Shown here one piece after another: positions 1 to 64,000 of a stretch of DNA of 64,000 bases. Both the position numbers and the translations under genes were made by a program. The first letter of the stretch is position 1. Every line of letters starts with the position of its first letter. The stretch is from a virus (taxonomy: Duplodnaviria > Heunggongvirae > Uroviricota > Caudoviricetes). The notes beneath the pieces were generated by a model. The model worked only from the letters and a program-made list of their open reading frames with translations, made no database searches and had not been told where the DNA came from. The DNA lies in IMG/VR virus record IMGVR_UViG_2698536484_000026; one strand, 5' to 3'.

Positions 1-34
1 TCTCTCAATAAATGCAAACTCACACAATGAATAA

Positions 35-1165
35 GTGGTTACTTATCTTTGTGAGGTTTTTGTGTCACTCCTTTTGAATCGTGAGCATACGAACGGTCAG
101 GTAACAAACGCATCGTATGCAAAAGTTATTGAGACGGTGCTTAAAAGCGGCGTGCAGGCTGATGATCGCACAGGCACTGGTACTTTAAGCACCTGCTACG
201 TTCCCTCTTACTACATGCTTACTGGTGGGACTGTGCCGCTTATTTCTGGAAAGGCGGTAAATCTTAAGCCACTACTTGTCGAACTTGAGTGGTATCTGAA
301 AGGCACGGGTAACATTCAATTTCTCAAGGATAACGGCGTTAAGATTTGGGATGCATGGGCCGATGAGAATGGCGATTTGGGGCCAGTTTACGGTAAGCAG
401 TGGCGTCGATGGGAAGATACCCGCATCGTGAGCCATAGTGAATATCTGAGCAAGATCGCTACTTTCCGTGAACGCGGGTACAAAGTCGAGGGATACCTAG
501 GTATCAGTGAAGATCGCGTAGTGCTGTCCCGTGAAATCGATCAGCTACAGCGTATTGTCGATACACTGCGCACGAACCCTACCGATCGTCGCATCATGCT
601 TAACGCATGGAACGTAGGCGAGCTTGAGGATATGAAACTGCCACCTTGCCACTTTGTCTTCTCTTTGTGGAGTCGTGAGCTTGATTTTGAAACCCGTTTA
701 ACGATGGCAACTGACATTGGTCTTCAACACAGTCGCCTCGGTTACGAGTCTATCTACACCAAGATGCTATACGATCTGGAGATGGACGGCAGTGTTACTG
801 AAGCTGAACTGGATGAACTTGGAATCCCCAAACGCATCCTCAACTCCTGCCTCGTACAGCGTAGCGTAGACACTTTTGTTGGTATGCCATTCAATATTGC
901 TGGTTATGGCATTCTCACTCATTTTCTCGCGAAGATTACGGGTCACATGGCCGGTGCCTTTGTGCATTTTGGCTTTGACGTGCATTTGTACAATAACCAC
1001 ATGGAAAGTGTGTGTGAGCTAATGAAACGACAGGCTCCAGAGCATTCAGATCCGGTCGTTATTTTCCCTCATGAATGGTCTGAGCTGGATGATTTCAAAT
1101 GGGACGATATTCTGATTCTTGGCTATGACCCTCTACCGTGGATCAAGGTTCCAGTGGCGGTGTGA
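35..1165 (+). CDS. thyA: Thymidylate synthase family protein (ThyA-like, two insertions; GTG start uncertain)
   Basis: Motifs DRTGTGT, GPVYGKQWR, NAWNVGELEDMKLPPCH, QRSVDTFVGMPFNIAGY, HLYNNH align to ThyA; 376 aa vs about 264 aa for E. coli ThyA. Confidence 0.7.
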   Translation: MVTYLCEVFVSLLLNREHTNGQVTNASYAKVIETVLKSGVQADDRTGTGTLSTCYVPSYYMLTGGTVPLISGKAVNLKPLLVELEWYLKGTGNIQFLKDNGVKIWDAWADENGDLGPVYGKQWRRWEDTRIVSHSEYLSKIATFRERGYKVEGYLGISEDRVVLSREIDQLQRIVDTLRTNPTDRRIMLNAWNVGELEDMKLPPCHFVFSLWSRELDFETRLTMATDIGLQHSRLGYESIYTKMLYDLEMDGSVTEAELDELGIPKRILNSCLVQRSVDTFVGMPFNIAGYGILTHFLAKITGHMAGAFVHFGFDVHLYNNHMESVCELMKRQAPEHSDPVVIFPHEWSELDDFKWDDILILGYDPLPWIKVPVAV

Positions 1166-1166
1166 T

Positions 1167-1580
1167 ATGGCAAGAGGTATGTATGTCTTATGCGAAATTG
1201 AAGGTGTGCTGGCAAATACCAGCCATCGTAAATCTGTATTTGACGCGGATGCAGGCCAGCTCATTGCCGGTGATGACCTCATTTTCCCCACCAGCCGTAT
1301 GTTGCGTGGTTTTGCTCGCTCAGGGGCTGAAGTGGTGCTTATCAGTAGCCGCTCTGAAACTCTTGAAGCGCCCACTAAACGATGGCTGAAAGATTTTGGT
1401 GTTGATTACGACTGGCTTCATCTCGTACCGAATGGCATCAGTTATGAGAAGCATATTAAGCGCACATTAGCGGAGCATAAAGGCGATCTGCTTATCGCTG
1501 CGCTGGTGCACGATCCTCGACTCCGTGCCGCTTTAGCTGACTCTCATCATAGACCGGTCATCTATGAGGTGGGCAAATGA
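1167..1580 (+). CDS. Hypothetical protein, coupled between ThyA-like and DHFR genes
   Basis: ATG at 1167 right after thyA-like stop; 3' end overlaps DHFR start (ATGA); no recognisable motif. Confidence 0.4.
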   Translation: MARGMYVLCEIEGVLANTSHRKSVFDADAGQLIAGDDLIFPTSRMLRGFARSGAEVVLISSRSETLEAPTKRWLKDFGVDYDWLHLVPNGISYEKHIKRTLAEHKGDLLIAALVHDPRLRAALADSHHRPVIYEVGK

Positions 1581-2053
1581 AGATGATAGCTGCTGTTGGC
1601 CGTAATTATGAGATCGGTATAGCGAACGAACTGCCCTGGCGTTGCTCTACCGATCTGAAGCTATTTAAGAGACTCACCAAAAACGCCACTGTCGTTATGG
1701 GACGTAAAACGATGGAAAGTCTCAAACGCCCTCTTCCAGAGCGTCATAATCTCGTTTTGACGCGCTCTCATGGCTTTGTACCAAATGGATTCTACCCTGC
1801 TGGTGTGGATGATGTGTTGCGATTACCAGAGCCTGTGTGGGTGATTGGCGGGGAACAAATTTACTCGCTATTCATGCCGCATGTTGAAGAGATTTGGCTC
1901 TCCCACATCGGCGTTGATGTACCAAACGCTGATGCATTCTTCCCGGCAAGCATGATGCGTAACTTAGGCTTTGTGTCTGTTGAAACAGCTTATACCCAAC
2001 GAGCCAGCGAGGAAGAGCCTGGCTTTTCGCAGATCGTATACAGAAGGTCGTAA
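1577..2053 (+). CDS. folA: Dihydrofolate reductase
   Basis: MIAAVGRNYEIG...LPW, VVMGRKTMESL, PLPERHNLVLTRS, VIGGEQIY match DHFR signature regions. Confidence 0.75.
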   Translation: MKMIAAVGRNYEIGIANELPWRCSTDLKLFKRLTKNATVVMGRKTMESLKRPLPERHNLVLTRSHGFVPNGFYPAGVDDVLRLPEPVWVIGGEQIYSLFMPHVEEIWLSHIGVDVPNADAFFPASMMRNLGFVSVETAYTQRASEEEPGFSQIVYRRS

Positions 2054-2697
2054 TGGATTACCGGATTGGGATCACTGGTGCTCAGGGCAGTGGGAAAACA
2101 ACCCTGGCTAAATATATCGACAAACATTACGGAATCCCTTACGTGGATGCTGGTGTCGGAAGTTTGATGAGCCGCCTCGGTGTTCGAGTAGGTGAGTCTA
2201 TGCCTCTATATGAGCGGCTTCAGATTCAAATGGAAATAGCAAAGCACATAGAGCTACTTACGCGTGGTGTTGAAGGCTTTGTTATCGATCGCACACCTGC
2301 TGATGTTATGGCCTACACGTTGGATTTGGTCGGCCATACAAATGAAGAGCGGTGTATTGAGTTAGCCCTCGATATCGAAAAGTTTTGCCACAAAACTGCC
2401 ATTTCAAACTTTAACGCCATTGCTGGCTTACGCCCGGGAGTCGCTCTCTCAGAGCGAGATTACTTGCGATCACAACGAGCATCATTAGACCGTCTGTATG
2501 TTGCTCGTATTGATGCGTTGATGTGCGGGGAACTGACAAAAATTCACCTGCATCCGCAAAGGGGAGATCTGCAAACCTTCGTCGTTTCCAACCGATATCG
2601 CACGGTTGAAGCAAGAGCCAGATCAGTGATGAGAATGCTAGATAACGCTGTAGAAAAGATAGAAAACCGGTTCTGTGGCCGAGTGACCGTTCATTAG
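2053..2697 (+). CDS. P-loop nucleotide kinase (putative dNMP kinase)
   Basis: Walker A GITGAQGSGKTT at N-terminus; sits in nucleotide-metabolism cluster. Confidence 0.5.
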   Translation: MDYRIGITGAQGSGKTTLAKYIDKHYGIPYVDAGVGSLMSRLGVRVGESMPLYERLQIQMEIAKHIELLTRGVEGFVIDRTPADVMAYTLDLVGHTNEERCIELALDIEKFCHKTAISNFNAIAGLRPGVALSERDYLRSQRASLDRLYVARIDALMCGELTKIHLHPQRGDLQTFVVSNRYRTVEARARSVMRMLDNAVEKIENRFCGRVTVH

Positions 2698-2758
2698 AAA
2701 TTGTTCGCCTCTTCTACATTGCGACAATAAAACTCTCAAAATGGGTTAAGGATAAAAA

Positions 2759-3178
2759 ATGTTTAGTGAAATGTTGCTTGAAGATGAACTGGATCGGAAA
2801 ACAACAGAGGCTTTGATTCGTGTAGCGGACGAACATTCCCGGTCGCTTATGAGCGATCGAGAGGCTCGTCTGGCTATTCGTGCCATATTCGAAACTGCGC
2901 AGGGGCTTGTTGGTACACAAGTGGGTGAAGCCATTAACATCGCCATGTCTCAGTTCAGTGAAGGCAGTAAAAAGCCTCTGTTTCCTATGCATTTGATGCT
3001 GGCTGGTGGCACGGTGCTTTATATCTCTGTTTGTCTGGATAGCAACCAAATCAATATTCTCAACACTGTGTCAGGTAAGTGGAAAGATCCGATTGTCTGT
3101 GAAACCAGTGAAGAAACTTTGAAAAAAGCGGCTCAATTTGTACGTAGCGCACTACTTAAGGGCGCTAAGAAGTTGTAA
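2759..3178 (+). CDS. Hypothetical protein
   Basis: ORF with AGGA-type RBS context, same strand as operon. Confidence 0.4.
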   Translation: MFSEMLLEDELDRKTTEALIRVADEHSRSLMSDREARLAIRAIFETAQGLVGTQVGEAINIAMSQFSEGSKKPLFPMHLMLAGGTVLYISVCLDSNQINILNTVSGKWKDPIVCETSEETLKKAAQFVRSALLKGAKKL

Positions 3179-3187
3179 GGAGTAGTA

Positions 3188-3982
3188 ATGGGACAACCGG
3201 TAGACATAACAGGTAAACGTTTTGGAAAGTTGGTTGCACTTAAATATTCCGGTATTTCAAACAAACAAGGGCGACTTTGGGATTGCATCTGCGATTGCGG
3301 CAACACCTGCCTGGTTAGTTACGGGAAGCTAAATCACGGGGCGACAATATCGTGTGGCTGTGTCTACAACGCACATCGCCGTAGCGTAAAGCCTCATGGT
3401 ATGAGTAAAACGCCAATTTATCGTATATGGCTGGGTATGCGGGAACGATGTGAAAAACCAACCCATCACGCCTATAAGTGGTATGGCGGCCGAGGTATCA
3501 AAGTCTGCGAGCGGTGGCAAATATTTGAAAACTTTTATGCTGACATGGGAGAGCGACCAGAGGGGATGTCTCTTGATCGCAAAGATGTGAATGGTGACTA
3601 CGAACCTGAAAATTGCAGATGGGCGACTTTTGAAGAACAGGCCAATAACACGCGTTCAAACTTAATTTTGGAGCATAAGGGGGAAAAGCTGACTCTCTCA
3701 CAATGGGCTAAAAGAGCCGGGATTCAGACATCAACTCTTCACTATCGAATCAAGAAAGGGTGGCCATTAGATCGCGCGCTTAACGCCAGCGTCGACACGT
3801 ATGCCAACCGAGATAGTAAGCGTCTGATCGAGTGTCGCGGCAGAACTCAGCGAATTACCGAATGGGCTAGAGAGGTTGGCTTGACTGCGACCATTATCTC
3901 GCAGCGAATTTTGAGGGGGTGGGATGTTGAAGCTGCCATCTTCACACCGTCCAAACGACCAGTAAAAGGAGATAAAAAGTGA
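3188..3982 (+). CDS. HNH endonuclease (phage homing-endonuclease type)
   Basis: YRIWLGMRERC and NGDYEPENCRWATFEEQANNTR motifs typical of phage HNH endonucleases. Confidence 0.65.
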   Translation: MGQPVDITGKRFGKLVALKYSGISNKQGRLWDCICDCGNTCLVSYGKLNHGATISCGCVYNAHRRSVKPHGMSKTPIYRIWLGMRERCEKPTHHAYKWYGGRGIKVCERWQIFENFYADMGERPEGMSLDRKDVNGDYEPENCRWATFEEQANNTRSNLILEHKGEKLTLSQWAKRAGIQTSTLHYRIKKGWPLDRALNASVDTYANRDSKRLIECRGRTQRITEWAREVGLTATIISQRILRGWDVEAAIFTPSKRPVKGDKK

Positions 3983-4527
3983 TTGCTACAGGGGTGGACA
4001 TCGAATCAACAGGTCTTGATTTCCTCTCAGGCCATAAAATCATTGAAATCGCAATGGTGAAGTACGAAATTGAGACACAGACAATGGTTGATAGTTTTGT
4101 AATGCGGTTCAACCCGCGTCGCAGTATCGATCCGAAAGCGCAAGCGGTACACGGCATCAGTCTTGAAGATTTAGCCGCCGAGCCGTTACTAGCCGATCAC
4201 GCTTCATCTGTCGCTTCGTATCTCTCTTCTTCCGATATTTGGATAGCCCACAACGGCGAAGCGTTCGATATTCCGTTTATTAGGCATGAGCTGAAAAGTT
4301 ACGGTTTTTCGCTTCCAGACATCCCATTGATTGACACTCTATTTTCCCTGTGGGCCACAGAAGACGGTAAACGTCCCCGCCTTGAAGAGTTGGCCTTCTC
4401 TCTTGGCTTTATATACGATCATGCCAAAGCACATAGTGCCTTATATGACACAAACTTAATGATGCAATGCTTCTTTAAGGCACGTAATAAGTACGGATTT
4501 TTTAAATTACCCTCTGAAATTGTGTAA
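3979..4527 (+). CDS. DnaQ-like 3'-5' exonuclease (DEDDh)
   Basis: Exo I DIESTGLD, Exo II IAHNGEAFDIPFI, Exo III HSALYDT. Confidence 0.7.
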   Translation: MIATGVDIESTGLDFLSGHKIIEIAMVKYEIETQTMVDSFVMRFNPRRSIDPKAQAVHGISLEDLAAEPLLADHASSVASYLSSSDIWIAHNGEAFDIPFIRHELKSYGFSLPDIPLIDTLFSLWATEDGKRPRLEELAFSLGFIYDHAKAHSALYDTNLMMQCFFKARNKYGFFKLPSEIV

Positions 4528-4533
4528 AACAAA

Positions 4534-4570
4534 AGCCTACTTTAAAAAGTTTAAAGTAGGCTTTCTTTTA
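4534..4570 (+). terminator. Rho-independent terminator-like hairpin
   Basis: agcctacttta/taaagtaggct stem followed by T-rich run. Confidence 0.5.
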
Positions 4571-4685
4571 AAGAACAGTCGCCTTTCAATCATTTCCTGC
4601 CTGTATTTAATACTTTTCCGCCTGATAGGTTTAGTCAAAATGTAGCCATCGAAACGCAAATGCAACTAAACAGAAGGAGACTTAC

Positions 4686-5495
4686 ATGAGTTCGGTTGAA
4701 AATGTAATGACAAATGATGATCTGGATGAGCTGACAGCCATGTTGCAATCACTTGATGAACCAGTAAAAAAAGCTGCACAGGTTGAAAATACTGATGATA
4801 TTGACGATCTGCTTCTCGGCCTCGATGCTGGCGTAGCCATGAGTTCTGATGATGTTGCCGAAGAACTGTTCAATGAAGAAAAAGCAGGTGATTTCAGCTC
4901 CGCTTTAAATGAGTTGGAGTTAGCTCATGAGCCTATAAACGTAATTAAGGCTGAAAGTGTTGAATCTGCCGAAAACGAGCCAGAACAATTGGGATTTATT
5001 GAGGTTGAAGAGTGTGTTGAGGTTAATGATGAATTAAAAGTTCAACAGTCAAATGATAGCAATACAAATAAAAAAGCTCGTACTGCAAGAGGTCCTCGTT
5101 TTACTTTAAGTGATAAAGATTATTTGTTTTTCAATAAAGCAGGCTTAGAAAAAGATATTTTCTTAGACGCTTACGAAAACGCGCCTGTCAAAGCAAAGGA
5201 TAAGATATTAAACCTTCTTAATTGGTTTAGCGGAGGTCCAGATATTAGTGTTTACACGGTAATTTCCATGAGACACCTTCTCACAGAAAAGAAGGCTACA
5301 AGTAATAGTATTAAGATTGCTTTAATGAGCAATCCAGAAAAACCGTATCCGCTTAACACTGCGTCAACTCAGGCTGGGCAAATGATGGCTGTATTTCCAG
5401 CTACAGGAATTGCTGTTAGAGACGGTGGAAATCTAACATTGAACGAAGAATCACCGATCGTTAAGAAGTTTGTCGCGGAGTACACTATTGGATGA
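4686..5495 (+). CDS. Hypothetical protein with highly acidic N-terminal half
   Basis: About 120 aa D/E-rich N-terminus, basic C-terminus; RBS GGAGA upstream. Confidence 0.45.
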   Translation: MSSVENVMTNDDLDELTAMLQSLDEPVKKAAQVENTDDIDDLLLGLDAGVAMSSDDVAEELFNEEKAGDFSSALNELELAHEPINVIKAESVESAENEPEQLGFIEVEECVEVNDELKVQQSNDSNTNKKARTARGPRFTLSDKDYLFFNKAGLEKDIFLDAYENAPVKAKDKILNLLNWFSGGPDISVYTVISMRHLLTEKKATSNSIKIALMSNPEKPYPLNTASTQAGQMMAVFPATGIAVRDGGNLTLNEESPIVKKFVAEYTIG

Positions 5496-5570
5496 CGTTC
5501 CCCTACTGAAAATAAAGCCCATAGAGAGCTTTATAGTGCTGGGTAAGCTAACCCATACCCAGCACCACAA

Positions 5571-5616
5571 AAACGCGCCAGAGAGCTTCTTGTTCGCATT
5601 TCTGGCGCGTTTTATT
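5571..5616 (+). terminator. Rho-independent terminator
   Basis: cgcgccaga...tctggcgcg stem followed by tttta. Confidence 0.5.
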
Positions 5617-5677
5617 TGATTGCCATACATAAAATCAAATGCAAAAATAGGTAATCACTTACCTATCGAGAAAGAAG

Positions 5678-6271
5678 ATGATTGCAGCCGAAAAAATCAA
5701 ACAGCGAAAGCGCGACAACTCTCTTCGTGACCTCTGGAGAACACCTGATTGGCTGTTTTCTGCCATTCAACGTTATCTTGGAGTGACATTTGATGTTGAC
5801 GTTGCCTGCAACAAGGACAACGCAAAGCTGCCTAATTTCATAGGCATTGAGCGTGATGCTTTGAAATCTGAATGGGGACAGCCAGGTACAATTGCCTTCC
5901 TCAATCCACCCTACTCCAAAATCTCCCCCTGGATTGATGCTGCTATACGTGAGCAGGCTCGCGGAGTTACAACAGTGATTCTAATTCCTCAATCCCTCGA
6001 TACAAAGTGGTATGAGCGTGCAACAGAGTATGCGAATGAGACGATTATTCTGTCTGGTGGCCGCGTAGCGTTTGTCGAGCCTGACGTCAATTTGGGTCAG
6101 GTAGAAGTAAACATCAACCCCGGTGGCAGTATGCTCGTTGTTTTTCGAGGATTCTGTCAGGACGCTGGGCACTCTATAAGCAAGATCCCTTTGGACGTCA
6201 TGAAAAGTCTGGGAGGGTATGATCCTGCGAATGTGGTCAGGAAAAAAAGACCATCAAAGAAGGCTGCTTAG
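5678..6271 (+). CDS. Phage Dam-like DNA N6-adenine methyltransferase
   Basis: DLWRTPDWLF and LNPPYS motifs. Confidence 0.7.
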   Translation: MIAAEKIKQRKRDNSLRDLWRTPDWLFSAIQRYLGVTFDVDVACNKDNAKLPNFIGIERDALKSEWGQPGTIAFLNPPYSKISPWIDAAIREQARGVTTVILIPQSLDTKWYERATEYANETIILSGGRVAFVEPDVNLGQVEVNINPGGSMLVVFRGFCQDAGHSISKIPLDVMKSLGGYDPANVVRKKRPSKKAA

Positions 6272-6292
6272 TTTGTTCTGGCGTCTGTAATT

Positions 6293-6351
6293 AGCCTGCT
6301 TCTGTATATATAAATAACTACATATTAATTATTAATATACGGAAGCAGGCT
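6293..6351. repeat. Large inverted-repeat element (copy 1 of a conserved element)
   Basis: Perfect 10-bp arms AGCCTGCTTC / GAAGCAGGCT around a 39-nt AT-rich loop containing CTGTATATATAAATAA; repeated at 37413-37461. Confidence 0.5.
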
Positions 6352-6456
6352 GTTTTGTATCAGAGACTCCAGACCTGAACATCACTACAGAATCCACTAG
6401 AACCCTTCCCAGACGCTTTAAAATCGATTTTATGAACCACTTTAAGGAAAACTAAC

Positions 6457-6687
6457 ATGCCATACCCGACCAATGTTGTTGCGCTCGTAGAGAGCGATTT
6501 TCTGGCTAAGGCTCGTGAAATGATGAAAGATCGCGAGCAGGCTTTCAACTTGTACGAATGGGCAATTAAGTGCTTGCATCTTGGGGAGCATCGCGAACTT
6601 GTTGAACAGCTTTTAGGTGAGTTGATCAACGAGGTGTTTGCCTTGAATGTTCAACTACATGGTCGAGAAAATAATCAATCGAAATGA
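6457..6687 (+). CDS. Hypothetical small protein
   Basis: ORF with RBS-like AAGGAAAA upstream. Confidence 0.35.
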   Translation: MPYPTNVVALVESDFLAKAREMMKDREQAFNLYEWAIKCLHLGEHRELVEQLLGELINEVFALNVQLHGRENNQSK

Positions 6688-7271
6688 TAGATAAGTACAA
6701 ACTATTCATAAGATGAATTGTAAGTGCTAAGATCTGATAGTTTCCAGTCGTAGACTGGAGACTCGACCTGATGGGTGGGGGTAAGCGTCACTGGCGTCAG
6801 GTTTAAAAAAGTTCACTACCAGCGTAGAACCGGTGCCGTTTAGGTGTCGGGGAAGGGGGAACCAAAGTGAGCGGAGACAAGGGTCACTTTATGATTGTCG
6901 AGTCTGGGGTGTTTCGAGAGGTTGAATCCAGTACTCCCCTTCATAAAGTGTGGGAAGATCTCGGTTCTGGGGTGCTGTCATCCATAACTTCCCAAGTCTA
7001 AGCTGGCAGTAGACTTAGACCATAACTTTTCAGGTTATGAAACGACCAGGTTGGTGAGGGATTTTTATACTCACCTCCCTGGGAGAGTATTACCTGAAAA
7101 GACAACCTCTCACTTCGTTCGAGGTGAACTTCACTCACTTCGTTCGTTCAGTTCAGGTTTATAAAAACCTGTTCTGGGAAGTAATTTGTTTATTTTAATA
7201 ATTATTAACACGCACGCGTGTGCGCACGCGCGAGGAAAAAAATCGGCGCGGCGCTTGATTCAGGAGTTTAT

Positions 7272-7865
7272 ATGACGACGAAGACACCAGCCCGATCGCA
7301 AGCAAAAACTCGCAAAAAAGCCAAAAACAAAAATTCTCCCCGCACCAATCCCACAACGCCTGTCGTAGAGTTCAATCCCCAGCTTAAAACCGTGAAAATC
7401 TTCAGTGATGGCTCTTGCCTTAAAAATCCGGGTGGCCCGGGCGGTTACGGTATCGTTCTTCAGTATCGTGGAGAGGAACGCGAGTTCTCAGATGGTTTTC
7501 ATAGCACCACCAATAACCGCATGGAGATGATGGGGGCACTTATCGGGCTGGAGCGTTTGAAATATCCATGCAACGTTATTTTACACTCTGATAGCCAGTA
7601 TCTGAAAAACGGCATGACACAGTGGATGAAATGGTGGAAACGCAATGGATGGATGACTTCTGACAAAAAACCGGTAAAGAATGTTGATCTGTGGAAGCGT
7701 CTGGATGAGGCCGCAAGTCGACATAATGTTCGCTGGAAGTGGGTTAAAGGTCACGCCGGGCATCGTGAAAATGAAATATGTGATCGACTCGCGAAGATCG
7801 CAGCTTTTTCAGCAGCAGATATGCCTCACAAGAAAGATATTGGTTTTGTTTATAACAAGCGGTAA
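7272..7865 (+). CDS. rnhA: Ribonuclease H (RNase HI-like) with basic N-terminal extension
   Basis: [52 protein letters not shown] match RNase HI. Confidence 0.75.
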
Positions 7866-8010
7866 GTAAGTGTTTACCTATCATTTTAAATCATGTATCT
7901 TATCGGCGTCAGGATGACAATGTGTCGGTAAGACACAGTTCCAGGATGGAACGAGAAAGGCGGCTGGCAATCGCCAGCCGCAACTCTTTCTGACACTGGA
8001 TGGAGTCCAC

Positions 8011-8505
8011 ATGGCACGTCAAACCTATTTCACTTCTGCAACTAAACGTCCTCGTTCTTTACGTCAAATTTTGGCCGAATTATTTAGCGGTCGTGTTATG
8101 TCACGTCTTGATGAACTAGAGACTACCGTTCGGTTGCTGAATGAACGTTTAGATAATCAAGCGTCAGTTGTTGCGAACGTGGGGGCGATTGTTGCCTCTG
8201 GTTCTTCACGCGAAGCGAAAAGTACACGGCCTTTAGTGAAGGAGAAAAACAACAAGGACAGTTCGAATGGAAAATTTTCAAAGAAAGAGGCTGAAACCAA
8301 TGGCCTACGTTCTCATTATAGTTTCACTGGCGACGGTAGCCGTTCCAGCCGGCCAGAGCCTTTTGATGCCGGATTCATCCATCACCACACCTTCGTCGAC
8401 GACAATTACCACCACTCCAGTGGAGCGTCCTGTCACTCTGGATGGGATGGCGGTGGATGCGATACCTCAAGTTCATCCAGTTACTCAGGATCATGCTGTG
8501 ACTAA
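8011..8505 (+). CDS. Hypothetical protein (C-terminal part questionable; overlaps next ORF in another frame)
   Basis: Good RBS and coiled-coil-like N-terminus; C-terminal 60 aa looks like out-of-frame low-complexity translation. Confidence 0.25.
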   Translation: MARQTYFTSATKRPRSLRQILAELFSGRVMSRLDELETTVRLLNERLDNQASVVANVGAIVASGSSREAKSTRPLVKEKNNKDSSNGKFSKKEAETNGLRSHYSFTGDGSRSSRPEPFDAGFIHHHTFVDDNYHHSSGASCHSGWDGGGCDTSSSSSYSGSCCD

Positions 8506-8518
8506 GGCGGTTGTATGA
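8267..8518 (+). CDS. Small membrane/secreted protein
   Basis: Hydrophobic segment MAYVLIIVSLATVAVPA; stop overlaps next start (ATGA). Confidence 0.35.
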   Translation: MENFQRKRLKPMAYVLIIVSLATVAVPAGQSLLMPDSSITTPSSTTITTTPVERPVTLDGMAVDAIPQVHPVTQDHAVTKAVV

Positions 8519-8703
8519 ACTGGTTTTCAAATCACTTTGGAAAAATTTGGCTGGCAATTCTTGCCCTCATGGCCGCCGGTTGGGTATCGAACATTATAAA
8601 ACTTGTTTGCTCTGGCGATCTCCAGTTTCAGGCTGGCATGACCTTGGCTCGTGTAGTTGGGATTTTTGTTTTTCCAGTTGGTTCGGTACTTGGTTATTTC
8701 TGA
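8515..8703 (+). CDS. Small membrane protein (two hydrophobic segments)
   Basis: IWLAILALMAAGWV and VVGIFVFPVGSVLGYF hydrophobic stretches. Confidence 0.4.
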   Translation: MNWFSNHFGKIWLAILALMAAGWVSNIIKLVCSGDLQFQAGMTLARVVGIFVFPVGSVLGYF

Positions 8704-8796
8704 CGGCTGTTAGTGCATATGCATTGACCATCTCTGCGTAAGCAATTTATGTAATTAGAAAACAACTTGTTTTGACAAATAATAAAAGGAAAACAC

Positions 8797-9222
8797 ATGT
8801 TAGGTTTCTTCAAAAAGAAAACTCGTAAAGCTGTTATCGAAGTCAAAAAAATGGAGAACCGTGATGCGGTTGAGGCCACCGTGTGGGGCGCGTACATGAT
8901 CTCCTATGCCGACGGCACATGTGACGCAAAAGAAATTGCCATTCTTGAGAAGACAATTGCAGCTCTGCCTGCGTTTTCTCCGTTTGCTGGTGAAATTGCC
9001 CAAATGAGCGCCAATATCCGTGCTCGTTACGAAGCGTCCCCTCGTTCTGCTAATGCACAGGCTATTCGTGAGCTGTCTGATATTGCGGGTACTCCAGAGG
9101 CGGTCGATGTTCTGTGTCTGTGCCTTGATATTGCCGATCAGGACGGCATTGGTGAACAAGAAGAGCAGGCACTGAAAAAGATCGCCCAGGCGCTTCAGTT
9201 GTCACTGGATGCTTATCTCTAA
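8797..9222 (+). CDS. TerB-like domain protein (tentative)
   Basis: YADGTCDAKEIAILE...DIADQDGIGEQEEQALKKIA resembles TerB-fold pattern; preceded by AAAACAA-N-TTGTTT motif. Confidence 0.45.
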   Translation: MLGFFKKKTRKAVIEVKKMENRDAVEATVWGAYMISYADGTCDAKEIAILEKTIAALPAFSPFAGEIAQMSANIRARYEASPRSANAQAIRELSDIAGTPEAVDVLCLCLDIADQDGIGEQEEQALKKIAQALQLSLDAYL

Positions 9223-9381
9223 TGCTTGAGAGATTCCGGCTTGTGATCGTCATTGCTCTTCTGGTGATGGCGGTGTTGGTGGATTTTACGGGAAAGATGA
9301 TGTCTGTCATTTCTGATGGCGTCCTCATTGGTTTGGCGATCTACTTCGCTTATCCGTTAGTTCGTAAAGCAAAGTGCTAAT
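9223..9381 (+). CDS. Small hydrophobic protein (52 aa)
   Basis: Mostly hydrophobic; ATG abuts previous stop; followed by terminator hairpin at 9383-9403. Confidence 0.3.
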
Positions 9382-9519
9382 GACAAGGGCCAAATGGCCC
9401 TTGTGTTTCGTTGACCGAAATAGAGAGTTTGCACCTTTACGTTTAGCTTGCTCCCCTTTTATGCCACATCACAATAAAGCCAATAAGAAAACAACTTGTT
9501 TAAGCATTAGGAAAAACAC

Positions 9520-10086
9520 ATGTGCAAGAAATGCAAAGCGATAGCTGATGAACAAAACGCCTTATTCGAAGAAATGGATGCTAATGAACTGGTCAAAATG
9601 TTAGCCATTCTTCGAGGAATAGAAGACGTTTCCATATTTGAGAGAGTGGTTACAGCACTTAATTATGAGTCCGCCTTTGAAGAGCCAACTCAGATTGTAG
9701 CTTTAGCACATCATTTCGGTGTTCATTATCTTGCTGAAAAAGAGAGAGCTGATAAGTTGCAAGCGACTTTGGATATGGTGAGCGAGACTCAAGGATCTCA
9801 TGACGGTAATAAAAGTGAGACGATTATTGCCAGCAAAGATCGTGAAATTGCCGGGCTTAAATCCTCTCTAACGATGTTGATGTCTGCAATTAACCTTATG
9901 TCTTCTAAAGCAGGTTATAAAATGCCATCACTAAACAGCGACGATCCGATGGCCGTTCGCCAGCTTTTAGGTGCAATGGCCGACCAGCTCGACGACACAA
10001 AGAGTCGCCTTGAAGACATGATGCGGGAGCTCACGCATCGCCATGACTTGAATAAGCAGCCGCACAAAACGCAATACGCACTCTAA
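9520..10086 (+). CDS. Hypothetical protein
   Basis: ORF preceded by conserved AAGAAAACAACTTGTTT motif and RBS; terminator hairpin 10104-10119 after it. Confidence 0.45.
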   Translation: MCKKCKAIADEQNALFEEMDANELVKMLAILRGIEDVSIFERVVTALNYESAFEEPTQIVALAHHFGVHYLAEKERADKLQATLDMVSETQGSHDGNKSETIIASKDREIAGLKSSLTMLMSAINLMSSKAGYKMPSLNSDDPMAVRQLLGAMADQLDDTKSRLEDMMRELTHRHDLNKQPHKTQYAL

Positions 10087-10227
10087 TACTGCACCAGTCG
10101 ACAGGGGGCGAAAGCCCCCATTTTTACGCCTTAAATCTGCTGTAACGCCTATGAATGCAGCTTTTATGCCTTTTCAAGTTTGCGATAATTACACCAATCA
10201 GAAAACAAATTATTTAATGGTGTAATT

Positions 10228-11913
10228 ATGAATACAGCCCTTTCTATCATCGACGATGCCAGCTCAAACACGGCTATCGACTATCGTCAGGAAATGAATG
10301 TCATCCACGAAATCGTGGCCGAGTGCGAGAAAGAGATCGCCTTCATGTATCAGGTACACGACTTCGTTTATGGCGACGAACGCCACAACATGATTAATCG
10401 CCTGCTGAGACTAAACCATCGACCAGATGAAGATCGCTCGCGTTTAAATCGAGGTTGGTTGGATAAAGTCGATCTGGAATGGGTGAAACAGAATATTTGG
10501 GCCGAGTACTGGAGGAAGGTCACGGACATGACTAACGTTTTGCTGATCATGCCAGCTTCCCGTCGAGATGAGTGGCGCGAGCAGTTTATAGAGGGCAAAC
10601 AGGAAGTCATCAAAACTGACAGAACCGGCTACCAGATGAAGGTTAAAGAGTTCGTTGGTGTACCGGAGTTCAAAGCAGAAACGGTCATACCCACGATGCT
10701 TAATTTGCTGAATGACAGGCACAAATATCTCTCTGAGCGCGTGTATGGCTTGTTTAAGGCGCTGAGTCCTGCGCACAAGACAAATAAGACAAACGGTTTC
10801 AGCGAGCGTCTGATAATCGCTGACTGCATTTCTGATTTCTGGCGGGACAGCGTTAGCGTGAACTATCGCAAAGAGGACTACATCGACGATCTGCGTGTCT
10901 TGCTTCATTTCTTCGCGCACAAAGAATTTATTACCATCAACCGCACTGCTGAGGTGCTATCAGCTGCGTATAGGGCAAACGACTGCCAGACCGGTGACTG
11001 GATGAACGTCGATGGAAATCTGATGCGCGTGAAGATGTTCAAGAACGGCAACGTTCACTTTGAAATACATCCTGACGTGGCCTGGAAGTTGAATGAGGTG
11101 CTGGCTTACAGTATGCCTGCTGCAATCCCCGCGCCATGCCGAACTGCGCCAAAAACACGGGCACCAAAGCAGTTCGGTTTAATCCAGAAGACGATCTCCG
11201 TGCCGGTTCGCACTGCGCTTCGTGACGGGCGATTGAGCAAAGACAAAGGCGTATGGTACTTCTCTGATTCAGCTCTCCAGAAGTCGCAGGTGGAAGAGCT
11301 TGAGCGCACACTTAGCTTCATTGGCGGCGTGCAGGAGAAAAAGCACTGGCAGTTCCCGTATGAGATCGGCCATACGCTAAATACGATTGTGGCTACCGGA
11401 TTAATACCGGATACAAAATCACACCAGTTCTACCCTACCCCACGCTTGATTGCTGAGTACGTTGCCAGAGCCACTGAATTGAAGCCTGGTGAGAAGCTGC
11501 TGGAGCCTCAAGCCGGACGTGGGGAGCTTCTGGCCTATATTAACGCCGATCTGGAAGATGTTACCTGCATAGAAATCGCACCTCTCTTCGCTGATATCCT
11601 GCGTGGAAAAGGGTATACGAACACGATTTGCTGCGACTTCATAAAGTGGTCTGAGGACAACGCAGGTTATCAGTTCGACAAAATCGTTATGAACCCGCCG
11701 TACTCGCTTGGTCGTCATAGAGAGCACACGATGGCTGCGCTGGGGCATCTGAAAGTCGGCGGGCGTCTTGTAGCAGTATTGCCGGGCACTGCGCCAATAC
11801 TGGACTGGATGACGATGGATAATTACGTTTATGCCAGAGGGAAGTCGTTTACCAACGAGTTTGAAGATACCGGGATCACAGTCAGCGTATACGTTTTCAA
11901 ACGCGTTAAATGA
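10228..11913 (+). CDS. Putative N6-adenine methyltransferase fused to a large N-terminal domain of unknown function
   Basis: C-terminal FYPTP, EPQAGRGELL and NPPYS motifs; N-terminal 380 aa unassigned. Confidence 0.6.
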   Translation: MNTALSIIDDASSNTAIDYRQEMNVIHEIVAECEKEIAFMYQVHDFVYGDERHNMINRLLRLNHRPDEDRSRLNRGWLDKVDLEWVKQNIWAEYWRKVTDMTNVLLIMPASRRDEWREQFIEGKQEVIKTDRTGYQMKVKEFVGVPEFKAETVIPTMLNLLNDRHKYLSERVYGLFKALSPAHKTNKTNGFSERLIIADCISDFWRDSVSVNYRKEDYIDDLRVLLHFFAHKEFITINRTAEVLSAAYRANDCQTGDWMNVDGNLMRVKMFKNGNVHFEIHPDVAWKLNEVLAYSMPAAIPAPCRTAPKTRAPKQFGLIQKTISVPVRTALRDGRLSKDKGVWYFSDSALQKSQVEELERTLSFIGGVQEKKHWQFPYEIGHTLNTIVATGLIPDTKSHQFYPTPRLIAEYVARATELKPGEKLLEPQAGRGELLAYINADLEDVTCIEIAPLFADILRGKGYTNTICCDFIKWSEDNAGYQFDKIVMNPPYSLGRHREHTMAALGHLKVGGRLVAVLPGTAPILDWMTMDNYVYARGKSFTNEFEDTGITVSVYVFKRVK

Positions 11914-11974
11914 TAGGTAAATACTTACTTAATTTGTGTAAGAATGTAGTAACTAAACGAGAAGAGAAAAACAC

Positions 11975-12679
11975 ATGAGCAACCTCCAGTTAGAGCATTT
12001 TAACGTCACAGGCCGTTCTGATTTTTCTTTCAAGTTTACATTGAAAGGTTATGCAGAGGATGCGGTAGGCCAGATCATTATTGATAAAGGCATCGTTAAG
12101 TTTGAGGGGGATTTTGATGAATCCGCGAAAACATTCATAGACTTCGTTGCCAAACGTTGGAGCGAGCAATGGAAAGACCTGGAAAAGCGCGCTAATGAGT
12201 TTGATCGGTTCATGGATGCAATGGATACAGCAAAAGAGGCTCTTGCTGCCGGGACTCCGTTAGATCTGGAGTCACTTTTCAACGGCGAAGTGGCCTCTGC
12301 GATGTTCGCCACCATGTTCGCGGGTGAGTTCGTCCGCAGCGGTGCCAAAAACTACCTTGAGCTGGATTACAACGTCCCTGCAATTGGCGATTTCGTCGTT
12401 ACCATCCAACGCAAAGAAGGTAAGACGCCAGGTGAACGCGTCGCAGAGCTTGAGGCTGTTGTGGATCAGCGTAACGGAGAGTGTGACCGTTTGATCAACG
12501 AGCTTCATGCACTTCGGGAAGAAAGAATATGCGCGGGTAGCAATACACGTAATGCTGCGGATATCTACTTCCAGTTAGTTGAGGAATGCCAGATTCCACC
12601 AGGTGGCTCTCTTGTCGATTACGTCAGACATTTAATGGCGGAAGTTAACTCCAGCCATAAAGATGGTGAGGTGCGCTGA
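11975..12679 (+). CDS. Hypothetical protein
   Basis: ORF with RBS; stop overlaps next start. Confidence 0.45.
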   Translation: MSNLQLEHFNVTGRSDFSFKFTLKGYAEDAVGQIIIDKGIVKFEGDFDESAKTFIDFVAKRWSEQWKDLEKRANEFDRFMDAMDTAKEALAAGTPLDLESLFNGEVASAMFATMFAGEFVRSGAKNYLELDYNVPAIGDFVVTIQRKEGKTPGERVAELEAVVDQRNGECDRLINELHALREERICAGSNTRNAADIYFQLVEECQIPPGGSLVDYVRHLMAEVNSSHKDGEVR

Positions 12680-13059
12680 TGTTTGGCATTGACGCACAGC
12701 GTATAGCCGCTTTTGCAAAAAGCCCTCTTGATAATCCCTTGTCTCGTAGTGAGCAAATGGAGCTGGCAAGGCTTTTTCTTCATATTCAAAAACAGGCAGA
12801 CGTTTTCAATAACATGCCTGATCAACCTATTCTGGATGGTCACATCCAGATGGTCATTAACAGTCATGAGAAAGGCTGGGCTGCAATCGTCCCCTGCACA
12901 ATTACATACAAGTTGGCGAAAGAGGTTCAAGAGTTTCGAAAAGCCAGTGTCGAATCGGAGTCTACCAAAGCCGCAATAAACACTCTTATTCGCATGGGGT
13001 TCACATGGGACGGTGGAGCTTACTGGCAAGCACCTCAACCCATTTTATCCGGCAATTAG
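12679..13059 (+). CDS. Hypothetical protein
   Basis: Coupled to preceding ORF; terminator-like hairpin 13090-13110 follows. Confidence 0.4.
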   Translation: MFGIDAQRIAAFAKSPLDNPLSRSEQMELARLFLHIQKQADVFNNMPDQPILDGHIQMVINSHEKGWAAIVPCTITYKLAKEVQEFRKASVESESTKAAINTLIRMGFTWDGGAYWQAPQPILSGN

Positions 13060-13178
13060 GCGCTACAAATCCTTCTGCATGAATAAATAAAGGCCATAAC
13101 TTATGGCCTTAAATAAATTGTTTTCTGCCTTTTCTTATTTGTGAAAATAACCACAACTAGAAAACAACGGAGTTAAGA

Positions 13179-13820
13179 ATGTCTAGTATTTCCGAAGCAC
13201 ATATGTTCGCCGCTGGCGCTCATGGTGGCGTTGGTCAGAAAAGAAAATATACAGGTGAAGATTATATAAATCATCCGGTTGCTGTCCGAGAGATCGTTGC
13301 ATTGCATGACGGAACCGTGGAGATGCAGATCGCGGCGCTTCTGCATGATGTGGTCGAAGACACAAATGTAACCATAGAGATGGTTCGTGATCACTTCGGT
13401 GAGCGCGTAGCTGAAATGGTTCTGGCTCTGACCAACATTGCAAGGCCAGAAGACGGCAATCGAATACAGCGTTTCATCATCAATGTCCGGGAGCTGGAGC
13501 AAAATCTCAACATGCAGACGCGCATGATCAAGCTGGCTGACCTGCTGGACAATACCTCTTCTATCGTGAGTCGCGATCCTGAGTTTTCAGCTATCTACCT
13601 TGCAGAGAAAGAACTGATGCTGGACGTACTCTTTAACGGCAAAGAGATTGGTGCCAATGCTGATGTTGTCGAGTACATGGAGAGGGTAGGTATAGAACAC
13701 CCGTTGCTATTAAGCGCAATGGCGAAAGTGACAGAAGGTATTGCGCTTCTGAAACCGGTACACATCAAACGTTATGAAAAACACAAATCGCTGATCTGGA
13801 GCGCGTGGGAGGCTGCATGA
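13179..13820 (+). CDS. RelA/SpoT-type HD-domain hydrolase (putative (p)ppGpp hydrolase)
   Basis: AHGGVGQKRKYTGEDYINHPVAV...AALLHDVVEDT matches RelA/SpoT HD hydrolase domain. Confidence 0.65.
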   Translation: MSSISEAHMFAAGAHGGVGQKRKYTGEDYINHPVAVREIVALHDGTVEMQIAALLHDVVEDTNVTIEMVRDHFGERVAEMVLALTNIARPEDGNRIQRFIINVRELEQNLNMQTRMIKLADLLDNTSSIVSRDPEFSAIYLAEKELMLDVLFNGKEIGANADVVEYMERVGIEHPLLLSAMAKVTEGIALLKPVHIKRYEKHKSLIWSAWEAA

Positions 13821-14359
13821 AGGTCGAAAAAATAGATGTTCTTTCCTTTGTGCTGACGGATCTGGAACGCCTCGATCCGGTTCGAGTGATGATTGAAAAC
13901 TACGAACCTGGTAAGGGAAGAATCACCATCACCTGCTACGGAAAAGCGTGGACTGCGGCTTGGTTTGCTATGGGCGGTGATGATGTGCAGACGTTCATCA
14001 AGCGAGTTAGCAACGACTATCTAATCGACAATTTCGACCCTCAACTGCTAAGCACGGTCGACGATGACAACGATGCAAATCTGCTTTTCGTGAAGTCAGA
14101 AATCATAAAGTTACGAAGAGAGAGAGAAATCGATGCTGTACAGGCTCGCGAAATGTGGGTCGAGGCGGAAAACGCAGATGATGTCAAAGAAAGCTGCTGT
14201 TGTCTCGGCATCGGTAACAAACTGCTGAATCTATTTGGTGATGATCCGTGGTATGCCGACTGGCCAACGATACCAAACCCGAAATACCAGTATCTGGAAC
14301 GCATTGTGAACGCGGTACGTGAAGGGCTGAAAGAGTTAGACAAGTTAGAGGCATCGTAA
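13817..14359 (+). CDS. Hypothetical protein
   Basis: ATG overlaps previous stop; part of coupled gene string. Confidence 0.4.
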   Translation: MKVEKIDVLSFVLTDLERLDPVRVMIENYEPGKGRITITCYGKAWTAAWFAMGGDDVQTFIKRVSNDYLIDNFDPQLLSTVDDDNDANLLFVKSEIIKLRREREIDAVQAREMWVEAENADDVKESCCCLGIGNKLLNLFGDDPWYADWPTIPNPKYQYLERIVNAVREGLKELDKLEAS

Positions 14360-14814
14360 TGAGAGAGAAAATCAAGAACCCGGTCGTCGTATTGTATAAA
14401 CGGGAAACCAGCGATTCTTATGCGGTATCCATCACTGATGGAAGCCAGAACATGCACGATGGTCTGCTAATGGCCTCCGTATCTCCTGATGATTCGGACT
14501 ACCCTTTCGCCACTTTCGCTATGGTTGGTTACTACATGGCTGCCGAAATTGAGAAGTTGCGGGCGCAGAGAGACGCATTAGCGGCGGAGAATGCAGCCCT
14601 GAAAGAATCTGAGCGAGCATTCGATGCGATGTGTGCCGAGGAACACGGAGATAATTGGGTTAGCGAATTAACGGAGACTCCAGCAACCGATGCTTTTCTG
14701 GCTGAAGTACGTGCGCAGGGCGTGGAGATGTTTGCTGAGTGCGCATACACACTTGAACATCATGATCACGCAGTAGCTTTTGCCGCTGAGCTTCGTACAG
14801 GAGCTAAACAGTGA
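14359..14814 (+). CDS. Hypothetical protein
   Basis: Coupled ORF. Confidence 0.4.
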   Translation: MREKIKNPVVVLYKRETSDSYAVSITDGSQNMHDGLLMASVSPDDSDYPFATFAMVGYYMAAEIEKLRAQRDALAAENAALKESERAFDAMCAEEHGDNWVSELTETPATDAFLAEVRAQGVEMFAECAYTLEHHDHAVAFAAELRTGAKQ

Positions 14815-15377
14815 ATGAGATTTACTACCTGACGTTACGTGAACGTTATTCACCAAAACCAGCGCCTAAATGCTCTGTTTGTGGCGAGGAAATGTCAATA
14901 CAGCGCATATCTGGAGCACATGTTGTTTATGCCTGTTCCGGTGAGGGTGATGACGGATATTTTAAGATAGGGCGTACTTTTGCAGACGAACATTATGAAA
15001 AATCACGCGTAACAGTAGTTGATGATAGTGATCCCGATGTGATTGCACTGCTGGACGAACTGGATAAAAGACAGCAACACATCCGACGTCTTGAGCAGGA
15101 GAACGTAGAGATGGCCCTAACGCTTGAGAAACTGCGTGTTGAGCTGGAGACCGTTAAACAGCGGGAAAAGGATCTGTTTATGGAAAATGTTCGACTTAAG
15201 TCAGGTATAGCAGGTCTGATACACCTCGGTATTCGATATGCGGATGTCGAAGTCATGAAAATAGCTGGAGATGCCCAGCTTTCTACTCCCTGTACTGACA
15301 GCATCATAAACAGTATTGCATCAGGCGTTTTCACCAAAGAGGGTCAGCATGATGAGAACAGTAGAAGTTCGCGCTGA
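14811..15377 (+). CDS. Hypothetical protein with CxxC...C zinc-ribbon-like N-terminus
   Basis: CSVCGEEMS...YACSG; coupled ORF. Confidence 0.4.
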   Translation: MNEIYYLTLRERYSPKPAPKCSVCGEEMSIQRISGAHVVYACSGEGDDGYFKIGRTFADEHYEKSRVTVVDDSDPDVIALLDELDKRQQHIRRLEQENVEMALTLEKLRVELETVKQREKDLFMENVRLKSGIAGLIHLGIRYADVEVMKIAGDAQLSTPCTDSIINSIASGVFTKEGQHDENSRSSR

Positions 15378-15537
15378 AGATGTAACCCCAGGTGATGTGG
15401 TCATAACATCTAAAGGCAAACGATGTGCGGTTAAATCTTTCTGGATGAACGGTGAAAAAGTGACTCTGTTCGGTACGGATGGTTCCGAAACTGATTATGA
15501 CTACGACGAATTGCTTGTTGTTGAGAGAGCTACCTAA
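15349..15537 (+). CDS. Hypothetical small protein
   Basis: Short ORF overlapping neighbours in operon. Confidence 0.3.
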   Translation: MMRTVEVRAEDVTPGDVVITSKGKRCAVKSFWMNGEKVTLFGTDGSETDYDYDELLVVERAT

Positions 15538-16073
15538 TGACCACCTTTACCAAAGAACAGTTAATCTCCCATGCACGCGAAAGCGTTAGTTATCTGGAAG
15601 ACTTGAAAGGACGTGTTAGTAAAGAAGGAGCGGACTGCAAAGTTGTTCATGAGATGGTTGAACGAGATCTAAAACTGGCTCGAATTGCACTGACCTCACT
15701 GGAGGCAGAGCCAGTGGCGTGGCTGGTAACACTCACAAAAAACGATCAGGAATCAGTCTCTATTATTTACCGTGACTGTGCAGAGAAAGATACATGGGTT
15801 CGGATACATGAGTCACTCGGTTCTGTCGCACATGTTGCCCCGCTTTACATGGCGCAGCCAGAACCGTCGAAGGAGGAGAAAGGACGTTCAGTCATCCAGG
15901 GTAAAGCCGATAATTCACCATTGCCGCGCTACCAGGTTATCGAATTAACAATGCTGGTTAAACAATTGGTCAGCCAACTGAAAAAAGCAAAACCTGATTG
16001 CAAATTACCGGATAGGGCAATGGATTATCTTTTGCGGAACGGACTGCTAAGTGTGGAGGATGCCTTACGATGA
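15537..16073 (+). CDS. Hypothetical protein
   Basis: Coupled ORF. Confidence 0.4.
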   Translation: MTTFTKEQLISHARESVSYLEDLKGRVSKEGADCKVVHEMVERDLKLARIALTSLEAEPVAWLVTLTKNDQESVSIIYRDCAEKDTWVRIHESLGSVAHVAPLYMAQPEPSKEEKGRSVIQGKADNSPLPRYQVIELTMLVKQLVSQLKKAKPDCKLPDRAMDYLLRNGLLSVEDALR

Positions 16074-16657
16074 TTGAAATGACAAAAGAAGAACTAACAC
16101 AGGCAACAAAGGATTACGGAAAAAAGCACATCGCACATCGTATGGCGAATGTGTTACTGGCCTTGTCTGAACAAAAGCCATCTGCGTTTGTAATGAAAGA
16201 TGATTTGGCCGATCCGGCAATTGTTTCGACTCCGGCATATTTAGATATTGAGGATGCGGAACAAAAAACGATTGGGGATATTGTCGCGCTTTATGCCGAT
16301 CCCTTTCCTGTCATCGGCGACACTACTGCTCTTGTGGACGATATTTTAAACATTCTCGCGCTTCTTGAGGCTGGCGATTGGTCAGAACATTGCACTAAAA
16401 CGGAGTTAGGCGGTCGGCTTGAAAGAGAGATTACACAACTTATTGGTGATGCCCAAAATGATTTGTCACCTGAGCATCTCCCCTGCGATGTAGTCCTTGT
16501 GCCAGGGATGAGGATACACGAAGGCGTCAGAACGAAAACATTATTAACCGCATTACAGAGAAGAGCCGAACTAAGCTCGCGGATAAAGTTGATGCCATCC
16601 AAAATATTTGATGTCGTCAAATTTACGCCATCGCAACATACTGAGAGAGATAAATGA
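16070..16657 (+). CDS. Hypothetical protein
   Basis: Coupled ORF. Confidence 0.4.
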   Translation: MIEMTKEELTQATKDYGKKHIAHRMANVLLALSEQKPSAFVMKDDLADPAIVSTPAYLDIEDAEQKTIGDIVALYADPFPVIGDTTALVDDILNILALLEAGDWSEHCTKTELGGRLEREITQLIGDAQNDLSPEHLPCDVVLVPGMRIHEGVRTKTLLTALQRRAELSSRIKLMPSKIFDVVKFTPSQHTERDK

Positions 16658-17286
16658 GCACGGTAGCGAAAGATCTCACAGAAGATATTCTCAATGAAAT
16701 TATTGCTGGTGCAAATACCTCGCTTGAGCAACTTCTTGCGTTAGCACTGAGAGCCGAACGTCGAGACAGAAATCGTTTTTATGAACGATTACCAGGGAAA
16801 CGACCAGATAGATCAGATGAAGAAGGTTGCGATATAGACTACATGGAGCCTTCAGAGATTTATCAACTTGGTAAAGATGACGGCTGGAACGCTTATCACG
16901 ATGCTGTGATGAAGTTGGATGAAAAAGTTAAACCTCTTTCTCGACCGGTAGATCACGGTTTCCGCGATAACTGCGAATGCTCTAGTTGCCAGACCACGGC
17001 CCGTATTTGTTCCGAATTGACAGATAAGTCCAGCCTAATCTACGAAGTTAATGTAGGCGGTAATACATGGGTCGAATGCACAAGAGCTGCATACGTAAGA
17101 GCAAAAGACAAGGGTGAATTAACCAGAGTTGTTGCCCATCACCCAAATAATGAGCTTAAAGATCACCAGATTAGAGAACTGGTGAATGAGTTGCGGGATA
17201 TTGCGGTTCAGTACCACGGAACGCAGCAATTGCGGGAGAAAATTGCCAGAGCAGTGAACAACTCAATTAGATCAGAAAGTATGTAG
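16654..17286 (+). CDS. Hypothetical protein (Cys-containing)
   Basis: Last gene of left + strand operon; hairpin 17302-17321 downstream. Confidence 0.4.
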   Translation: MSTVAKDLTEDILNEIIAGANTSLEQLLALALRAERRDRNRFYERLPGKRPDRSDEEGCDIDYMEPSEIYQLGKDDGWNAYHDAVMKLDEKVKPLSRPVDHGFRDNCECSSCQTTARICSELTDKSSLIYEVNVGGNTWVECTRAAYVRAKDKGELTRVVAHHPNNELKDHQIRELVNELRDIAVQYHGTQQLREKIARAVNNSIRSESM

Positions 17287-17720
17287 TCAATACAATAAAA
17301 TGGCCCCATTTGGATGGGGCCGGTAACAACTAGCATTATGGGCGCTGGTTGACGTACTCAATGATCGCTTCGATGATTGCGAACATAGGCGGCACGATTT
17401 TGAAAAGTAAGTTAAGCACTATAGGCCTCACTTAGTTTTATCGCACCTAGCTGCAAATACCTTTGAGCTTGCCTTTGCAGTTGCAATATCTGTAGTCGCC
17501 AGATACTTACGGCACGATTTCGAGTTAAGGTAAGGTTTTAGAGTCACCAAAAACCTGGACTTAAATCTTCTTTGAGAACAACGATGTTTGGTAAATGGTC
17601 ATTATTACCTAGCATGACGGCTCAACGTTTCTTGATGAATCCAGTACATTCGGTTAATCTTAGCTCAGTCGCCAGATACTTATGGCTCAGGAACAGAGGC
17701 GCAAACTCTGTTTCCTTTTA

Positions 17721-17753
17721 AAAAGCCCAGCCTAGTCAACTGGGCTTTTTTAA
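17721..17753. terminator. Bidirectional rho-independent terminator
   Basis: agcccag...ctgggct stem flanked by A-run upstream and TTTTTTA downstream. Confidence 0.5.
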
Positions 17754-18046
17754 TGTCCGTTTTTAACCAAATGTACCCACAATACCGCAACATCAGTGTC
17801 TTGCGAATTAAGATAGGATTTATAGAGACTATGTGCAAGTGCATAACTTTGTGGATAACTCGTAAAGGAAAAAGTGGTTTCCGCGGACATTAGTTCAGAC
17901 AAGGAGTCTGGGAAAGTCAATGGGAAGTAAAAATTTGTTAAAAATAACGTTTGTTGGAATTGTATATATTTATGCCTTTCAATAGTTAGCATCTTATTAA
18001 CATCTTTTTTAAGAGATAGAGTTCAAAAATATATAGCTTCAACATA

Positions 18047-18066
18047 TACTGTATGCATATACAGCA
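18047..18066 (+). promoter_or_regulatory. LexA (SOS) box
   Basis: TACTGTATGCATATACAGCA fits CTGT-N8-ACAG, 17 bp upstream of UmuD'-like start. Confidence 0.6.
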
Positions 18067-18082
18067 TTAAGAGGCGAGTATT

Positions 18083-18472
18083 ATGGGCTTCCCTTCTCCT
18101 GCGGCGGATTATGCTGAGAGCCGTATTTCTCTTGATCAGCAGATAATTAGACATCCTTCAGCGACCTACTTCATGAGGGCGGCTGATAGTCATCATCGTG
18201 AGGGAATATTGCAGGGTGCATTGCTGGTGGTCGATTCCTCACTGACTCCTGTTGATGGATCTCTTCTTGTATGTGCTCTGGATGGGGAATATCGCGTAAA
18301 AAGATACCGGAAGTATCCACGTCAGCATCTGGAGGATTTAAGAACTGGTAAGAAGGAAGCATTGCCAAAGGATGATGATGGATGCACGGGCAGCAATGCC
18401 GTGTTTGGTGTGATCACTCACATTATCAACGACGCAAGAAGTGGCGAGTTTGATGATTGTCCTGTGATGTAG
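18083..18472 (+). CDS. umuD: UmuD'-like S24 peptidase-fold protein, N-terminally truncated (P1 HumD-like); no umuC partner
   Basis: GFPSPAADY...HPSATYF...DS...VK aligns to UmuD from about residue 25 onward; in-frame stop 15 nt upstream fixes the start. Confidence 0.7.
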   Translation: MGFPSPAADYAESRISLDQQIIRHPSATYFMRAADSHHREGILQGALLVVDSSLTPVDGSLLVCALDGEYRVKRYRKYPRQHLEDLRTGKKEALPKDDDGCTGSNAVFGVITHIINDARSGEFDDCPVM

Positions 18473-18483
18473 GAGAACTGTTT

Positions 18484-18510
18484 AGGTGGTGCATTGCACC
18501 ACCTTTTTAT
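18484..18510 (+). terminator. Rho-independent terminator
   Basis: Perfect 9-bp stem aggtggtgc/gcaccacct followed by TTTTAT. Confidence 0.55.
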
Positions 18511-19610
18511 CACACTGCGCGGAATGCGATTTCGCCAGGTATTACTTCACCTTGCCAATACATTTGGGCAGCAACGCGATCTGCGAGGTCACGATAAATA
18601 GCCGTAAATTCGCTATCTGGACGACTAATAACGGTTGGTGTTCCGTTATCCAGATCTTCACGAAGAGAGATATGAAGTGGCATTTGGCCTAACAACTGCG
18701 TGTTGTATTTCTCGGCCAGTTTCTGTGCGCCACCGGTGCCAAAAATTGGCTCGTGATGACCGCAGTTACTGCAAATATGCACACTCATGTTTTCGACGAT
18801 ACCTAGTACCGGCACTTCGACTTTTTCGAACATCACAATGCCTTTCTTCGCATCGATCAGCGCGATGTCTTGCGGCGTAGTTACCACAACCGCACCAGTT
18901 ACAGGAATGTTCTGCGCCAGCGTCAATTGAATATCACCAGTGCCCGGCGGCATATCGAGAACGAGATAGTCCAGATCAGGCCACAGTGTTTCCTGCAACA
19001 TCTGCATCAACGCCTTGCTGGCCATCGGTCCACGCCACACCATTGCATTGTCGTCGGTGACCAGATAACCAATAGAGTTGGTTGCCAGGCCATGAGACAT
19101 GATAGGTGCCATGTGAGTACCGTCCGGTGAGGTTGGACGTTGGTTTTCCGCGCCCAGCATGGTTGGAATTGATGGACCATAGATATCGGCATCCAAAATA
19201 CCAACTTTCGCACCTTCAGCAGCCAAAGCCAGTGCCAAGTTTACTGCTGTGGACGATTTGCCTACACCGCCCTTGCCTGAGCTTACGGCGATAATATTCT
19301 TAACACCATTAATGCCTGGTTGGTTTTTGACGCGCTTAAGCGTGGCAATGTTGTACGACAGCTTCCAGTCAATAGCCTTTGCGCCAGTGATACGGAGCAG
19401 ATCACCACTACATTGCTCTTTCAGGTCTTCAAAAGGCTTATTCCACACGAAAGGCATGATTAGTTCGACATGCAGTGTGTCATCCATCAACGCAACATGG
19501 TGTAACGCTTTAAGCGTAGTCAGGTTGTGTTTCAGGGTTGGGTGCTGAAAATTAGCCAGCGTACCGGCTACCATTGCTCTCAGGGCATCCGGCGATTTGG
19601 ACTCGCTCAT
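18510..19610 (-). CDS. apbC: Iron-sulfur cluster carrier ATPase ApbC/Mrp
   Basis: Near full-length match to enterobacterial Mrp: AVSSGKGGVGKSSTAVNLALALA, MPPGTGD, C-terminal CSNCGH. Confidence 0.9.
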   Translation of the reverse strand: MSESKSPDALRAMVAGTLANFQHPTLKHNLTTLKALHHVALMDDTLHVELIMPFVWNKPFEDLKEQCSGDLLRITGAKAIDWKLSYNIATLKRVKNQPGINGVKNIIAVSSGKGGVGKSSTAVNLALALAAEGAKVGILDADIYGPSIPTMLGAENQRPTSPDGTHMAPIMSHGLATNSIGYLVTDDNAMVWRGPMASKALMQMLQETLWPDLDYLVLDMPPGTGDIQLTLAQNIPVTGAVVVTTPQDIALIDAKKGIVMFEKVEVPVLGIVENMSVHICSNCGHHEPIFGTGGAQKLAEKYNTQLLGQMPLHISLREDLDNGTPTVISRPDSEFTAIYRDLADRVAAQMYWQGEVIPGEIAFRAV

Positions 19611-19767
19611 CCCGTCTCCTTTATTTTAATTTGCGCAATTGTCGCCTTGTAGTGTACTCCAGCTGCGACATTTAATCATTTATGAGAAATGCTGTTATCA
19701 CATGGCAGACATAAGGCCATTTTGTTACTATCAAGCCCCTTTTCACTACAAAGAAGTAATGCCTACT

Positions 19768-21801
19768 ATGACCCAAGTCGCGAAGAAAATTCTGGTGACG
19801 TGCGCGCTGCCGTACGCTAACGGCTCAATCCACCTCGGCCATATGCTGGAGCACATCCAGGCTGATGTCTGGGTTCGTTACCAGCGAATGCGCGGCCACG
19901 AGGTTAATTTCATCTGTGCCGACGATGCCCACGGTACGCCGATCATGCTGAAAGCACAGCAACTTGGTATCACACCGGAGCAGATGATTGGCGAAATGAG
20001 TCAGGAACACCAGACTGATTTCGCAGGCTTTAACATCAGCTATGACAACTATCACTCGACGCACAGCGAAGAGAACCGTCAGTTGTCTGAGCTTATCTAT
20101 ACTCGCCTGAAAGAGAACGGTTTTATTAAAAATCGCACTATCTCTCAGTTGTACGACCCGGAAAAAGGCATGTTCCTGCCGGATCGTTTTGTGAAAGGCA
20201 CCTGCCCGAAATGTAAAGCGCCAGATCAATACGGCGATAACTGTGAAGTTTGCGGCGCGACCTACAGCCCGACTGAACTGATCGAGCCGAAATCGGTGGT
20301 TTCTGGTGCTACCCCGGTAATGCGTGATTCTGAACACTTCTTCTTTGATCTGCCCTCTTTCAGCGAAATGTTGCAGGCATGGACCCGCAGCGGTGCGTTG
20401 CAGGAGCAGGTGGCAAACAAAATGCAGGAGTGGTTTGAATCTGGTCTGCAACAGTGGGATATCTCCCGCGACGCACCTTACTTCGGTTTTGAAATTCCGA
20501 ACGCGCCGGGTAAATATTTCTACGTCTGGCTGGACGCACCGATTGGCTACATGGGTTCCTTCAAGAATCTGTGCGACAAGCGCGGCGACACTACCAGCTT
20601 CGATGAATACTGGAAGAAAGACTCCACCGCCGAGCTGTACCACTTCATCGGTAAAGATATCGTTTACTTCCACAGCCTGTTCTGGCCTGCCATGCTGGAA
20701 GGCAGCAACTTCCGCAAGCCGACCAACCTGTTTGTTCACGGCTATGTGACGGTGAACGGCGCGAAGATGTCCAAGTCTCGCGGCACCTTTATTAAAGCCA
20801 GCACCTGGTTGAATCATTTTGACGCTGACAGCCTGCGTTACTACTACACTGCGAAACTCTCTTCGCGCATTGATGATATCGATCTCAACCTGGAGGATTT
20901 CGTTCAGCGTGTGAATGCCGATATCGTGAACAAAGTGGTTAACCTGGCGTCCCGTAACGCTGGCTTTATCAATAAGCGTTTTGACGGTGTGCTGGCAAGC
21001 GAGCTGGCTGACCCGCAGTTGTACAAAACCTTCACTGATGCCGCTGAAGTGATTGGTGAAGCGTGGGAAAGCCGCGAATTTGGTAAAGCTATCCGTGAAA
21101 TCATGGCACTGGCTGACCTGGCTAACCGCTATGTCGACGAGCAGGCTCCTTGGGTAGTCGCAAAACAGGAAGGTCGCGATGCTGACCTGCAGGCGATTTG
21201 CTCAATGGGCATCAACCTGTTCCGCGTGCTGATGACTTACCTGAAACCGGTACTGCCGAAACTGACAGAACGTGCGGAAGCATTCCTGAATACGGAACTG
21301 ACCTGGGATGGCATCCAGCAACCGCTGCTGGGCCATAAAGTGAATCCGTTCAAAGCACTGTATAACCGTATCGACATGAAACAGGTGGAAGCACTGGTGG
21401 AAGCGTCTAAAGAAGAAGTGAAAGCTACTGCCGCGCCAGTTACTGGCCCGCTGGCAGACGACCCGATTCAGGAAACCATCACCTTTGACGACTTTGCCAA
21501 AGTTGACCTGCGCGTGGCACTGATCGAAAACGCAGAGTTTGTTGAAGGTTCTGACAAACTGCTGCGCCTGACGCTGGATCTCGGCGGTGAAAAACGCAAT
21601 GTCTTCTCAGGCATCCGTTCTGCTTATCCAGACCCACAGGCACTGATTGGTCGTCACACCATTATGGTGGCTAACCTGGCTCCGCGTAAGATGCGCTTCG
21701 GCATCTCCGAAGGTATGGTGATGGCTGCTGGCCCCGGCGGGAAAGATATCTTCCTGTTAAGCCCGGATGCTGGTGCTAAACCTGGCCACCAGGTTAAGTA
21801 A
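19768..21801 (+). CDS. metG: Methionine--tRNA ligase
   Basis: [26 protein letters not shown] (HIGH), KMSKS, CPKC...C zinc knuckles, C-terminal tRNA-binding domain; 677 aa from ATG 19768. Confidence 0.95.
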
Positions 21802-21820
21802 TTAAGCAACCTCTGTTCGC

Positions 21821-21850
21821 AATGCCCGGCAACACGCTGGGCATTTTCAT
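21821..21850 (+). terminator. Terminator-like hairpin after metG
   Basis: atgccc...gggcat stem followed by TTTT. Confidence 0.5.
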
Positions 21851-21962
21851 ATAGACACAATCCCTCCTGATTTACACAAGCCCTAAAACAATTTGTTTTC
21901 TACCTTTTGTTGATTGAGATAATAAGCCGCATAAGAAAACAAATTGTTTCGGAGTGGTTGAA

Positions 21963-22262
21963 ATGTTGAACATTACCCAAGCCTACCAGGTGGCATTGAT
22001 CAGTTCATCTCATACATCAGAGGAAGATGCTCGCCGATTCATGATCGCAAGCAATGAGCTGGATTGGGTTTCACAAATTGATGGCGGTTGTATTGTCCAC
22101 GCCGGGTTACAGGATGATGTCTGGAAAGACGACTTGCGTCGATATGGTATATCCGAAGGCGCGATTGCTAACATTCAGAAAGTACTTGATGTAGGCTTTG
22201 ACTCTGTACATTTTGATTGTGGTGCGCCGATCGTTGAAGGGCTTGAGTGCTGGTGTTGGTAG
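21963..22262 (+). CDS. Hypothetical protein
   Basis: Preceded by conserved promoter-like element and AAGAAAACAAATTGTTT motif. Confidence 0.4.
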   Translation: MLNITQAYQVALISSSHTSEEDARRFMIASNELDWVSQIDGGCIVHAGLQDDVWKDDLRRYGISEGAIANIQKVLDVGFDSVHFDCGAPIVEGLECWCW

Positions 22263-22393
22263 AGTGTATAAGCGGATCAATGAGTTACGGAAACAGTTAA
22301 TAATGAGGAGCTTGTAATAAGCTGTATACCCTAGAAAAGCTAGACTAGGGAATAAAATGACGTGAAACTGGGCGAGACAGTAAATAATTCCGA

Positions 22394-23623
22394 ATGATAA
22401 TTGAACAAATAACCCCTTGCTCGGAGCTTGGAATGACTGATACCGCTTTTTCAAAATCGTTACAAAAAGAAGTCGATCCTGAGCAGTACTTGGCGCTAAA
22501 GAATTTAGATGACAGCTCGGTTCATGCTATTGCCCGTGACGATATCATCTGCCCCATTTGCAAAGTTGGAGGTGGTTCGTTCGTTAGAGCCACAAGGAAT
22601 GGTGGCTATCACAAGAAGGCGCATTTCAGATTTACCGGTGAAGATGGTCAAGGCCATCATCCATCATGTGATTTCTATGGAGATAGACTAACATCTGAGG
22701 TGAAGCAGCACCTTGTCTCATTCACAAAAGATCGAACAAAGTATTCGCAGGTAATACGAAAGCTGGTCTGTGCCGGCATACAGGAAGGGATATTTACTCA
22801 AGAAAAAATGTGGCAGATGAGGGAATGGTTCTTCAATAAGCGAAAGGATTCCACATTTGAAATATGGTTAGAAAGCGAGCATTTAGACTGGCTTTATTAT
22901 ATTAGTGGGTTACGTGATGCATATCTAGCATGGACAACTCCTGATATTCTACCTTTCGCGCCCATTCAGGTTACTGTGCCTGGTTTTTCTTGGAAGCGTG
23001 CGATTGACAAAGAGGTGCTAAGAGTTCACATCAAGACTCTCCAGCAATTGCGTGAAATTTCAGTCTCACATAGAGACATTGCTGTAATCTTAGAACACAT
23101 AAACAATAATCGTGACCGCACAATTCTCGATCCATCGCATTTGGAGGACGAGATAAGTAAGACCTATAAGCTTACTAGTTTTGTGATGGGCAATTACATT
23201 GAGTTTCAGACAAAAACGGTTAGCGACAGAGCATACGGGGAAGCTAAGTTTCTGGCATTTGCAGCACTTTTGTTGTTCGTGTCAGATTGGGACCTCAACA
23301 TTGCTATTGGTAAGTTTTCTAAGATTGCCAGAGTGAAGGAGGTTGATGACATGCTGGCTGGTAATTTCATTGGTCTTAATCCTTACTTCCGATACGACCT
23401 GGCTAATGCAGTGAAGAGATTGCAGGATAACTGGCCGATTGAATACCAAGAGTTGGAGCATTGGAATGTTGAGAAATCCATGCGTGACGCATATGAAAAG
23501 TGGCGTGCGACAGAGCCTGAATTCGCTCCACCCCTATTGCCAGACTTGTATATTGCCAAACATGAGAAAGAAGTCGCACAAGACGAGCAAGTCAGGCAGT
23601 GGATTAAGAACGGGGATGTTTGA
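22394..23623 (+). CDS. Hypothetical 409-aa protein with CPICK...HHPSC zinc-ribbon-like motif
   Basis: Long ORF with AT-rich upstream region; no recognised family. Confidence 0.45.
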   Translation: MIIEQITPCSELGMTDTAFSKSLQKEVDPEQYLALKNLDDSSVHAIARDDIICPICKVGGGSFVRATRNGGYHKKAHFRFTGEDGQGHHPSCDFYGDRLTSEVKQHLVSFTKDRTKYSQVIRKLVCAGIQEGIFTQEKMWQMREWFFNKRKDSTFEIWLESEHLDWLYYISGLRDAYLAWTTPDILPFAPIQVTVPGFSWKRAIDKEVLRVHIKTLQQLREISVSHRDIAVILEHINNNRDRTILDPSHLEDEISKTYKLTSFVMGNYIEFQTKTVSDRAYGEAKFLAFAALLLFVSDWDLNIAIGKFSKIARVKEVDDMLAGNFIGLNPYFRYDLANAVKRLQDNWPIEYQELEHWNVEKSMRDAYEKWRATEPEFAPPLLPDLYIAKHEKEVAQDEQVRQWIKNGDV

Positions 23624-24689
23624 GTGTAATTAGCTTAATCAATCAGTTGATAATGGCGGTCACAATTTGATTCTTTTCTATAAGAATCCGTTGATCGCCA
23701 CTACTCTTCTTCCATACCTGCAATCACACCTTTAAATATCAATAGGTTAGCGTTGTTTATACCAATAAGAAAACAACTAAATAACAGATCAACGAAACGT
23801 CAACGCTTTCACCCGATTTGGTCTAAAAAATTGACGTTTTCACACATCACTGCTTATACCCGTAACTCTACGCAGCAGACAGCGCCACAGAGTCCAATTT
23901 TCACCACAGACGACTCAACACACTACCAACAAAAACACACGCTCAAAATCGCTCCCGCTGCGTTACACAACCATATAAACAACATATTTTCAGGTATAAC
24001 AAAACAACTAAATAACACATATGCCATTCCCCAAAACAACCAACCTCTTTATGGCAGGCTACCGAAAAGACCCACCTCTTCTCCCCAGGCTACTGGACAA
24101 CCAACCTAACTTTCACAGGCAATCCGAAAACATTCATACGCGCGATACCCACGACACGCCATTCCCCAAACAGCGAAGAAACACCAGAATCACTGAAACC
24201 CCAACGAAGCCTGTAACCGCAAGGATTCTCTCAATCCCAAAAGACTCGAAGCATAACAATCACGGGAAACGCCATTACCCAATACACGAATAACTACAAA
24301 AGCCTTTCACACACTCCAGACAAACAACTCAAACACAATAACGAAAGGAATCGCCCACCTGCCATTACTCCATACACGGAGAAGAACAATCACCAAAACG
24401 ACGAGAACACCCCATAGAAGAACCACCGCAAAACGAACGAAACCACATACACCGACAGAGAAAACAACACACCCAATTCACCAACAGAAATAGTCGCCGT
24501 ATAGAACATTCTGGAAGGAGTGAGCATTAACGCCTATAGAGAGGTTGAGACAGATAAAACACAACATGTATAGCGAAGAAGCCAGGTATGTATAAGTGGG
24601 GAGGGAAGGAGGGGTGTCGCCTCCTTTTTCGTATTTATTCAACTCCTGATTTTATCCCCCCGTAACACCCCTACGGTCAGCCTTCGGTC

Positions 24690-24835
24690 CATACAGGGAA
24701 AAGGCTGCATCCCGCTACAGAAACGGCTGGGTTGCCTTCGGGGAACGGCTGGAGGTTTTCAGGGAAACGGTCGAGTTGCCTGTGTGGATTTCGGGAAAAG
24801 GCTCGATGCCGGTTCAGGAACGGTGGCGTACCGGT
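24690..24835. repeat. Iteron-like direct repeat array A (GGGAAACGGCTG-type units)
   Basis: Six degenerate copies of GG(G)AA(A)(A/C)GG(C/T)NG at about 24696, 24720, 24741, 24761, 24792, 24816. Confidence 0.45.
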
Positions 24836-25185
24836 ATAGCGAGAGGGAGAGTTGCGGCTACCCACCTGTAATGTGCGGGAAGAAGAGAGGCGCTCACGTA
24901 GGCGGACTTGCTTACCGCTGGATTCCCTCTGAATGCCCAGCTACAGCGTAATTGTGCCAGACAGCCAACGGGTCACAATCGATTTCAGTAGGTTTTCGGG
25001 GAGAGGATTATTCTGCCCACCAGCCACCTTCGGCCACTAAATCAGAATAATGTAAAAAGTATACTCGGTACTGAACCTGAAAACTCACTGCCAAAACCAT
25101 ATTCACCGGAATAAAATCCTTTTTCGCCTGTGCGTTATTGCGATAATAACACCATCAAGAAAACATGTTGTTTAAGGATTGCTTT

Positions 25186-25515
25186 ATGTTTGCAAATATC
25201 GACATCAACCAAATCAAGAAATTAACTCAAAAAGAGTTTGATCAGTTTTATGAGTTAGAAGGTTGGTCTTCCACTCTGATCAATTCAAGATGGGTGCTGG
25301 AACTGATGACTCGTGATGACGCACCTGCTTTGATAATTTGCGACATGGGTGAAGATGCTGACTTTATGGATATGAGCGAATTTTGTGTGGACACATACAA
25401 CCGCAGCCAGAAGTACTACTTCACATGCGATAGCGAAAATGACGTGATTTCTAAGGTCTATCTTCACCTCGTCCAGCATTGGGACGTTCAGGAGTTTCTT
25501 GAAGTATTCGAGTAA
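25186..25515 (+). CDS. Hypothetical protein
   Basis: Preceded by CAAGAAAACATGTTGTTTAAGG motif; terminator hairpin follows. Confidence 0.4.
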   Translation: MFANIDINQIKKLTQKEFDQFYELEGWSSTLINSRWVLELMTRDDAPALIICDMGEDADFMDMSEFCVDTYNRSQKYYFTCDSENDVISKVYLHLVQHWDVQEFLEVFE

Positions 25516-25668
25516 CCCCAACCAAAGCCAGCAATGCTGGCTTAATTTCTCTATAGCCGCAGGGAAGAACCTGCATATCGCTCATGCACCTGATCAATAT
25601 GCTTTGTAGCCGTTTTCTTACTGGTATTATTTACGCCATTGAGAAAACAAGTTGTTTACGGAGTTGTA

Positions 25669-25980
25669 ATGAAAAAATCATTGGTTCTTGGTCTGGACAA
25701 AGACCAGAAGAGAAAAGAGAAGCCTGCGCTGGTTGCTCAATTAACTTTGCTGGACATCGTTGCCAATGGAACCTCTATTCGTCTGTTCCGTGAAACAGCG
25801 GTGTCTTTCGATAAAAACACCTTTACTCGTTATGTAATGAATGTTCGTCGCCAGCGTGGAAAAGGCTGGGTGGCATTTCAAAGAATGTGGCCGGAACATC
25901 AGCTCGAACTGGCTTTGATGGAAGTTAACCGCGTGGCCCAGCAAGAGATTCAGAGAGCATCAGTGATGGCAATAGCCTGA
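25669..25980 (+). CDS. Hypothetical protein
   Basis: Preceded by GAGAAAACAAGTTGTTTACGG motif; terminator 26015-26044 follows. Confidence 0.4.
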   Translation: MKKSLVLGLDKDQKRKEKPALVAQLTLLDIVANGTSIRLFRETAVSFDKNTFTRYVMNVRRQRGKGWVAFQRMWPEHQLELALMEVNRVAQQEIQRASVMAIA

Positions 25981-26106
25981 TAATGTGCAAGTGGCAATTA
26001 GTCGACAGTACGACAGCCCCGCCATCCTTACGGGGCTTTTTTGTATTGTAAGTACATACTTACGATCATAGAATATAAAAATAACCAATACACTACGGAG
26101 AGTGAA

Positions 26107-26502
26107 ATGACCGTTAAACGCGAAAAACTGACAGTTGATGTTTACTATGCCTCTGAAACCGCCGAAGGTAAGAATGTGGCAAAAATCACCGTTGTTACGT
26201 ACAACACCGAAACTGGTGCCGAAGTCCAGGCCAGTACGATCGTGCGTAAAGGTGATGCCTCCGGCGGCGAGTACGCGACTCAATACCAGTCCATTCTCGA
26301 TGCAACTGACCCGCTGCTGCTGAAAATCGAGAACTACTTCCGCCAGGTTGATGAAGAGGTGTTTGAAACCATGATGAATATGGTTAACACCGTATTCGCC
26401 TCCAGCCTGAATACCAACACTACCTGGATTGGTCAGTACGGCCTGCGCATTACCTCTGGCATTCCTGCCGACACCTTAATCCCTGAAAGCGTATTCGCTT
26501 AA
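26107..26502 (+). CDS. Hypothetical protein
   Basis: ORF with GGAG RBS; terminator 26511-26538 follows. Confidence 0.4.
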   Translation: MTVKREKLTVDVYYASETAEGKNVAKITVVTYNTETGAEVQASTIVRKGDASGGEYATQYQSILDATDPLLLKIENYFRQVDEEVFETMMNMVNTVFASSLNTNTTWIGQYGLRITSGIPADTLIPESVFA

Positions 26503-26577
26503 TCCTCTTTAAATGGCGCGTAAACCGCGCCATTTTATTAAGCCCGATAACAATTTGTTTTCTGCCTTATCTGATTT

Positions 26578-26994
26578 GTGAAAATGATTTCACTGAAGCA
26601 ACTTAATAAGGAAACCATCATGGGACTTGATATCTATATCGAGACACAGCCTAAAAACGATCTGAATAACGAGGCATCCAGAAAGCAGGTTGCTTACTTC
26701 CGTAAGTTCAATGCGCTCGTTGGGTGGATGGAGCGCAACGTAGGTGAAGTCGAAAATTGTGAGCTTTTAGAATTAACGATGAATGACATTTGTTTTCTGA
26801 AGGCTCATTTGATGCACATAAACGAAAGTAATTGCGAAGAGTACTTGCCTACCCGGGAAGGTTTTTTCTTCGGCAGTCAGGAGTACGATGAAGGTTACTG
26901 GCATGATGTGGGGCAGTTGAAAGAGCTTGTGGAAGATCTGATTAAGAACCACGACTTTCACAATAACAGACTGACCTTCTGCGCCTGGTGGTAA
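26578..26994 (+). CDS. Hypothetical protein
   Basis: Preceded by conserved AACAATTTGTTTTCTGCC...TGTGAAAAT element. Confidence 0.4.
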   Translation: MKMISLKQLNKETIMGLDIYIETQPKNDLNNEASRKQVAYFRKFNALVGWMERNVGEVENCELLELTMNDICFLKAHLMHINESNCEEYLPTREGFFFGSQEYDEGYWHDVGQLKELVEDLIKNHDFHNNRLTFCAWW

Positions 26995-27344
26995 ATATGG
27001 GCGATTTCAAGAAACGCCTGAAGGAAAGAGCCGAGATGGTCAGAAAGCAAAACGCCTCTTCTGTCATCAGATACGCAAGGCAGTTTAGTCGCAACAACAA
27101 ATCAGTTGAGGAAAAGATCCTTAGCGTAATCGTGCGATAATTATTAAGGCCATCAGCATTGGTGGCCTTAAATGACCATCTTGTTTCCCGCAGGCTAAAA
27201 ACACCAACCTCTTACCTCCAGGCAACCGACAAACCCACCTGTTCCCGTCCGGCTACCGCAACTTTCCACTTTGACGCCTTATTCGTACAACGATAATTAA
27301 CACCAACAAGAAAACAATTTGTTATTTACGATAAGGAATTAATC

Positions 27345-27827
27345 ATGAATTTTATCGCTACTGTAAACGCACCCGCACATGGCAATATCGCTGTAACGTT
27401 CTCTGACATTGAAAAACGAGTACTTGGTGCATGGCGCGACAATGAGACGGTAGAACTGTCAGCACAAGAAAAATGCATTATTGCACGCGACATCATTGGC
27501 AATCGTCGTTACTCGCGGGTATTTGAGAAAGCGTATGTGGTAAATTCTGGATTCGGAACGTTCGTCTTTCCGGTGCGCTCCGGGCGATTCTGCCAGTCCA
27601 AGCTGATTGAGTTCGCTACGCAGATTTCTGTCTGGATTAAAACTCAATCGTCGTTCAAATTTTCCGACGATGAAGCAGTATCGCAGGGGATGCGGATCGC
27701 CAACAATGCAATTAAATGCAAAAACATTACGTATACCGCTGGCGTTGATACATGGAAACTGTTTTGCGCTAACTTTATGCTGAATGTATACGCAAGCAAC
27801 CGCATCCACATCCTTGATGGCGTGTAA
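27345..27827 (+). CDS. Hypothetical protein
   Basis: Preceded by CAAGAAAACAATTTGTT motif; hairpin 27830-27858 follows. Confidence 0.4.
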   Translation: MNFIATVNAPAHGNIAVTFSDIEKRVLGAWRDNETVELSAQEKCIIARDIIGNRRYSRVFEKAYVVNSGFGTFVFPVRSGRFCQSKLIEFATQISVWIKTQSSFKFSDDEAVSQGMRIANNAIKCKNITYTAGVDTWKLFCANFMLNVYASNRIHILDGV

Positions 27828-27869
27828 CTGAGAAGAGGGCCAGAAACGGCCCTTTCTCTATAGCCACCA

Positions 27870-28040
27870 GCTGCCGCAGGGAAATTTTCAGAAGCGGCGA
27901 GGAACGTATTCATGAGCCGACGGGGAACGGCCAGGATTTTTTCGGGAAACGGCTGCATTTGCCTTTGTGTAGAAAAAAACATCGGGAAGCTGGTGGAATC
28001 CAACCAGCGGTTGTCGGACAGGTGAGCGGGGAAAATTATG
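27870..28040. repeat. Iteron-like direct repeat array B (GGGAAACGGC-type units)
   Basis: Six degenerate copies (cagggaaatttt, gaggaacg, cggggaacggccagg, cgggaaacggctgcat, cgggaagctgg, cggggaaaatt). Confidence 0.4.
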
Positions 28041-28434
28041 ATGACTTTCGTCACCTGAGACATCCAGATTTCTTTCGTAGCATAATCACATACGTGATTA
28101 AGTGGTGTGATTATGTGAAAAATCACGCGCACATAATACGCGAGCGGATACGGAACAAAACAAAATGCCGATCCGCGCCGACAAATAAACGCGGATCATA
28201 AAGCAAGACTAAAAGCCAATGATTAACTATGCGCTATAACGCGTTTTAAGCGCGTTAATGTGTTAAGTAATGGGTATGTACTGGCAAGGATATAAAAGCG
28301 CGTCTATGGCGTTATTTTGGCGCTTATTTTTATGTTGTTGGAGTGAGTTAAAGACAATAAAAAACGCGCCATCAATGGCGCGTTATTGTGGAAGTATTGG
28401 AAACGAAAAAAGCGCCCATAGTGGGCGCTCGATT

Positions 28435-28665
28435 TTATTTGTGTAAACTGATTTTAAATCCCATTTCTACGAACGCTTTTAACATTAAAAATATATCAGC
28501 GTCGTTCACGTCTGCTTTTTTTCGCTCCTGGTCGCTCAATAAGTCAATTTTGCGCGTCGTTTCATCTATAAGCTCGACTACGCGCCCAGCGTAACCAGCG
28601 ATCCCAGCGATGCGATTAACATAATATTCATTATGGACGTTAACGCCAGCGATAAGAACAAACAT
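28435..28665 (-). CDS. Hypothetical small protein (AT-rich cassette)
   Basis: Minus-strand ORF bounded by GCGCCCATAGTGGGCGC hairpins. Confidence 0.35.
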   Translation of the reverse strand: MFVLIAGVNVHNEYYVNRIAGIAGYAGRVVELIDETTRKIDLLSDQERKKADVNDADIFLMLKAFVEMGFKISLHK

Positions 28666-28685
28666 GATTAAGCTCCTTAAAAAAA

Positions 28686-28889
28686 TTAAATAGAATTTTG
28701 AAGTTTTCCGATTAATGCGCTTAAACGTAAGTATTCACGTTTGCGCTTGCAATCTCGCTTGCTGTTAAGCAAATCAGAAAACGTAAAATTTAATTGGTCG
28801 CGTTGCGCGATTAAATCATCGATTAATTCTAGTTTATAAGCGCGATACTTTGCGCGATATTCCGCGCGGATCTTGTCATAGCTGACCAT
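28686..28889 (-). CDS. Hypothetical small basic protein
   Basis: Minus-strand ORF in same cassette. Confidence 0.35.
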   Translation of the reverse strand: MVSYDKIRAEYRAKYRAYKLELIDDLIAQRDQLNFTFSDLLNSKRDCKRKREYLRLSALIGKLQNSI

Positions 28890-28938
28890 TTTTCAAAGCT
28901 CCTTTAAAGCGCCCATAGTGGGCGCTTGATTCCATTAA

Positions 28939-29589
28939 TTACGCTTTGAAAGCATCAGCTAAATAATTGTAGAAATCATTTTTAATGAAGCGATATTGCT
29001 GAGTACCAGCTTTTGCACTCCCAGCTCCTTTGACTTTTTCAACAAGTCCAAGACGTTCGCAAAGATTGATCAACTGGTTGGCTTGAGTATAGCCAGCGTC
29101 CAATTTAATTTCACACGCTTTTTTAGCTTCATTCATTAAATCGAAAACAGCGCCATTGGTGAACGTGTCGATCTCGTCGTTAATCATATCGATTAAAGCG
29201 AATACACGAGATCCTGACATATCAGCGACGGAATAAACACATTTACCAGCTTTAATGGATTTAACCAGATAAACCAGTTTTTCCAGTGAATAACTATTAG
29301 TCATTGCATCACGGAAAAATACTTCTGGCGCTTGTTTGCTTGCTTTAATCGCATAGTAGAAAACAGAGCATAATTTTTCGTCTTCTACTGCGTTTACGAC
29401 GTTGTTGATGAAGTAAGCAAGTTTAGTGGTCGCAGCTTGCATATTTGCTTTGTCTGCTTTAGTGTGCGTACCATTTTTATAATGTTCGTTATATGTTTGA
29501 GTTGCCAGATCTGCTTTTTCGCGCAGCTCGTCGGATACAATAGATGCAGCTTCAATGATGGACTTTTTAGAAATGATAATGTTAGCCAT
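28939..29589 (-). CDS. Hypothetical protein
   Basis: ATG at 29589 with AAGGA RBS 9 nt upstream. Confidence 0.45.
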   Translation of the reverse strand: MANIIISKKSIIEAASIVSDELREKADLATQTYNEHYKNGTHTKADKANMQAATTKLAYFINNVVNAVEDEKLCSVFYYAIKASKQAPEVFFRDAMTNSYSLEKLVYLVKSIKAGKCVYSVADMSGSRVFALIDMINDEIDTFTNGAVFDLMNEAKKACEIKLDAGYTQANQLINLCERLGLVEKVKGAGSAKAGTQQYRFIKNDFYNYLADAFKA

Positions 29590-29882
29590 GATAATATCCT
29601 TACGAAAAATTAAAATGAATTTATTTTTTACTGTCGTTAGCCAGCTCGCTTTCGACGAGTTCAATTATCGATACGTGAAAAAAGATTGCAAGTGTTTTTT
29701 TAAATTTTTTGCAGGGGTGAAAGCCCTAGAAATAAAAGAGAGAGCGTCGAAGGTGTTCCCTAAATAAATAATCAATTCGGGCCTTTAACCTTATATATTT
29801 ATACGGGGTGGCATTGAAAGAGTTTTAAATGAATGGCATGTAAAATAATAACCGGACTTAGCCGGTTATTACCCTTATAGAT

Positions 29883-30407
29883 TTAAAATGGAAGGATTCG
29901 TTCAACCCAATCGAAGAAAACAAGTATTTTTCTGCCGTCTTCTAACTTAAGAGTGACCTGGCAAGCATCAACGCCTCTTGACACCCCTTCAATTTCACGA
30001 CCGTCTGCCATGTAGACCCTTATAGATTGGTCGTTTTGATAAGCCTTGCGACATATCGCAAAAAAGTCACGGCGTGATGGCTGATTGTCAACATAGTCTG
30101 GATGTATTGTTAGCCTACCTTTGAACTCGCGAGCAATGCCATCGATTACACCTGATTCAATTGTGCTAATGCGCTCAAGTGGGAGTCTTATACGATTTTC
30201 TTTATCATATGGAAGCGGGCATAAATCTAGCTTATTGCGGGAAGGCATTGTCCCCTGAACGTACATGCAAAACACCTGACCGTCTTCAAGCGTGACTCTT
30301 ACAGGAATGTTGTTCTTCCGCCAGAACATAAGTATGTTTTCAGCATGTTCGTAGTCTCGCGGCCAGACTTCAGCCGGTATGCCGTAGGTGATGTCCGATG
30401 TTCTCAT
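29883..30407 (-). CDS. Hypothetical protein (last gene of three-gene AT-rich operon)
   Basis: Start overlaps stop of upstream gene by 4 nt. Confidence 0.45.
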   Translation of the reverse strand: MRTSDITYGIPAEVWPRDYEHAENILMFWRKNNIPVRVTLEDGQVFCMYVQGTMPSRNKLDLCPLPYDKENRIRLPLERISTIESGVIDGIAREFKGRLTIHPDYVDNQPSRRDFFAICRKAYQNDQSIRVYMADGREIEGVSRGVDACQVTLKLEDGRKILVFFDWVERILPF

Positions 30408-31018
30408 TCTGATACTCTTAGAGGTGTTTTCAGCAACCCAAATTTAAATTCTTTGTTACCAACGACAAAGAAGGGAACCTCAACATAGATTTTTTTATCG
30501 ACGGATTTAGAGTTCGCTGTTTTCTGTATGTCACGAACGATACGTTTTGAGGTATTTTCATCGATAAACAATACCTTTCCACTTGTATTCCCTTCAGCCT
30601 TGGCGTAAGTAACGATAGGGTCTTCATTGCCAACCCTAATGTTTACTTGGCAACCTGTTGTAGCCATTTCATCACAGTAAAGTGTGCCGTCTTGAACTTC
30701 TAAAACAATTCCAGATGGCTTCATGGCTTCGTCAGAGCTTACATTAACGTTTTCTGGTACAGCGGTCCCGTTAATTTGCAACCGTAATCTTTCTTTTCCT
30801 CCATTAAGTATTGTTTCTTCTGCGTTGTCTGAGAATCTGAACCAAACTGGCTGATTCAGACCTCGTGATTTGTATTCTACTACATCTTCGGAGGTAAACA
30901 TGCTGTACGTTTTTTGCATGTCAGAGGCGAAATCTGATAATGCGTTGGCGGAAAACGCCGGGAGGCATATACAAGCAAGGAGTAACGAAAGTTTCATTTT
31001 CATATCATGATAATCCAA
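30404..31018 (-). CDS. Secreted or lipoprotein-like protein of unknown function
   Basis: N-terminal MKMKLSLLLACICLPAFSANA signal peptide with possible lipobox LLAC. Confidence 0.5.
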   Translation of the reverse strand: MDYHDMKMKLSLLLACICLPAFSANALSDFASDMQKTYSMFTSEDVVEYKSRGLNQPVWFRFSDNAEETILNGGKERLRLQINGTAVPENVNVSSDEAMKPSGIVLEVQDGTLYCDEMATTGCQVNIRVGNEDPIVTYAKAEGNTSGKVLFIDENTSKRIVRDIQKTANSKSVDKKIYVEVPFFVVGNKEFKFGLLKTPLRVSE

Positions 31019-31507
31019 TTATTTAACATCACACTTTCTAAGTTTTTCTATTTGTTCTAATTTTTCATGATCATCATTTAGATTTCCTTCGACTATCTCC
31101 GTTTCAAGTTTGCTGATTAGCATGTTAAGTGCGTTGTAGTTATTGCATTTTACTTTGTAGGCGTAGTATGACCTTGTCCCTGGTTTTTGTACACCCATAT
31201 CATTAAAGTTAGAGCTTAAAGTATAACCTTCAAGTTCAACCCCTTTTATTGTTGGAAGAATTATATTTAATGGTTCTAATTTAAATGGGTAGATATAAAT
31301 ATGTGATATGAAGTACTCTTCTGAAGAGATTTTCTTCATGTCTTTTGTGATTGAAACTGAATATTTACGGTTCCGAGTGATATAAAATTTTGTGCATCTG
31401 TACAGCTCTAAGTTGAATAGATAATATTTGTCTTTAAAAAGAACATCTTTTCCATGTGATATTTTATGTCGTAAAGAGTTAATTATTTTGTTTATGGAAA
31501 TACTCAT
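31019..31507 (-). CDS. Hypothetical protein (K/I/N/Y-rich)
   Basis: Directly abuts downstream gene; very AT-rich coding sequence. Confidence 0.4.
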   Translation of the reverse strand: MSISINKIINSLRHKISHGKDVLFKDKYYLFNLELYRCTKFYITRNRKYSVSITKDMKKISSEEYFISHIYIYPFKLEPLNIILPTIKGVELEGYTLSSNFNDMGVQKPGTRSYYAYKVKCNNYNALNMLISKLETEIVEGNLNDDHEKLEQIEKLRKCDVK

Positions 31508-31652
31508 CTACAGTATCCGACCTTAGTTATCAATTGAAAAGCCTACAAATATCGTTCTGCCAATCAAGAAATTTTTTCAGCCGGAGGTGTGTACTTCAAA
31601 AAATGTGATGGATGTCACATGCAGGTGCTCTCATACACCTGCATGTAGACTA

Positions 31653-32252
31653 TTAATCATTCAATAATCTATATTTTCTTTTGATTAAATCTTCACCTTT
31701 TTTGGTGAACACAAAACCAAATTGCGATTTTTTGTTCAGCCTCAGTACTCTGTTATCCAACGCATCGGTTGATGGAATCAATGTTTGATCATCTATCCAA
31801 TTAAGTAGCGTAAGAAAGTTCAGCAGCCTCAACGTTGTTGTGCGAAGCTCTTTCGATATATTTTCAATGCTGGCAATTCGTCTTTCTTTTTTCTCAGGTG
31901 GTACAGATAATTGTTCTTGAGGTTTCGTGGATAGATAATCAATTTCGTTTGCTGCATCGAATGATATGTGTGGCGTAATTTTGCTAAAAAAGCCTTTCGC
32001 TGACTCACTTGATAATAAACCAGACCTATTCATATCGTTTGTTATTCTGTACAGGAGTGGACTGTGTTTCATTTCAGGATAACGTTGATAAAAGTTAAGC
32101 AATTCAAAAGCAGCATTAGCACCAACAATAAAATCAGAAGGATCGCTGACTTTCCAGAAAGAATGATTTTTCTTAGCGCCAGTGGTGTCAACAAATGATA
32201 ATTCTTTTAACCAACTCATGATGTGCTCCTTTCTAACAAGTGAGCACATCAT
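31653..32252 (-). CDS. Hypothetical protein
   Basis: Followed on minus strand by a perfect 10-bp inverted repeat CATGCAGGTG/CACCTGCATG. Confidence 0.45.
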   Translation of the reverse strand: MMCSLVRKEHIMSWLKELSFVDTTGAKKNHSFWKVSDPSDFIVGANAAFELLNFYQRYPEMKHSPLLYRITNDMNRSGLLSSESAKGFFSKITPHISFDAANEIDYLSTKPQEQLSVPPEKKERRIASIENISKELRTTTLRLLNFLTLLNWIDDQTLIPSTDALDNRVLRLNKKSQFGFVFTKKGEDLIKRKYRLLND

Positions 32253-32284
32253 AGAATTAGTAGATAGGGGGTAAATATAAAATG

Positions 32285-32563
32285 TTACGGCAACCTGCTC
32301 AGTATTTCCTCTAAATCTTTTTTTGTCATATTGGAGTTTTCATAGATGCGCATGATTTTCTCACGCGTCTTAGCGGAAACCCCAACGGCAGATGTGACTT
32401 TGTCAAATTCAGCCATAGTCATCGTCTCCAGAATGGCATTGATAACTTCAGCCTTAGACATCTTGATTTTTTTCTCTTTGAGTTTTATTTGGAATTTTCC
32501 AAGTTTTTCATTGGCCTTATCAGACAATGCCACTTGGCAATAAGTTGTTTTCTTTTCGCTCAT
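32285..32563 (-). CDS. Hypothetical small protein
   Basis: Coupled to helicase gene stop. Confidence 0.4.
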   Translation of the reverse strand: MSEKKTTYCQVALSDKANEKLGKFQIKLKEKKIKMSKAEVINAILETMTMAEFDKVTSAVGVSAKTREKIMRIYENSNMTKKDLEEILSRLP

Positions 32564-32565
32564 AA

Positions 32566-34125
32566 CTAATCTCGTTTCAGAACTCCAAAATCGAATGCGC
32601 CATCAATAGGCAATACACCTTCCGCAAAGCCAGGTGTGGTGTCGATGATGTGTTTTCGCTCATAAGAGTGAGACAACAGGTATTTGTTGCTAATGTCAAT
32701 GAAATCAGTGATAAAACACACGTTTGCCTGATTCTTCTTGGCTCGTAAGCCACGACCGACACGTTGTCTCATTTCAACTTCTGCTTTCCCACCACCAGCA
32801 AGAATGACCGCACCAACGCTTGGCACATCAACACCGACATCCAGAATAGTCGAGCCTATTAAAACATCTATTTCGCCAGACGCTAAACTGTTCAGCTTTG
32901 CTTGTCTTGTCGCCTGGTTCGATTCCCCATAGATAAAGTCAACTCTAAGGCCTGACTCCTTCATCATCTCCATCAGGATTTGCCCGTGGCGTTTAAGACG
33001 AACTAGAGTCATACAATTGAGAGAATGTTGCTTATAGAGCAATGCCTCGCGCACTATGGCCTCGTTACGTCCCAAATTATACACGATCCCCAACTGATAA
33101 GCCTTTTGGTAGGCGGTGCTCATACCAACTCTAAAATTGAGGTGTTTGTTGGCAAGTTCGGCCTTGATTCTGGCCTCGTCTGGCTTGTAGGCAACTTTAT
33201 GATAAAGGAAGTACGGCTTTGCCAGAATGCCTCGATCAATCAGGTACTTTTCTGTGACTTTAATTTCAATTCGCCCGGCCACCGCCATCAGACGCATGTT
33301 GGCTTCCGTCGAATCCTTCATGAACGGCGTGGCCGTAAGCGCCAGACGATAGTCTGCGTTCACACATAATCTGGCAATGTCATAGAAATTAGAACCTGAA
33401 GACTCATGCGCCTCTTCCAGAATAAGCAGAGACACACTTGAAAGGAAGCGTTTCACCAAGTCCCGACGTTTGAGGTGGTAGCTCTTCTTATCTGGAGTTG
33501 CATCGCGTGGTGGTTCTTCAAGGAAACTTGCCAGAGTTTGAACTGTAGCGACGTTGATATGTCGTGATACCTGGAACTCACCCGAGCCAATGACTCCAAC
33601 CTTTTGGTCTTTTAACCACGGTTCGCCATTTTTGGCGCGGTAGTCGATGGATCTCTGGAAGTTTTCGGCCATTTGAAACATCAGAACAGAGCGGGTTGTT
33701 AAAAATAATGTCATTCGACCGATACGTGCAGCTGCTTTACAGGCAACGTTAGATTTCCCGCCACCAGTAGCGATTTGCGCAATCATCATTCCCTCTCGAA
33801 CTAGTGTTTCCACAGTCTGATCCTGATACGCATAATCAGGATTGTATGGGAATGGGTTAACCGCCGGATTTGGTTTACCAAGCGCCGGGGCTTTGTCTTT
33901 GCGGATATGAACACATCTGATGCCCGCCTTGTTCAAGTTCGCCGCTACAGGCTTGGCAAAGCCAGCAGGGAACGAGTTTTTACTCCAGTTGAACATCGTG
34001 CTTGTGCCCTTCCAGTCGCCAGTCTCGACTTCGTAGCTCAACATTTGCTGCACCAGTTGCTTTACCTTGTCATCTGCGCCAGAAATAAGCGCATTTACTG
34101 CGTTAGATACAATCCGAACAGTCAT
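32566..34125 (-). CDS. Superfamily 2 DEAD/DEAH-box type helicase
   Basis: Walker A ATGGGKS, LILEEAH, LALTATP, RVGRGLR helicase motifs. Confidence 0.7.
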   Translation of the reverse strand: MTVRIVSNAVNALISGADDKVKQLVQQMLSYEVETGDWKGTSTMFNWSKNSFPAGFAKPVAANLNKAGIRCVHIRKDKAPALGKPNPAVNPFPYNPDYAYQDQTVETLVREGMMIAQIATGGGKSNVACKAAARIGRMTLFLTTRSVLMFQMAENFQRSIDYRAKNGEPWLKDQKVGVIGSGEFQVSRHINVATVQTLASFLEEPPRDATPDKKSYHLKRRDLVKRFLSSVSLLILEEAHESSGSNFYDIARLCVNADYRLALTATPFMKDSTEANMRLMAVAGRIEIKVTEKYLIDRGILAKPYFLYHKVAYKPDEARIKAELANKHLNFRVGMSTAYQKAYQLGIVYNLGRNEAIVREALLYKQHSLNCMTLVRLKRHGQILMEMMKESGLRVDFIYGESNQATRQAKLNSLASGEIDVLIGSTILDVGVDVPSVGAVILAGGGKAEVEMRQRVGRGLRAKKNQANVCFITDFIDISNKYLLSHSYERKHIIDTTPGFAEGVLPIDGAFDFGVLKRD

Positions 34126-34189
34126 AAACCTCTTTCCTTAGTGCCTTTTGTATGTTATTTGGCTATTATAATAAGTAAGTGATTACTTA

Positions 34190-34888
34190 GTGGATTGTAG
34201 CAATAAAATGGATGTAAAAATCACGATTTTGCAGGTTGATGTTGCCAACCTTCGCCCGAATACCTGGAACACCAATTCGGTTGGTGCGCAGAATTTTGAA
34301 AAACTGAAAGGTTCTATCGAAAAATTGGGCTTTTTTAAGCCAATTTTGGCTCGTGAACTTGAAGATGGATTTTTTGAAATCCTCGGCGGCGAACATCGCT
34401 GGCGTGCCGCTATTGAGCAAGGAATTTCAACGGTTCCGGTGCTTTCTGTGGGCAAAATTAGCGATGTCGTAGCTAAACAGATGTCACTGGTGGACAACGA
34501 GCGATACGGTGAAGACGACCAAATCGCATTGCAACGCTTCATTGAAGAAATTCAGTCAGAACTTGACTATCAACTGTCTGAAATCGCCCCGTATGACGAC
34601 GAAATCTCGATGGTTTTAGCAAAAGAGGCGGCAATCGACCTTGAAGCACTGGAGGCGTTGTCTCGTGGTAGTGATGAGCCTGTCGATACCGACAAACGAG
34701 AGAAAACCGAACGTGTGGGTGCGGAACATCAGACCATGCGCTTCAAAGTAACTTTCGATGCGTCAGATCGTGTTGCAGAAACCATAAAAAACATCATCAA
34801 AGAGCAGGCTATTAACACCGGTAATGAAATGGAGAACGCTGGTGAGGCTCTGGTGTGGCTGGTCGACTACTACAAGGAGCGTATGTAA
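34190..34888 (+). CDS. ParB N-terminal domain (ParB/Srx fold) protein
   Basis: FEILGGEHRWRAAIEQGISTVPVL. Confidence 0.6.
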   Translation: MDCSNKMDVKITILQVDVANLRPNTWNTNSVGAQNFEKLKGSIEKLGFFKPILARELEDGFFEILGGEHRWRAAIEQGISTVPVLSVGKISDVVAKQMSLVDNERYGEDDQIALQRFIEEIQSELDYQLSEIAPYDDEISMVLAKEAAIDLEALEALSRGSDEPVDTDKREKTERVGAEHQTMRFKVTFDASDRVAETIKNIIKEQAINTGNEMENAGEALVWLVDYYKERM

Positions 34889-35556
34889 TGACCAAAAAGT
34901 TTGAAATCGTATATCGCGACCCGGCAGATCTTATTCCCTATGAGATGAATGCCAAAAAGCATGATGAACAGCAGATCCGAGATCTGGCCGCAGCCATTAA
35001 AAAGCGCGGATTTGACCAGCCAATTACGGTCGATAAGAACGACGTAATTATTACTGGCCACGGCCGCCGTGAGGCTGCAATTTTTGCTGGACTTGAGCGC
35101 GTACCGGTTATTGTTCGCGATGATCTCAGTGATGACGAGGTTCGTGCGAAGCGCCTTGAAGATAACCGACTTGCCAGCATTGATTACGATGCAATTAAGC
35201 TACAGAAAGAGCTTGAGTCGCTTGTTCTGGACGATATCGAGGTTTTCGGCTTTGAAGAGCGTGAGTTGAATGTTCTCGTTGGCAGTATGACAGAAGAAAT
35301 GGACACCGACTCGCTAGTTATCGATCTTGGCGAAGAAACTAAACGACAGAAGGATGAACACACCGAGATCAGTCGTGAAGTTGCAGCGGAAGAAGTACGT
35401 GTTGTCGACGTATTGGGCTTTAAAACGCTCCCTGCTGGCTCTGCCATTGTTGTTGGTGATTTGCTTGCCCACATGGAAGAAATGACGGGAGAAAGCGGGG
35501 TAGACGCATTTGTGGCATATGCGGAGAAGATCTCTTCTGGGGAGATGGCTGCATGA
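34888..35556 (+). CDS. ParB N-terminal domain protein (second tandem copy)
   Basis: ITGHGRREAAIFAGLERVPVIV; ATG overlaps previous stop. Confidence 0.6.
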   Translation: MTKKFEIVYRDPADLIPYEMNAKKHDEQQIRDLAAAIKKRGFDQPITVDKNDVIITGHGRREAAIFAGLERVPVIVRDDLSDDEVRAKRLEDNRLASIDYDAIKLQKELESLVLDDIEVFGFEERELNVLVGSMTEEMDTDSLVIDLGEETKRQKDEHTEISREVAAEEVRVVDVLGFKTLPAGSAIVVGDLLAHMEEMTGESGVDAFVAYAEKISSGEMAA

Positions 35557-36218
35557 GCAAATACATCATCAACGTATCGTTTCAGACACGCGTAAATAAA
35601 ACCACGCGCACGTTGGAAATCGCTGAGTCGTTCGGGCTTGGCCTGGACGAAAAAGAGTGGACGCTTTACGACAATCTGGAGCTGGAAGTGAAGCAGGGCG
35701 ATGTGGTGTATATCACCGGCCAATCCGGTTCCGGCAAATCCGTTGTGCTGCGCGAGTTGCAACGACAGATGAAGGATGAAGGGCTGTCTGTAGCCTCCAT
35801 CGATGATTTTACCTTCGATAATGAGGTTAACGTCATCGATCAGTTGGGCAAAACGACCAGCGATGCGCTTGGGTTGTTATCTATGGCTGGTCTGAACGAT
35901 GCATATCTGTTTGTTCGCAAGCCTTCTGAAATGTCAGACGGTCAGAAATATCGTCTCAAGATTGCCAAACTGATTGAGTCAGGCGCTAAAGTGTGGGCTG
36001 CTGACGAGTTCGGTGCTGTTCTAGACCGTGTAACCGCTCAGGTTGTGGCATCTAACCTCCAGCGTGCCGCTCGAAAGGTTGGTGCGACGGTAATGGTGGC
36101 GACGACTCACGAAGACCTGAAGAACGCGCTGCGCCCGGATATGCAGATCACCAAGCACTACAAAGAACGCGTGAAGGTGGAATATCACAATGGTAGTCAT
36201 GATGAGGTCCATTCATGA
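35553..36218 (+). CDS. ABC-type ATPase domain protein
   Basis: Walker A GQSGSGKS, signature-like SDGQKYRLKIA, Walker B AADEF, H-loop TTHED. Confidence 0.55.
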   Translation: MSKYIINVSFQTRVNKTTRTLEIAESFGLGLDEKEWTLYDNLELEVKQGDVVYITGQSGSGKSVVLRELQRQMKDEGLSVASIDDFTFDNEVNVIDQLGKTTSDALGLLSMAGLNDAYLFVRKPSEMSDGQKYRLKIAKLIESGAKVWAADEFGAVLDRVTAQVVASNLQRAARKVGATVMVATTHEDLKNALRPDMQITKHYKERVKVEYHNGSHDEVHS

Positions 36219-37105
36219 CGGACATCATCATCAAACGCTACCGCCCTGAAGAGTTTCCGCGTCATCTGGACTTTCTGGAGCGAATGACTGTCACAAAGGG
36301 AACTGTAGAGGACTGGCACGCTCTTAAGTCGCTTCACTACAAAACAGACGGCAAACCTTTCGCGCCAACATACTATCGCTGCGAACTGGATGACCGTCTG
36401 GTGGGCGTCGTGGTTATGGCTTACCCGAAACTACTGTTGGCACCTCGCCACCGCATGTTTCCTAAGTTGAAACCAACCACTAATACCACCGTGGCTAACC
36501 AGTACTGGGGTCGGTACGTGAATAACAACTTTGCGGTGATCAGTCGCTCAGTTGTGGATACTCAGTATCGTGGCGTAGGCGTCTCTTATCGAATGATTAA
36601 CCTGGTTAGCAGGATGCATGACCGGCCAATCATTGAGATCCAGTCCTCGATGAGCAAATACAATCCCTTCGCCATGAAAGCAGGGTTTAAGTTCATCCGC
36701 CCTGAGCGACCGAAGAGCTATGAAAGTGCACTGCGTGTGTTCCAGCGCCATTTCCGCTCCGACCCGGGTGATAACGAGGCGATCGTCAAAGAGTTGTTCG
36801 CTATGAGCGAGTCTCGTCGTCGCCGTGCGCTGCGCGATTTGGTGGCGGACTACCATAAGAACAGTTCCCTGGCAAAAGCTGGGCGGAATCGTGGCACGAC
36901 GATTCAGGACATTGCCGACAGTCTGGTGGACGAGGCCAGCATTGTGAAGCTGCTCAAGGACATTCACAACCTGAGCTTTACGTCTCCGTTGTATGGTGTG
37001 TACCGAAACCCTGACTTTGGCCGTCGACTGCCTGACACGCTGCCACTGCTGGCATTCGACAAACAACCTTTGGATAAACCGTTAGAAATTGCTTTACCGG
37101 CATAA
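36215..37105 (+). CDS. Hypothetical protein, possible GNAT-like acetyltransferase fold
   Basis: QYRGVGVSYRMI weakly resembles GNAT motif A; coupled to ATPase gene. Confidence 0.4.
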   Translation: MTDIIIKRYRPEEFPRHLDFLERMTVTKGTVEDWHALKSLHYKTDGKPFAPTYYRCELDDRLVGVVVMAYPKLLLAPRHRMFPKLKPTTNTTVANQYWGRYVNNNFAVISRSVVDTQYRGVGVSYRMINLVSRMHDRPIIEIQSSMSKYNPFAMKAGFKFIRPERPKSYESALRVFQRHFRSDPGDNEAIVKELFAMSESRRRRALRDLVADYHKNSSLAKAGRNRGTTIQDIADSLVDEASIVKLLKDIHNLSFTSPLYGVYRNPDFGRRLPDTLPLLAFDKQPLDKPLEIALPA

Positions 37106-37114
37106 GGATTTGCC

Positions 37115-37381
37115 ATGACGTTAACCGATAAACAAAAGGACATCATCAAAACGCTCAATCTCGGTTATGAGCGAGGTCATCTACTTGACCTGGACGAATT
37201 GCTTGAAGTTTTGCCGTACAAGACAACCAAGCAAAGTATCCAGTTCTCAATTCGCGCTCTGATAAAAAAGGGGCTGGTGGAGAAAGGGCATACGCGCCAA
37301 CGCAGTGACAATCGCTATCACCGCCGAACTCTTGGGTTAACCACTTTAGGTCGAGCCAAAGCGAAGTTACTGGTGATGTAA
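37115..37381 (+). CDS. Small basic protein, possible winged-helix DNA-binding
   Basis: 88 aa, basic; follows GNAT-like gene. Confidence 0.35.
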   Translation: MTLTDKQKDIIKTLNLGYERGHLLDLDELLEVLPYKTTKQSIQFSIRALIKKGLVEKGHTRQRSDNRYHRRTLGLTTLGRAKAKLLVM

Positions 37382-37412
37382 TCGGTCTGGGAGCTTATTT
37401 AAAGACCTGCAT

Positions 37413-37461
37413 CTGTATATATAAATAATAAGTAACTTATTAAATATATACGGAAGCAGGC
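37413..37461. repeat. Conserved element, copy 2 (CTGTATATATAAATAA...TATACGGAAGCAGGCT)
   Basis: About 50-bp match to 6302-6351; both followed by CCAGACCT within 30 bp. Confidence 0.5.
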
Positions 37462-37576
37462 TTCGTAAGACATGCCAGACCTAATTAAACACCCCAGAAA
37501 ACAAGTTGGTTAGCAGATGCAGTAAACAAGTTGTTTTAGAGCGCATGGACGCGCTCTGTGTGTTTTAGAGGGATCT

Positions 37577-38209
37577 ATGACGGTCGAAAAAGACGAGGTA
37601 AAAACTCGCCTGACACCAGCGGAGTGGGCCGAAGCTGAAGCCAAATGGACGTCAGGCGAATATACACTCTCAAAGCTTGAGGAAGAGTACGGCATTCGTC
37701 GTGAAACACTCTCCAGACATTTCAAAAAGCGAGGATTAGAGAAAGGCGCGGACTCTGTTGGGAAGATGGTTCGTGAGTCTCTTAAATCTGACGCAGAGCT
37801 TCGCGCTAAAGCCCGTGCGGAAAAGATAGAAGAACGTCGTACACGTTATGACGGCTGGGCGTATGCGTTGGGGCAGATGGTGATGGTCGAAGTCACTACG
37901 GCCAAACGTGAGGGTAAGCCTTTAGGGGCGATTGAGGATTCTCTCAAGAGCTTACAGAGAGCCAGTAATACCCTTGCAAAATGCTTTGAAGTTTCGTCCA
38001 AAGCATTGGGCATGGATCATGCGGAAAATGACGAGGAAGAAATTCCGAACCTGGTATTTGGTGAGCTTACGCCTTCCCAGGTGGCGAAATTACGTCAGGA
38101 AGACGACGAGCCTGAAATCATCGATGACGAATTGCTTGAGACGTTGGAAGAAGAAGCTCTAAGCGAATTTGATGCGACAGATGATGGAAGTGAAGGGGAG
38201 GACGAATAA
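37577..38209 (+). CDS. Putative terminase small subunit
   Basis: HTH-like N-terminus, acidic C-terminal tail; stop overlaps TerL start. Confidence 0.5.
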   Translation: MTVEKDEVKTRLTPAEWAEAEAKWTSGEYTLSKLEEEYGIRRETLSRHFKKRGLEKGADSVGKMVRESLKSDAELRAKARAEKIEERRTRYDGWAYALGQMVMVEVTTAKREGKPLGAIEDSLKSLQRASNTLAKCFEVSSKALGMDHAENDEEEIPNLVFGELTPSQVAKLRQEDDEPEIIDDELLETLEEEALSEFDATDDGSEGEDE

Positions 38210-39465
38210 TGGCAATCCCGTCCTCGCTCAGTCTTGTGCAACTGCATTCTGGACAGATGAAAGTCTTCCAGTCTCCGCATCGATTTAAAGTTGTTTGTGC
38301 TGGTCGACGCTGGGGAAAATCCCGGTTGTCGATCTCCACTATTATTCGTGCGGCGGCAAAGGAAAAAAAGCAAAGGGTCTGGTATGTCGCTCCTACTTAC
38401 CAGATGGCTCGCCAGATTTTGTGGGACGATCTACAGGAAGTTCTGCCTCGTAAGTGGGTTAGGAAAAAGAACGACACCACGATGACAATCGTGTTGAAGA
38501 ACGGTTCGGAGATCGCCCTCAAAGGTGCTGATAAGCCTGACACTCTGCGCGGCGTAGCGTTGCATTTTGTAGTGCTTGATGAATTTCAGGATATGAAGGC
38601 TGACACCTGGTACAAGGTGTTACGACCTACTCTTTCATCGACACGCGGCGGTGCACTGATCATTGGTACGCCAAAAGGCTTCTCGGAATTTCACAAACTG
38701 TGGACTATAGGCCAGAACGTAGAGCTGCAAAGAAAGGGACAGTGGAAGAGCTGGCAGTTTGTAACTGCCGATTCTCCGTTTGTACCTACGGCGGAAATTG
38801 AAGCTGCTAAGAACGATATGGACCCCAAATCGTTCGCTCAGGAGTACCTGGCCAGCTTTGAGAACATGTCCGGGCGCGTTTACTACCCGTTCGATCGTAA
38901 CGTGCATGTAAAACCGCTTCAGTTCAACCCTCGGTTGCCTATATGGGTAGGGCAGGACTTCAACATTGACCCGATGTCTTCAGTAATTTTGCAACCTCAG
39001 CCAAATGGTGAGCTATGGGCAATTGATGAATTGGTGCTCTTTTCCTCTAACACGGCAGAAGTTTGTGATGAGCTTGAGAGACGCTTCTGGCGCTGGAAAT
39101 CACAGGTAACGGTATTTCCAGATCCGGCAGGTGCTTATCGCCAACATGCTCGTGGGGAGTCTGACGTAGACATATTCAAAGAGAAGGGATTCTTACGTGT
39201 CGATTATTCGAAAAAGCACCCGCCAATTGCGGATCGTGTTAATGCTGTTAACCGAATGCTGATGTCCGCATCTGGAGATATCCGGCTGTATATCGATCCG
39301 AAGTGCAAGCATTTGATTGATTCACTGGAAAAAGTCATCTACAAGCCTGGAACACGAGATATGGATAAGACGGGTGGCATTGAGCATAGTGCAGACGCAT
39401 TGGGCTATCCAGTACATCGTAGGTATCCAGTCAAAAACCGTGTTATTCTTGGTGGTTCTAGATAG
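38209..39465 (+). CDS. Terminase large subunit
   Basis: Walker A CAGRRWGKS and Walker B VVLDEFQDM; upstream of portal. Confidence 0.8.
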   Translation: MAIPSSLSLVQLHSGQMKVFQSPHRFKVVCAGRRWGKSRLSISTIIRAAAKEKKQRVWYVAPTYQMARQILWDDLQEVLPRKWVRKKNDTTMTIVLKNGSEIALKGADKPDTLRGVALHFVVLDEFQDMKADTWYKVLRPTLSSTRGGALIIGTPKGFSEFHKLWTIGQNVELQRKGQWKSWQFVTADSPFVPTAEIEAAKNDMDPKSFAQEYLASFENMSGRVYYPFDRNVHVKPLQFNPRLPIWVGQDFNIDPMSSVILQPQPNGELWAIDELVLFSSNTAEVCDELERRFWRWKSQVTVFPDPAGAYRQHARGESDVDIFKEKGFLRVDYSKKHPPIADRVNAVNRMLMSASGDIRLYIDPKCKHLIDSLEKVIYKPGTRDMDKTGGIEHSADALGYPVHRRYPVKNRVILGGSR

Positions 39466-39491
39466 GTAAGTAATTACCTAAGGTTATTCAA

Positions 39492-41066
39492 ATGGAATTG
39501 AACGACAAACAAATTAAGGATCTGGTGGCGCGACGCCACCCGGAATACGAAAAGAAAAAAGAACATTGGGACTTCCTCGCCAGCACTTACGCTGGCGGGC
39601 GTGGTTGGTTTACAGACAATATCTTTCGTTACTTTAAAGAGGGAGATCAGGAGTTTAAGGAGCGAGTTGAACGTGCTTATCGCTTCAACCACACTCGTGA
39701 GGTGGTAAACCTCATCAACAAATATCTCTTTAAAGAAGACATTCATAGAAATATCGAAGAGGCACCAGAGCAGATCCGCAATTTCTGGAAACGTGCGACT
39801 CGCCAGAATGCCTCTATTGACTCATTTATGGCCGCTATTGATTTGCAGTCGTCTATTTACGGTCGCATATGGGTTGTTGTCGATAGCACGATGAGTGGTG
39901 ATGTTGAGTCAGTAGCTGACGAGAAAAAGAAAGATGCTCGCGCCTACGCCTACTGGATTTCACCTCAGCAAATGCTGGATGTGGCATGGGACGACGACGG
40001 GAATATGTTGTGGGCGTTAATTGTGGAAGTCGCTCGTGATGACGCAGATCCTTTTACTTCTACAGGTCAGGAATACCAACGTTATCGTCTGTGGACACAA
40101 AACGAGTGGTATCTGTTCCGTGAGGAAGTGAAGAAGGGCGCTGGTGGAGCAGGTCGCCGTCAGGCAAAAGTTATTTTAGAGGATAGCGGTGAGCATAATC
40201 TCGGCGTAGTTCCTGTGTTTCCTGTTGATTGTATTGGAGAAAGTGAATCACCGTATTTCAGCCCATCGTTGATCGATGATATCGCTTATCTTGATCGTGC
40301 GGTTGCAAACTATCTGTCAAACCTTGATGCCATTATTCAGGATCAGACATTTAGCCAGTTGGCTATACCGGTACAGTCGCTTTTACCTGGTGATGAAAAC
40401 CACACTAAAGTGCTTGAAATGGGCACAAAGCGAGTCTTCACCTACGATTCTGAAGGTGGAAACCAGCCGTTTTATCTGTCACCAGACCCGAAACAAGCTC
40501 AGATGATCATCACTACGATTAAGACGGTGATTAACGAAATCTACCATTCAGTTGGTGTAGCTGGTGAGCGAACGAAGCAGGACAACGCACAGGGAATCGA
40601 TAATTCATCTGGTGCCGCAAAAATGTATGACTTCCAGCGTGTAAATAGCTTGCTTGTCACAAAAGCAGAGCGTCTGGAAAGGGCTGAACGCCAAATCATG
40701 CTACTGGTTGCGAAATGGATGGGGGTAGATCTGGACGAAGACCACTCTTTAATTGCGTATCCAGAAAGTTTCGATATTCGTGGCCTTACTGATGAATTTT
40801 CTGTTGCCGAGAAACTGTCATTACTTCAGGCACCGGACTCTGTACGTCGTCACCAGATGGAAATGCTTATTGAGAAGATTTTCCCGAACATTACTGAGGC
40901 GATGAAAAAGGAATTTGATAAAGATCTCTTGAATTTTCCTCCAAAAAATGATCTAAACACCCTTGAAAATAAGTCGGTGCTTACTTATGATCGTGGTGCA
41001 GCCCAAGAAAGCGGGCAAGATCAACCCCGAGGGAATGGGGACTCATCTACTCAAGAGAACGAGTGA
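39492..41066 (+). CDS. Portal protein
   Basis: 524-aa ORF immediately after TerL; acidic C-terminus; assignment by position and size. Confidence 0.65.
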   Translation: MELNDKQIKDLVARRHPEYEKKKEHWDFLASTYAGGRGWFTDNIFRYFKEGDQEFKERVERAYRFNHTREVVNLINKYLFKEDIHRNIEEAPEQIRNFWKRATRQNASIDSFMAAIDLQSSIYGRIWVVVDSTMSGDVESVADEKKKDARAYAYWISPQQMLDVAWDDDGNMLWALIVEVARDDADPFTSTGQEYQRYRLWTQNEWYLFREEVKKGAGGAGRRQAKVILEDSGEHNLGVVPVFPVDCIGESESPYFSPSLIDDIAYLDRAVANYLSNLDAIIQDQTFSQLAIPVQSLLPGDENHTKVLEMGTKRVFTYDSEGGNQPFYLSPDPKQAQMIITTIKTVINEIYHSVGVAGERTKQDNAQGIDNSSGAAKMYDFQRVNSLLVTKAERLERAERQIMLLVAKWMGVDLDEDHSLIAYPESFDIRGLTDEFSVAEKLSLLQAPDSVRRHQMEMLIEKIFPNITEAMKKEFDKDLLNFPPKNDLNTLENKSVLTYDRGAAQESGQDQPRGNGDSSTQENE

Positions 41067-41087
41067 TAAGTAACAAAAGGAATTTTT

Positions 41088-41975
41088 ATGAATCTGTGGC
41101 AAATGCTTTTGGCCCGTCGTGGTCTGATGGATGTCGCTGAAGCGCATGAGCGTGGAGGCGCTGGCGGTGTAGCTGCTGATAATGAGCAGAGTACACAAGA
41201 TCCTGACAAACAGGGTGAACAAAAAGAGCAGCCGAAGGGCGATGACGAATACGCTGGCATGACTCAGGAAGAGTTACTGGCCGAACTTCGTAAAACCAAG
41301 AAAGCTGGTGCTGAACTGCTGAAGGAGAACATGAAGCGCAAAGAGAAAGAGCGCACATTGGCCGATCAGCTTGCTCAGTACGGTGATATCGATCCGGCTC
41401 GTGCTCGCCAGCTTTTAGAAGCTGAACAGGCCGCAGAAAACGCACGTCGTGAGGCGGAGCAAGCTGAACTGGAGCGTCGTGGTGAGTTCGATGCTGTTAA
41501 AAAACAGATGATCGAAGCACACCAGGCAGAGCTGGCACAGCGTGACGAACGTTATGCAGCACTGGAAAGTGAAAACGCATCACTGAAATCTCAATTAGTC
41601 GAGATGACCGTGGGCGCTTCCTTCAGTAACTCTCTCTTCCTACGTGACAAAGTTCTGATGACCCCGGCAAAAGCCCGCGTGATCTACGGTTCTCATTTTG
41701 AAGTGGGTGAAGACGGTAGCGTAGTGGGTTATGACAAACCGGCAGGTCACAAAGAACGAGCTGTTCTGGTTGACGGTGAAGGTAAGCCGTTGCCGTTTGA
41801 ATCCGCGATTGAACGCATTGTGCGGGCAGATCCGGAAGCTGACGCATTGATGCGTAGCGAAGCCAAGCAGGGTGTAGGCTCACATTCCAAATCGACCTAC
41901 ACAATATCCCAACCGAAGAACAAGTCGACTATGGATAAGTTGGCCTCCGGTCTGGGGAAAATTGGACTTAAGTAA
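41088..41975 (+). CDS. Scaffolding protein
   Basis: Charged coiled-coil-rich protein between portal and capsid genes. Confidence 0.55.
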   Translation: MNLWQMLLARRGLMDVAEAHERGGAGGVAADNEQSTQDPDKQGEQKEQPKGDDEYAGMTQEELLAELRKTKKAGAELLKENMKRKEKERTLADQLAQYGDIDPARARQLLEAEQAAENARREAEQAELERRGEFDAVKKQMIEAHQAELAQRDERYAALESENASLKSQLVEMTVGASFSNSLFLRDKVLMTPAKARVIYGSHFEVGEDGSVVGYDKPAGHKERAVLVDGEGKPLPFESAIERIVRADPEADALMRSEAKQGVGSHSKSTYTISQPKNKSTMDKLASGLGKIGLK

Positions 41976-42000
41976 CATCTAAATCAAAGGGAATTGATAG

Positions 42001-42876
42001 ATGCCATTACTGCGTGAAGAAGCTGAAAAGCTGTCTAACAACGAACTTGAACAGGGTGTGATCGAAACTATCATCGATCGCGATGACCTGTTTGCCATCC
42101 TGCCTTTTATGAAAATTAATTCAAAGGCATATCTGTACAACCGTGAAAAAACGCTGAGTGAAGCTACCTTCATCGACGTTAACGACACCATCCCTGAAGG
42201 TGCAGCAACCTTCGAAGAATGCGTTGCGAAACTGCGTATTCTGGCTGGTGACGTAGACGTTGATAAATTCCTGGCGACCACTATGGCCGACACCAACAAC
42301 CAGTTGGCTATTCAGGTTCGTCAGAAAGTTAAAGGTCTGGCTCGTGCGTTCCGTCGCAACCTGATTTTGGGTGACTCCAGCTCCAACAACAAGGCGTTTG
42401 ACGGCATTCCACGCCTGATGCACGCAGATCAGAAGATCGATATCGCCGGTGCATCTATGACTTTCTCTATGTTCGACGAACTGGTCGATGCGGTGAAAGA
42501 TCTTGGTGCTGACTGCATCATGATGCGTTCAGAGCACCTGCGTGCTTACCGTGCGCTGCTGCGTACAGTAAATGTAGGTCCGTCTGAAATCATGATGGAG
42601 AACTTCGGTCGTCCGATGCTGTGTCATAACGGCGTTCCGTTCATCATCAACGACTTCATCCCGACCGATTCTGGCAAAGCAAGCATCTACTGCCTGCATC
42701 TGTCAGAAGAGAACGGCGTTACTGGTCTGTATGGCGGCGACAACGCAGGTATCGTTGTTGAAAACATTGGTACTGTACAGAACAAAGACGCAGTACGTAC
42801 CCGTGTGAAGTGGTACTGCTCTCTGGCGAATAAGCACGATAAGGCTATCGCTGCACTGACCAATGTAAAAATTTAA
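42001..42876 (+). CDS. Major capsid protein
   Basis: Position after scaffold; followed by strong terminator. Confidence 0.6.
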   Translation: MPLLREEAEKLSNNELEQGVIETIIDRDDLFAILPFMKINSKAYLYNREKTLSEATFIDVNDTIPEGAATFEECVAKLRILAGDVDVDKFLATTMADTNNQLAIQVRQKVKGLARAFRRNLILGDSSSNNKAFDGIPRLMHADQKIDIAGASMTFSMFDELVDAVKDLGADCIMMRSEHLRAYRALLRTVNVGPSEIMMENFGRPMLCHNGVPFIINDFIPTDSGKASIYCLHLSEENGVTGLYGGDNAGIVVENIGTVQNKDAVRTRVKWYCSLANKHDKAIAALTNVKI

Positions 42877-42908
42877 TCAGTGAAGTAGATAGGTAATTAT
42901 CTATGTTA

Positions 42909-42937
42909 AAGGGTGGGCTATACGCCCACCCTTTTTG
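42909..42937 (+). terminator. Rho-independent terminator after capsid gene
   Basis: gggtgggc...gcccaccc stem followed by TTTTT. Confidence 0.55.
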
Positions 42938-42949
42938 TAGGAGCGAGAA

Positions 42950-43870
42950 ATGCCAGAACAAAAGATGAAGATTACGGAAGAGGCATTTTCGGATTTTACG
43001 GGGCATATGTGCCGTGCCGGATTTACCAATTCTATCTCCGATGAACCTTTAACCGAGCGGCAACAAAGTCAGCTATCTGCTTGTTTGCAGGCGGTTCCCC
43101 TCTCCCAATCCGTAAACATAACCCCGGCTTCACCGTCAGTTTTGGTTGGGAAAACTGTTCAACTTAGTGCAGGTATTAGTATGGGTAAGAGTGCCAGTTC
43201 ATTCACCTGGAAGTCAGCAAATGACCAAATTGCAACCGTTAATGGCACTGGATTAGTAACTGGCGTAGCACCAGGCAAAGTAAAAATTACTGCAACTGAT
43301 CAGGAAACCCAGCTTTCCGCGTCAGTGGAAGTCACCGTAAATCCGGTAGCCGTTCAATCCGTAACGGTAACGCCAGACTCAACCTCTGTTGAGAAAGGGA
43401 AATCAGTCAGTCTGAAAGCGAATGTTCAGCCGTCAAATGCGACGAATAAGGCAGTTACTTGGTCTTCCAAAAATGAAGACAAGGCAACGGTAGACCAGAG
43501 CGGGAACGTTACTGGTGTAGAAGTTGGCACTGCGACGATTGAGATCGTTTCCCAAGATGGCAGCAAAAAGGGAACTGCAACGGTGGAAGTAACTGCGCCT
43601 GTTGTGGCTGTTACCGGCGTCGAAATCGACCCAAATAGCACAACCGTTGAGGCAAACAAAACTGTTCAGCTGACCGCAAATGTCGAGCCGGCAGGAGCAA
43701 CAAATAAAACCGTTACTTGGGAATCCAAAAATACCGAGTTTGCAACGGTGGATAGCGAAACCGGTGTTGTAACTGGCGTTGCGGCTGGTACTGCCACAAT
43801 CGAGGTTACTACCCAAGATGGTAGCCACAAAGCGACAGCGACCGTAGAAGTCACTGCTGCACAGGAATAA
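42950..43870 (+). CDS. Ig-like (Big_2-type) repeat protein, probable capsid decoration protein
   Basis: Three tandem Ig-like repeats of about 90 aa (VTVTPDSTSVEKGKSVSLKANV...ATV... pattern). Confidence 0.6.
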   Translation: MPEQKMKITEEAFSDFTGHMCRAGFTNSISDEPLTERQQSQLSACLQAVPLSQSVNITPASPSVLVGKTVQLSAGISMGKSASSFTWKSANDQIATVNGTGLVTGVAPGKVKITATDQETQLSASVEVTVNPVAVQSVTVTPDSTSVEKGKSVSLKANVQPSNATNKAVTWSSKNEDKATVDQSGNVTGVEVGTATIEIVSQDGSKKGTATVEVTAPVVAVTGVEIDPNSTTVEANKTVQLTANVEPAGATNKTVTWESKNTEFATVDSETGVVTGVAAGTATIEVTTQDGSHKATATVEVTAAQE

Positions 43871-43914
43871 TCAATATTGGGCGGCGAAAGCCGCCCATGT
43901 AGAGAGAATGCGTT

Positions 43915-44349
43915 ATGAAACCAGCAAAAATTGTTTTATTAGAACCGCAATTTTCCGGTTATTCGGGAATGTTGTGCGGCGTTCAGTTCGAGAACGGGGT
44001 GTCCGTAGCGGAGTTGCCTTTTATCGATCAGCAAAGGATTTGTGCCTCAATGCGAGCATCAACAGTCGAGGGCAAAAATGTTTCTCCGTCTGCCGCATAC
44101 AGTGATCGTGGCGAGTTGACCGCAGACCTGATTACCGAGCCAGCAGCACCTGACATTGTGCCAATGAAACGTGGGACACCAGATGAACCGGCCAAACAGA
44201 TTCAGACTTTCACACGAGAAGAGTTGGAGTCAATTGCAGACAATGAAGGCATTGCCGGTCTACGTGTGATTGGTAATCAGGTTGGTGTCAAAGCGAAAGG
44301 AATTGTCGAGATGATTGAAGGCATCCTGAAAGCACAAGGCGGTGAGTAA
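43915..44349 (+). CDS. Hypothetical structural-module protein
   Basis: ORF in head-tail joining region. Confidence 0.4.
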   Translation: MKPAKIVLLEPQFSGYSGMLCGVQFENGVSVAELPFIDQQRICASMRASTVEGKNVSPSAAYSDRGELTADLITEPAAPDIVPMKRGTPDEPAKQIQTFTREELESIADNEGIAGLRVIGNQVGVKAKGIVEMIEGILKAQGGE

Positions 44350-45182
44350 TGGCGCAGATCGACTCGTATCGTAGCGGTGAAGCTGTTTCCCTTTCATTTG
44401 CCTTCAACGTGCTGGATATCGAATCTGCTACCTACACAGTAAAGGACAGCACCGGGGCTATTCTCGTTGATGGCGAGCCGCTAGAAATTACCAGCGGTCA
44501 AATGTCGATTCCGGTTGTCGTGTCGGCTGAATATAACCAGCTCTCTGAGAAAGAACGCGATCTGCGGTACGTCATTGTGAAGGCTGTTGCATCGGGTCTG
44601 ACGCATGAAGAGCGGCAAATGTATGTTCTGCTGAATAGTTTTGAACTGTCGATACCAGAACAGTCGTTTGCAACTGTCGCTGATGCTCAAATGCAGGCGA
44701 TCGATATGCTGAATGGGGACACTTTGCTGTCGGATGGTGAAGGCTTAATGCGCAAGCGTCTCATTGAGGCTACCAGACGAATTAAAACTTTACCGTTCTC
44801 AATCCGCAAAATTCTACGTATCGACTTTGACCGATACGATCGCCCTCAAAATATGCTGAATGTGTATGACATTCCGTGGGGAGCAGATGGAGCGTACCGG
44901 CATGATTTAGTCGATTGGGAAAAGATGACGCAGGAGAAGTTTGAAGAGTTCCCTGACTACTTCAAAGAAGCGTTGATGCTTGCCGTTGTCAACGAAGCGT
45001 GTGAGATCGCAAATGGCAATGATGTTGCCGCAGCACGAGAGGATGGCATTTTGTCAGAGTCAATCGGTGAAACAACCAACATGTACCGTACCGGTAAAGC
45101 TGCAAACGTTCATGTGGCTCGCAGTACCTGGCGCTTGCTGGTCAGTTACATCAACAACCGTATGATTGTTCGCCGTGCGTAA
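44349..45182 (+). CDS. Hypothetical head-tail connector region protein
   Basis: Coupled ORF in structural module. Confidence 0.4.
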   Translation: MAQIDSYRSGEAVSLSFAFNVLDIESATYTVKDSTGAILVDGEPLEITSGQMSIPVVVSAEYNQLSEKERDLRYVIVKAVASGLTHEERQMYVLLNSFELSIPEQSFATVADAQMQAIDMLNGDTLLSDGEGLMRKRLIEATRRIKTLPFSIRKILRIDFDRYDRPQNMLNVYDIPWGADGAYRHDLVDWEKMTQEKFEEFPDYFKEALMLAVVNEACEIANGNDVAAAREDGILSESIGETTNMYRTGKAANVHVARSTWRLLVSYINNRMIVRRA

Positions 45183-45261
45183 CGCCAGTCGCATTATTTA
45201 CTTTTGGTCGAAAGGGTTTTTGGCCAGTAATGAGAGCGACCGACAACAACAGAGAGAGAGC

Positions 45262-45606
45262 ATGAATATTTCGTGGCAAACAGAAATTGCGATCTACCGC
45301 TTTGGCGCAAAGAACGTTTACGGCGAGGCACAATTACAATTCGTCAGGAAGACGAATGTCGGCGTGGTTAAGTTCGAACAGAGTAATGAGAAATCGTCAG
45401 TTCGTGCTGATAGCTCTGGTAGTCGTGGTAAGGCGAGTCTGGAGCTGTTTGATGCTGTGTTAGTTGTCCCTTTAGAAGCGGCTGTACAACTTGATGATGT
45501 GCTGATCCTTGAAGGTCAAAAATTAAAGGTGTCCAGTGTTCATCGCCGCTGGGGGCTACGAGGAAGACCTGGGCATCTTGAAGTGGGGGCGAATATATGG
45601 GTCTGA
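45262..45606 (+). CDS. Hypothetical head-tail joining protein
   Basis: ATG at 45262 within ORF 45166-45606. Confidence 0.35.
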   Translation: MNISWQTEIAIYRFGAKNVYGEAQLQFVRKTNVGVVKFEQSNEKSSVRADSSGSRGKASLELFDAVLVVPLEAAVQLDDVLILEGQKLKVSSVHRRWGLRGRPGHLEVGANIWV

Positions 45607-46070
45607 AATACGATGCGCATCAGTTCAAACGTGCGGGGAATAGACTCAATAACAGCCAGAAAGCATTTAAGCGATATCTTATTCGGGACATGGAAAAGCT
45701 GGCGCGTTTGGTTGAGCGTCTCAGCCGTGCAATGGCCCCGCTGGAAACCGGATCTCTGGAGACAGCCATCTTTGCCAGGGTGATTAAAGAAGGTTATTCA
45801 GGGCTGCGCATTGAGCTTTCTGTGTCTGGAGCAAAACCACGTCAGGGGCATCCGGGCGTAGAAGTCGGTGACTATGCTAAGTACATGGAGCTGGGTAAAT
45901 ACCGACTCGGTTATCTTTCTCGAATGAAGAACGTGACAAACCCACCAATTGCCGGTGTTAAACCTCGTGTTGGGCCACACTTTCTGGAAAGAGCGGTGGA
46001 AATTAGCGAGAAGCAGTTCTCAGAAGCGATTCTTGAGGCTGCCAGAAAAGCCGGTTTTACGAGAGGTTAA
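45597..46070 (+). CDS. Hypothetical head-tail joining protein
   Basis: Coupled ORF. Confidence 0.4.
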   Translation: MGLKYDAHQFKRAGNRLNNSQKAFKRYLIRDMEKLARLVERLSRAMAPLETGSLETAIFARVIKEGYSGLRIELSVSGAKPRQGHPGVEVGDYAKYMELGKYRLGYLSRMKNVTNPPIAGVKPRVGPHFLERAVEISEKQFSEAILEAARKAGFTRG

Positions 46071-46071
46071 T

Positions 46072-46455
46072 GTGTTTATTGAAGCGTTTGCAAGTTTGAT
46101 GCAGAAGGCAAAGATTGGCACGGTCGGGACTGACATTTTCTGTCACTACTTGCCTGCCAATGTGAAATCTGGCGTCCTGCTTATTAACCCAAATACCGGT
46201 ATCAGCATCGATCATGAGCTACAGGGCTTTTACCACGAATCATTCACAATAATTGTGCGTGGTTCGTCAATTACTACGACGGTTGAGAAAGCCAATAAAA
46301 TCATTGAGATGTTTCCAGTAGAGGAAACGGAATCTGGTGGTGTTTATTTTCGACTGGTACGACCGATTGCGATGCCAATCATTTATCCCAAAAATGATGG
46401 AGCATTAATAGAAGCAGGCATTCCTGTTGAATTTGCTGGCTATTTATTGAATTAA
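46072..46455 (+). CDS. Hypothetical tail completion/terminator-like protein (GTG start)
   Basis: ORF immediately upstream of major tail gene. Confidence 0.35.
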   Translation: MFIEAFASLMQKAKIGTVGTDIFCHYLPANVKSGVLLINPNTGISIDHELQGFYHESFTIIVRGSSITTTVEKANKIIEMFPVEETESGGVYFRLVRPIAMPIIYPKNDGALIEAGIPVEFAGYLLN

Positions 46456-46529
46456 GTTAATAGGTAAGCATATACTTACTATTAGCGCAATGAATGCGTA
46501 GAATTAACGGAAAAAGGAGTTTTCCATCA

Positions 46530-47276
46530 ATGTCTAATACCCATGTAAAAAACATCAAACTTGGTGCCTGTAAGGTGTCGTTTGGTGGTGTGGATTTGGG
46601 TTACACCAAAGGTGGTGTTCAGGTTGAAGTAGCCACTGAAACGCTGAAAGTCACTGTCGACCAGCACGGCCAGACAATTATGTCCGAGCTGGTGCAGGGT
46701 CGTAACATTACCATTACTGCGCCGCTGGCCGAGTCTGTGTTGAAAAATATGGTTGATCTGATGCCGGGGTCTACTCTGAACGAAGACGACAACGCTGTGA
46801 CCATCACTTCCGCACAGGGTGTCAACCTGATCGACGTAGCCAAAGAGCTGGTTCTGACTCCGCAGGACACTACCGACTACGTTCTGACCATCCCGAAAGC
46901 TGCGACCGCAGGTAACTTCACCATGACTTACCAGTCTGATGATGTTCGTGTGTTCTCTGTTCAGTTCAGTGCGTACCCTGATGACGAAGGCGTTCTGGGA
47001 AGAATGAGCGGCCCTAAACCGGTAAAAACCGTGTCGATCAAACCGGAATCTCCAACTGTAAAAGCAGGGGAGACTGTGCAACTGACAGCAGAAATCACTC
47101 CAGATGATGCCGCAGATAAAACCGGTGTTTGGGAATCCGAAGACCAGGAAAAGGCCACGGTAGATCAAACGGGTCTGGTACGTGGTGTGGCGCAGGGTAC
47201 TGCAAACATCTCCTTCACCAGCAATAGCGGCGCTAAGAAGACAACTAAGTCAGTAACGATTAACTCCGCAGATTAA
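46530..47276 (+). CDS. Major tail protein (lambda gpV-like) with C-terminal Ig-like domain
   Basis: Size and C-terminal Big_2-like domain as in lambda V; followed by terminator hairpin. Confidence 0.7.
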   Translation: MSNTHVKNIKLGACKVSFGGVDLGYTKGGVQVEVATETLKVTVDQHGQTIMSELVQGRNITITAPLAESVLKNMVDLMPGSTLNEDDNAVTITSAQGVNLIDVAKELVLTPQDTTDYVLTIPKAATAGNFTMTYQSDDVRVFSVQFSAYPDDEGVLGRMSGPKPVKTVSIKPESPTVKAGETVQLTAEITPDDAADKTGVWESEDQEKATVDQTGLVRGVAQGTANISFTSNSGAKKTTKSVTINSAD

Positions 47277-47331
47277 TCAGTAATTAAGCAGAGGCTCAGG
47301 ATGAGCCTCTCTTTTAAAAGGATTTAAACCA

Positions 47332-47649
47332 ATGACCAAATTACTCGATCTCGATTCCATTCTGCCTCCGAAGAAAAGCATCAAATTTGGCGGTCAGGAA
47401 TATCCCATCGTTGAAATGACGGTAGGTTTGTTCGTTTCCATCAAGCAGATGGAAGGCAAAGATCTCATGAACATGTCTCCTGTTGAGCAAGTGACAGCTT
47501 ATGCAGATCTGGTTCGTAAGGTTATCCCTTCAGTGCCTGATGAAGTTCTTGAAAAACTGACTGTTCCGCAACTCCAGCAGATCTTCACCTTCGCTATGGA
47601 AGTGATTGATGAAGAAAACGAAAAAGCGGCTGGCGAAGGGGCAAAGTAA
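47332..47649 (+). CDS. Tail assembly chaperone (gpG-like)
   Basis: Small acidic protein between major tail and tape measure genes. Confidence 0.5.
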   Translation: MTKLLDLDSILPPKKSIKFGGQEYPIVEMTVGLFVSIKQMEGKDLMNMSPVEQVTAYADLVRKVIPSVPDEVLEKLTVPQLQQIFTFAMEVIDEENEKAAGEGAK

Positions 47650-47729
47650 TTTCCCGCGATGAATCCGGGACAAGGACCGTCTCAATAGATCTCGGATTCT
47701 ATTTCAGTCGTGTAGTTGCTCACTACGCC

Positions 47730-47999
47730 GTGTCGCCATTAGAGCTACTGAACGTTCCTCTCACGATGTTCTGGATGCTCAGTCGCAATATAGACCGTCT
47801 GCGTGCGGAAGAGGATGTCCGCAACTTACAAGTCGCTCGTGCGTCCCAGGCGGATGGCGAGGCTGTGAAGGCGTTCATGGAGGGTTTGCAACTCAGGATT
47901 GGAAGACCAGTCGTAACAGATAAAGTCTACGATCCAAGCCAGGATAAGGCAGACCCTGACGCCAAAGAGCAACTGATGCAAATATTTGGCAGAGGATGA
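47730..47999 (+). CDS. Possible gpT-like segment of a G/GT frameshift product
   Basis: -1 frame relative to 47332-47649 is open from 47613; overlaps tape measure start. Confidence 0.35.
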   Translation: MSPLELLNVPLTMFWMLSRNIDRLRAEEDVRNLQVARASQADGEAVKAFMEGLQLRIGRPVVTDKVYDPSQDKADPDAKEQLMQIFGRG

Positions 48000-50900
48000 C
48001 AAGGGAATGTCACAAAACGTAGAGTTTATCCTGTCGCTGGAAGACAAACAGTTTACAGCGTCAATCGATCGTGCGGGGAAACTGCTTACTCGATTTGGTG
48101 AGCAGGTAACAAAGCCTGCTCAAAAAATCCAAACCTTTGAACGCTCTTTGGGTTCGGTCGCCCGTATCATTGGCGTTCTGGAAAGCAAGCTCGATTCTAC
48201 GGCAGATAAACTACAGGATGTAGCTGCCGGTTTTGAGCTTGCTTCAGATGCTACGCGTAAAATGCGTGGCAACATCACCAGCCTCAATTCTGGTCTTAAA
48301 GCCCTGATTGAGCGCGTCGATACGACAACTTCTTCAGTAGATAAACTCACCGCGTCATTACGTAAAGTGCAATCAGAGCTAAATGATTTCTCTGATTGGG
48401 CGACCTATGCAAGCAAAAGCGCAAGCCGCTTTGGTACGGAGGTCAAAGAAGCCTCTGCGTCCGTGAGTGGCATGAATACGCGCCTTAATACCACGACGAA
48501 GCGACTCAGTAATTGGGGTGTCACAACGAGTCAGGCTGCCGAGGGACTGAAAAAGGTTCGTGAGCAGATGGACGAAGTTATCGGACGTCAGCAACTGATT
48601 AGCAAGCCGGTACGCGTTCGTACATCTGGAAGTGGCGATGGTGGTAGCGGGCGGCGTAGCGGCGCTTCTGGCCATAGCGGTAAAAGTAACGAAGGAGGTA
48701 TGTTCTCTGGCCTTCGTGGCAACATTTTCCTGCTTGGCGAGATCGGAGATGCAGCCAGAACGGTTACTGACATCATGTTTGGGTGGCAGAAGCCTATTGT
48801 TGAAGCTGCGGCCGAAATGGAACGTATGCGGGTGATGCTTCGAGGGTTGAATAAGGAGAAGTCCAACCCGGGCCAGGCTGCCGCTGATGATATGAAGTAC
48901 ATCGTAGACATGGCTCAAAATGCGCCGTTCGCGATGCAGGCGTTAACAGACTCCTTCGTGAAGTTTCGTTCTGCTGGCTTAGATCCAACCGATGGTTCTC
49001 TGAAGGCGCTGGTGGACTCCGTTGCTCGTTTTGGTGGTGATAGTGAGCTGTTGAAACGTGCGGCTGTGGCCGTTCAGCAGATGTCCGGTAAGGGCGTTGT
49101 GTCAATGGAAGAGCTACGTCAGCAATTAGGTGAAGCCGTTCCTAACGCGATGCAGGCAATGGCAGACGCCGCAGGCATCACTATGGGGGAACTGACTAAA
49201 GCCGTTGCCAGCGGTACGGTTGAGGCAAAACAGGCGTTGTCTCTGATGTTTGTTGGTCTGCGTGCGGAGAATGAGAACGCAGCGAAAGACATGATGCAAA
49301 CCTACACAGGTGCGCTGGCGCAACTTCAGACGTCATTCACGTTATTTGCTGATCGGGTTGGTCAGGCCGGATATCTGGATTCTCTATCGAAGGGGATGAA
49401 AGAACTGGCTTCAATCATGAATAGCGCCGAAGGGATTTCGTTTGCCAATTCTTTAGGTTCGGGGTTAACAACGGCAATCGATGGGTTGCGTCAGCTTGCT
49501 CAATGGTTAGCAAAGAACCAAGAGCTGGTAATTAATCTCGGTAAGGTCGTGGCCGCGATGGTTGCGTTCAAACTGATGCGAGCAGGGATCATGGGGGTAG
49601 TTGGCGCAGGCAGCCAGATGGTTAGCACCTTTGCCACGATGGCGACAGCCATACAGACTCCATTTAACCTCGGCGCTACAGCAGTAACCCGATTCAATCG
49701 TGCGGCACGTATGGAGCTGGCTCCGATCCCCTCTCTTATTTTCGCCATCCGTGGGGCGATTACGGGGCTTAAAGGCGCTTTTGCTGGATTAACGGCGTTC
49801 ATTGCAGCAAACCCTATAGGGGCAGCATTTACAGTTGCCACTGTAGCTGTTGCTGGCCTAATCACGTACATGACCATGCTCCGCAGCGAAACTTCAAAGG
49901 TCGTTGACGAGATTAGGAAAATACCAGAAGCGATGACAGCGGCCAAACGTGCACAGATGGCGGAGTATAAAGCGCGTCTTGAGCAACAAATCACGCAAAA
50001 GGAACAAGAGTTAAAATCTGGCGAAAAGGTGGTTTATGGGCCGGGTATGGCCGGAACTACAGTAAAGATTAATCAGGATGAACGTAAGCGTATAGAAAAT
50101 GAGCTAAATGACCTTCGTAAGAAACGCGATAAAACTACTGGGGCAATTGAACGCGGAGACATTGCTGTAGCCAAACGTCTTGCAAAAGATGCGGCAGAAT
50201 CACAGATAGAGAAAATACGGGAAGAGAATAGAGACTTTGCGGCAACATTCGTGAAAGCCCGGCAGGAGGCTCTGGATAAGATCCAGAAAATCAATGATGA
50301 CGGTTCACTTTCAGATGACGAAAAGAACAAGCTATTGGCACCGTTACGTGAAACGGTAAACAAAAGCTATCTGGAGCCTGCGCAAAAACTGGTTGATTCA
50401 CTTTCTTCTCGTAAGAATGCGACCGAGAAGCAAATTGCGACTCTTAATGATCAGCTTGAAAAAGCCAAAAAGGATGGAAATACCGAGCAGATCCAGAAAC
50501 TGCAAGGCAGTATTCGTGGTTATCAGGAGCATTTGGAAGCCGTTGCTCAGGAGCTGACTCAGGCAGAGTTCGAGAGAGATAACGCGGCCAAAACTGGTAA
50601 GGGCGTAATGTCAAACCAGGGGACTGTTCTTGGGTTAGGTACAACTGATAAAGCTGCTCAGAAGGCGCTGGCGCAATATATGCGAAACCAGATGGATTCT
50701 GCGACTTATCAACGTACTTTGCCTGACGGCACTCCGATGATGGACTTCGAAGGTAAGCCGATTATTGGGCCTAAACAACTCAAGACGCAGCTTAATTTGC
50801 AGAAAGCATCCAGCGCCAGCTCTCTGGAGAAAATGAGCGATGAAGAGCGTGCCGCAGCTATTGCTGCACTGACTAAAGCTCGTGAACAGGATGCAGCAGC

Positions 50901-52584
50901 TGCCGAGAAAGCAGCCCAACGATCAGCTAACGCCTCGCAGCGTGCGGCCAAGAAGGAACAGGCAGCGCAACAGAAACTGGCAGCCGGATACCAGAAGGCT
51001 CTGGACAAAGCCGATCAGCTTATGGGGCAAATGGGTGAAAGCTCTAAGGCTACGGTATCGTTTGATCAGTCTCTTCGCGATACAACGAAATCGCTGACAG
51101 ATTTGGCTAATGCGGTTCCTAACGAGTTCATCACTCAAGAGATGATCGACAAGGCGAAAAAACGTCTTGAAGACCTCAAAAATGCGACACCTGAATATCG
51201 CGAGATGTTTAATCGCCGCAATGTTGAGCAGATGATCTCCACCTGGGCACCGGAGTCGGATTCCATTATTAGTGCTGGCTATACGCCGTCTCGCGAAGAT
51301 AAAGTTGCTGATTTCGAAGACACCTACAACCGCAATCTCAAAGCGTTGATAGAACTTCGTGATAAGGCGTCTGATCCTAAAGTTGTGGCGCTTTATACAA
51401 AGAAAATCAATCAACTGATTGCTGCTGGCAATACCGCGCTTATTAAAGAGACGGGGACTGCGACGCAGAAGTTGGCACTGGAATACGAAAACCTGGCAGA
51501 GCAGATCGAAAGCACCTGGACTGATTTGTTTAGTGGCTTAACTGATGTCCTGACTGATTTCGTTATTAACGGGAAGATGAGCTTCTCCAGCCTATCTCAG
51601 TCCATTTTGAAAGATATCACCAATATGGTCGTGAAGTCGCAGATCACGCTGCCTCTAATGAACATGTTGGGAATGGGAACCACCGCAGCTGGTAGTTCAC
51701 AGAGTGGTAATTTGCTCACCGGGGTTGCTTCCGCAGTTGCCAATCAAGGTGTGCGCATAAGCAACACTGTTAATGGCGACAAGTCGGTAGGAGAAGCCAC
51801 GAAGGAGACGTCCAGTTCGGTAACTGGATTGGGGCAAACGACACAGCAGACCACCAGCGCAATTGGCACAGCAACAAATGCGATTGGTAGCTGGGTATCA
51901 GGGCTATTTAATAGCACCGAAGCCAAAGATGCTGAGACAAAAGCAGTGAAGGACTCCATCTTCTCGATGCAGAACCTCAGCTCTGTTACCGGCGCTCTGT
52001 CTGCCGCGTTTGCAATGCTTGGAGCTAATGCTTCCGGCTCTGGTAATAAGTGGTTGAATTTCGGCGCGACAGTTGCATCTGGTTTGGTTTCAGTATGGGC
52101 TGGTGGTGGATTCGATGGATTGATGTCCGGTTCTTCTGGCTCAACTTCCGGGTTCAACAATCTGACCAGTTCTGCTGCCGATGGCACGAATGGTATTCCT
52201 GCAATTCCGAAGTTTGCAAATGGTGGCATATTCGGAAAAGACGGCGTGATCCCGCTCCGGGCATACCAGAAAGGCGGTATCGCCAACTCACCTCAATTGG
52301 CGTTGTTTGGGGAAGGCGATATGAATGAGGCGTATGTTCCATTGCCTGATGGTCGAACAATCCCTGTAACGCTCAGTACCGATGGTATGAGTGGAGGAGG
52401 AAATGTTCTTTCTCCTGTATCAATTGAGATCAACGTCCATAGTGACGGTAGCACAACTGAATCCGGCGATACAGAAAGCATATGGAACAATGCCGCTCAA
52501 CGGATGAAAGCAATCGCGCTTGAGACTATCGCTCAAGAGAAACGCCCTGGCGGATCACTCAACCCAAACACTCAACGTAACTAA
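47986..52584 (+). CDS. Tail tape measure protein
   Basis: 1532 aa, coiled-coil and Gly/Ala-rich hydrophobic segments, upstream of M/L/K/I/J. Confidence 0.85.
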   Translation: MAEDDKGMSQNVEFILSLEDKQFTASIDRAGKLLTRFGEQVTKPAQKIQTFERSLGSVARIIGVLESKLDSTADKLQDVAAGFELASDATRKMRGNITSLNSGLKALIERVDTTTSSVDKLTASLRKVQSELNDFSDWATYASKSASRFGTEVKEASASVSGMNTRLNTTTKRLSNWGVTTSQAAEGLKKVREQMDEVIGRQQLISKPVRVRTSGSGDGGSGRRSGASGHSGKSNEGGMFSGLRGNIFLLGEIGDAARTVTDIMFGWQKPIVEAAAEMERMRVMLRGLNKEKSNPGQAAADDMKYIVDMAQNAPFAMQALTDSFVKFRSAGLDPTDGSLKALVDSVARFGGDSELLKRAAVAVQQMSGKGVVSMEELRQQLGEAVPNAMQAMADAAGITMGELTKAVASGTVEAKQALSLMFVGLRAENENAAKDMMQTYTGALAQLQTSFTLFADRVGQAGYLDSLSKGMKELASIMNSAEGISFANSLGSGLTTAIDGLRQLAQWLAKNQELVINLGKVVAAMVAFKLMRAGIMGVVGAGSQMVSTFATMATAIQTPFNLGATAVTRFNRAARMELAPIPSLIFAIRGAITGLKGAFAGLTAFIAANPIGAAFTVATVAVAGLITYMTMLRSETSKVVDEIRKIPEAMTAAKRAQMAEYKARLEQQITQKEQELKSGEKVVYGPGMAGTTVKINQDERKRIENELNDLRKKRDKTTGAIERGDIAVAKRLAKDAAESQIEKIREENRDFAATFVKARQEALDKIQKINDDGSLSDDEKNKLLAPLRETVNKSYLEPAQKLVDSLSSRKNATEKQIATLNDQLEKAKKDGNTEQIQKLQGSIRGYQEHLEAVAQELTQAEFERDNAAKTGKGVMSNQGTVLGLGTTDKAAQKALAQYMRNQMDSATYQRTLPDGTPMMDFEGKPIIGPKQLKTQLNLQKASSASSLEKMSDEERAAAIAALTKAREQDAAAAEKAAQRSANASQRAAKKEQAAQQKLAAGYQKALDKADQLMGQMGESSKATVSFDQSLRDTTKSLTDLANAVPNEFITQEMIDKAKKRLEDLKNATPEYREMFNRRNVEQMISTWAPESDSIISAGYTPSREDKVADFEDTYNRNLKALIELRDKASDPKVVALYTKKINQLIAAGNTALIKETGTATQKLALEYENLAEQIESTWTDLFSGLTDVLTDFVINGKMSFSSLSQSILKDITNMVVKSQITLPLMNMLGMGTTAAGSSQSGNLLTGVASAVANQGVRISNTVNGDKSVGEATKETSSSVTGLGQTTQQTTSAIGTATNAIGSWVSGLFNSTEAKDAETKAVKDSIFSMQNLSSVTGALSAAFAMLGANASGSGNKWLNFGATVASGLVSVWAGGGFDGLMSGSSGSTSGFNNLTSSAADGTNGIPAIPKFANGGIFGKDGVIPLRAYQKGGIANSPQLALFGEGDMNEAYVPLPDGRTIPVTLSTDGMSGGGNVLSPVSIEINVHSDGSTTESGDTESIWNNAAQRMKAIALETIAQEKRPGGSLNPNTQRN

Positions 52585-52626
52585 CTATCGACTGCCCCGA
52601 CCGGGGCAGTCTCACAAGGATGTGAG

Positions 52627-52962
52627 ATGGAAAGACAAACGTTTAATTGGTATCCAGATTACGAATCTGAAAAAAGCGTAAAACCGAATGTAACGGTACT
52701 TAATTTTGGTGATGACTACGAGCAGCGACAGGCTCAAGGTCTTAATCGTATTAAAGAAGAATGGTCGTTAACCTTTACCAGATCATACAACGAAATTAAT
52801 GCAATCGATGACTTCCTGACTGAGCGAGCAGGCGTTGAGTCGTTCTATTGGGTTAATCCAAGAGGAAAACGGATTGTAGTTGTATGTGACAGTCATACGG
52901 TCAAGCGATATCAGGGGTACTGTGTCTTAACTGCTACATTCAGACAAGTATTTGAGGCTTAA
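52627..52962 (+). CDS. Minor tail protein (lambda gpM-like)
   Basis: FGDDYEQR and SFYW align with lambda M (FGDGYSQR, SFLW); 111 aa. Confidence 0.75.
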   Translation: MERQTFNWYPDYESEKSVKPNVTVLNFGDDYEQRQAQGLNRIKEEWSLTFTRSYNEINAIDDFLTERAGVESFYWVNPRGKRIVVVCDSHTVKRYQGYCVLTATFRQVFEA

Positions 52963-53011
52963 GTATCTGGATAAGTAAGTACTAATTTACTATCATTGTG
53001 GCGCTGACAGG

Positions 53012-53743
53012 ATGTTAGCGCCTACTTATTTCAAGGATGAAACAATGGGAATTAAAGCTGATATTCAGAGCTTATCTCCCTCTGCACTCATTGAGTTGTT
53101 CGTACTGGATATGTCGAACACAACTTCAGGGGGGAAGTTATTCTTCCACGCCGGAACAAACGAACTGATGCAACCGGTCGTCTGGCAAGGAGTGACATAC
53201 GAGCCGTGGCCAATCAAAGCATCAGGCTTTGACAAAACTGGCCAGGGAACGTTGCCACGTCCAAAAATTCAGGTATCGAACTTTGCCGGAACCGTCTCTG
53301 CGGAAGTTCAGGCGAACGACGATCTTGTTGGCTGCCGCATTATTCGCAAGATGACGCTGGCTCGCTTCCTCGATGCCGTTAATTTTAAAGACGGCAACCC
53401 AACAGCAGATCCAAACCAACATTTCCCGGATGAAATGTGGTTTATCGAACAGAAAACTCTCGAAACTCATCAGGTTGTCGAGTTTGAATTGTCCAGTGTG
53501 TTCGATTTGATGGGGGTGCAACTGCCGTATCGTCAGATCATTAAAAACACCTGCCCGTGGAAATACCGAGGGCCAGAATGCGGCTATACCGGTCCATATT
53601 TCGACAAAAATAACCAGCAGACGTCTATGTCTGGTGCTGATTACTGCACAAAACGTTATGACGCCTGTAATGCGCGTCGGAATTATTTTGCCAACGGAGT
53701 GATCCATTTTGGCGGGTTTATTGGAGCTACGCGATATGGGTAA
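53012..53743 (+). CDS. Minor tail protein (lambda gpL-like)
   Basis: WQG.TY.P.PI..SGF, ARFLDAVNF, NTCPWKYRGPECGY, FGGF align with lambda L. Confidence 0.8.
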   Translation: MLAPTYFKDETMGIKADIQSLSPSALIELFVLDMSNTTSGGKLFFHAGTNELMQPVVWQGVTYEPWPIKASGFDKTGQGTLPRPKIQVSNFAGTVSAEVQANDDLVGCRIIRKMTLARFLDAVNFKDGNPTADPNQHFPDEMWFIEQKTLETHQVVEFELSSVFDLMGVQLPYRQIIKNTCPWKYRGPECGYTGPYFDKNNQQTSMSGADYCTKRYDACNARRNYFANGVIHFGGFIGATRYG

Positions 53744-54533
53744 TAAAGCAATCCCTGAGCTTGGCTCTGATGTTATGCAGCAAATCTATCTCTGCGCCAT
53801 AAATCGCTACCCTAATGAAGCGTGTGGCTTTCTGGTGAGAACTAATGGCGACAAATATCGCTTTATGGAAGCGCGAAATGTTTCGGAGAACCCGCAGAAC
53901 ACTTTTGTAATGCACGTTGACGACATTATGGCGGCAGAGGATGCAGGTGACGTAATCGCAATCTGGCATTCACATACTGATGAATCAGCAGAAGCATCTG
54001 ATGCCGATCGTGCAGGCTGTGAAGCGACGGAAGTTCCGTGGATGATTCTGGCTATTCGCAAGAATGTTGAGGGAGATGCCCCTTTCCATTTTAGCGAGAT
54101 GAATGTGATCACACCTGATGGTTTCGAAATGCCATACCTGGGTAGACCGTATGTATTTGGCGTATTCGATTGCTGGATGTTGTGTCGGGACTATTTGAAG
54201 CGTGAGTTTAACGTCGAGCTTAACCCGAACGCACACCTGCATATTCCATCGTGGTACACCGGCGATAACGACATTCTCGACCAGAACTACCGAAACGAGG
54301 GATTGGTACGGCTTGCACCTGGAACAGAGCCTCAACGTGGGGACGTCTTCTTTATTCAATACGGGAAAATGCCAGATCACTGCGCGGTTTATATCGGCGA
54401 TGGAATGATTCTTCATCACCAGATCGACCGTCTTAGTTGTCGTGCTTATTACGGCGGAATGTATCAGAAACATACGACGCATCACTTGCGTCACAGAGAC
54501 TTGCTCAAGGGAGATGAGACGTGTCTGAGTTAG
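53709..54533 (+). CDS. Tail tip assembly protein (lambda gpK-like, MPN/JAB plus NlpC/P60)
   Basis: YPNEACGFLV and AIWHSHTDESAEASDAD (JAB/MPN); C-terminal Cys/His domain. Confidence 0.75.
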   Translation: MAGLLELRDMGNKAIPELGSDVMQQIYLCAINRYPNEACGFLVRTNGDKYRFMEARNVSENPQNTFVMHVDDIMAAEDAGDVIAIWHSHTDESAEASDADRAGCEATEVPWMILAIRKNVEGDAPFHFSEMNVITPDGFEMPYLGRPYVFGVFDCWMLCRDYLKREFNVELNPNAHLHIPSWYTGDNDILDQNYRNEGLVRLAPGTEPQRGDVFFIQYGKMPDHCAVYIGDGMILHHQIDRLSCRAYYGGMYQKHTTHHLRHRDLLKGDETCLS

Positions 54534-55114
54534 TTCATGTGCAGCTTGGCGGCCCTATGGCCAAACATTTTGGCCGCCACTGGCATCTAAAGGTGCGCAA
54601 TACAAAACAGGCTCTGGATTTAATTGAGGCCAACAAGCCTGGGTTTAAAGCATGGATGAAGCGCAATATCAAAACCTATGACCGTTACCACATCCAGATC
54701 ACCAATAAACAGGGCCACAAGTGGTCTGTTGACGAAAGTGAATATCAGATGATGGGGCAGTCTGACAACATTGCCAAAATCCGCATTACACCTGTTCCGC
54801 GAGGAAGCGGTGGATCTGCTTTTGGGTGGTTTCAGACGGTAGTAGGGGCCGCTTTGTTGGTTGTATCGGCGGTAGTGATGCCTGCTTTAGCACCTCTCGG
54901 TTTGTCACTGATGATGGGCGGCATATCACAAATCATATCGCCGCAAGCCACTAACGAAAGTGTGAGACAGGCAGATAACTCGAACTCTTATTATTTCGAC
55001 GGCCCTCAAAATACAGAAAACCAGGGCAACCCAGTACAACTTATCTATGGCGAGGAAATTCTGGTTGGCTCACAGGTTGTGAGTTCTTCAATCACGATTG
55101 ACCAGCTAATGTAA
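54521..55114 (+). CDS. Tail assembly protein (lambda gpI-like)
   Basis: Position between K and J; hydrophobic segment VVGAALLVVSAVVMPALAPLGL. Confidence 0.65.
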   Translation: MSELVHVQLGGPMAKHFGRHWHLKVRNTKQALDLIEANKPGFKAWMKRNIKTYDRYHIQITNKQGHKWSVDESEYQMMGQSDNIAKIRITPVPRGSGGSAFGWFQTVVGAALLVVSAVVMPALAPLGLSLMMGGISQIISPQATNESVRQADNSNSYYFDGPQNTENQGNPVQLIYGEEILVGSQVVSSSITIDQLM

Positions 55115-55125
55115 ACAAGGATTTT

Positions 55126-58100
55126 TTGAACATGGAACAGTTCAAGAAGAAAAAGCTACCGCTGTTTATTGCCGGTGCGGGTGGTAAAAAAAGCAGCAAA
55201 AGCTCCAGCCGTACACCGGTTGAAGCCGACGATACCGTAAATTCTCGTGCAATGGCCGCTATCCTCGATCTTCTTGGGGAAGGGGTAATTGGCGGCTTAG
55301 TAAATGGCGCAAGATCTATTTTTATCGACGATCTGCCGATTGTAAATGAAGACGGTTCCTCCAACTTCAGCGGAATCACATGGGATTTTCGCGACGGTTC
55401 ACAAGACCAGACTCCAATGTCTGGCTTTGATTTCGTTGAAACGCCTAAATCCGTCAATATCCAGTTAAAAAAAACACATTATGTAACGGTTTCAATCGAT
55501 AACGATGAAGCTGATCGGGTTCGTGTCATCATGAAGTTTCCTTCTTTGCGAAGCATAGATAAAAAAACTGGTGACACGAACGGTACGACTGTTGAGTACA
55601 AGTTCCAGATAGCAAATGGCGACTCAACATTTGTAGATGTGGTCGCGGAAGGTGAAAAAAGCGTTGGCATTAAGCTAACAGCAAAGAAGACCGGCGTTTA
55701 TTACCGTAGCTACGAGCTGAAGCTGCCTAAGCCTGGACGCGCATACAAGGTTCGTGTAGTCCGTATTACCGATGATAACAGTAGCCAGTATCTCTATAAC
55801 GATACATGGGTGGATTCAATCGGGGAAATTGTCGATACACCGATGAACTATCCAAACTCTGTTTTGGTTGGATTGAAGGTAAACTCTGAGCAATTCGGCA
55901 GCACCATGCCATCTCGCTCTTATCTGGTGCGTGGCCTAAAAATTCGAGTACCTTCAAACTATAACGAGTCAAGTAACACTTACGCTGGGGTATGGGATGG
56001 TACTTTTAAGCTGTTGTCTTCTTCGAACCCCGCGTGGATTCTCTTTGATTTGCTGACCAATGCTCGATATGGCCTTGGTCAGTATGTGTCGGAATCTATG
56101 ATTGACCTTGGCCAGTTGTACCAGATTGGTCGATATTGTGACGAAGAGGTCGATGATGGCTTTGGTGGCAAAGAGAAACGCTTTGCAATCAATACGCAGA
56201 TCACCAGTCGACAGGACGCATACCGGCTAATTCAGGATATTGCTGGAGCATTCCGCGGCATGGTGTTTTGGGCTGGTGGGATGGTTAACATCATGCAGGA
56301 TAGCCCATCAGATCCGGTAATGATGTTTACCAACTCTAACGTCAAAGATGGATTGTTTACCTATAAAGGTTCTGCGCGTAAAGATCGCCCATCCGTTGCG
56401 CTCGTAACCTACAACAACAAGGAGGACGGTTATAAGCAAAACATCGAGTACGTTGAAGATCAGGACGCAATGCGCCGTTATGGTGAGCGTAAGACAGAAG
56501 TCGTAGCATTTGGCTGTACAAGCCGAGGGCAGGCTCACCGAGTTGGTTTATGGCTTTTATATACCGCCAGAATGGAGTCGGATGTAATTACATTTACTGC
56601 CGGCTTAGACGCGTCATTTCTGATGCCTGGTGAAACCGTTCTGATTCAGAACAAATATCGCGCAGGCAAACGTAACTCAGGTCGAATTGTGGCGTTTACC
56701 AAAAACAGCGTCACACTCGATGCGCCTGTGTCGTTAGCCAAAGGCGGCTGCTTTATTCGAATACTGAATCAGGAAGGCAAAATCGTTGAACGCGATGTTC
56801 TTGAAACTGGCGAAAATATAACAAAAGTTACGTTTTCAAAAGCCCTGTCTTCGGCTGAAACGCCTGTTTTGAACGGCGTCTGGACTATTACAGAACCAGA
56901 CCTCGAACCTATGCGCGTTCGCATCGTTAACATCGCGCAGGGGGAAACGCCGGGTAGCTTTGACATCACCGCTGTTGAGAACAATCCGTCTAAATATGAG
57001 GCGATCGACAATGGTGCAACGCTTATCCCGCAAAATACGACGGTATTGGACCCGACTTACTCCAAGCCGTCTAATTTGCAAATCACCGAAGGGACTTATC
57101 TCTCAAGCCCTGGCAACCTGTCAGTAAAACTGACTGCAACATGGGAAGGGAAATCTCCAGAGTATTGGATCAGTTGGCGACGTTCTGATGAAAACAATGT
57201 ATCGAACTGGCAATCGGCGCGTGTAACCGAAGAGCAATACGAAATCGTTAATGTTGCGGAGAATGGACGCTACGACTTCCAGCTGTATGCGGTTTCATTC
57301 AACGGTAAAAAAACAGAGATTATCAGTACCGTTTATCAGGTGCTGGGCACAATGACACCGCCAGATGCCCCAACGTCATTAACGGCCGTTGGAGACTATC
57401 GTAATGTGATACTGAATTGGGTTAATCCAGATTCGGTAGACCTTGATCACATTAATGTTTACGCGTCCCAGACCAATAATCTGGATACGGCGAAACTGAT
57501 CGCAGAGTCTGCAAGCACCACCTTTACACATGCTGGTCTTGGGGATAGCGAAACGTGGTATTACTGGGTTCGAGCATCGAACAAGCGAGGTATGTTAAGT
57601 CCTCCGAACTCAAACTTGGGTACAGAGGCGACAACTCGCGATGTACTGTCGTTCCTGACTGGCAAAATTACATCTTCCGAGCTTGGTCAGGCTCTGCTTG
57701 AGGACATCAACAGCAAAGCCTCTCAAGAAGCCGTTGACGAGTTAAATGAGCATATCAACCAGAGCGTCGAATCTTTGGAGGGGGCGGTAAACGACGTTAA
57801 GGAAGATATAGCTGAATTAGATAAGCAGTTCAGCGATAACCTCGCGGATTTTGAAATAAAATTCAACGAGCGTAGCGATGCTTTGGAGAACGCACAAACC
57901 GAGCTTAAAGGTGAGGTTTCGGCAACGATCGACAAGGTCAATGAAGCGTTTGAAAAAATTGATGCTACTGATGCTGCAATTGTTGAAATCGAAAATACCG
58001 TATCTGAACACGATAAAGCTCTCGCTAATACAGTCGAGGCAATAAAGGCTGCAAGAGATGAAGCGGCGGCTCTTATTGCTAAGGAAAGCGAGGCTCGTGT

Positions 58101-59859
58101 TGAAGGTGATGCTGCAAACGCTAAACAACTGGAAGTGTTGCAGTCAACGGTAGAGGAAAGCTCCGCTGCCGTTGAAGAAATGAAAAAGACGGTTGCAGAG
58201 GTCGATCGTGCCAGTGCAGAACTGACTACGAACATTGAGGCTTTGGCCAAAACAAATATTGACCTGGCTCTTCGTCAAGATGAAGACCAGCACAAGCAGA
58301 TGGTCAATAACGCGAAGATCGCAACAACACAGAAAACCTTTGCTGATGATATGTCTGCAATGGCCACGAAGGTTGAGGAAATTCGCGTAGAAATTGGCGA
58401 AGACATTAAGGCCAGTATTCTGGAAGAGTCCACCGCTCGTGCCGATGGCGATGAAGCGTTGGCAAAGCGTGTCACTCAGCTGCAATCTAAGTTTGAAGGA
58501 GATATCAGCGCGGCGATTAGTACAGAGCAGGAGGCTCGTACATCTGCCGATGAAGCTCTGACGACACAGATCACTCAGCTTGAGTCGAAAGTAAGCAACG
58601 ATATCGTCGCAGCTATTAAGGAAGAGCAAGAAGCCCGAGCAACGGAAGATTCGGCTCTGGCAAGCCAGATCACCCAACTTCAGGCAAAGGTTGATGATGA
58701 TATTTCTGCTGCAATACGTAGTGAGCAGGAGGCCCGAGCAAGCGGGGACTCTGCGTTAGCCAAACAAATAAACCAGCTTCAGTCAAAGGTTGACGGTGAT
58801 ATATCCGCTGCCATCACTCAGGAGCAGGAGGCCAGAGCAAGTGCTGACCAGGCGCTCTCACGAGAAATTAACAGCCTGCGAGCACAAACCGGAACTGATA
58901 TTGCCGCAGCGGTTGCTGTAGAGACAAAGGCAAGGACTGATGCCGATAGTGCATTGTCCACTCAGATTTCGTCTCTTACAGCAAAAGCTAATGATCTCGA
59001 GGCATCTCTTGCCAGAGAAACAACGGCTCGTGCTGATGGTGATACCGCTTTAACAAAAGAGGTTTCAAGTTTAAAAGCACAGACAGCGAAAGATATTAGT
59101 GCGGCCGTTGCAGTTGAAACGCAGGCTCGAACTGATGCTGACTCGGCGTTGTCGTCTCAGATCACCAAGCTGACCTCTCAATACAAAGAGGATATTAAAG
59201 CGGCTGTAGCAACCGAAACGAAAACGCGTACAGAGCAAGATGCTGCATTGGCGACTCAAATCACAAACTTAGAGTCTCAAACGGCAGCCAACATTTCCGC
59301 GGCGGTAACAACTGAAACGACAGCGAGAACGCAGGCAGATAATGCTCTGAGTGGGCGAATCGATACTCTGAAAGCAGAGGTGGATGGAAATACCGCGACA
59401 ATTCAACAGCAGGCAACAGCTATTGCTGATACCAACAAAAAAGTGTCAACCGCGTGGACGTTGAAAATGGAGACTTCAACGAGCGGAGGGCAGAAGTATG
59501 TTGCCGGTATTGCGCTTGGTATTGACACCACTGGGCTATCTCAGTTTTTGGTTCAGGCGGACAGGTTTGGTTTGGTCAACTCTGTTAACGGGAAGATCAC
59601 AACGCCATTTGTTATCGAAAACAGTATCGCCTATATGAATGGAGCGTATATCAAGGATGGCACAATCACCAATGCAAAAGTAGGCGATCTGCAATCTACC
59701 AATTTTGTTAGCGGTAGATCTGGATGGCGATTCGGCAAAAATGGAACGCTTGAGATCAACGGTAATAGCGGCGGCAATGGGCGACTGGTCATAAATGGTC
59801 AGCGGATTGACGTTTATGACGATAACAACGTCCTACGAGTAAGAATTGGCCTTCTGTAA
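55126..59859 (+). CDS. Tail tip/host specificity protein (lambda gpJ-like) with C-terminal tandem coiled-coil repeats
   Basis: YPNSVLVGLKVNSEQFGS, GVWDGTFK, FGCTSRGQAHRVGLWLL, GQKYVAGIALGIDTTGLSQFLV align with lambda J. Confidence 0.85.
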   Translation: MNMEQFKKKKLPLFIAGAGGKKSSKSSSRTPVEADDTVNSRAMAAILDLLGEGVIGGLVNGARSIFIDDLPIVNEDGSSNFSGITWDFRDGSQDQTPMSGFDFVETPKSVNIQLKKTHYVTVSIDNDEADRVRVIMKFPSLRSIDKKTGDTNGTTVEYKFQIANGDSTFVDVVAEGEKSVGIKLTAKKTGVYYRSYELKLPKPGRAYKVRVVRITDDNSSQYLYNDTWVDSIGEIVDTPMNYPNSVLVGLKVNSEQFGSTMPSRSYLVRGLKIRVPSNYNESSNTYAGVWDGTFKLLSSSNPAWILFDLLTNARYGLGQYVSESMIDLGQLYQIGRYCDEEVDDGFGGKEKRFAINTQITSRQDAYRLIQDIAGAFRGMVFWAGGMVNIMQDSPSDPVMMFTNSNVKDGLFTYKGSARKDRPSVALVTYNNKEDGYKQNIEYVEDQDAMRRYGERKTEVVAFGCTSRGQAHRVGLWLLYTARMESDVITFTAGLDASFLMPGETVLIQNKYRAGKRNSGRIVAFTKNSVTLDAPVSLAKGGCFIRILNQEGKIVERDVLETGENITKVTFSKALSSAETPVLNGVWTITEPDLEPMRVRIVNIAQGETPGSFDITAVENNPSKYEAIDNGATLIPQNTTVLDPTYSKPSNLQITEGTYLSSPGNLSVKLTATWEGKSPEYWISWRRSDENNVSNWQSARVTEEQYEIVNVAENGRYDFQLYAVSFNGKKTEIISTVYQVLGTMTPPDAPTSLTAVGDYRNVILNWVNPDSVDLDHINVYASQTNNLDTAKLIAESASTTFTHAGLGDSETWYYWVRASNKRGMLSPPNSNLGTEATTRDVLSFLTGKITSSELGQALLEDINSKASQEAVDELNEHINQSVESLEGAVNDVKEDIAELDKQFSDNLADFEIKFNERSDALENAQTELKGEVSATIDKVNEAFEKIDATDAAIVEIENTVSEHDKALANTVEAIKAARDEAAALIAKESEARVEGDAANAKQLEVLQSTVEESSAAVEEMKKTVAEVDRASAELTTNIEALAKTNIDLALRQDEDQHKQMVNNAKIATTQKTFADDMSAMATKVEEIRVEIGEDIKASILEESTARADGDEALAKRVTQLQSKFEGDISAAISTEQEARTSADEALTTQITQLESKVSNDIVAAIKEEQEARATEDSALASQITQLQAKVDDDISAAIRSEQEARASGDSALAKQINQLQSKVDGDISAAITQEQEARASADQALSREINSLRAQTGTDIAAAVAVETKARTDADSALSTQISSLTAKANDLEASLARETTARADGDTALTKEVSSLKAQTAKDISAAVAVETQARTDADSALSSQITKLTSQYKEDIKAAVATETKTRTEQDAALATQITNLESQTAANISAAVTTETTARTQADNALSGRIDTLKAEVDGNTATIQQQATAIADTNKKVSTAWTLKMETSTSGGQKYVAGIALGIDTTGLSQFLVQADRFGLVNSVNGKITTPFVIENSIAYMNGAYIKDGTITNAKVGDLQSTNFVSGRSGWRFGKNGTLEINGNSGGNGRLVINGQRIDVYDDNNVLRVRIGLL

Positions 59860-59951
59860 TGTAGAAAAAAATATTTATATCGGTAAAAATAAGTAGGTAC
59901 ATACTTAATGGTGGGCAAGGATAGCCCACCAAATCAAGGAGCATATTCAAC

Positions 59952-62900
59952 ATGTGGTACAGGGAAGGTACTATCACATTTACACAGGGCAGCAATACTC
60001 TGGTTGGGGCAGGGACAGCCTGGAACGTAACAGCTAATGGTGTGTTGCCGGGGATGATCGTCATTGGCCCCGACAATAAGCTGTATGAGATCAAGCGCGT
60101 AACCAGTGATACGAACATTGTTCTCTCAGAACCTTATACCGGCGAAACTCAGTCTGAAGTTCCGTGCCGAATCATTACGACCTATGAAGGCGACTTAACA
60201 CAGTTTAGCGCGCGCTTTACTGCACTAATGTCGCGTATGTCGGCTGATTCCAAGTCCATGCGCAGTTGGTTGACTGCTCTGGATGAGGTGACAATCGAGC
60301 GTGAAGACGGTACAGAAGTGACCGTTAAGCCGCTAATGCAGATCGTCAACGAGCACAACGAAAACGTTGAGTGGTATAAAAATAACACTGACGCGATTGA
60401 TGCTGCTGGCGACAAAGCTCGTGAGGCGGCGGCCAGTGCTGCCGCAGCAGCAGAAAGCGCCAATACCGCTGGAGAAAAAGCCTCTCAAGCGTCTCAAAGT
60501 GCATCCGCTGCGGCATCCTCACAAAGTGCTGCAAGTGCGAGCGCAACTGCTGCGAAAAAATCTGAAACGAACGCACAAGCCGCAAAAGAAGCGGCAGCAG
60601 AATCAGCATCTGTAGCGTCGGCCAAAGCATCGGAGGCAGCAACATCTGCGTCCAGTGCCTCTGCATCTAAGGATGCAGCCAAAGCATCAGAGACTAACGC
60701 TTCATCGAGCGCAAACGCGGCAGCATCATCGGCAACAGAAGCTGCAAATTCGTCTAAGGCAGCAAAAACGTCAGAGGCAAACGCAAAAGCATCTGAAACG
60801 GCAGCCGAACAGAGTGCATCGTCTGCAAACAGTTCGAAATCTGCGGCAGAAGCGTCAGCAAGCGCAGCCTCAGCAAGTGCGGATAGTGCTTCATCAAGTG
60901 CAACAGCGGCAGGAAAATCTGCGGATAGCGCATTGTCATCAGCGACAACAGCTACCACAAAAGCGACAGAGGCGACGAGTCAGGCTACAGCTGCTAAAAA
61001 TTCAGCATCGGCAGCAAAAACCTCTGAAACAAATGCAAAGACTTCAGAAGACAATGCTGCTTCCTCTAAGGCGGCAGCTGCTGAATCTGCAAGTTCTGCG
61101 TCTGCATCAGCCTCCTCAGCATCCGCTTCAAAAGATGAGGCGACCAAGCAGGCATCAGAAGCGAAGGGCAGTGCTTCAACGGCATCCACGAAAGCAACAG
61201 AGGCGGCAGGCAGTGCGACGGCTGCATCTCAGAGCAAAACTGCTGCTGAATCCGCTGCGACCCGTGCGGAAGCTGCTGCTGATCGTGCTGAAGAGATTGC
61301 CGGTGCAGTTGCGATGGAAGACGCAAGCCTTACAACTAAAGGTGTTGTGAAACTTAGCAGTGCTGTCGATAGCACCAGTGAATCGCTGGCCGCAACGCCA
61401 AAAGCAGTTAAAGCAGCCAATGACAATGCGAATAGCAGGGTGCCATCTAACCGAAAAATTAACGGAAAAGCACTGACTGCGGATATAACATTAACGCCGA
61501 AAGATATTGGTACTTTAAATTCAGTAACGATGTCTTTCTCTGGCGGGGCTGGGTGGTTCAAACTGGCTACGGTTACCATGCCACAAGCGAGTTCCATCGT
61601 TTACATCACATTGATTGGTGGTGCTGGATATAATGTTAACTCCCCTATGCAGGCTGGTATATCTGAACTTGTTCTTCGTGCGGGAAATGGAAATCCAAAA
61701 GGTCTTACTGGTGCGTTATGGCGAAGGACATCGGTTGGATTTACTAATTTTGCATGGGTGAATACATCCGGCGATACATATGATATTTATGTTGAGATTG
61801 GCAATTATGCGACGAGTGTAAATGTCCACTGGGATTGTACTGCAAATGCGTCAGTTTCTATTTATACATCGCCAACATATTCAGCGAGTAAGCCTGCCAG
61901 CGTTACCGATGGTGTTGTTTATACGATGTATAGCTCACATCAGAAACCTACGCCATCAGATATTGGAGCACTGCCAACAACCGGAGGAACAGTTTCTGGT
62001 CCGTTGTCTGTTACAGGCGGATTAACTGGTTCATTGAATGGTAATGCAAGTACAGCAACGAAATTACAGACGACAAGAACTATCGGTGGAGTTGGTTTCG
62101 ACGGTTCTGCCAATATTAATCTTCCAGGTGTAAACACTACGGGTAATCAGAACACCACTGGTAATGCCGCAACTGCTACAAAACTACAGACGGCAAGAAC
62201 TATCGGCGGCGTGAGCTTTGATGGTACTGCAAATATTAATTTGCCAGGTGTTAATACGACTGGTAATCAGAATACAACAGGTAATGCGGCTACTGCTACG
62301 AAGTTGCAGACTGCGCGTACTATCAATGGGGTGTCGTTTGACGGCTCGGCAAATATTTCCTTGTCGCCAGCAAATATAGGTTGCCCGGCATCTCCTACTG
62401 GTTGGTTAACTACAGGAAGTAATGGCGGAGCAATAACAACAGCCCAGTTAGTGACGTTATTGCAAAATAATGGAGCCTTTAACACAAAGGCATGGATTGC
62501 TCGATGTGCGTGGGCCTATGCCAATAGCGCAACCATACCAAATAGTGAAACTGGTTGTGGCGTTATTCCATTGGCAGGAGCTGTTATAGAAGTATTTAAT
62601 AACGGTAGTAGTTCAAATAATTATACGATCCGCATAACAACGGCCACAACGACAAGTGTTTCCGGTGCTCTCACTAATGCGGAGTTTATCTATGTATTTA
62701 ATGGCACAGATTATTCTCCAGGATGGCGAAGAGTATATAACACGAAAAACAAACCAACTGCATCTGACGTTGGTGCATTACCTCTTACCGGTGGTACATT
62801 ATCTGGAGGTTTGACATCTTCTGGTGAGATCGTTTCAAAATATGCAAATGGTTTCCGCATTGCTTACGGTAGCTTTGGGTTCTTTATCCGTAATGACGGC

Positions 62901-64000
62901 GGCAGCACATATTTCATGCTAACAGCATCAGGAGATACGTTAGGTTCATGGAACGGCTTGCGACCGATTACAATTAATAATACTAGCGGTGTTGTGTCTA
63001 TTGGTAATGGACTAAATGTTACTGGTGGCATAAATGGTAGTTTGAACGGTAATGCTTCAACAGCTACGAAGTTGCAAACAGCGAGAAACATCAATGGTGT
63101 TAAGTTTGATGGCTCAGGCGATATCAACATTAATACATTGGTATCTCGTGGCCGAGTTACGGCGTTAAGCGGCTCTACTCAAGGCACTGCTGGCATTCAA
63201 ATGTACGAGGCGTACAACAATAGCTATCCGACCACGTATGGCAACGTATTGCACATGAAAGGTGCGAGTGCTGCTGGCGAGGGTGAGTTGCTTATTGGCT
63301 GGAGTGGTACGAGCGGTGCACATGCGCCGGTTTTCATTCGCTCCCGAAGAGATACCACTGATGCAGCATGGTCAGCGTGGGCACAGGTATATACCGCTAA
63401 GGATTCAATCCCTGGTGTGAATACAACTGGTAATCAGAACACTACTGGTAATGCCGCAACCGCCACAAAATTGCAGACAGCAAGGAAAATTGCTGGTGTG
63501 GCGTTTGATGGCTCTGCCGATATCAACCTGCCGGGTGTAAACATTGCTGGTAACCAGAACACAACCGGTAATGCAGCGACAGCGACCAAGTTGCAGACAG
63601 CATGTACTATCAACGGCGTCTCGTTTGATGGTTCTAAAAATATTGAGCTAACGGCGGAAGATTTAAATCTTGAGCAAACCGTAGAATTAGCCGCTGGATC
63701 ATTGCAAAAAAACCAGAACGGCGCGGATATTCCTGATAAAGATCGCTTCCTGAGTAACATTAATGTTTACAGCAAAGGCGAAGTGGATAAGAAAAAAGGA
63801 ATGCGGCAGTACGCATTTAATGCGCCGTCTAATGCAGTTGGTGGAAAGTGGTATCCAGTTATTTTCCGGCGTTCCACAGGCAGCACTGGCGAGCTGGCTT
63901 CCAGAGTGATTATAACGACCACATCTGCCGGTGGTAATTACGAAATGAATAACTGCGAATTCAATGGAATGGTAATGCCTGGTGGCTGGACTGATCGTGG
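59952..64000 (+). CDS. Side tail fiber protein (partial, 3' end beyond window)
   Basis: No stop through window end; Ala/Ser-rich region, KGVVKLSSAVDSTSESLAATPKAVK motif, repeated GNAATATKLQTARTINGVSFDGSANI units. Confidence 0.75.
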   Translation, partial: MWYREGTITFTQGSNTLVGAGTAWNVTANGVLPGMIVIGPDNKLYEIKRVTSDTNIVLSEPYTGETQSEVPCRIITTYEGDLTQFSARFTALMSRMSADSKSMRSWLTALDEVTIEREDGTEVTVKPLMQIVNEHNENVEWYKNNTDAIDAAGDKAREAAASAAAAAESANTAGEKASQASQSASAAASSQSAASASATAAKKSETNAQAAKEAAAESASVASAKASEAATSASSASASKDAAKASETNASSSANAAASSATEAANSSKAAKTSEANAKASETAAEQSASSANSSKSAAEASASAASASADSASSSATAAGKSADSALSSATTATTKATEATSQATAAKNSASAAKTSETNAKTSEDNAASSKAAAAESASSASASASSASASKDEATKQASEAKGSASTASTKATEAAGSATAASQSKTAAESAATRAEAAADRAEEIAGAVAMEDASLTTKGVVKLSSAVDSTSESLAATPKAVKAANDNANSRVPSNRKINGKALTADITLTPKDIGTLNSVTMSFSGGAGWFKLATVTMPQASSIVYITLIGGAGYNVNSPMQAGISELVLRAGNGNPKGLTGALWRRTSVGFTNFAWVNTSGDTYDIYVEIGNYATSVNVHWDCTANASVSIYTSPTYSASKPASVTDGVVYTMYSSHQKPTPSDIGALPTTGGTVSGPLSVTGGLTGSLNGNASTATKLQTTRTIGGVGFDGSANINLPGVNTTGNQNTTGNAATATKLQTARTIGGVSFDGTANINLPGVNTTGNQNTTGNAATATKLQTARTINGVSFDGSANISLSPANIGCPASPTGWLTTGSNGGAITTAQLVTLLQNNGAFNTKAWIARCAWAYANSATIPNSETGCGVIPLAGAVIEVFNNGSSSNNYTIRITTATTTSVSGALTNAEFIYVFNGTDYSPGWRRVYNTKNKPTASDVGALPLTGGTLSGGLTSSGEIVSKYANGFRIAYGSFGFFIRNDGGSTYFMLTASGDTLGSWNGLRPITINNTSGVVSIGNGLNVTGGINGSLNGNASTATKLQTARNINGVKFDGSGDININTLVSRGRVTALSGSTQGTAGIQMYEAYNNSYPTTYGNVLHMKGASAAGEGELLIGWSGTSGAHAPVFIRSRRDTTDAAWSAWAQVYTAKDSIPGVNTTGNQNTTGNAATATKLQTARKIAGVAFDGSADINLPGVNIAGNQNTTGNAATATKLQTACTINGVSFDGSKNIELTAEDLNLEQTVELAAGSLQKNQNGADIPDKDRFLSNINVYSKGEVDKKKGMRQYAFNAPSNAVGGKWYPVIFRRSTGSTGELASRVIITTTSAGGNYEMNNCEFNGMVMPGGWTDR

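What the first reader, a model, noticed from the sequence alone, without database searches (positions are those of the whole stretch)
29883..32563. AT-rich minus-strand accessory operon of five unknown genes
Five minus-strand genes following the helicase are markedly more AT-rich than the neighbouring modules and match no family I recognise. One encodes a periplasmic or lipoprotein-like protein, and a perfect 10-bp inverted repeat (31596-31625) splits the cluster. This fits a moron-type defence, anti-defence or superinfection-exclusion cassette.
Basis: inference. Interest (0 to 1): 0.65.

Follow-up and report, generated by a model that had tools for sequence, protein, structure and literature searches.

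The report
Phage-plasmid cargo hotspot beside FljA-like repressor
The five genes are real and AT-rich, but only the middle three are swappable cargo of unknown function in an SSU5-type phage-plasmid of E. coli; the other two are conserved backbone genes, and the last one belongs to the FljA family, which blocks translation of flagellin mRNA.

Summary
Five minus-strand ORFs lie at 29883-32563, at 37.8% GC against 46.5% for the window. The inverted repeat is real but sits about 20 nt from the stated position.

The window is an SSU5/pHCM2/pMT1-type siphovirus phage-plasmid. The same five-gene arrangement occurs on ~110-kb plasmids in 36 of 5426 complete E. coli genomes.

- **O5 (29883-30407)** is not unknown. 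It matches Pfam PF03614 (FljA, repressor of phase-1 flagellin) over its full length, E 5e-81. It has no flagellin gene beside it. In Enterobacterales it tracks the helicase about 1:1, including in non-motile Klebsiella and Y. pestis.
- **O1** is also a backbone gene.
- **O2-O4** fill a recombination hotspot. O3+O4 form a 1.14-kb replaceable cassette. O4 is periplasmic, not a lipoprotein. O3 is nearly an ORFan.

The cluster is two transcription units, not one operon. A hairpin conserved by compensatory changes follows O2. Downstream of that hairpin come a perfect CRP-type palindrome and a σ70-like promoter, kept in eight diverged elements, that would drive O3-O4-O5.

No known defence family matches. 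I read the region as a surface-modifying cargo module next to a core RNA-binding repressor whose target is unproven.

The parts
32285..32563 (-). O1: a 92-aa conserved backbone gene. Its start lies 2 nt after the helicase stop. Function unknown (phrog_1466).
   Evidence: It sits next to the helicase in SSU5, Cyrano, PhiR41_1, pMT1 and Klebsiella plasmids, and even in the distant clade-2 element L022. It evolves fast: 60-70% aa identity where the helicase keeps 92-95%.
32210..32261 (-). Hairpin that buries the Shine-Dalgarno sequence (AAGGAG) and the AUG at 32219 of O2. Probable translational gate.
   Evidence: Inverted-repeat arms at 32218-32228/32242-32252. Folds at -28.5 kcal/mol, z -6.7. 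Also present in the Citrobacter relative, with a compensatory G>C/C>G change, at -25.2 kcal/mol, z -8.6.
31653..32219 (-). O2: a 188-aa cytoplasmic protein of unknown function (phrog_13473). Semi-variable cargo; an alternative in-frame start lies at 32252.
   Evidence: Present in Cyrano, PhiR41_1, L017, L018, L011 and Klebsiella L021; absent from SSU5 and pMT1. dN/dS 0.11. The AlphaFold model was unusable, pLDDT 42.
31614..31650 (-). Strong stem-loop immediately after the O2 stop codon. Together with the next small palindrome and a U-run it looks like a terminator, and it marks the end of the O1-O2 unit.
   Evidence: Perfect 11-bp arms at 31617-31627/31636-31646. Folds at -24.7 kcal/mol, z -4.6. 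Relatives have a hairpin at the same place with different arm sequences, i.e. compensatory change.
31604..31619 (.). CRP-type palindrome TGTGACATCCATCACA (minus strand). Presumed cAMP-CRP binding site.
   Evidence: It is the only TGTGA-N6-TCACA in the window, where 0.11 are expected. The half-sites are invariant and the 6-nt spacer is variable in eight elements, including Klebsiella L021 (TGTGATCTACATCACA) and clade-2 L019.
31540..31567 (-). Predicted σ70 promoter for O3-O4-O5: -35 TTGATT (31562-31567), 16-nt spacer, -10 TAGGCT (31540-31545).
   Evidence: Both hexamers are invariant in five aligned relatives, and homology between different cassettes ends just after the -10. The palindrome-to-promoter spacing of 35-37 nt (32 in L011) holds in eight elements. 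No transcription start was measured.
31019..31507 (-). O3: a 162-aa cytoplasmic near-ORFan at 29% GC (phrog_25050). First gene of the replaceable cassette.
   Evidence: An exhaustive HMMER search of 1.84 billion representatives found only its own cluster and one marginal hit. Distant homologues sharing an FPF...SSNF motif sit at the same locus in PhiR41_1 (hhalign E 7e-7), Klebsiella L021 and L019. dN/dS 0.12-0.38.
30404..31003 (-). O4: a ~199-aa exported periplasmic protein (phrog_18942). Second cassette gene; its stop overlaps the O5 start (ATGA).
29883..30407 (-). O5: a 174-aa member of the FljA family (PF03614, 'repressor of phase-1 flagellin'), with no flagellin gene beside it. Core gene of the phage-plasmid family.
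   Evidence: Pfam E 5.4e-81 over positions 1-170 of 170; weak Hfq and LSM hits in the C-terminal half. phrog_1444. 34-40% identical to flagellin-linked FljA proteins. Tracks the helicase ~1:1 in enterobacterial plasmids. ω 0.08-0.3. No flagellin gene in the window.
29842..29884 (-). Motif AAATCTATAAGGGT overlapping the O5 stop codon, followed by a terminator hairpin (arms 29846-29855/29862-29871) and a U-run. End of the O3-O4-O5 unit.
   Evidence: -15.3 kcal/mol, z -3.8. The 47-nt block is invariant in seven elements whose adjacent coding sequence is only ~65% identical.

Best explanation
The region is the helicase-proximal variable segment of an SSU5/pHCM2/pMT1-type phage-plasmid. It consists of two conserved backbone genes that flank a recombination hotspot.

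Unit 1 is helicase-O1-O2. O2 translation is gated by a conserved hairpin over its ribosome-binding site and AUG. The unit ends at a stem-loop that relatives conserve in structure but not in sequence.

Unit 2 is O3-O4-O5. It starts at a conserved σ70-type promoter that has a CRP-type palindrome about 45 bp upstream of its -35 element. It ends at an invariant terminator. O4 and O5 overlap by ATGA and are probably translationally coupled.

O5 belongs to the FljA family. Its characterised relatives prevent translation of fliC (flagellin) mRNA. Here it has no flagellin partner and is a core gene of the element. I infer that it acts in the lysogen as an RNA-binding translational repressor. In flagellated hosts such as E. 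coli it most plausibly shuts off host flagellin. If the CRP site works, that would happen under the same cAMP-CRP conditions that switch on flagellar genes. It may also have, or may instead have, a target on the element itself.

O3+O4 (cytoplasmic near-ORFan plus periplasmic disulfide-bonded β-sandwich protein), with O2, are interchangeable cargo. Every allele of the hotspot carries an exported protein. I therefore infer an envelope-acting lysogenic-conversion role, such as receptor masking or superinfection exclusion.

Shown: the gene structure, family membership, hotspot boundaries, conservation of the cis elements, and purifying selection. Inferred: promoter activity, CRP control, the RNA target of O5, and any phenotype of O2-O4.
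For: Element identity:
- The region is 96.5% identical over 100% of its length to Escherichia phage CMS-2020a, and related to Cyrano, PhiR41_1 and SSU5.
- The window also encodes ParA, large terminase, portal, tape-measure and tail-fibre proteins.
- The same arrangement occurs in 22 PLSDB plasmids and in 36 of 5426 complete E. coli genomes, always on plasmids.

Hotspot:
- Homology breaks at 30395 and 31539.
- Different cargo occupies the same site in SSU5, pMT1, Klebsiella, Cyrano and PhiR41_1.
- Each allele carries an exported protein or lipoprotein.

O5:
- PF03614 at E 5e-81, with motifs shared with flagellin-linked FljA.
- The four flagellin-linked relatives examined (three shown by Pfam, the Senftenberg plasmid by its annotation) lie directly downstream of a flagellin gene. 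The phage-plasmid clade never does.
- Genus counts match the helicase: Klebsiella 345/346, Escherichia 229/228, Enterobacter 92/92, Yersinia 62/62.
- ω is 0.08-0.3.
- FljA proteins prevent fliC mRNA translation (PMC2652032).

Cis elements:
- A unique CRP core.
- Half-sites, spacing, -35 and -10 are conserved in eight diverged elements, while the adjacent hairpin changes by compensation.
- Terminator after O5.

Coding status of the cargo: dN/dS 0.11-0.38.
Against: O5 target:
- O5 is only 34-40% identical to FljA proteins that sit next to flagellin genes.
- It is maintained under purifying selection in elements of K. pneumoniae, which is non-flagellate (established knowledge). A flagellin-only role cannot explain that conservation.
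- No fliC-leader-like sequence occurs in the window.

Promoter and CRP:
- The CRP palindrome centre falls at about -78 to -80 from the predicted start, between the canonical class I positions.
- In RNA the palindrome could form a small second hairpin followed by a U-run, so it could be part of a terminator.
- No transcription data were available.

Cargo function:
- O2-O4 have no informative homologues.
- The O2 model failed.
- No PADLOC match.
- The exclusion role is inferred only from cellular location and variability.
Confidence: 0.55

Rival explanations
1. O5 is a post-transcriptional regulator of the phage-plasmid's own genes, for example the neighbouring conserved gene O6 or lytic/lysogenic functions. 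It is not a host-flagellin repressor. The chromosomal fljA genes would then be a domesticated offshoot of the same RNA-binding family.
For: - O5 is a core gene that tracks the helicase ~1:1 across Enterobacterales, including non-motile Klebsiella and Y. pestis.
- It is under purifying selection in Klebsiella-borne alleles.
- It keeps a syntenic position even in a second clade that is only ~35% identical.
- An invariant 47-nt block and a 14-nt motif, AAATMTATAAGGKT, occur three times around its 3' end. 0.04 copies are expected, and the motif is kept in most relatives.
- The O5-O6 intergenic region is more conserved than the flanking coding sequence.
Against: - No binding data exist.
- The conserved motifs could equally be DNA operators for another regulator, or recombination boundaries.
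- pMT1 entered Y. pestis recently, so its conservation there says little.
- The family's only characterised activity is on fliC mRNA.
- The two roles are not mutually exclusive.
Confidence: 0.35
2. One reading: the five genes form one moron-type operon that encodes an anti-phage defence, anti-defence or superinfection-exclusion system.
For: - Low GC.
- O2-O4 are present or absent among close relatives.
- The locus always carries an exported protein.
- O2-O4 have no housekeeping homology.
Against: - O1 and O5 are backbone genes.
- O5 is an FljA-family protein.
- A conserved hairpin plus a promoter splits the cluster.
- There are no PADLOC hits for these proteins or for the alternative cargo.
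- The only defence-model hits are generic SF2-helicase similarities of the neighbouring helicase.
Confidence: 0.15
3. The TGTGA-N6-TCACA palindrome is not a CRP site. It is either the second stem of a tandem-hairpin intrinsic terminator for O1-O2, or the operator of an element-encoded regulator such as O2.
For: - In RNA it folds into a small hairpin followed by a U-run in the window, L017 and L018.
- Its distance from the predicted promoter is not a canonical CRP class I or class II position.
- In seven of the eight elements it lies directly downstream of an O2-type gene. L019 is the exception.
Against: - The arms are invariant in sequence while the loop varies. The neighbouring true hairpin instead varies in sequence with compensation. 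This contrast points to sequence-specific protein recognition.
- In L019 the palindrome is present without an O2 gene upstream.
- L011 lacks the U-run.
- Several copies approach the full 22-bp CRP consensus, for example AAATGTGAT on one side in the window and TGTGATCTACATCACA in L021.
Confidence: 0.25

Closest known systems
[quoted passage not shown] Examples: the fljBA operon of Salmonella, fljA(z66) of the linear plasmid pBSSB1, and the E. coli flk-type islets.
   Same: - Full-length family match at E 5e-81.
- Shared invariant motifs: DI(T/S)YG..AE.WPR(D/E)Y, P.R.DFF.IC, DGR...G..GV.AC and FDWV.RI.
- The same ~175-aa size.
   Different: - Only 34-40% identity.
- It does not lie downstream of a flagellin gene, and there is no Hin-type invertase or invertible promoter.
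- It is a syntenic core gene of a phage-plasmid family, also present in non-flagellate hosts.
- It is co-transcribed with variable cargo from a promoter that carries a CRP-type site.
Variable accessory-gene hotspots (morons, lysogenic-conversion loci) of temperate phages and phage-plasmids. Examples: T5 Llp and phi80/N15 Cor lipoproteins, which mask receptors, and T4 Imm/Sp.
   Same: - AT-rich genes.
- Genes present or absent among close relatives.
- Sharp homology breakpoints.
- An own promoter.
- An exported or lipoprotein product in every allele.
   Different: - No sequence or confident structural similarity to any characterised exclusion protein.
- The cassette has no terminator of its own and shares its transcript with the core gene O5.
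- A cytoplasmic partner, the O3 family, recurs alongside the exported protein.
SSU5 / pHCM2 / pMT1 / Cyrano phage-plasmids (the annotated genes SSU5_121-124, CYRAN_114-118 and the Y_RS21270-21285 block of pMT1).
   Same: The same backbone order: ParB-ParB, then helicase, O1, [cargo], FljA-like, a 216-aa protein and a small protein. The same terminator block follows the FljA-like gene.
   Different: In SSU5 and pMT1 the cargo is a single 140-aa lipoprotein, with no internal promoter or CRP palindrome. The window carries O2 plus the promoter module plus O3-O4.
Invasion-associated protein B (IalB; PDB 3dtd), a periplasmic β-sandwich protein.
   Different: - 10% identity.
- No Pfam hit.
- Low-confidence model (mean pLDDT 58.8).
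- Many generic Ig-like sandwiches score nearly as well.

Membership tests
FljA / Flag1_repress (PF03614) | Full-length match to the family profile above the curated threshold | tested here: met
   270.9 bits against a cut-off of 24, E 5.4e-81, profile positions 1-170 of 170.
FljA / Flag1_repress (PF03614) | Conserved sequence motifs shared with flagellin-linked FljA proteins | tested here: met
   49 invariant columns in the alignment with the Senftenberg plasmid FljA. The motifs also hold across ten sequences.
FljA as a flagellar phase-variation repressor | Gene lies immediately downstream of a second flagellin gene (fljB-fljA operon) | tested here: not met
   The upstream genes are O4 and O3. 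No flagellin gene occurs in the window or in ten phage-plasmid loci. The four flagellin-linked relatives examined have one directly upstream.
FljA as a flagellar phase-variation repressor | Expression from a Hin-type invertible promoter | tested here: not met
   None of the cluster proteins has a resolvase or invertase domain. The C. freundii MAG locus does have a resolvase next to flagellin-fljA.
FljA as a flagellar phase-variation repressor | Binds the fliC mRNA leader and blocks its translation | not testable with these tools
   Only the literature on relatives is available (PMC2652032). No fliC-leader-like sequence occurs in the window, which bears only on a possible target inside the element.
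Known anti-phage defence systems (PADLOC-DB 2.0) | At least one protein matches a defence-system model | tested here: not met
   No significant hit for O1-O5 or O6-O8, nor for eight alternative cargo proteins. The helicase matches PbeA and other SF2 models only generically.
Moron / accessory cassette | Present or absent among close relatives, with sharp homology breakpoints | tested here: met
   For O3-O4 the breaks are at 30395 and 31539. For O2-O4 against SSU5 they are at 30395 and 32553.
Moron / accessory cassette | Own promoter and own terminator flanking the cassette | tested here: inconclusive
   A conserved promoter-like module lies upstream of O3. The only terminator lies after the core gene O5. 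There are no transcript data.
Moron / accessory cassette | Base composition unlike the backbone | tested here: met
   O2 35%, O3 29% and O4 41% GC, against 46.5% for the window and 47% for the helicase.
Bacterial lipoprotein (O4) | Conserved lipobox cysteine at the end of the signal peptide | tested here: not met
   The cysteine in LLAC is absent from homologues P0008, P0010, P0013 and P0014. The conserved site is FSANA|LSD.
Sec-exported periplasmic protein (O4) | N-terminal signal peptide with an AXA cleavage site, conserved among homologues | tested here: met
   Judged by inspecting alignment A1; no dedicated predictor was run. Two invariant cysteines fit a periplasmic disulfide bond.
cAMP-CRP binding site | TGTGA-N6-TCACA core, conserved in orthologous regions | tested here: met
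   It is a unique perfect core, where 0.11 are expected. The half-sites are kept with a variable spacer in eight elements, one of which has a single mismatch.
cAMP-CRP binding site | Centred at a canonical activating position (-41.5, -61.5, -71.5, -82.5 ...) | tested here: inconclusive
   The centre is about -78.5 in the window and about -80.5 in L019, measured from a start that is only predicted.
Sm/Hfq-like RNA-binding fold (O5) | Significant profile or structural match to Sm/Hfq | tested here: inconclusive
   Pfam Hfq E 1.2e-3 and LSM E 0.03, both below threshold. hhalign against E. coli Hfq gives E 0.29, and the N-terminal half against the C-terminal half gives E 0.0067. The PDB profile search lists archaeal Hfq-like proteins at E ~1.
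IalB-like fold (O4) | Confident structural superposition | tested here: inconclusive

The most novel reading that the evidence does not exclude
The FljA family is primarily a phage-plasmid RNA-binding regulator, possibly built from tandem Sm-like domains. It would control the element's own mRNAs through the conserved AAATCTATAAGGGT/hairpin elements. The enterobacterial flagellar phase-variation repressor would then be a domesticated copy. In the element, this regulator is wired by a CRP-dependent promoter to a shuffling two-part cargo module (an O3-family cytoplasmic protein plus a variable exported protein) that remodels the cell envelope of lysogens.
Probability: 0.25. Interest if true: 0.7.

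Novelty: new variant of a known kind. Interest (0 to 1): 0.45.

Why it matters
SSU5/pHCM2/pMT1-type phage-plasmids are common in clinical E. coli, Klebsiella, Salmonella and Y. pestis; about 830 of 72,556 PLSDB plasmids carry this FljA-like gene. Nothing in the searched literature addresses what the gene does there.

If it silences host flagellin, carrying the element would make lysogens non-motile. That could also protect them from flagellum-dependent phages and reduce recognition of flagellin by the host immune system, and it might be controlled by carbon source.

If it acts on the element's own mRNAs, it would reveal a new layer of phage-plasmid regulation and a probable evolutionary origin for the classic phase-variation repressor.

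The adjacent hotspot is a defined place to look for new envelope-acting exclusion functions. All of these ideas can be tested with simple genetics.

Tried and rejected
**Searches and models that gave nothing**
- PADLOC returned nothing for the cluster or for alternative cargo.
- NCBIfam returned nothing for O1-O5.
- PDB sequence searches of O2, O3, O4 and O5 found no homologue.
- The AlphaFold model of O2 from five sequences had pLDDT 42 and was unusable, so no fold search was run.
- The afdb50 fold library was unavailable.
- The exhaustive HMMER search for O3 gave one marginal extra hit. That hit did prove useful, because its gene sits next to another FljA-like gene.
- Rfam found only sub-threshold chance hits across 27500-34500.

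**Tests that were weak or negative**
- I searched the window for a fliC-leader-like target. Only chance-level matches of 9-12 nt appeared.
- I tested whether O5 is a tandem Sm/Hfq domain protein. The signals were weak.

**Literature**
- Searches for fljA with SSU5, phage-plasmid, pMT1 or pHCM2, and for PF03614, found no relevant study.
- The primary FljA mechanism papers are not held in the library.

**Rejected readings**
- O4 as a lipoprotein: the lipobox cysteine is not conserved.
- A single five-gene operon.
- A 10-bp repeat at exactly 31596-31625.
- The helicase's PbeA and DndB-type hits as evidence of a defence system: these are generic SF2 similarity in a universally conserved backbone gene.


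Full report
**1. What the window is**

The finding lies in a temperate siphovirus that also lives as a plasmid.
- Region 28400-34200 is 96.5% identical over its full length to Escherichia phage CMS-2020a. It also matches phages Cyrano, PhiR41_1 and, at 80% over half its length, Salmonella phage SSU5.
- Elsewhere the window encodes a ParA-like partition protein, thymidylate synthase, a DNA methyltransferase, large terminase, portal, tape-measure protein and central tail fibre.
- The segment 29700-32600 recurs at 94-99% identity and full coverage in 22 PLSDB plasmids. It recurs at at least 80% coverage in 36 of 5426 complete E. coli genomes, always on ~110-kb plasmids and never on a chromosome. 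One carrier is a plasmid of O104:H4 strain 2009EL-2050.
- Public annotation calls the genes 'hypothetical protein' (four times) plus 'transcriptional regulator' or 'repressor of phase-1 flagellin'.

**2. Checking the observation**

Five minus-strand ORFs fill 29883-32563 directly after a 519-aa SF2 helicase. I call them O1 to O5:
- O1: 32285-32563, 92 aa.
- O2: 31653-32219, 188 aa. An in-frame alternative start lies at 32252.
- O3: 31019-31507, 162 aa.
- O4: 30404-31003, about 199 aa.
- O5: 29883-30407, 174 aa.

The region is AT-rich: 37.8% GC against 46.5% for the window, and only 1.3% of equal-length windows are lower. O3 holds the GC minimum of the whole window. The low GC is uneven, and O5 at 45% is close to backbone.

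The stated 'perfect 10-bp inverted repeat at 31596-31625' is not exactly there.
- Those coordinates contain a palindrome with 6-bp arms, ATGTGA-N6-TCACAT.
- A perfect 11-bp inverted repeat lies at 31617-31627/31636-31646 and overlaps their right end.

All five ORFs are real genes. Two diverged relatives keep the same five-gene order and ORF lengths: L017 from a sequencing-run assembly and L018 from Citrobacter freundii. dN/dS is 0.11 for O2, 0.12-0.38 for O3, 0.15 for O4 and 0.27 for O5.

**3. O5 is a member of the FljA family**

O5 matches Pfam PF03614, 'repressor of phase-1 flagellin', over the whole profile at E 5.4e-81. It falls in phrog_1444. The claim that none of the five matches a known family is therefore wrong.

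Characterised FljA proteins stop translation of fliC mRNA while the alternative flagellin is expressed (PMC2652032; the primary papers were not available).

I compared genomic contexts.
- The four more distant family members I retrieved (34-40% identical) all lie immediately downstream of a flagellin gene. They come from Atlantibacter and Franconibacter chromosomes, a C. freundii MAG, and a Salmonella Senftenberg linear plasmid. One of them also has a Hin-like resolvase upstream.
- O5 and its close relatives never have a flagellin neighbour. No flagellin gene occurs in the 64-kb window or in ten phage-plasmid loci.

**4. O5 and O1 are backbone genes, not cargo**

A translated search of PLSDB finds the FljA-like protein in 835 plasmids and the helicase in 1002. 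Within Enterobacterales the counts by genus (FljA-like / helicase) match almost one to one:

| Genus | FljA-like | Helicase |
|---|---|---|
| Klebsiella | 345 | 346 |
| Escherichia | 229 | 228 |
| Enterobacter | 92 | 92 |
| Yersinia | 62 | 62 |
| Cronobacter | 10 | 10 |

- The helicase-only plasmids are mostly distant Acinetobacter and Aeromonas relatives.
- Twelve phage genomes of this type in the phage collection carry a near-full-length FljA-like gene.
- The gene keeps the same position (helicase, O1, [cargo], FljA-like, 216-aa protein) in SSU5, Y. pestis pMT1 and K. pneumoniae plasmids. This holds even in a second clade whose FljA-like protein is only ~35% identical.
- It is under purifying selection, ω 0.08-0.3, including in comparisons with Klebsiella-borne alleles.
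- It nevertheless diverges much faster than the helicase: 64-76% against 90-95% amino-acid identity.

K. pneumoniae is non-flagellate and Y. pestis is non-motile (established knowledge). Repression of host flagellin cannot be the only reason the gene is kept.

Weak signals hint that each half of the protein is Sm-like, which would suit an RNA binder, but none is significant:
- Pfam Hfq at E 1e-3 and LSM at E 0.03.
- The two halves aligned to each other in the Sm1 register at E 0.007.
- Archaeal Hfq-like proteins among the top PDB profile hits at E ~1.

**5. O2-O4 fill a recombination hotspot**

Homology with Cyrano and PhiR41_1 stops at 30395, four codons into O5, and resumes at 31539, 32 nt upstream of the O3 start. 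O3+O4 is therefore a 1.14-kb replaceable cassette. Against SSU5 the whole O2-O4 stretch is replaced.

Other elements carry different cargo at this site:
- A single 140-145-aa lipoprotein in SSU5, pMT1 and Klebsiella.
- O2 plus a small ORF plus a 266-aa lipoprotein on the opposite strand in Cyrano.
- O2 plus a 191-aa protein, a 117-aa protein and the same lipoprotein in PhiR41_1.
- O2-like plus a 204-aa and a 118-aa protein in Klebsiella L021.
- O2-like plus O4-like in L011.
- An O3-like gene alone, with a divergently transcribed 208-aa protein, in L019.

Two regularities emerge.
- Every allele contains at least one exported protein, either with a lipobox or with a signal peptide.
- O3 is not quite an orphan. 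An exhaustive profile search of 1.84 billion representatives found only its own cluster and one marginal hit. That hit, the PhiR41_1 191-aa protein (hhalign probability 92%, E 7e-7) and the Klebsiella 204-aa protein all share an FPF...SSNF motif, and all sit at this same locus upstream of an FljA-like gene.

So a cytoplasmic O3-family protein paired with a variable exported protein is a recurring module.

What can be said about the individual cargo proteins:
- **O2.** It could not be modelled; pLDDT was 42.
- **Defence models.** None of these proteins, and none of the alternative cargo, matches a PADLOC defence model.

**6. The cluster is not one operon**

Between O2 and O3 lie three elements in order.
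- **A strong hairpin directly after the O2 stop.** It folds at -24.7 kcal/mol, z -4.6. Relatives have a hairpin at the same place with different arm sequences: GCAGGTG/CACCTGC, GTGGGCG/CGCCCAC and GTGCTG/CAGCAC. It is therefore conserved as a structure.
- **The palindrome TGTGA-N6-TCACA.** It is the only perfect CRP core in the window, where 0.11 are expected. Here the half-sites are invariant and the six-base spacer varies. This is the opposite pattern to the hairpin and is what sequence-specific protein binding would produce.
- **A σ70-like promoter 36 nt further on.** Its -35 is TTGATT, the spacer is 16 nt and the -10 is TAGGCT. Both hexamers are invariant, and homology between different cassettes ends just past the -10.

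The palindrome-gap-promoter layout is kept in eight elements, including Klebsiella L021 (TGTGATCTACATCACA) and the distant L019. The gap is 35-37 nt, or 32 nt in L011.

I infer that O1-O2 are transcribed with the helicase and stop at the hairpin, and that O3-O4-O5 are transcribed from this promoter under cAMP-CRP influence. There are caveats.
- The palindrome centre is about -78 to -80 from the predicted start, which is not a textbook class I position.
- In RNA the palindrome could form a small second terminator stem.
- There are no transcript data.

The O4 stop and O5 start overlap (ATGA), which suggests translational coupling. A terminator hairpin with a U-run follows O5.

**7. How it most likely works**

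Shown:
- The architecture, the family membership of O5, the hotspot boundaries, the conserved cis elements, and selection on all five genes.

Inferred:
- O5 is an RNA-binding translational repressor made in the lysogen.
- In flagellated hosts such as E. coli the simplest target is host fliC mRNA. Flagellar genes are switched on through cAMP-CRP activation of flhDC (established knowledge). A CRP-dependent promoter would therefore produce the repressor just when flagellin would otherwise be made.
- The benefit could be escape from flagellum-dependent phages, lower cost of carriage, or reduced immune recognition.
- Because the gene is equally conserved in Klebsiella elements, I give substantial weight (0.35) to the rival that its main target is an mRNA of the element itself.
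- O3-O4, and probably O2, are interchangeable cargo acting at or through the envelope. Receptor masking or superinfection exclusion is the most economical guess, but it rests only on protein location and variability.

**8. Comparison with what is known, and novelty**

The element family, the gene order and the 'flagellin repressor' annotation are already in public records. The SSU5 record itself uses that label.

What I could not find in the searchable literature is any study or discussion of this gene in SSU5-type phage-plasmids. New here:
- The FljA-like gene is a universal, syntenic core gene that has no flagellin partner.
- It is present and under selection in non-flagellate hosts.
- In one widespread lineage it is wired to a conserved module carrying a CRP-type site and to a shuffling cargo module.

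I class this as a new variant of a known kind, not a new system. I found no positive evidence for the defence or anti-defence reading that motivated the original score.

**9. Verdict**

- Observation: partly confirmed. The ORFs, the AT-richness and the exported protein are right. The repeat coordinates are off, and the 'no known family' claim is wrong.
- Interpretation: partly supported. O2-O4 are accessory cargo. O1 and O5 are core genes. The cluster is two transcription units. There is no defence signature.
- Interest: 0.45. The cargo hotspot itself is ordinary for a temperate phage. The orphan, core FljA-family repressor is an unexpected lead that is cheap to test.

Noticed in passing
window 29787-30029 (motif copies at 30016-30029, 29871-29884, 29787-29800, minus strand): A 14-nt motif, AAAT(C/A)TATAAGG(G/T)T, occurs three times within 245 nt around the 3' end of O5. 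It occurs nowhere else in the 64 kb, where 0.04 copies are expected. The two intergenic copies, 84-92 nt apart, are kept in most SSU5-like loci, and one copy is kept in the distant clade. It could be an operator on DNA or RNA.
   Followed up: partly
window 29590-29884 (intergenic region between O5 and the next gene): This non-coding stretch is more conserved than the genes around it. It contains a 47-nt block that is invariant in seven elements, plus further invariant blocks, while the adjacent O5 coding sequence is only ~65% identical. It includes a promoter-like TTGCAA-16-GATAAT at 29691-29664 for the downstream 216-aa gene.
   Followed up: partly
window 32210-32261: A hairpin of -28.5 kcal/mol (z -6.7) buries the ribosome-binding site and AUG of O2. 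Its 5' arm carries a second in-frame AUG. It is conserved in the Citrobacter relative with a compensatory base-pair change. This suggests regulated translation of O2.
   Followed up: partly
window 28435-29589: Three further minus-strand genes follow the cluster: a 216-aa protein (phrog_1513), a 67-aa protein and a 76-aa protein. All are conserved across the family. The 67-aa protein carries a PHROG/GenBank label of 'MIT family metal ion transporter' that looks implausible for so small a soluble-looking protein.
   Followed up: no
window 28126-28430: A dense group of terminator-like hairpins lies on both strands, including a bidirectional one at 28410-28430. The region as a whole has 13 such sites against 5.7 expected. 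The group marks where the minus-strand block meets plus-strand genes.
   Followed up: no
locus L011 (JAEWTL010000044.1): This contig is labelled as a Bacillota MAG. It carries a typical enterobacterial SSU5-like segment, with a helicase clearly homologous to the window's and an FljA-like protein 64% identical, so it is probably mis-binned. It has O2-like and O4-like genes but no O3, with ~250 nt of apparently non-coding sequence in place of O3.
   Followed up: no
proteins P0024-P0028 (homologues of O2): Several plasmids carry O2 variants of 114-129 aa that share the N-terminal half and then diverge into a different short tail. This is consistent with frameshifted or decaying copies of O2.
   Followed up: no
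loci L001 5862-5931 (Cyrano): In Cyrano the conserved promoter module is followed by an unannotated 32-codon ORF with a strong ribosome-binding site and then a bidirectional terminator. The promoter therefore seems to be retained even where the large cassette is absent.
   Followed up: no
window 32566-34125 and 34190-36218: The helicase scores against PADLOC PbeA models (E 6e-23) and the NCBIfam Dnd restriction model (E 3e-16), and against other SF2 models more weakly. It is transcribed divergently from two ParB-like genes and an ABC-type ATPase. The helicase is conserved across this plasmid family. The defence-model hits look like generic SF2 similarity.
   Followed up: no

Follow-up and report, generated by a model that had tools for sequence, protein, structure and literature searches.

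The tail tip protein encoded here carries a long α-helical shaft that is extended by ten tandem units of 33 amino acids, and sequence alignment indicates that this array and the coiled-coil shaft in the central fibre of the F2 and F7 pyocins are homologous. In the window, a stretch of 64,000 nucleotides from a tailed phage (Caudoviricetes; IMGVR_UViG_2698536484_000026), the array occupies 58423..59409 on the plus strand (aa 1100-1428), within a J-like gene for a central tail fibre or tip attachment protein of 1577 aa (55126..59859, plus strand, TTG start, stop codon counted in). The J shaft, expanded in tandem, is probably a metastable trimer that refolds into a β-prism on receptor engagement and opens the tail. 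Rather than being a new device, the array is a longer form of one already known from pyocins.

The initial annotation took the protein as J-like, and this identity holds. Pfam detects FNIII-A_GpJ, Phage-tail_3, fn3 and Phage_Tail_Tip domains, including two in the hub, PF24801 (aa 104-238, E 1.5e-29) and PF13550 (aa 360-523, E 7e-34), and a PDB search gives the F2 pyocin central fibre at E 9.5e-155 and lambda J at E 2.3e-124. The gene is preceded by those for the tape measure, M, L, K and I (M to I being named from syntenic genes of SSU5 and PhiR41_1), and the ORFs on its 5' side are located at 47986-52584 (1532 aa), 52627-52962, 53012-53743, 53709-54533 and 54521-55114. The core of hub and FNIII domains (aa 1-861, 55126..57708), delimited by BLASTP to lambda J (aa 20-861 against lambda 2-835, 32% identity over 876 columns, E 6e-116), is conserved at 90-100% among SSU5-like relatives. 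It is followed by that part of the helical shaft which lies proximal to the array and has no tandem units (aa 862-1099, 57709..58422), defined by composition and hydrophobicity period, then by the array, by the β domain of the central straight fibre assigned by Pfam (PF09327, Phage_Tail_Tip; aa 1425-1559, 59398..59802) and by a short C-terminal end (aa 1560-1577, 59803..59856; ...IDVYDDNNVLRVRIGLL), all on the plus strand. Antisense ORFs also run over this region (57723-58250, 58144-58677 and 59071-59259); they are mechanical by-products of an Ala/Ser/Glu-rich coding strand.

Lambda gpJ (PDB 8IYK, closed; 8XCI/8XCJ, open) shares this order of core, FNIII domains, helical shaft and central straight fibre. 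Its α-helical shaft (AHS) consists of residues 809-861, of which residues 841-861 turn from helix to β upon LamB binding (PMC11101478), and these distal 21 switching residues align with aa 1422-1442 of the window protein. The shaft is about 53 aa long in lambda gpJ, whereas it reaches about 585 aa in the window. A second BLASTP alignment (aa 1422-1510 against lambda 841-931) leaves a segment of about 560 aa between lambda residues 835 and 841, so that the repeats are inserted relative to lambda J as first supposed, although they form only the distal 330 aa of this helical insertion. The repeats lengthen an α-helical shaft that is already present in lambda. What had been described as a short C-terminus is a full-length conserved PF09327 domain: it matches positions 1-138 of the 139 in the profile at E 1.4e-41 and corresponds by homology to residues 845-972 of lambda J. 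In a Foldseek search of the AlphaFold2 (AF2) model against the PDB, the best matches are the open-state central fibre of lambda J (8xcj/8xci); only the C-terminal β domain is matched (lambda J, SU10), and the post-ejection pyocin prism is not among the matches. The last domain of lambda gpJ is the Ig domain PF12421, which binds LamB (Ig_GpJ_C; lambda 1001-1132, E 4.5e-74); Pfam does not detect it in the window protein at E <= 0.1. This lambda-type receptor-binding domain is missing, but it has not been replaced by the repeats, as the initial annotation supposed, because relatives like P0016 combine the same repeats and PF09327 with PF12421 (residues 346-480 of P0016 by Pfam).

Autocorrelation of the protein over aa 1100-1428 gives a clear signal at lag 33, with an identity of 0.48 as compared with 0.11 at lag 32 and 0.06 at lag 34; the signal declines to 0.38 and 0.30 at lags 66 and 99, respectively, and the best-lag identity of 2000 shuffles is 0.149 on average and 0.197 at maximum. 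The tandem repetition proposed in the initial annotation is thus present as ten consecutive units, with a period of 33 aa instead of the proposed 32; the limits given there (58420-59400) deviate by only 3-9 nt from the true array, and the repeat string matches the consensus xETxARAxADxALxxQITxLxSKxxxDISAAxx. The units start at aa 1100, 1133, 1166, 1199, 1232, 1265, 1297, 1330, 1363 and 1396 (plus-strand positions 58423, 58522, 58621, 58720, 58819, 58918, 59014, 59113, 59212 and 59311, respectively), nine of them being 33 aa long and the sixth 32 aa. E2, R6, D10, A12, L13 and L20 are invariant throughout the array. In DNA the units share a mean identity of 51% and at most 70%, and where two units have the same residue, it is encoded by the same codon in only 35% of cases. 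Accordingly, Tandem Repeats Finder reports no repeat at 58.4-59.4 kb of the window, which is a consequence of the low nucleotide identity and not evidence against the repeat. The divergence and the differing codons together indicate that the repeats are old and have been maintained at the protein level.

These features bear on the idea that the array has no structural role and is only a stretch of low complexity or a DNA repeat of recent origin that is prone to slippage, a hypervariable region serving at most antigenic variation. Copy number does differ between relatives, and no part of J varies more among SSU5-like phages than the repeat region, as this idea expects. It is nevertheless scarcely credible in the face of an old repeat under protein-level selection, with six invariant positions in each unit, indels that always comprise whole units and keep the register, and occurrence of the 33-aa unit in 1388 representative protein clusters. 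A literature search for an earlier description of this repeat found nothing relevant. The Cyrano paper is silent on J, and the records of the relatives, which give only 'tail host specificity protein J' (Cyrano) or 'tail protein', do not mention repeats.

The J proteins of Escherichia phage Cyrano (pLF82), CMS-2020a, PhiR41_1 and Salmonella phage SSU5 are orthologues with the same architecture as that of the window, and the nucleotide identity of the J gene is 99.3%, 97.7%, 83-89% and 78%, respectively. Repeat number changes by whole units: there are ten in the window, ten in CMS-2020a (SCU-175), nine in PhiR41_1 and five in SSU5. The J proteins of PhiR41_1 and CMS-2020a (SCU-175) are 99.8% identical apart from one exact indel of 33 aa, and metagenomic J-like proteins have up to 20 consecutive units. 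Such free variation between near-identical phages is what would be expected of length tuning, and it favours a second interpretation, in which the array is a static spacer: a stable trimeric coiled coil would set the length of the fibre, for example through O-antigen or capsule, and serve as a platform for side fibres with no refolding, while the tail would be opened elsewhere, for example by a lambda-type change in the last ~20 helical residues. We regard this as rather unlikely, mainly in view of the correspondence with the pyocins described below.

The F-type pyocin central fibre (F7, F2; PA0641; PDB 25vf) shares the J-type hub and FNIII core with the window protein and also has a long helical shaft between the FNIII domains and PF09327. 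Residues 1244-1549 of the window J align with residues 884-1193 of the F2 central fibre (E 7.4e-25), units 8-10 corresponding to 978-1076, and the irregular unit 6 aligns with an acidic kink of the pyocin (DDADDGNG). In the solved structure of the F2 shaft, three strands form a coiled coil (PMC13455828; bioRxiv 2026.02.24.707460), and three independent cryo-EM studies, including these two, agree on a coiled coil for assembled particles before ejection. In the F7 pyocin, the shaft switches its fold over 163 residues by means of a SxSxxMxxLxS motif, and enlargement of small residues at the corners kills the pyocin (He et al. 2026, preprint; PMC12874032). In all ten units this motif lies in forward orientation at positions 12-22, and across all nine unit junctions it lies in reverse at positions 30-7. 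The array contains 26 motif hits, compared with 5.5 +/- 2.2 (maximum 13) in shuffles, a count to be read with the caution that the units are copies of one another and hence not independent. By alignment, the F7 corner residues A987, A995, V1010 and A1017 fall on unit positions 14, 22, 5 and 12, all of which had previously been assigned as S from the motif alone, and the control residues A998 and A1011 fall on the non-S positions 26 and 6. Similarly, the buried pyocin salt bridge E1039-R1043, an acidic residue at an M position with Arg four residues away, corresponds to the invariant pair E2-R6, and the core residues L1050 and I1054 to L13 and I17 of the unit. Among 675 distinct units, drawn from 175 other proteins with an HMM built from the window and therefore biased toward its consensus, the six S positions are occupied by A, G, S, T or V at 95-100%. 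These positions would be exposed on the coil; a plain spacer needs no such limit on side-chain size, and the residues kept small family-wide are the very ones whose enlargement is lethal to the F7 pyocin.

There are also differences from the pyocins. The pyocin switching segment of 163 aa, equivalent to about five units, is not described as a repeat, whereas the window has ten clean units and about 240 more helical residues. The pyocin shaft is mostly heptad-based (bioRxiv 2026.02.24.707460), while a period of 33 aa needs 3.67 residues per turn, so that the geometry may differ. The genes for the tip adhesins PyoF11/F12 directly follow the central fibre gene in F-type pyocins, whereas no small tip-adhesin gene like these or like DEV gp54/gp55 adjoins J in the window. 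Finally, an F-type pyocin is a tailocin, while the window belongs to a DNA-containing temperate phage-plasmid.

The shaft has a strongly helical character. Proline is entirely absent from aa 862-1428, and the proximal part (aa 862-1099) contains 16% Ala and 15% Glu, with one hydrophobicity peak at 3.56 residues that fits 32/9. It also has a few pairs of degenerate motifs at a spacing of about 32 aa, with hits alternating in forward and reverse orientation (aa 950, 965, 982, 997 and 1014). The array has two hydrophobicity peaks, one at 2.05 and one at 3.65 residues; the latter fits 33/9 (3.67), a hendecad-like value, rather than the heptad period of 3.5 (7/2). The β-type period of 2.05 residues, essentially lacking in the upstream shaft, again speaks against a static spacer. 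Structure prediction was carried out with AF2 as a monomer. In the run without an alignment, a single helix extends over aa 1233-1443 with pLDDT above 90, and in the run with a 68-sequence alignment, the helix stops at 1409 and β strands begin at 1413. Units 5-9 are helical in both runs, and the change from helix to strand is confined to aa ~1410-1443, residues that align with the switching residues of lambda. A confident continuous helix over units 5-9, together with a flip only in the segment homologous to lambda 841-861, favours the static spacer; as models of a monomer, however, the two runs neither support nor refute a β state of the repeats. A coiled-coil shaft, as read from the letters at the outset, is well supported by the confident helix, the lack of proline and the homology to the solved trimeric shaft of the pyocin, which also suggests that the coil in this phage would be trimeric.

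A further reading is that the repeats already form a β-prism or β-helix that extends the PF09327 fibre, the helix being an artefact of monomer modelling. AF3 yields a β-prism for 30% of related phage central fibres, and 24 predicted cases are given (He et al., PMC12874032); the strand-turn-strand-turn layout of the motif and the Gly/Asp/Asn-rich linkers in the units point the same way. Against such a constitutive β structure, which is very improbable, stand the coiled coil of the homologous pyocin shaft before ejection in all three cryo-EM studies, the abundance of Ala and Glu with no proline, the 3.65-residue period, the confidently predicted helix and the invariant E2-R6-D10 ladder with i/i+4 spacing, which is a helical feature.

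In the preferred reading, that of a metastable shaft that refolds, the ten units would be a tandem expansion of the helical shaft joining the FNIII domains to the distal β-prism domain. In the virion, three J chains would most likely run in parallel as a proline-free coiled coil, with nine core positions per 33 residues (3.67 per turn), including the buried charge ladder of invariant E2-R6(-D10). At 0.15 nm per residue, 330 aa of repeats would span ~49 nm, and aa 862-1421 up to ~84 nm. The shaft would thereby act as a spacer that keeps the distal tip of the fibre off the tail. In its second state, each unit may form β-hairpins of a strand, a 4-residue turn, a strand and a 7-residue turn; the SxSxxMxxLxS pattern, which lets the F7 pyocin sequence form the strands of a triangular β-prism, would serve this state twice per unit in opposite orientations. 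Upon irreversible engagement of a receptor, the shaft would turn, beginning at its distal end, into a far shorter β-prism, which would free the FNIII closure and open the tail tip, comparable to the changes of 21 residues in lambda J and 163 in the F7 pyocin. The number of units would fix both the reach of the fibre and the size of the conformational change. A switch of 330 aa would be twice the largest one observed.

The shaft probably also carries side fibres, because the fibre gene downstream has a putative pyocin-type docking domain. This gene (59952..64000, plus strand) is known from its translation, continues past the end of the window and encodes at least 1349 aa, with a Gp34_trimer domain at aa 907-1008 and 120-nt tail-fibre repeats at 62040-62357 (Tandem Repeats Finder). 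Its N-terminal aa 2-107 (59955-60272, plus strand) resemble the domain at the N-terminus of the partner side fibre of F-type pyocins: phmmer with 59952-60401 as the query matches aa 2-107 to residues 3-104 of 25ve_A, weakly (E 3.7e-4), and a profile of 13 sequences matches residues 3-74, N-terminus to N-terminus and again weakly (E 2.5e-5). The F2-pyocin side fibre docks on the shaft of the central fibre through its N-terminal region, the OB-like docking domain of PyoF13/PA0646 (PMC13455828), and by analogy the side fibre may dock on the J shaft of this phage. A candidate docking site is a conserved island in the shaft (aa 1021-1110; 58186..58455, plus strand), which shows 72-87% identity among four SSU5-like J proteins, as compared with 27-64% in the flanking shaft, and contains the acidic stretches QDEDQ, FADDMS and EIGEDI; aa 871-1020 are variable among these relatives. 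The island seems a better candidate than unit 6, which is unlikely as a docking site: SSU5 lacks that region, yet has the same side-fibre N-terminus. In a Klebsiella relative, where DNA similarity is lost at the start of the shaft, a J protein of 4053 aa still has the units and PF09327 at its end, and a related side-fibre N-terminus is encoded after it; as a test of whether shaft and side fibre occur together, this case does not discriminate.

Units of this type are also found in other tail fibres. The closest phage with a tail-tip structure is T1 (Drexlerviridae), whose gp33 (PDB 9L9P) has the same type of unit (EVIATETEALSREIDQLKAQIGDDIQASLTDIR), PF09327 and the same ending (...LRVQIGR) as the window protein, but only about three units in the aligned stretch against ten. 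The C-terminal 350 aa of gp33 are unresolved in that structure, and AF3 gave a 37-nm α/β fibre. The short tail fibre gp56 of the N4-like Pseudomonas podovirus DEV (PDB 9ZE4) likewise has coiled-coil units and the C-terminal end module; unlike the window J, it is a protein of 429 aa that lacks a J hub and sits laterally on the tail plug. The alignment extends to residue 1167 of 1172 in T1 gp33 (9l9p_S) and 426 of 429 in DEV gp56 (9ze4_N), and the window protein, which stops 18 aa past PF09327, has the same ending as both. DEV gp56 is a structural adaptor bearing separate receptor-binding proteins, and in Drexlerviridae receptor binding has been proposed for the product of a gene flanking the J-like gene (DEV paper). 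As PF12421 is absent, receptor recognition by the window J differs from that of lambda.

The "repeat region" of many J-like proteins is to be annotated as shaft and not as the receptor-binding part. A more far-reaching proposal, which is tentative and somewhat less likely to be right than wrong, is that the unit is a metamorphic module, with nine turns of helix in one state and a single β-hairpin in the other, by which a spring-loaded fibre would be tuned in whole units; the switch would then cover ~330 aa as against 163 aa in the pyocin, J proteins from metagenomes would carry it to 20 units, and side fibres would hang on the shaft, as has so far been seen in F-type pyocins alone. If this is true, variants differing by one unit would form a ready series for relating stored energy to length. 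The source of the energy with which non-contractile tails open and breach the outer membrane is the open question on which these findings bear, and the window places this sequence device in an actual, inducible phage-plasmid of E. coli (Cyrano/SSU5 type). Natural isolates with five, nine and ten units provide a genetically tractable length series, in which the switch in phages, its scaling with length and the docking of side fibres may be addressed.

The repeats lie in the 3' third of the J gene (ORF 55126-59859, + strand, 4734 nt), which encodes a J-like central tail fibre protein of 1577 aa. In Escherichia phage Cyrano, known as the SSU5-like phage-plasmid pLF82 from E. coli LF82 (PMC9928086), the counterpart annotated "tail host specificity protein J" is 99.3% identical in DNA. 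Upstream of J are a 1532-aa tape-measure gene (47986-52584, + strand, start codon TTG) and then four small tail-tip genes, the syntenic counterparts of which carry the annotations M, L, K and I in Salmonella phage SSU5 and Escherichia phage PhiR41_1. The tape measure of Cyrano is quoted as 1525 aa, and its tail has been measured at 259 nm (PMC9928086). Pfam assigns FNIII-A_GpJ to aa 104-238 of J, Phage-tail_3 to aa 360-523, fn3 to aa 747-826 and a full-length Phage_Tail_Tip domain (PF09327) to aa 1425-1559. Low-complexity antisense ORFs of 62-177 aa overlie the shaft-coding DNA on the - strand (57723-58250, 58144-58677 and 59071-59259); these were not counted as genes, being explained as a mechanical effect of the bias in the coding strand.

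By BLASTP, aa 20-861 of the window protein align with residues 2-835 of lambda J (32% identity, E 6e-116) and aa 1422-1510 with residues 841-931, and HMMER searches of PDB sequences agree. Taken together, the two alignments leave about 560 residues (862-1421) inserted relative to lambda, of which the units are the distal 330. Proline is absent from the whole of 862-1428, in which Ala and Glu are abundant. In lambda J, the FNIII domains are joined to the beta-prism central straight fibre by a short alpha-helical shaft of three helices (AHS, 809-861; PMC11101478). The insertion point, which lies in this AHS, is not arbitrary: the window protein is a J with a shaft approximately ten times longer. 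The initial annotation had placed the repeats between the J core and a short C-terminus; the placement stands, while the supposed short C-terminus is the conserved central-fibre domain PF09327. J stops 18 residues past this domain, with an ending (...VLRVRIGLL) common to T1 gp33 and DEV gp56, and unlike lambda J it lacks the LamB-binding Ig domain PF12421 (1001-1132 in lambda). The receptor-binding domain is thus absent, and not replaced by the repeats as had first been suggested: relatives such as the Citrobacter protein P0016 carry the units, PF09327 and PF12421 in one protein, and therefore the units and the receptor-binding domain are independent modules.

The repeats are real. In protein autocorrelation over aa 1100-1428, identity reaches 0.48 at a lag of 33 and is still 0.38 and 0.30 at lags of 66 and 99, against 0.11 at lag 32 and 0.06 at lag 34. 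Shuffling these residues 2000 times gave a mean of 0.149 for the best lag, and no value above 0.197. The expected periodicity is therefore present, but with a period of 33 rather than the 32 residues first proposed. Laid out at 33 residues per line from aa 1100, ten consecutive units (nt 58423-59409) are obtained, in keeping with the earlier count of about ten, with the earlier consensus and, to within a few bases, with the earlier limits of 58420-59400. Six residues are invariant (E2, R6, D10, A12, L13 and L20), and two more, A5 and A30, nearly so. Only unit 6 (58918-59013, aa 1265-1296) is one residue short, at 32 aa; its second half departs from the consensus (AKANDLEASLA), and its region is missing from SSU5. 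Just past it, at ARADGDTAL, HMMER aligns the acidic kink DDADDGNG, the site of side-fibre attachment in the F2 and F7 pyocins. At the DNA level the units share a mean identity of 51% (maximum 70%), and identical residue pairs between units use the same codon in just 35% of cases; because of this divergence, Tandem Repeats Finder detects no repeat in the DNA of the array. The units are thus old and kept by selection on the protein.

Relatives differ in the number of units. The unit HMM counts ten tandem units in the window and in phage CMS-2020a (SCU-175), nine in PhiR41_1 and five in SSU5. The J proteins of PhiR41_1 and CMS-2020a share 99.8% identity, with a single indel of exactly 33 aa between them, and the alignment of the window protein with that of SSU5 has gaps of 66 and 98 residues. 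Among the four SSU5-like J proteins, the core and C-terminal domain are 83-100% conserved, and the proximal shaft and repeats 27-64%. A unit-profile search of 1.84 billion representative proteins returned 1388 proteins with E <= 1e-3, of which 93 reach E <= 1e-30. Across the family the commonest unit spacing is 32 aa, followed by 33, 36 and 39 aa. Tblastn of the repeats and C-terminus matched 1793 records of isolated phages, including T1-like and Klebsiella siphoviruses, phi80 and Pseudomonas N4-like phages. A complete J-like protein of 2138 aa (P0144; PF24801, PF13550 and PF09327) has 20 consecutive units spaced by 32-33 aa. Judged by these sequence matches, the unit is common and the window array long without being extreme. 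The metagenomic proteins P0144-P0153 (1300-2850 aa) contain 19-26 unit matches each. Two of them, P0145 and P0146, have no J domains by Pfam and alternate units with 80-aa spacers, so the unit is also found in other fibre contexts. In the SSU5-like Klebsiella phage vB_KpnS_p4727 (PQ492289.1, 43000-68000), a 4053-aa J-like ORF (nt 294-12452 of that stretch) has a window-type core up to the shaft start, about 3000 aa of unrelated sequence with its own repeats, and then a few units and PF09327; the gene after it has a related side-fibre N-terminus (31% identity).

Searching the PDB with the C-terminal 718 aa of J retrieved T1 gp33 (9l9p_S, E 3e-29), in which a window-type unit is found (EVIATETEALSREIDQLKAQIGDDIQASLTDIR), the F2 pyocin central fibre (25vf_A, E 7e-25; window 1244-1549 vs pyocin 884-1193), DEV gp56 (9ze4_N) and lambda J. 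The structure of the homologous pyocin region is solved: it is a coiled-coil shaft of three strands (PMC13455828; bioRxiv 2026.02.24.707460). The units make up the distal portion of the alpha-helical shaft, here unusually long, of a J-type central tail fibre. Lambda has a miniature version of the shaft family to which they belong. In F-type pyocins a shaft of this family is a metastable coiled coil, which opens the tail by refolding into a beta-prism (PMC12874032). Each strand in F7 bears the pattern SxSxxMxxLxS in alternating direction (He et al., PMC12874032); the small S residues are packed in the prism corners and exposed in the coil, and the M positions are often Glu or Asp, salt-bridged to Arg four residues off (PMC12874032).

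Assigned from the unit alignment alone, each unit holds a reverse motif copy from position 30 to position 7 of the next unit (A30-x-[IV]32-x-x-E2-x-x-A5-x-[AT]7), a four-residue linker x-[AG]-D-x, a forward copy at positions 12-22 (A12-x-[AST]14-x-x-I17-x-x-L20-x-[SA]22) and, to complete the unit, seven linker residues in which Asp, Gly and Asn are frequent. Scanned with a regular expression, the array yields 26 motif matches, vs 5.5 +/- 2.2 (maximum 13) in shuffles. Changing A987, A995, V1010 or A1017 of F7 to Gln abolishes killing and leaves assembly unaffected, whereas A998Q and A1011Q do not abolish killing (PMC12874032). These six residues, E1039 and R1043 are identical in residue and number in F2, and can therefore be transferred to the window through the F2 HMMER alignment. 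The four sensitive residues fall on unit positions 14, 22, 5 and 12, all S positions, and the controls on positions 26 and 6, neither of them an S position; E1039 and R1043 fall on E2 and R6, and L1050 and I1054, core residues of the pyocin coiled coil (bioRxiv 2026.02.24.707460), on L13 and I17. The S positions lie outside the nine positions (2, 6, 9, 13, 17, 20, 24, 28 and 31) of a 4-3-4 pattern totalling 33, that is, three hendecads at 3.67 residues per turn. Small residues (A/G/S/T/V) make up 95-100% of the six S positions in 675 distinct units from 175 other proteins, with the caveat that a window-built HMM picked these units. In its hydrophobicity spectrum the array peaks at 3.65 and, equally strongly, at 2.05 residues (the beta period), whereas the upstream shaft (862-1099) has essentially a 3.56 peak only. 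Homology, motif architecture and the residue-level mapping to mutated pyocin positions can be taken as established on the sequence level; by extension, the units would form a trimeric coiled coil in the window phage and would switch fold. The main rival, an array that is merely a static spacer setting length, seems rather improbable, though it deserves some weight.

In AF2 without an alignment, aa 1232-1577 yield a single helix over 1233-1443 (pLDDT >90), whereas with a 68-sequence alignment the helix runs to aa 1409 and is followed by beta strands from aa 1413 onwards (mean pLDDT 80.7). Only the segment ~1410-1443 differs between the runs; it covers the residues aligned with lambda 841-861, which switch experimentally from helix to strand upon LamB binding (PMC11101478). 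Structure prediction had been proposed as a check on the repeats; units 5-9 are helical in both runs. The monomer models confirm the helical propensity of the units, a trimeric prism being beyond monomer predictions. Foldseek matched the AF2 model to the open-state fibre of lambda J via the C-terminal domain.

The proximal shaft (57709-58422, aa 862-1099) shows a weak 64-aa autocorrelation; in aa 950-1024 forward and reverse motif matches alternate, 15 and 17 residues apart, and an isolated unit-HMM match lies at aa 987-1011. All of these are probably remnants of 32-aa units that have decayed. Hydrophobic residues recur here with a period of 3.56 (32/9), vs 3.65 (33/9) in the tandem array. Within the helical shaft, which is otherwise variable, an island at 58186-58455 (aa 1021-1110) with acidic clusters retains 72-87% identity in the four SSU5-like phages; it is possibly a docking site for side fibres, or a non-coiled-coil insertion like that of the F2 pyocin shaft.

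A mosaic side tail fibre gene (59952-64000, + strand, at least 1349 aa) runs past the window end. At its N-terminus (aa 2-107) it resembles a pyocin side fibre; further on come an Ala/Ser-rich low-complexity stretch of lambda-Stf type (~60.3-61.4 kb), which also gives rise to spurious ORFs on both strands, a T4 Gp34_trimer domain (aa 907-1008) and tail-fibre repeats of 40 aa (62040-62357, 120-nt period), with similar repeats near aa 1200-1290. Its first 107 residues match residues 3-104 of the F2-pyocin side fibre 25ve_A weakly (E 3.7e-4; by profile, residues 3-74, E 2.5e-5) and are 78-86% conserved in SSU5, PhiR41_1 and CMS-2020a. This faintly suggests that the side fibres of the window phage, too, would be docked on the J shaft, for which the island is the best candidate. 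Since only 92 nt (59860-59951) separate the J stop from the side-fibre start, no small tip-adhesin genes adjoin J. In F-pyocins the J-like gene is followed by such genes (PyoF11/F12), as it is in phage DEV (gp55/gp54), and in Drexlerviridae they flank it.

No mention of the 33-aa tandem organisation or of whole-unit copy-number variation was found in the literature examined. The window J is a long, cleanly modular example of an already known shaft type, and its 33-aa units, together with their variation in number by whole units, offer a practical handle on the fold-switch model in a real phage.
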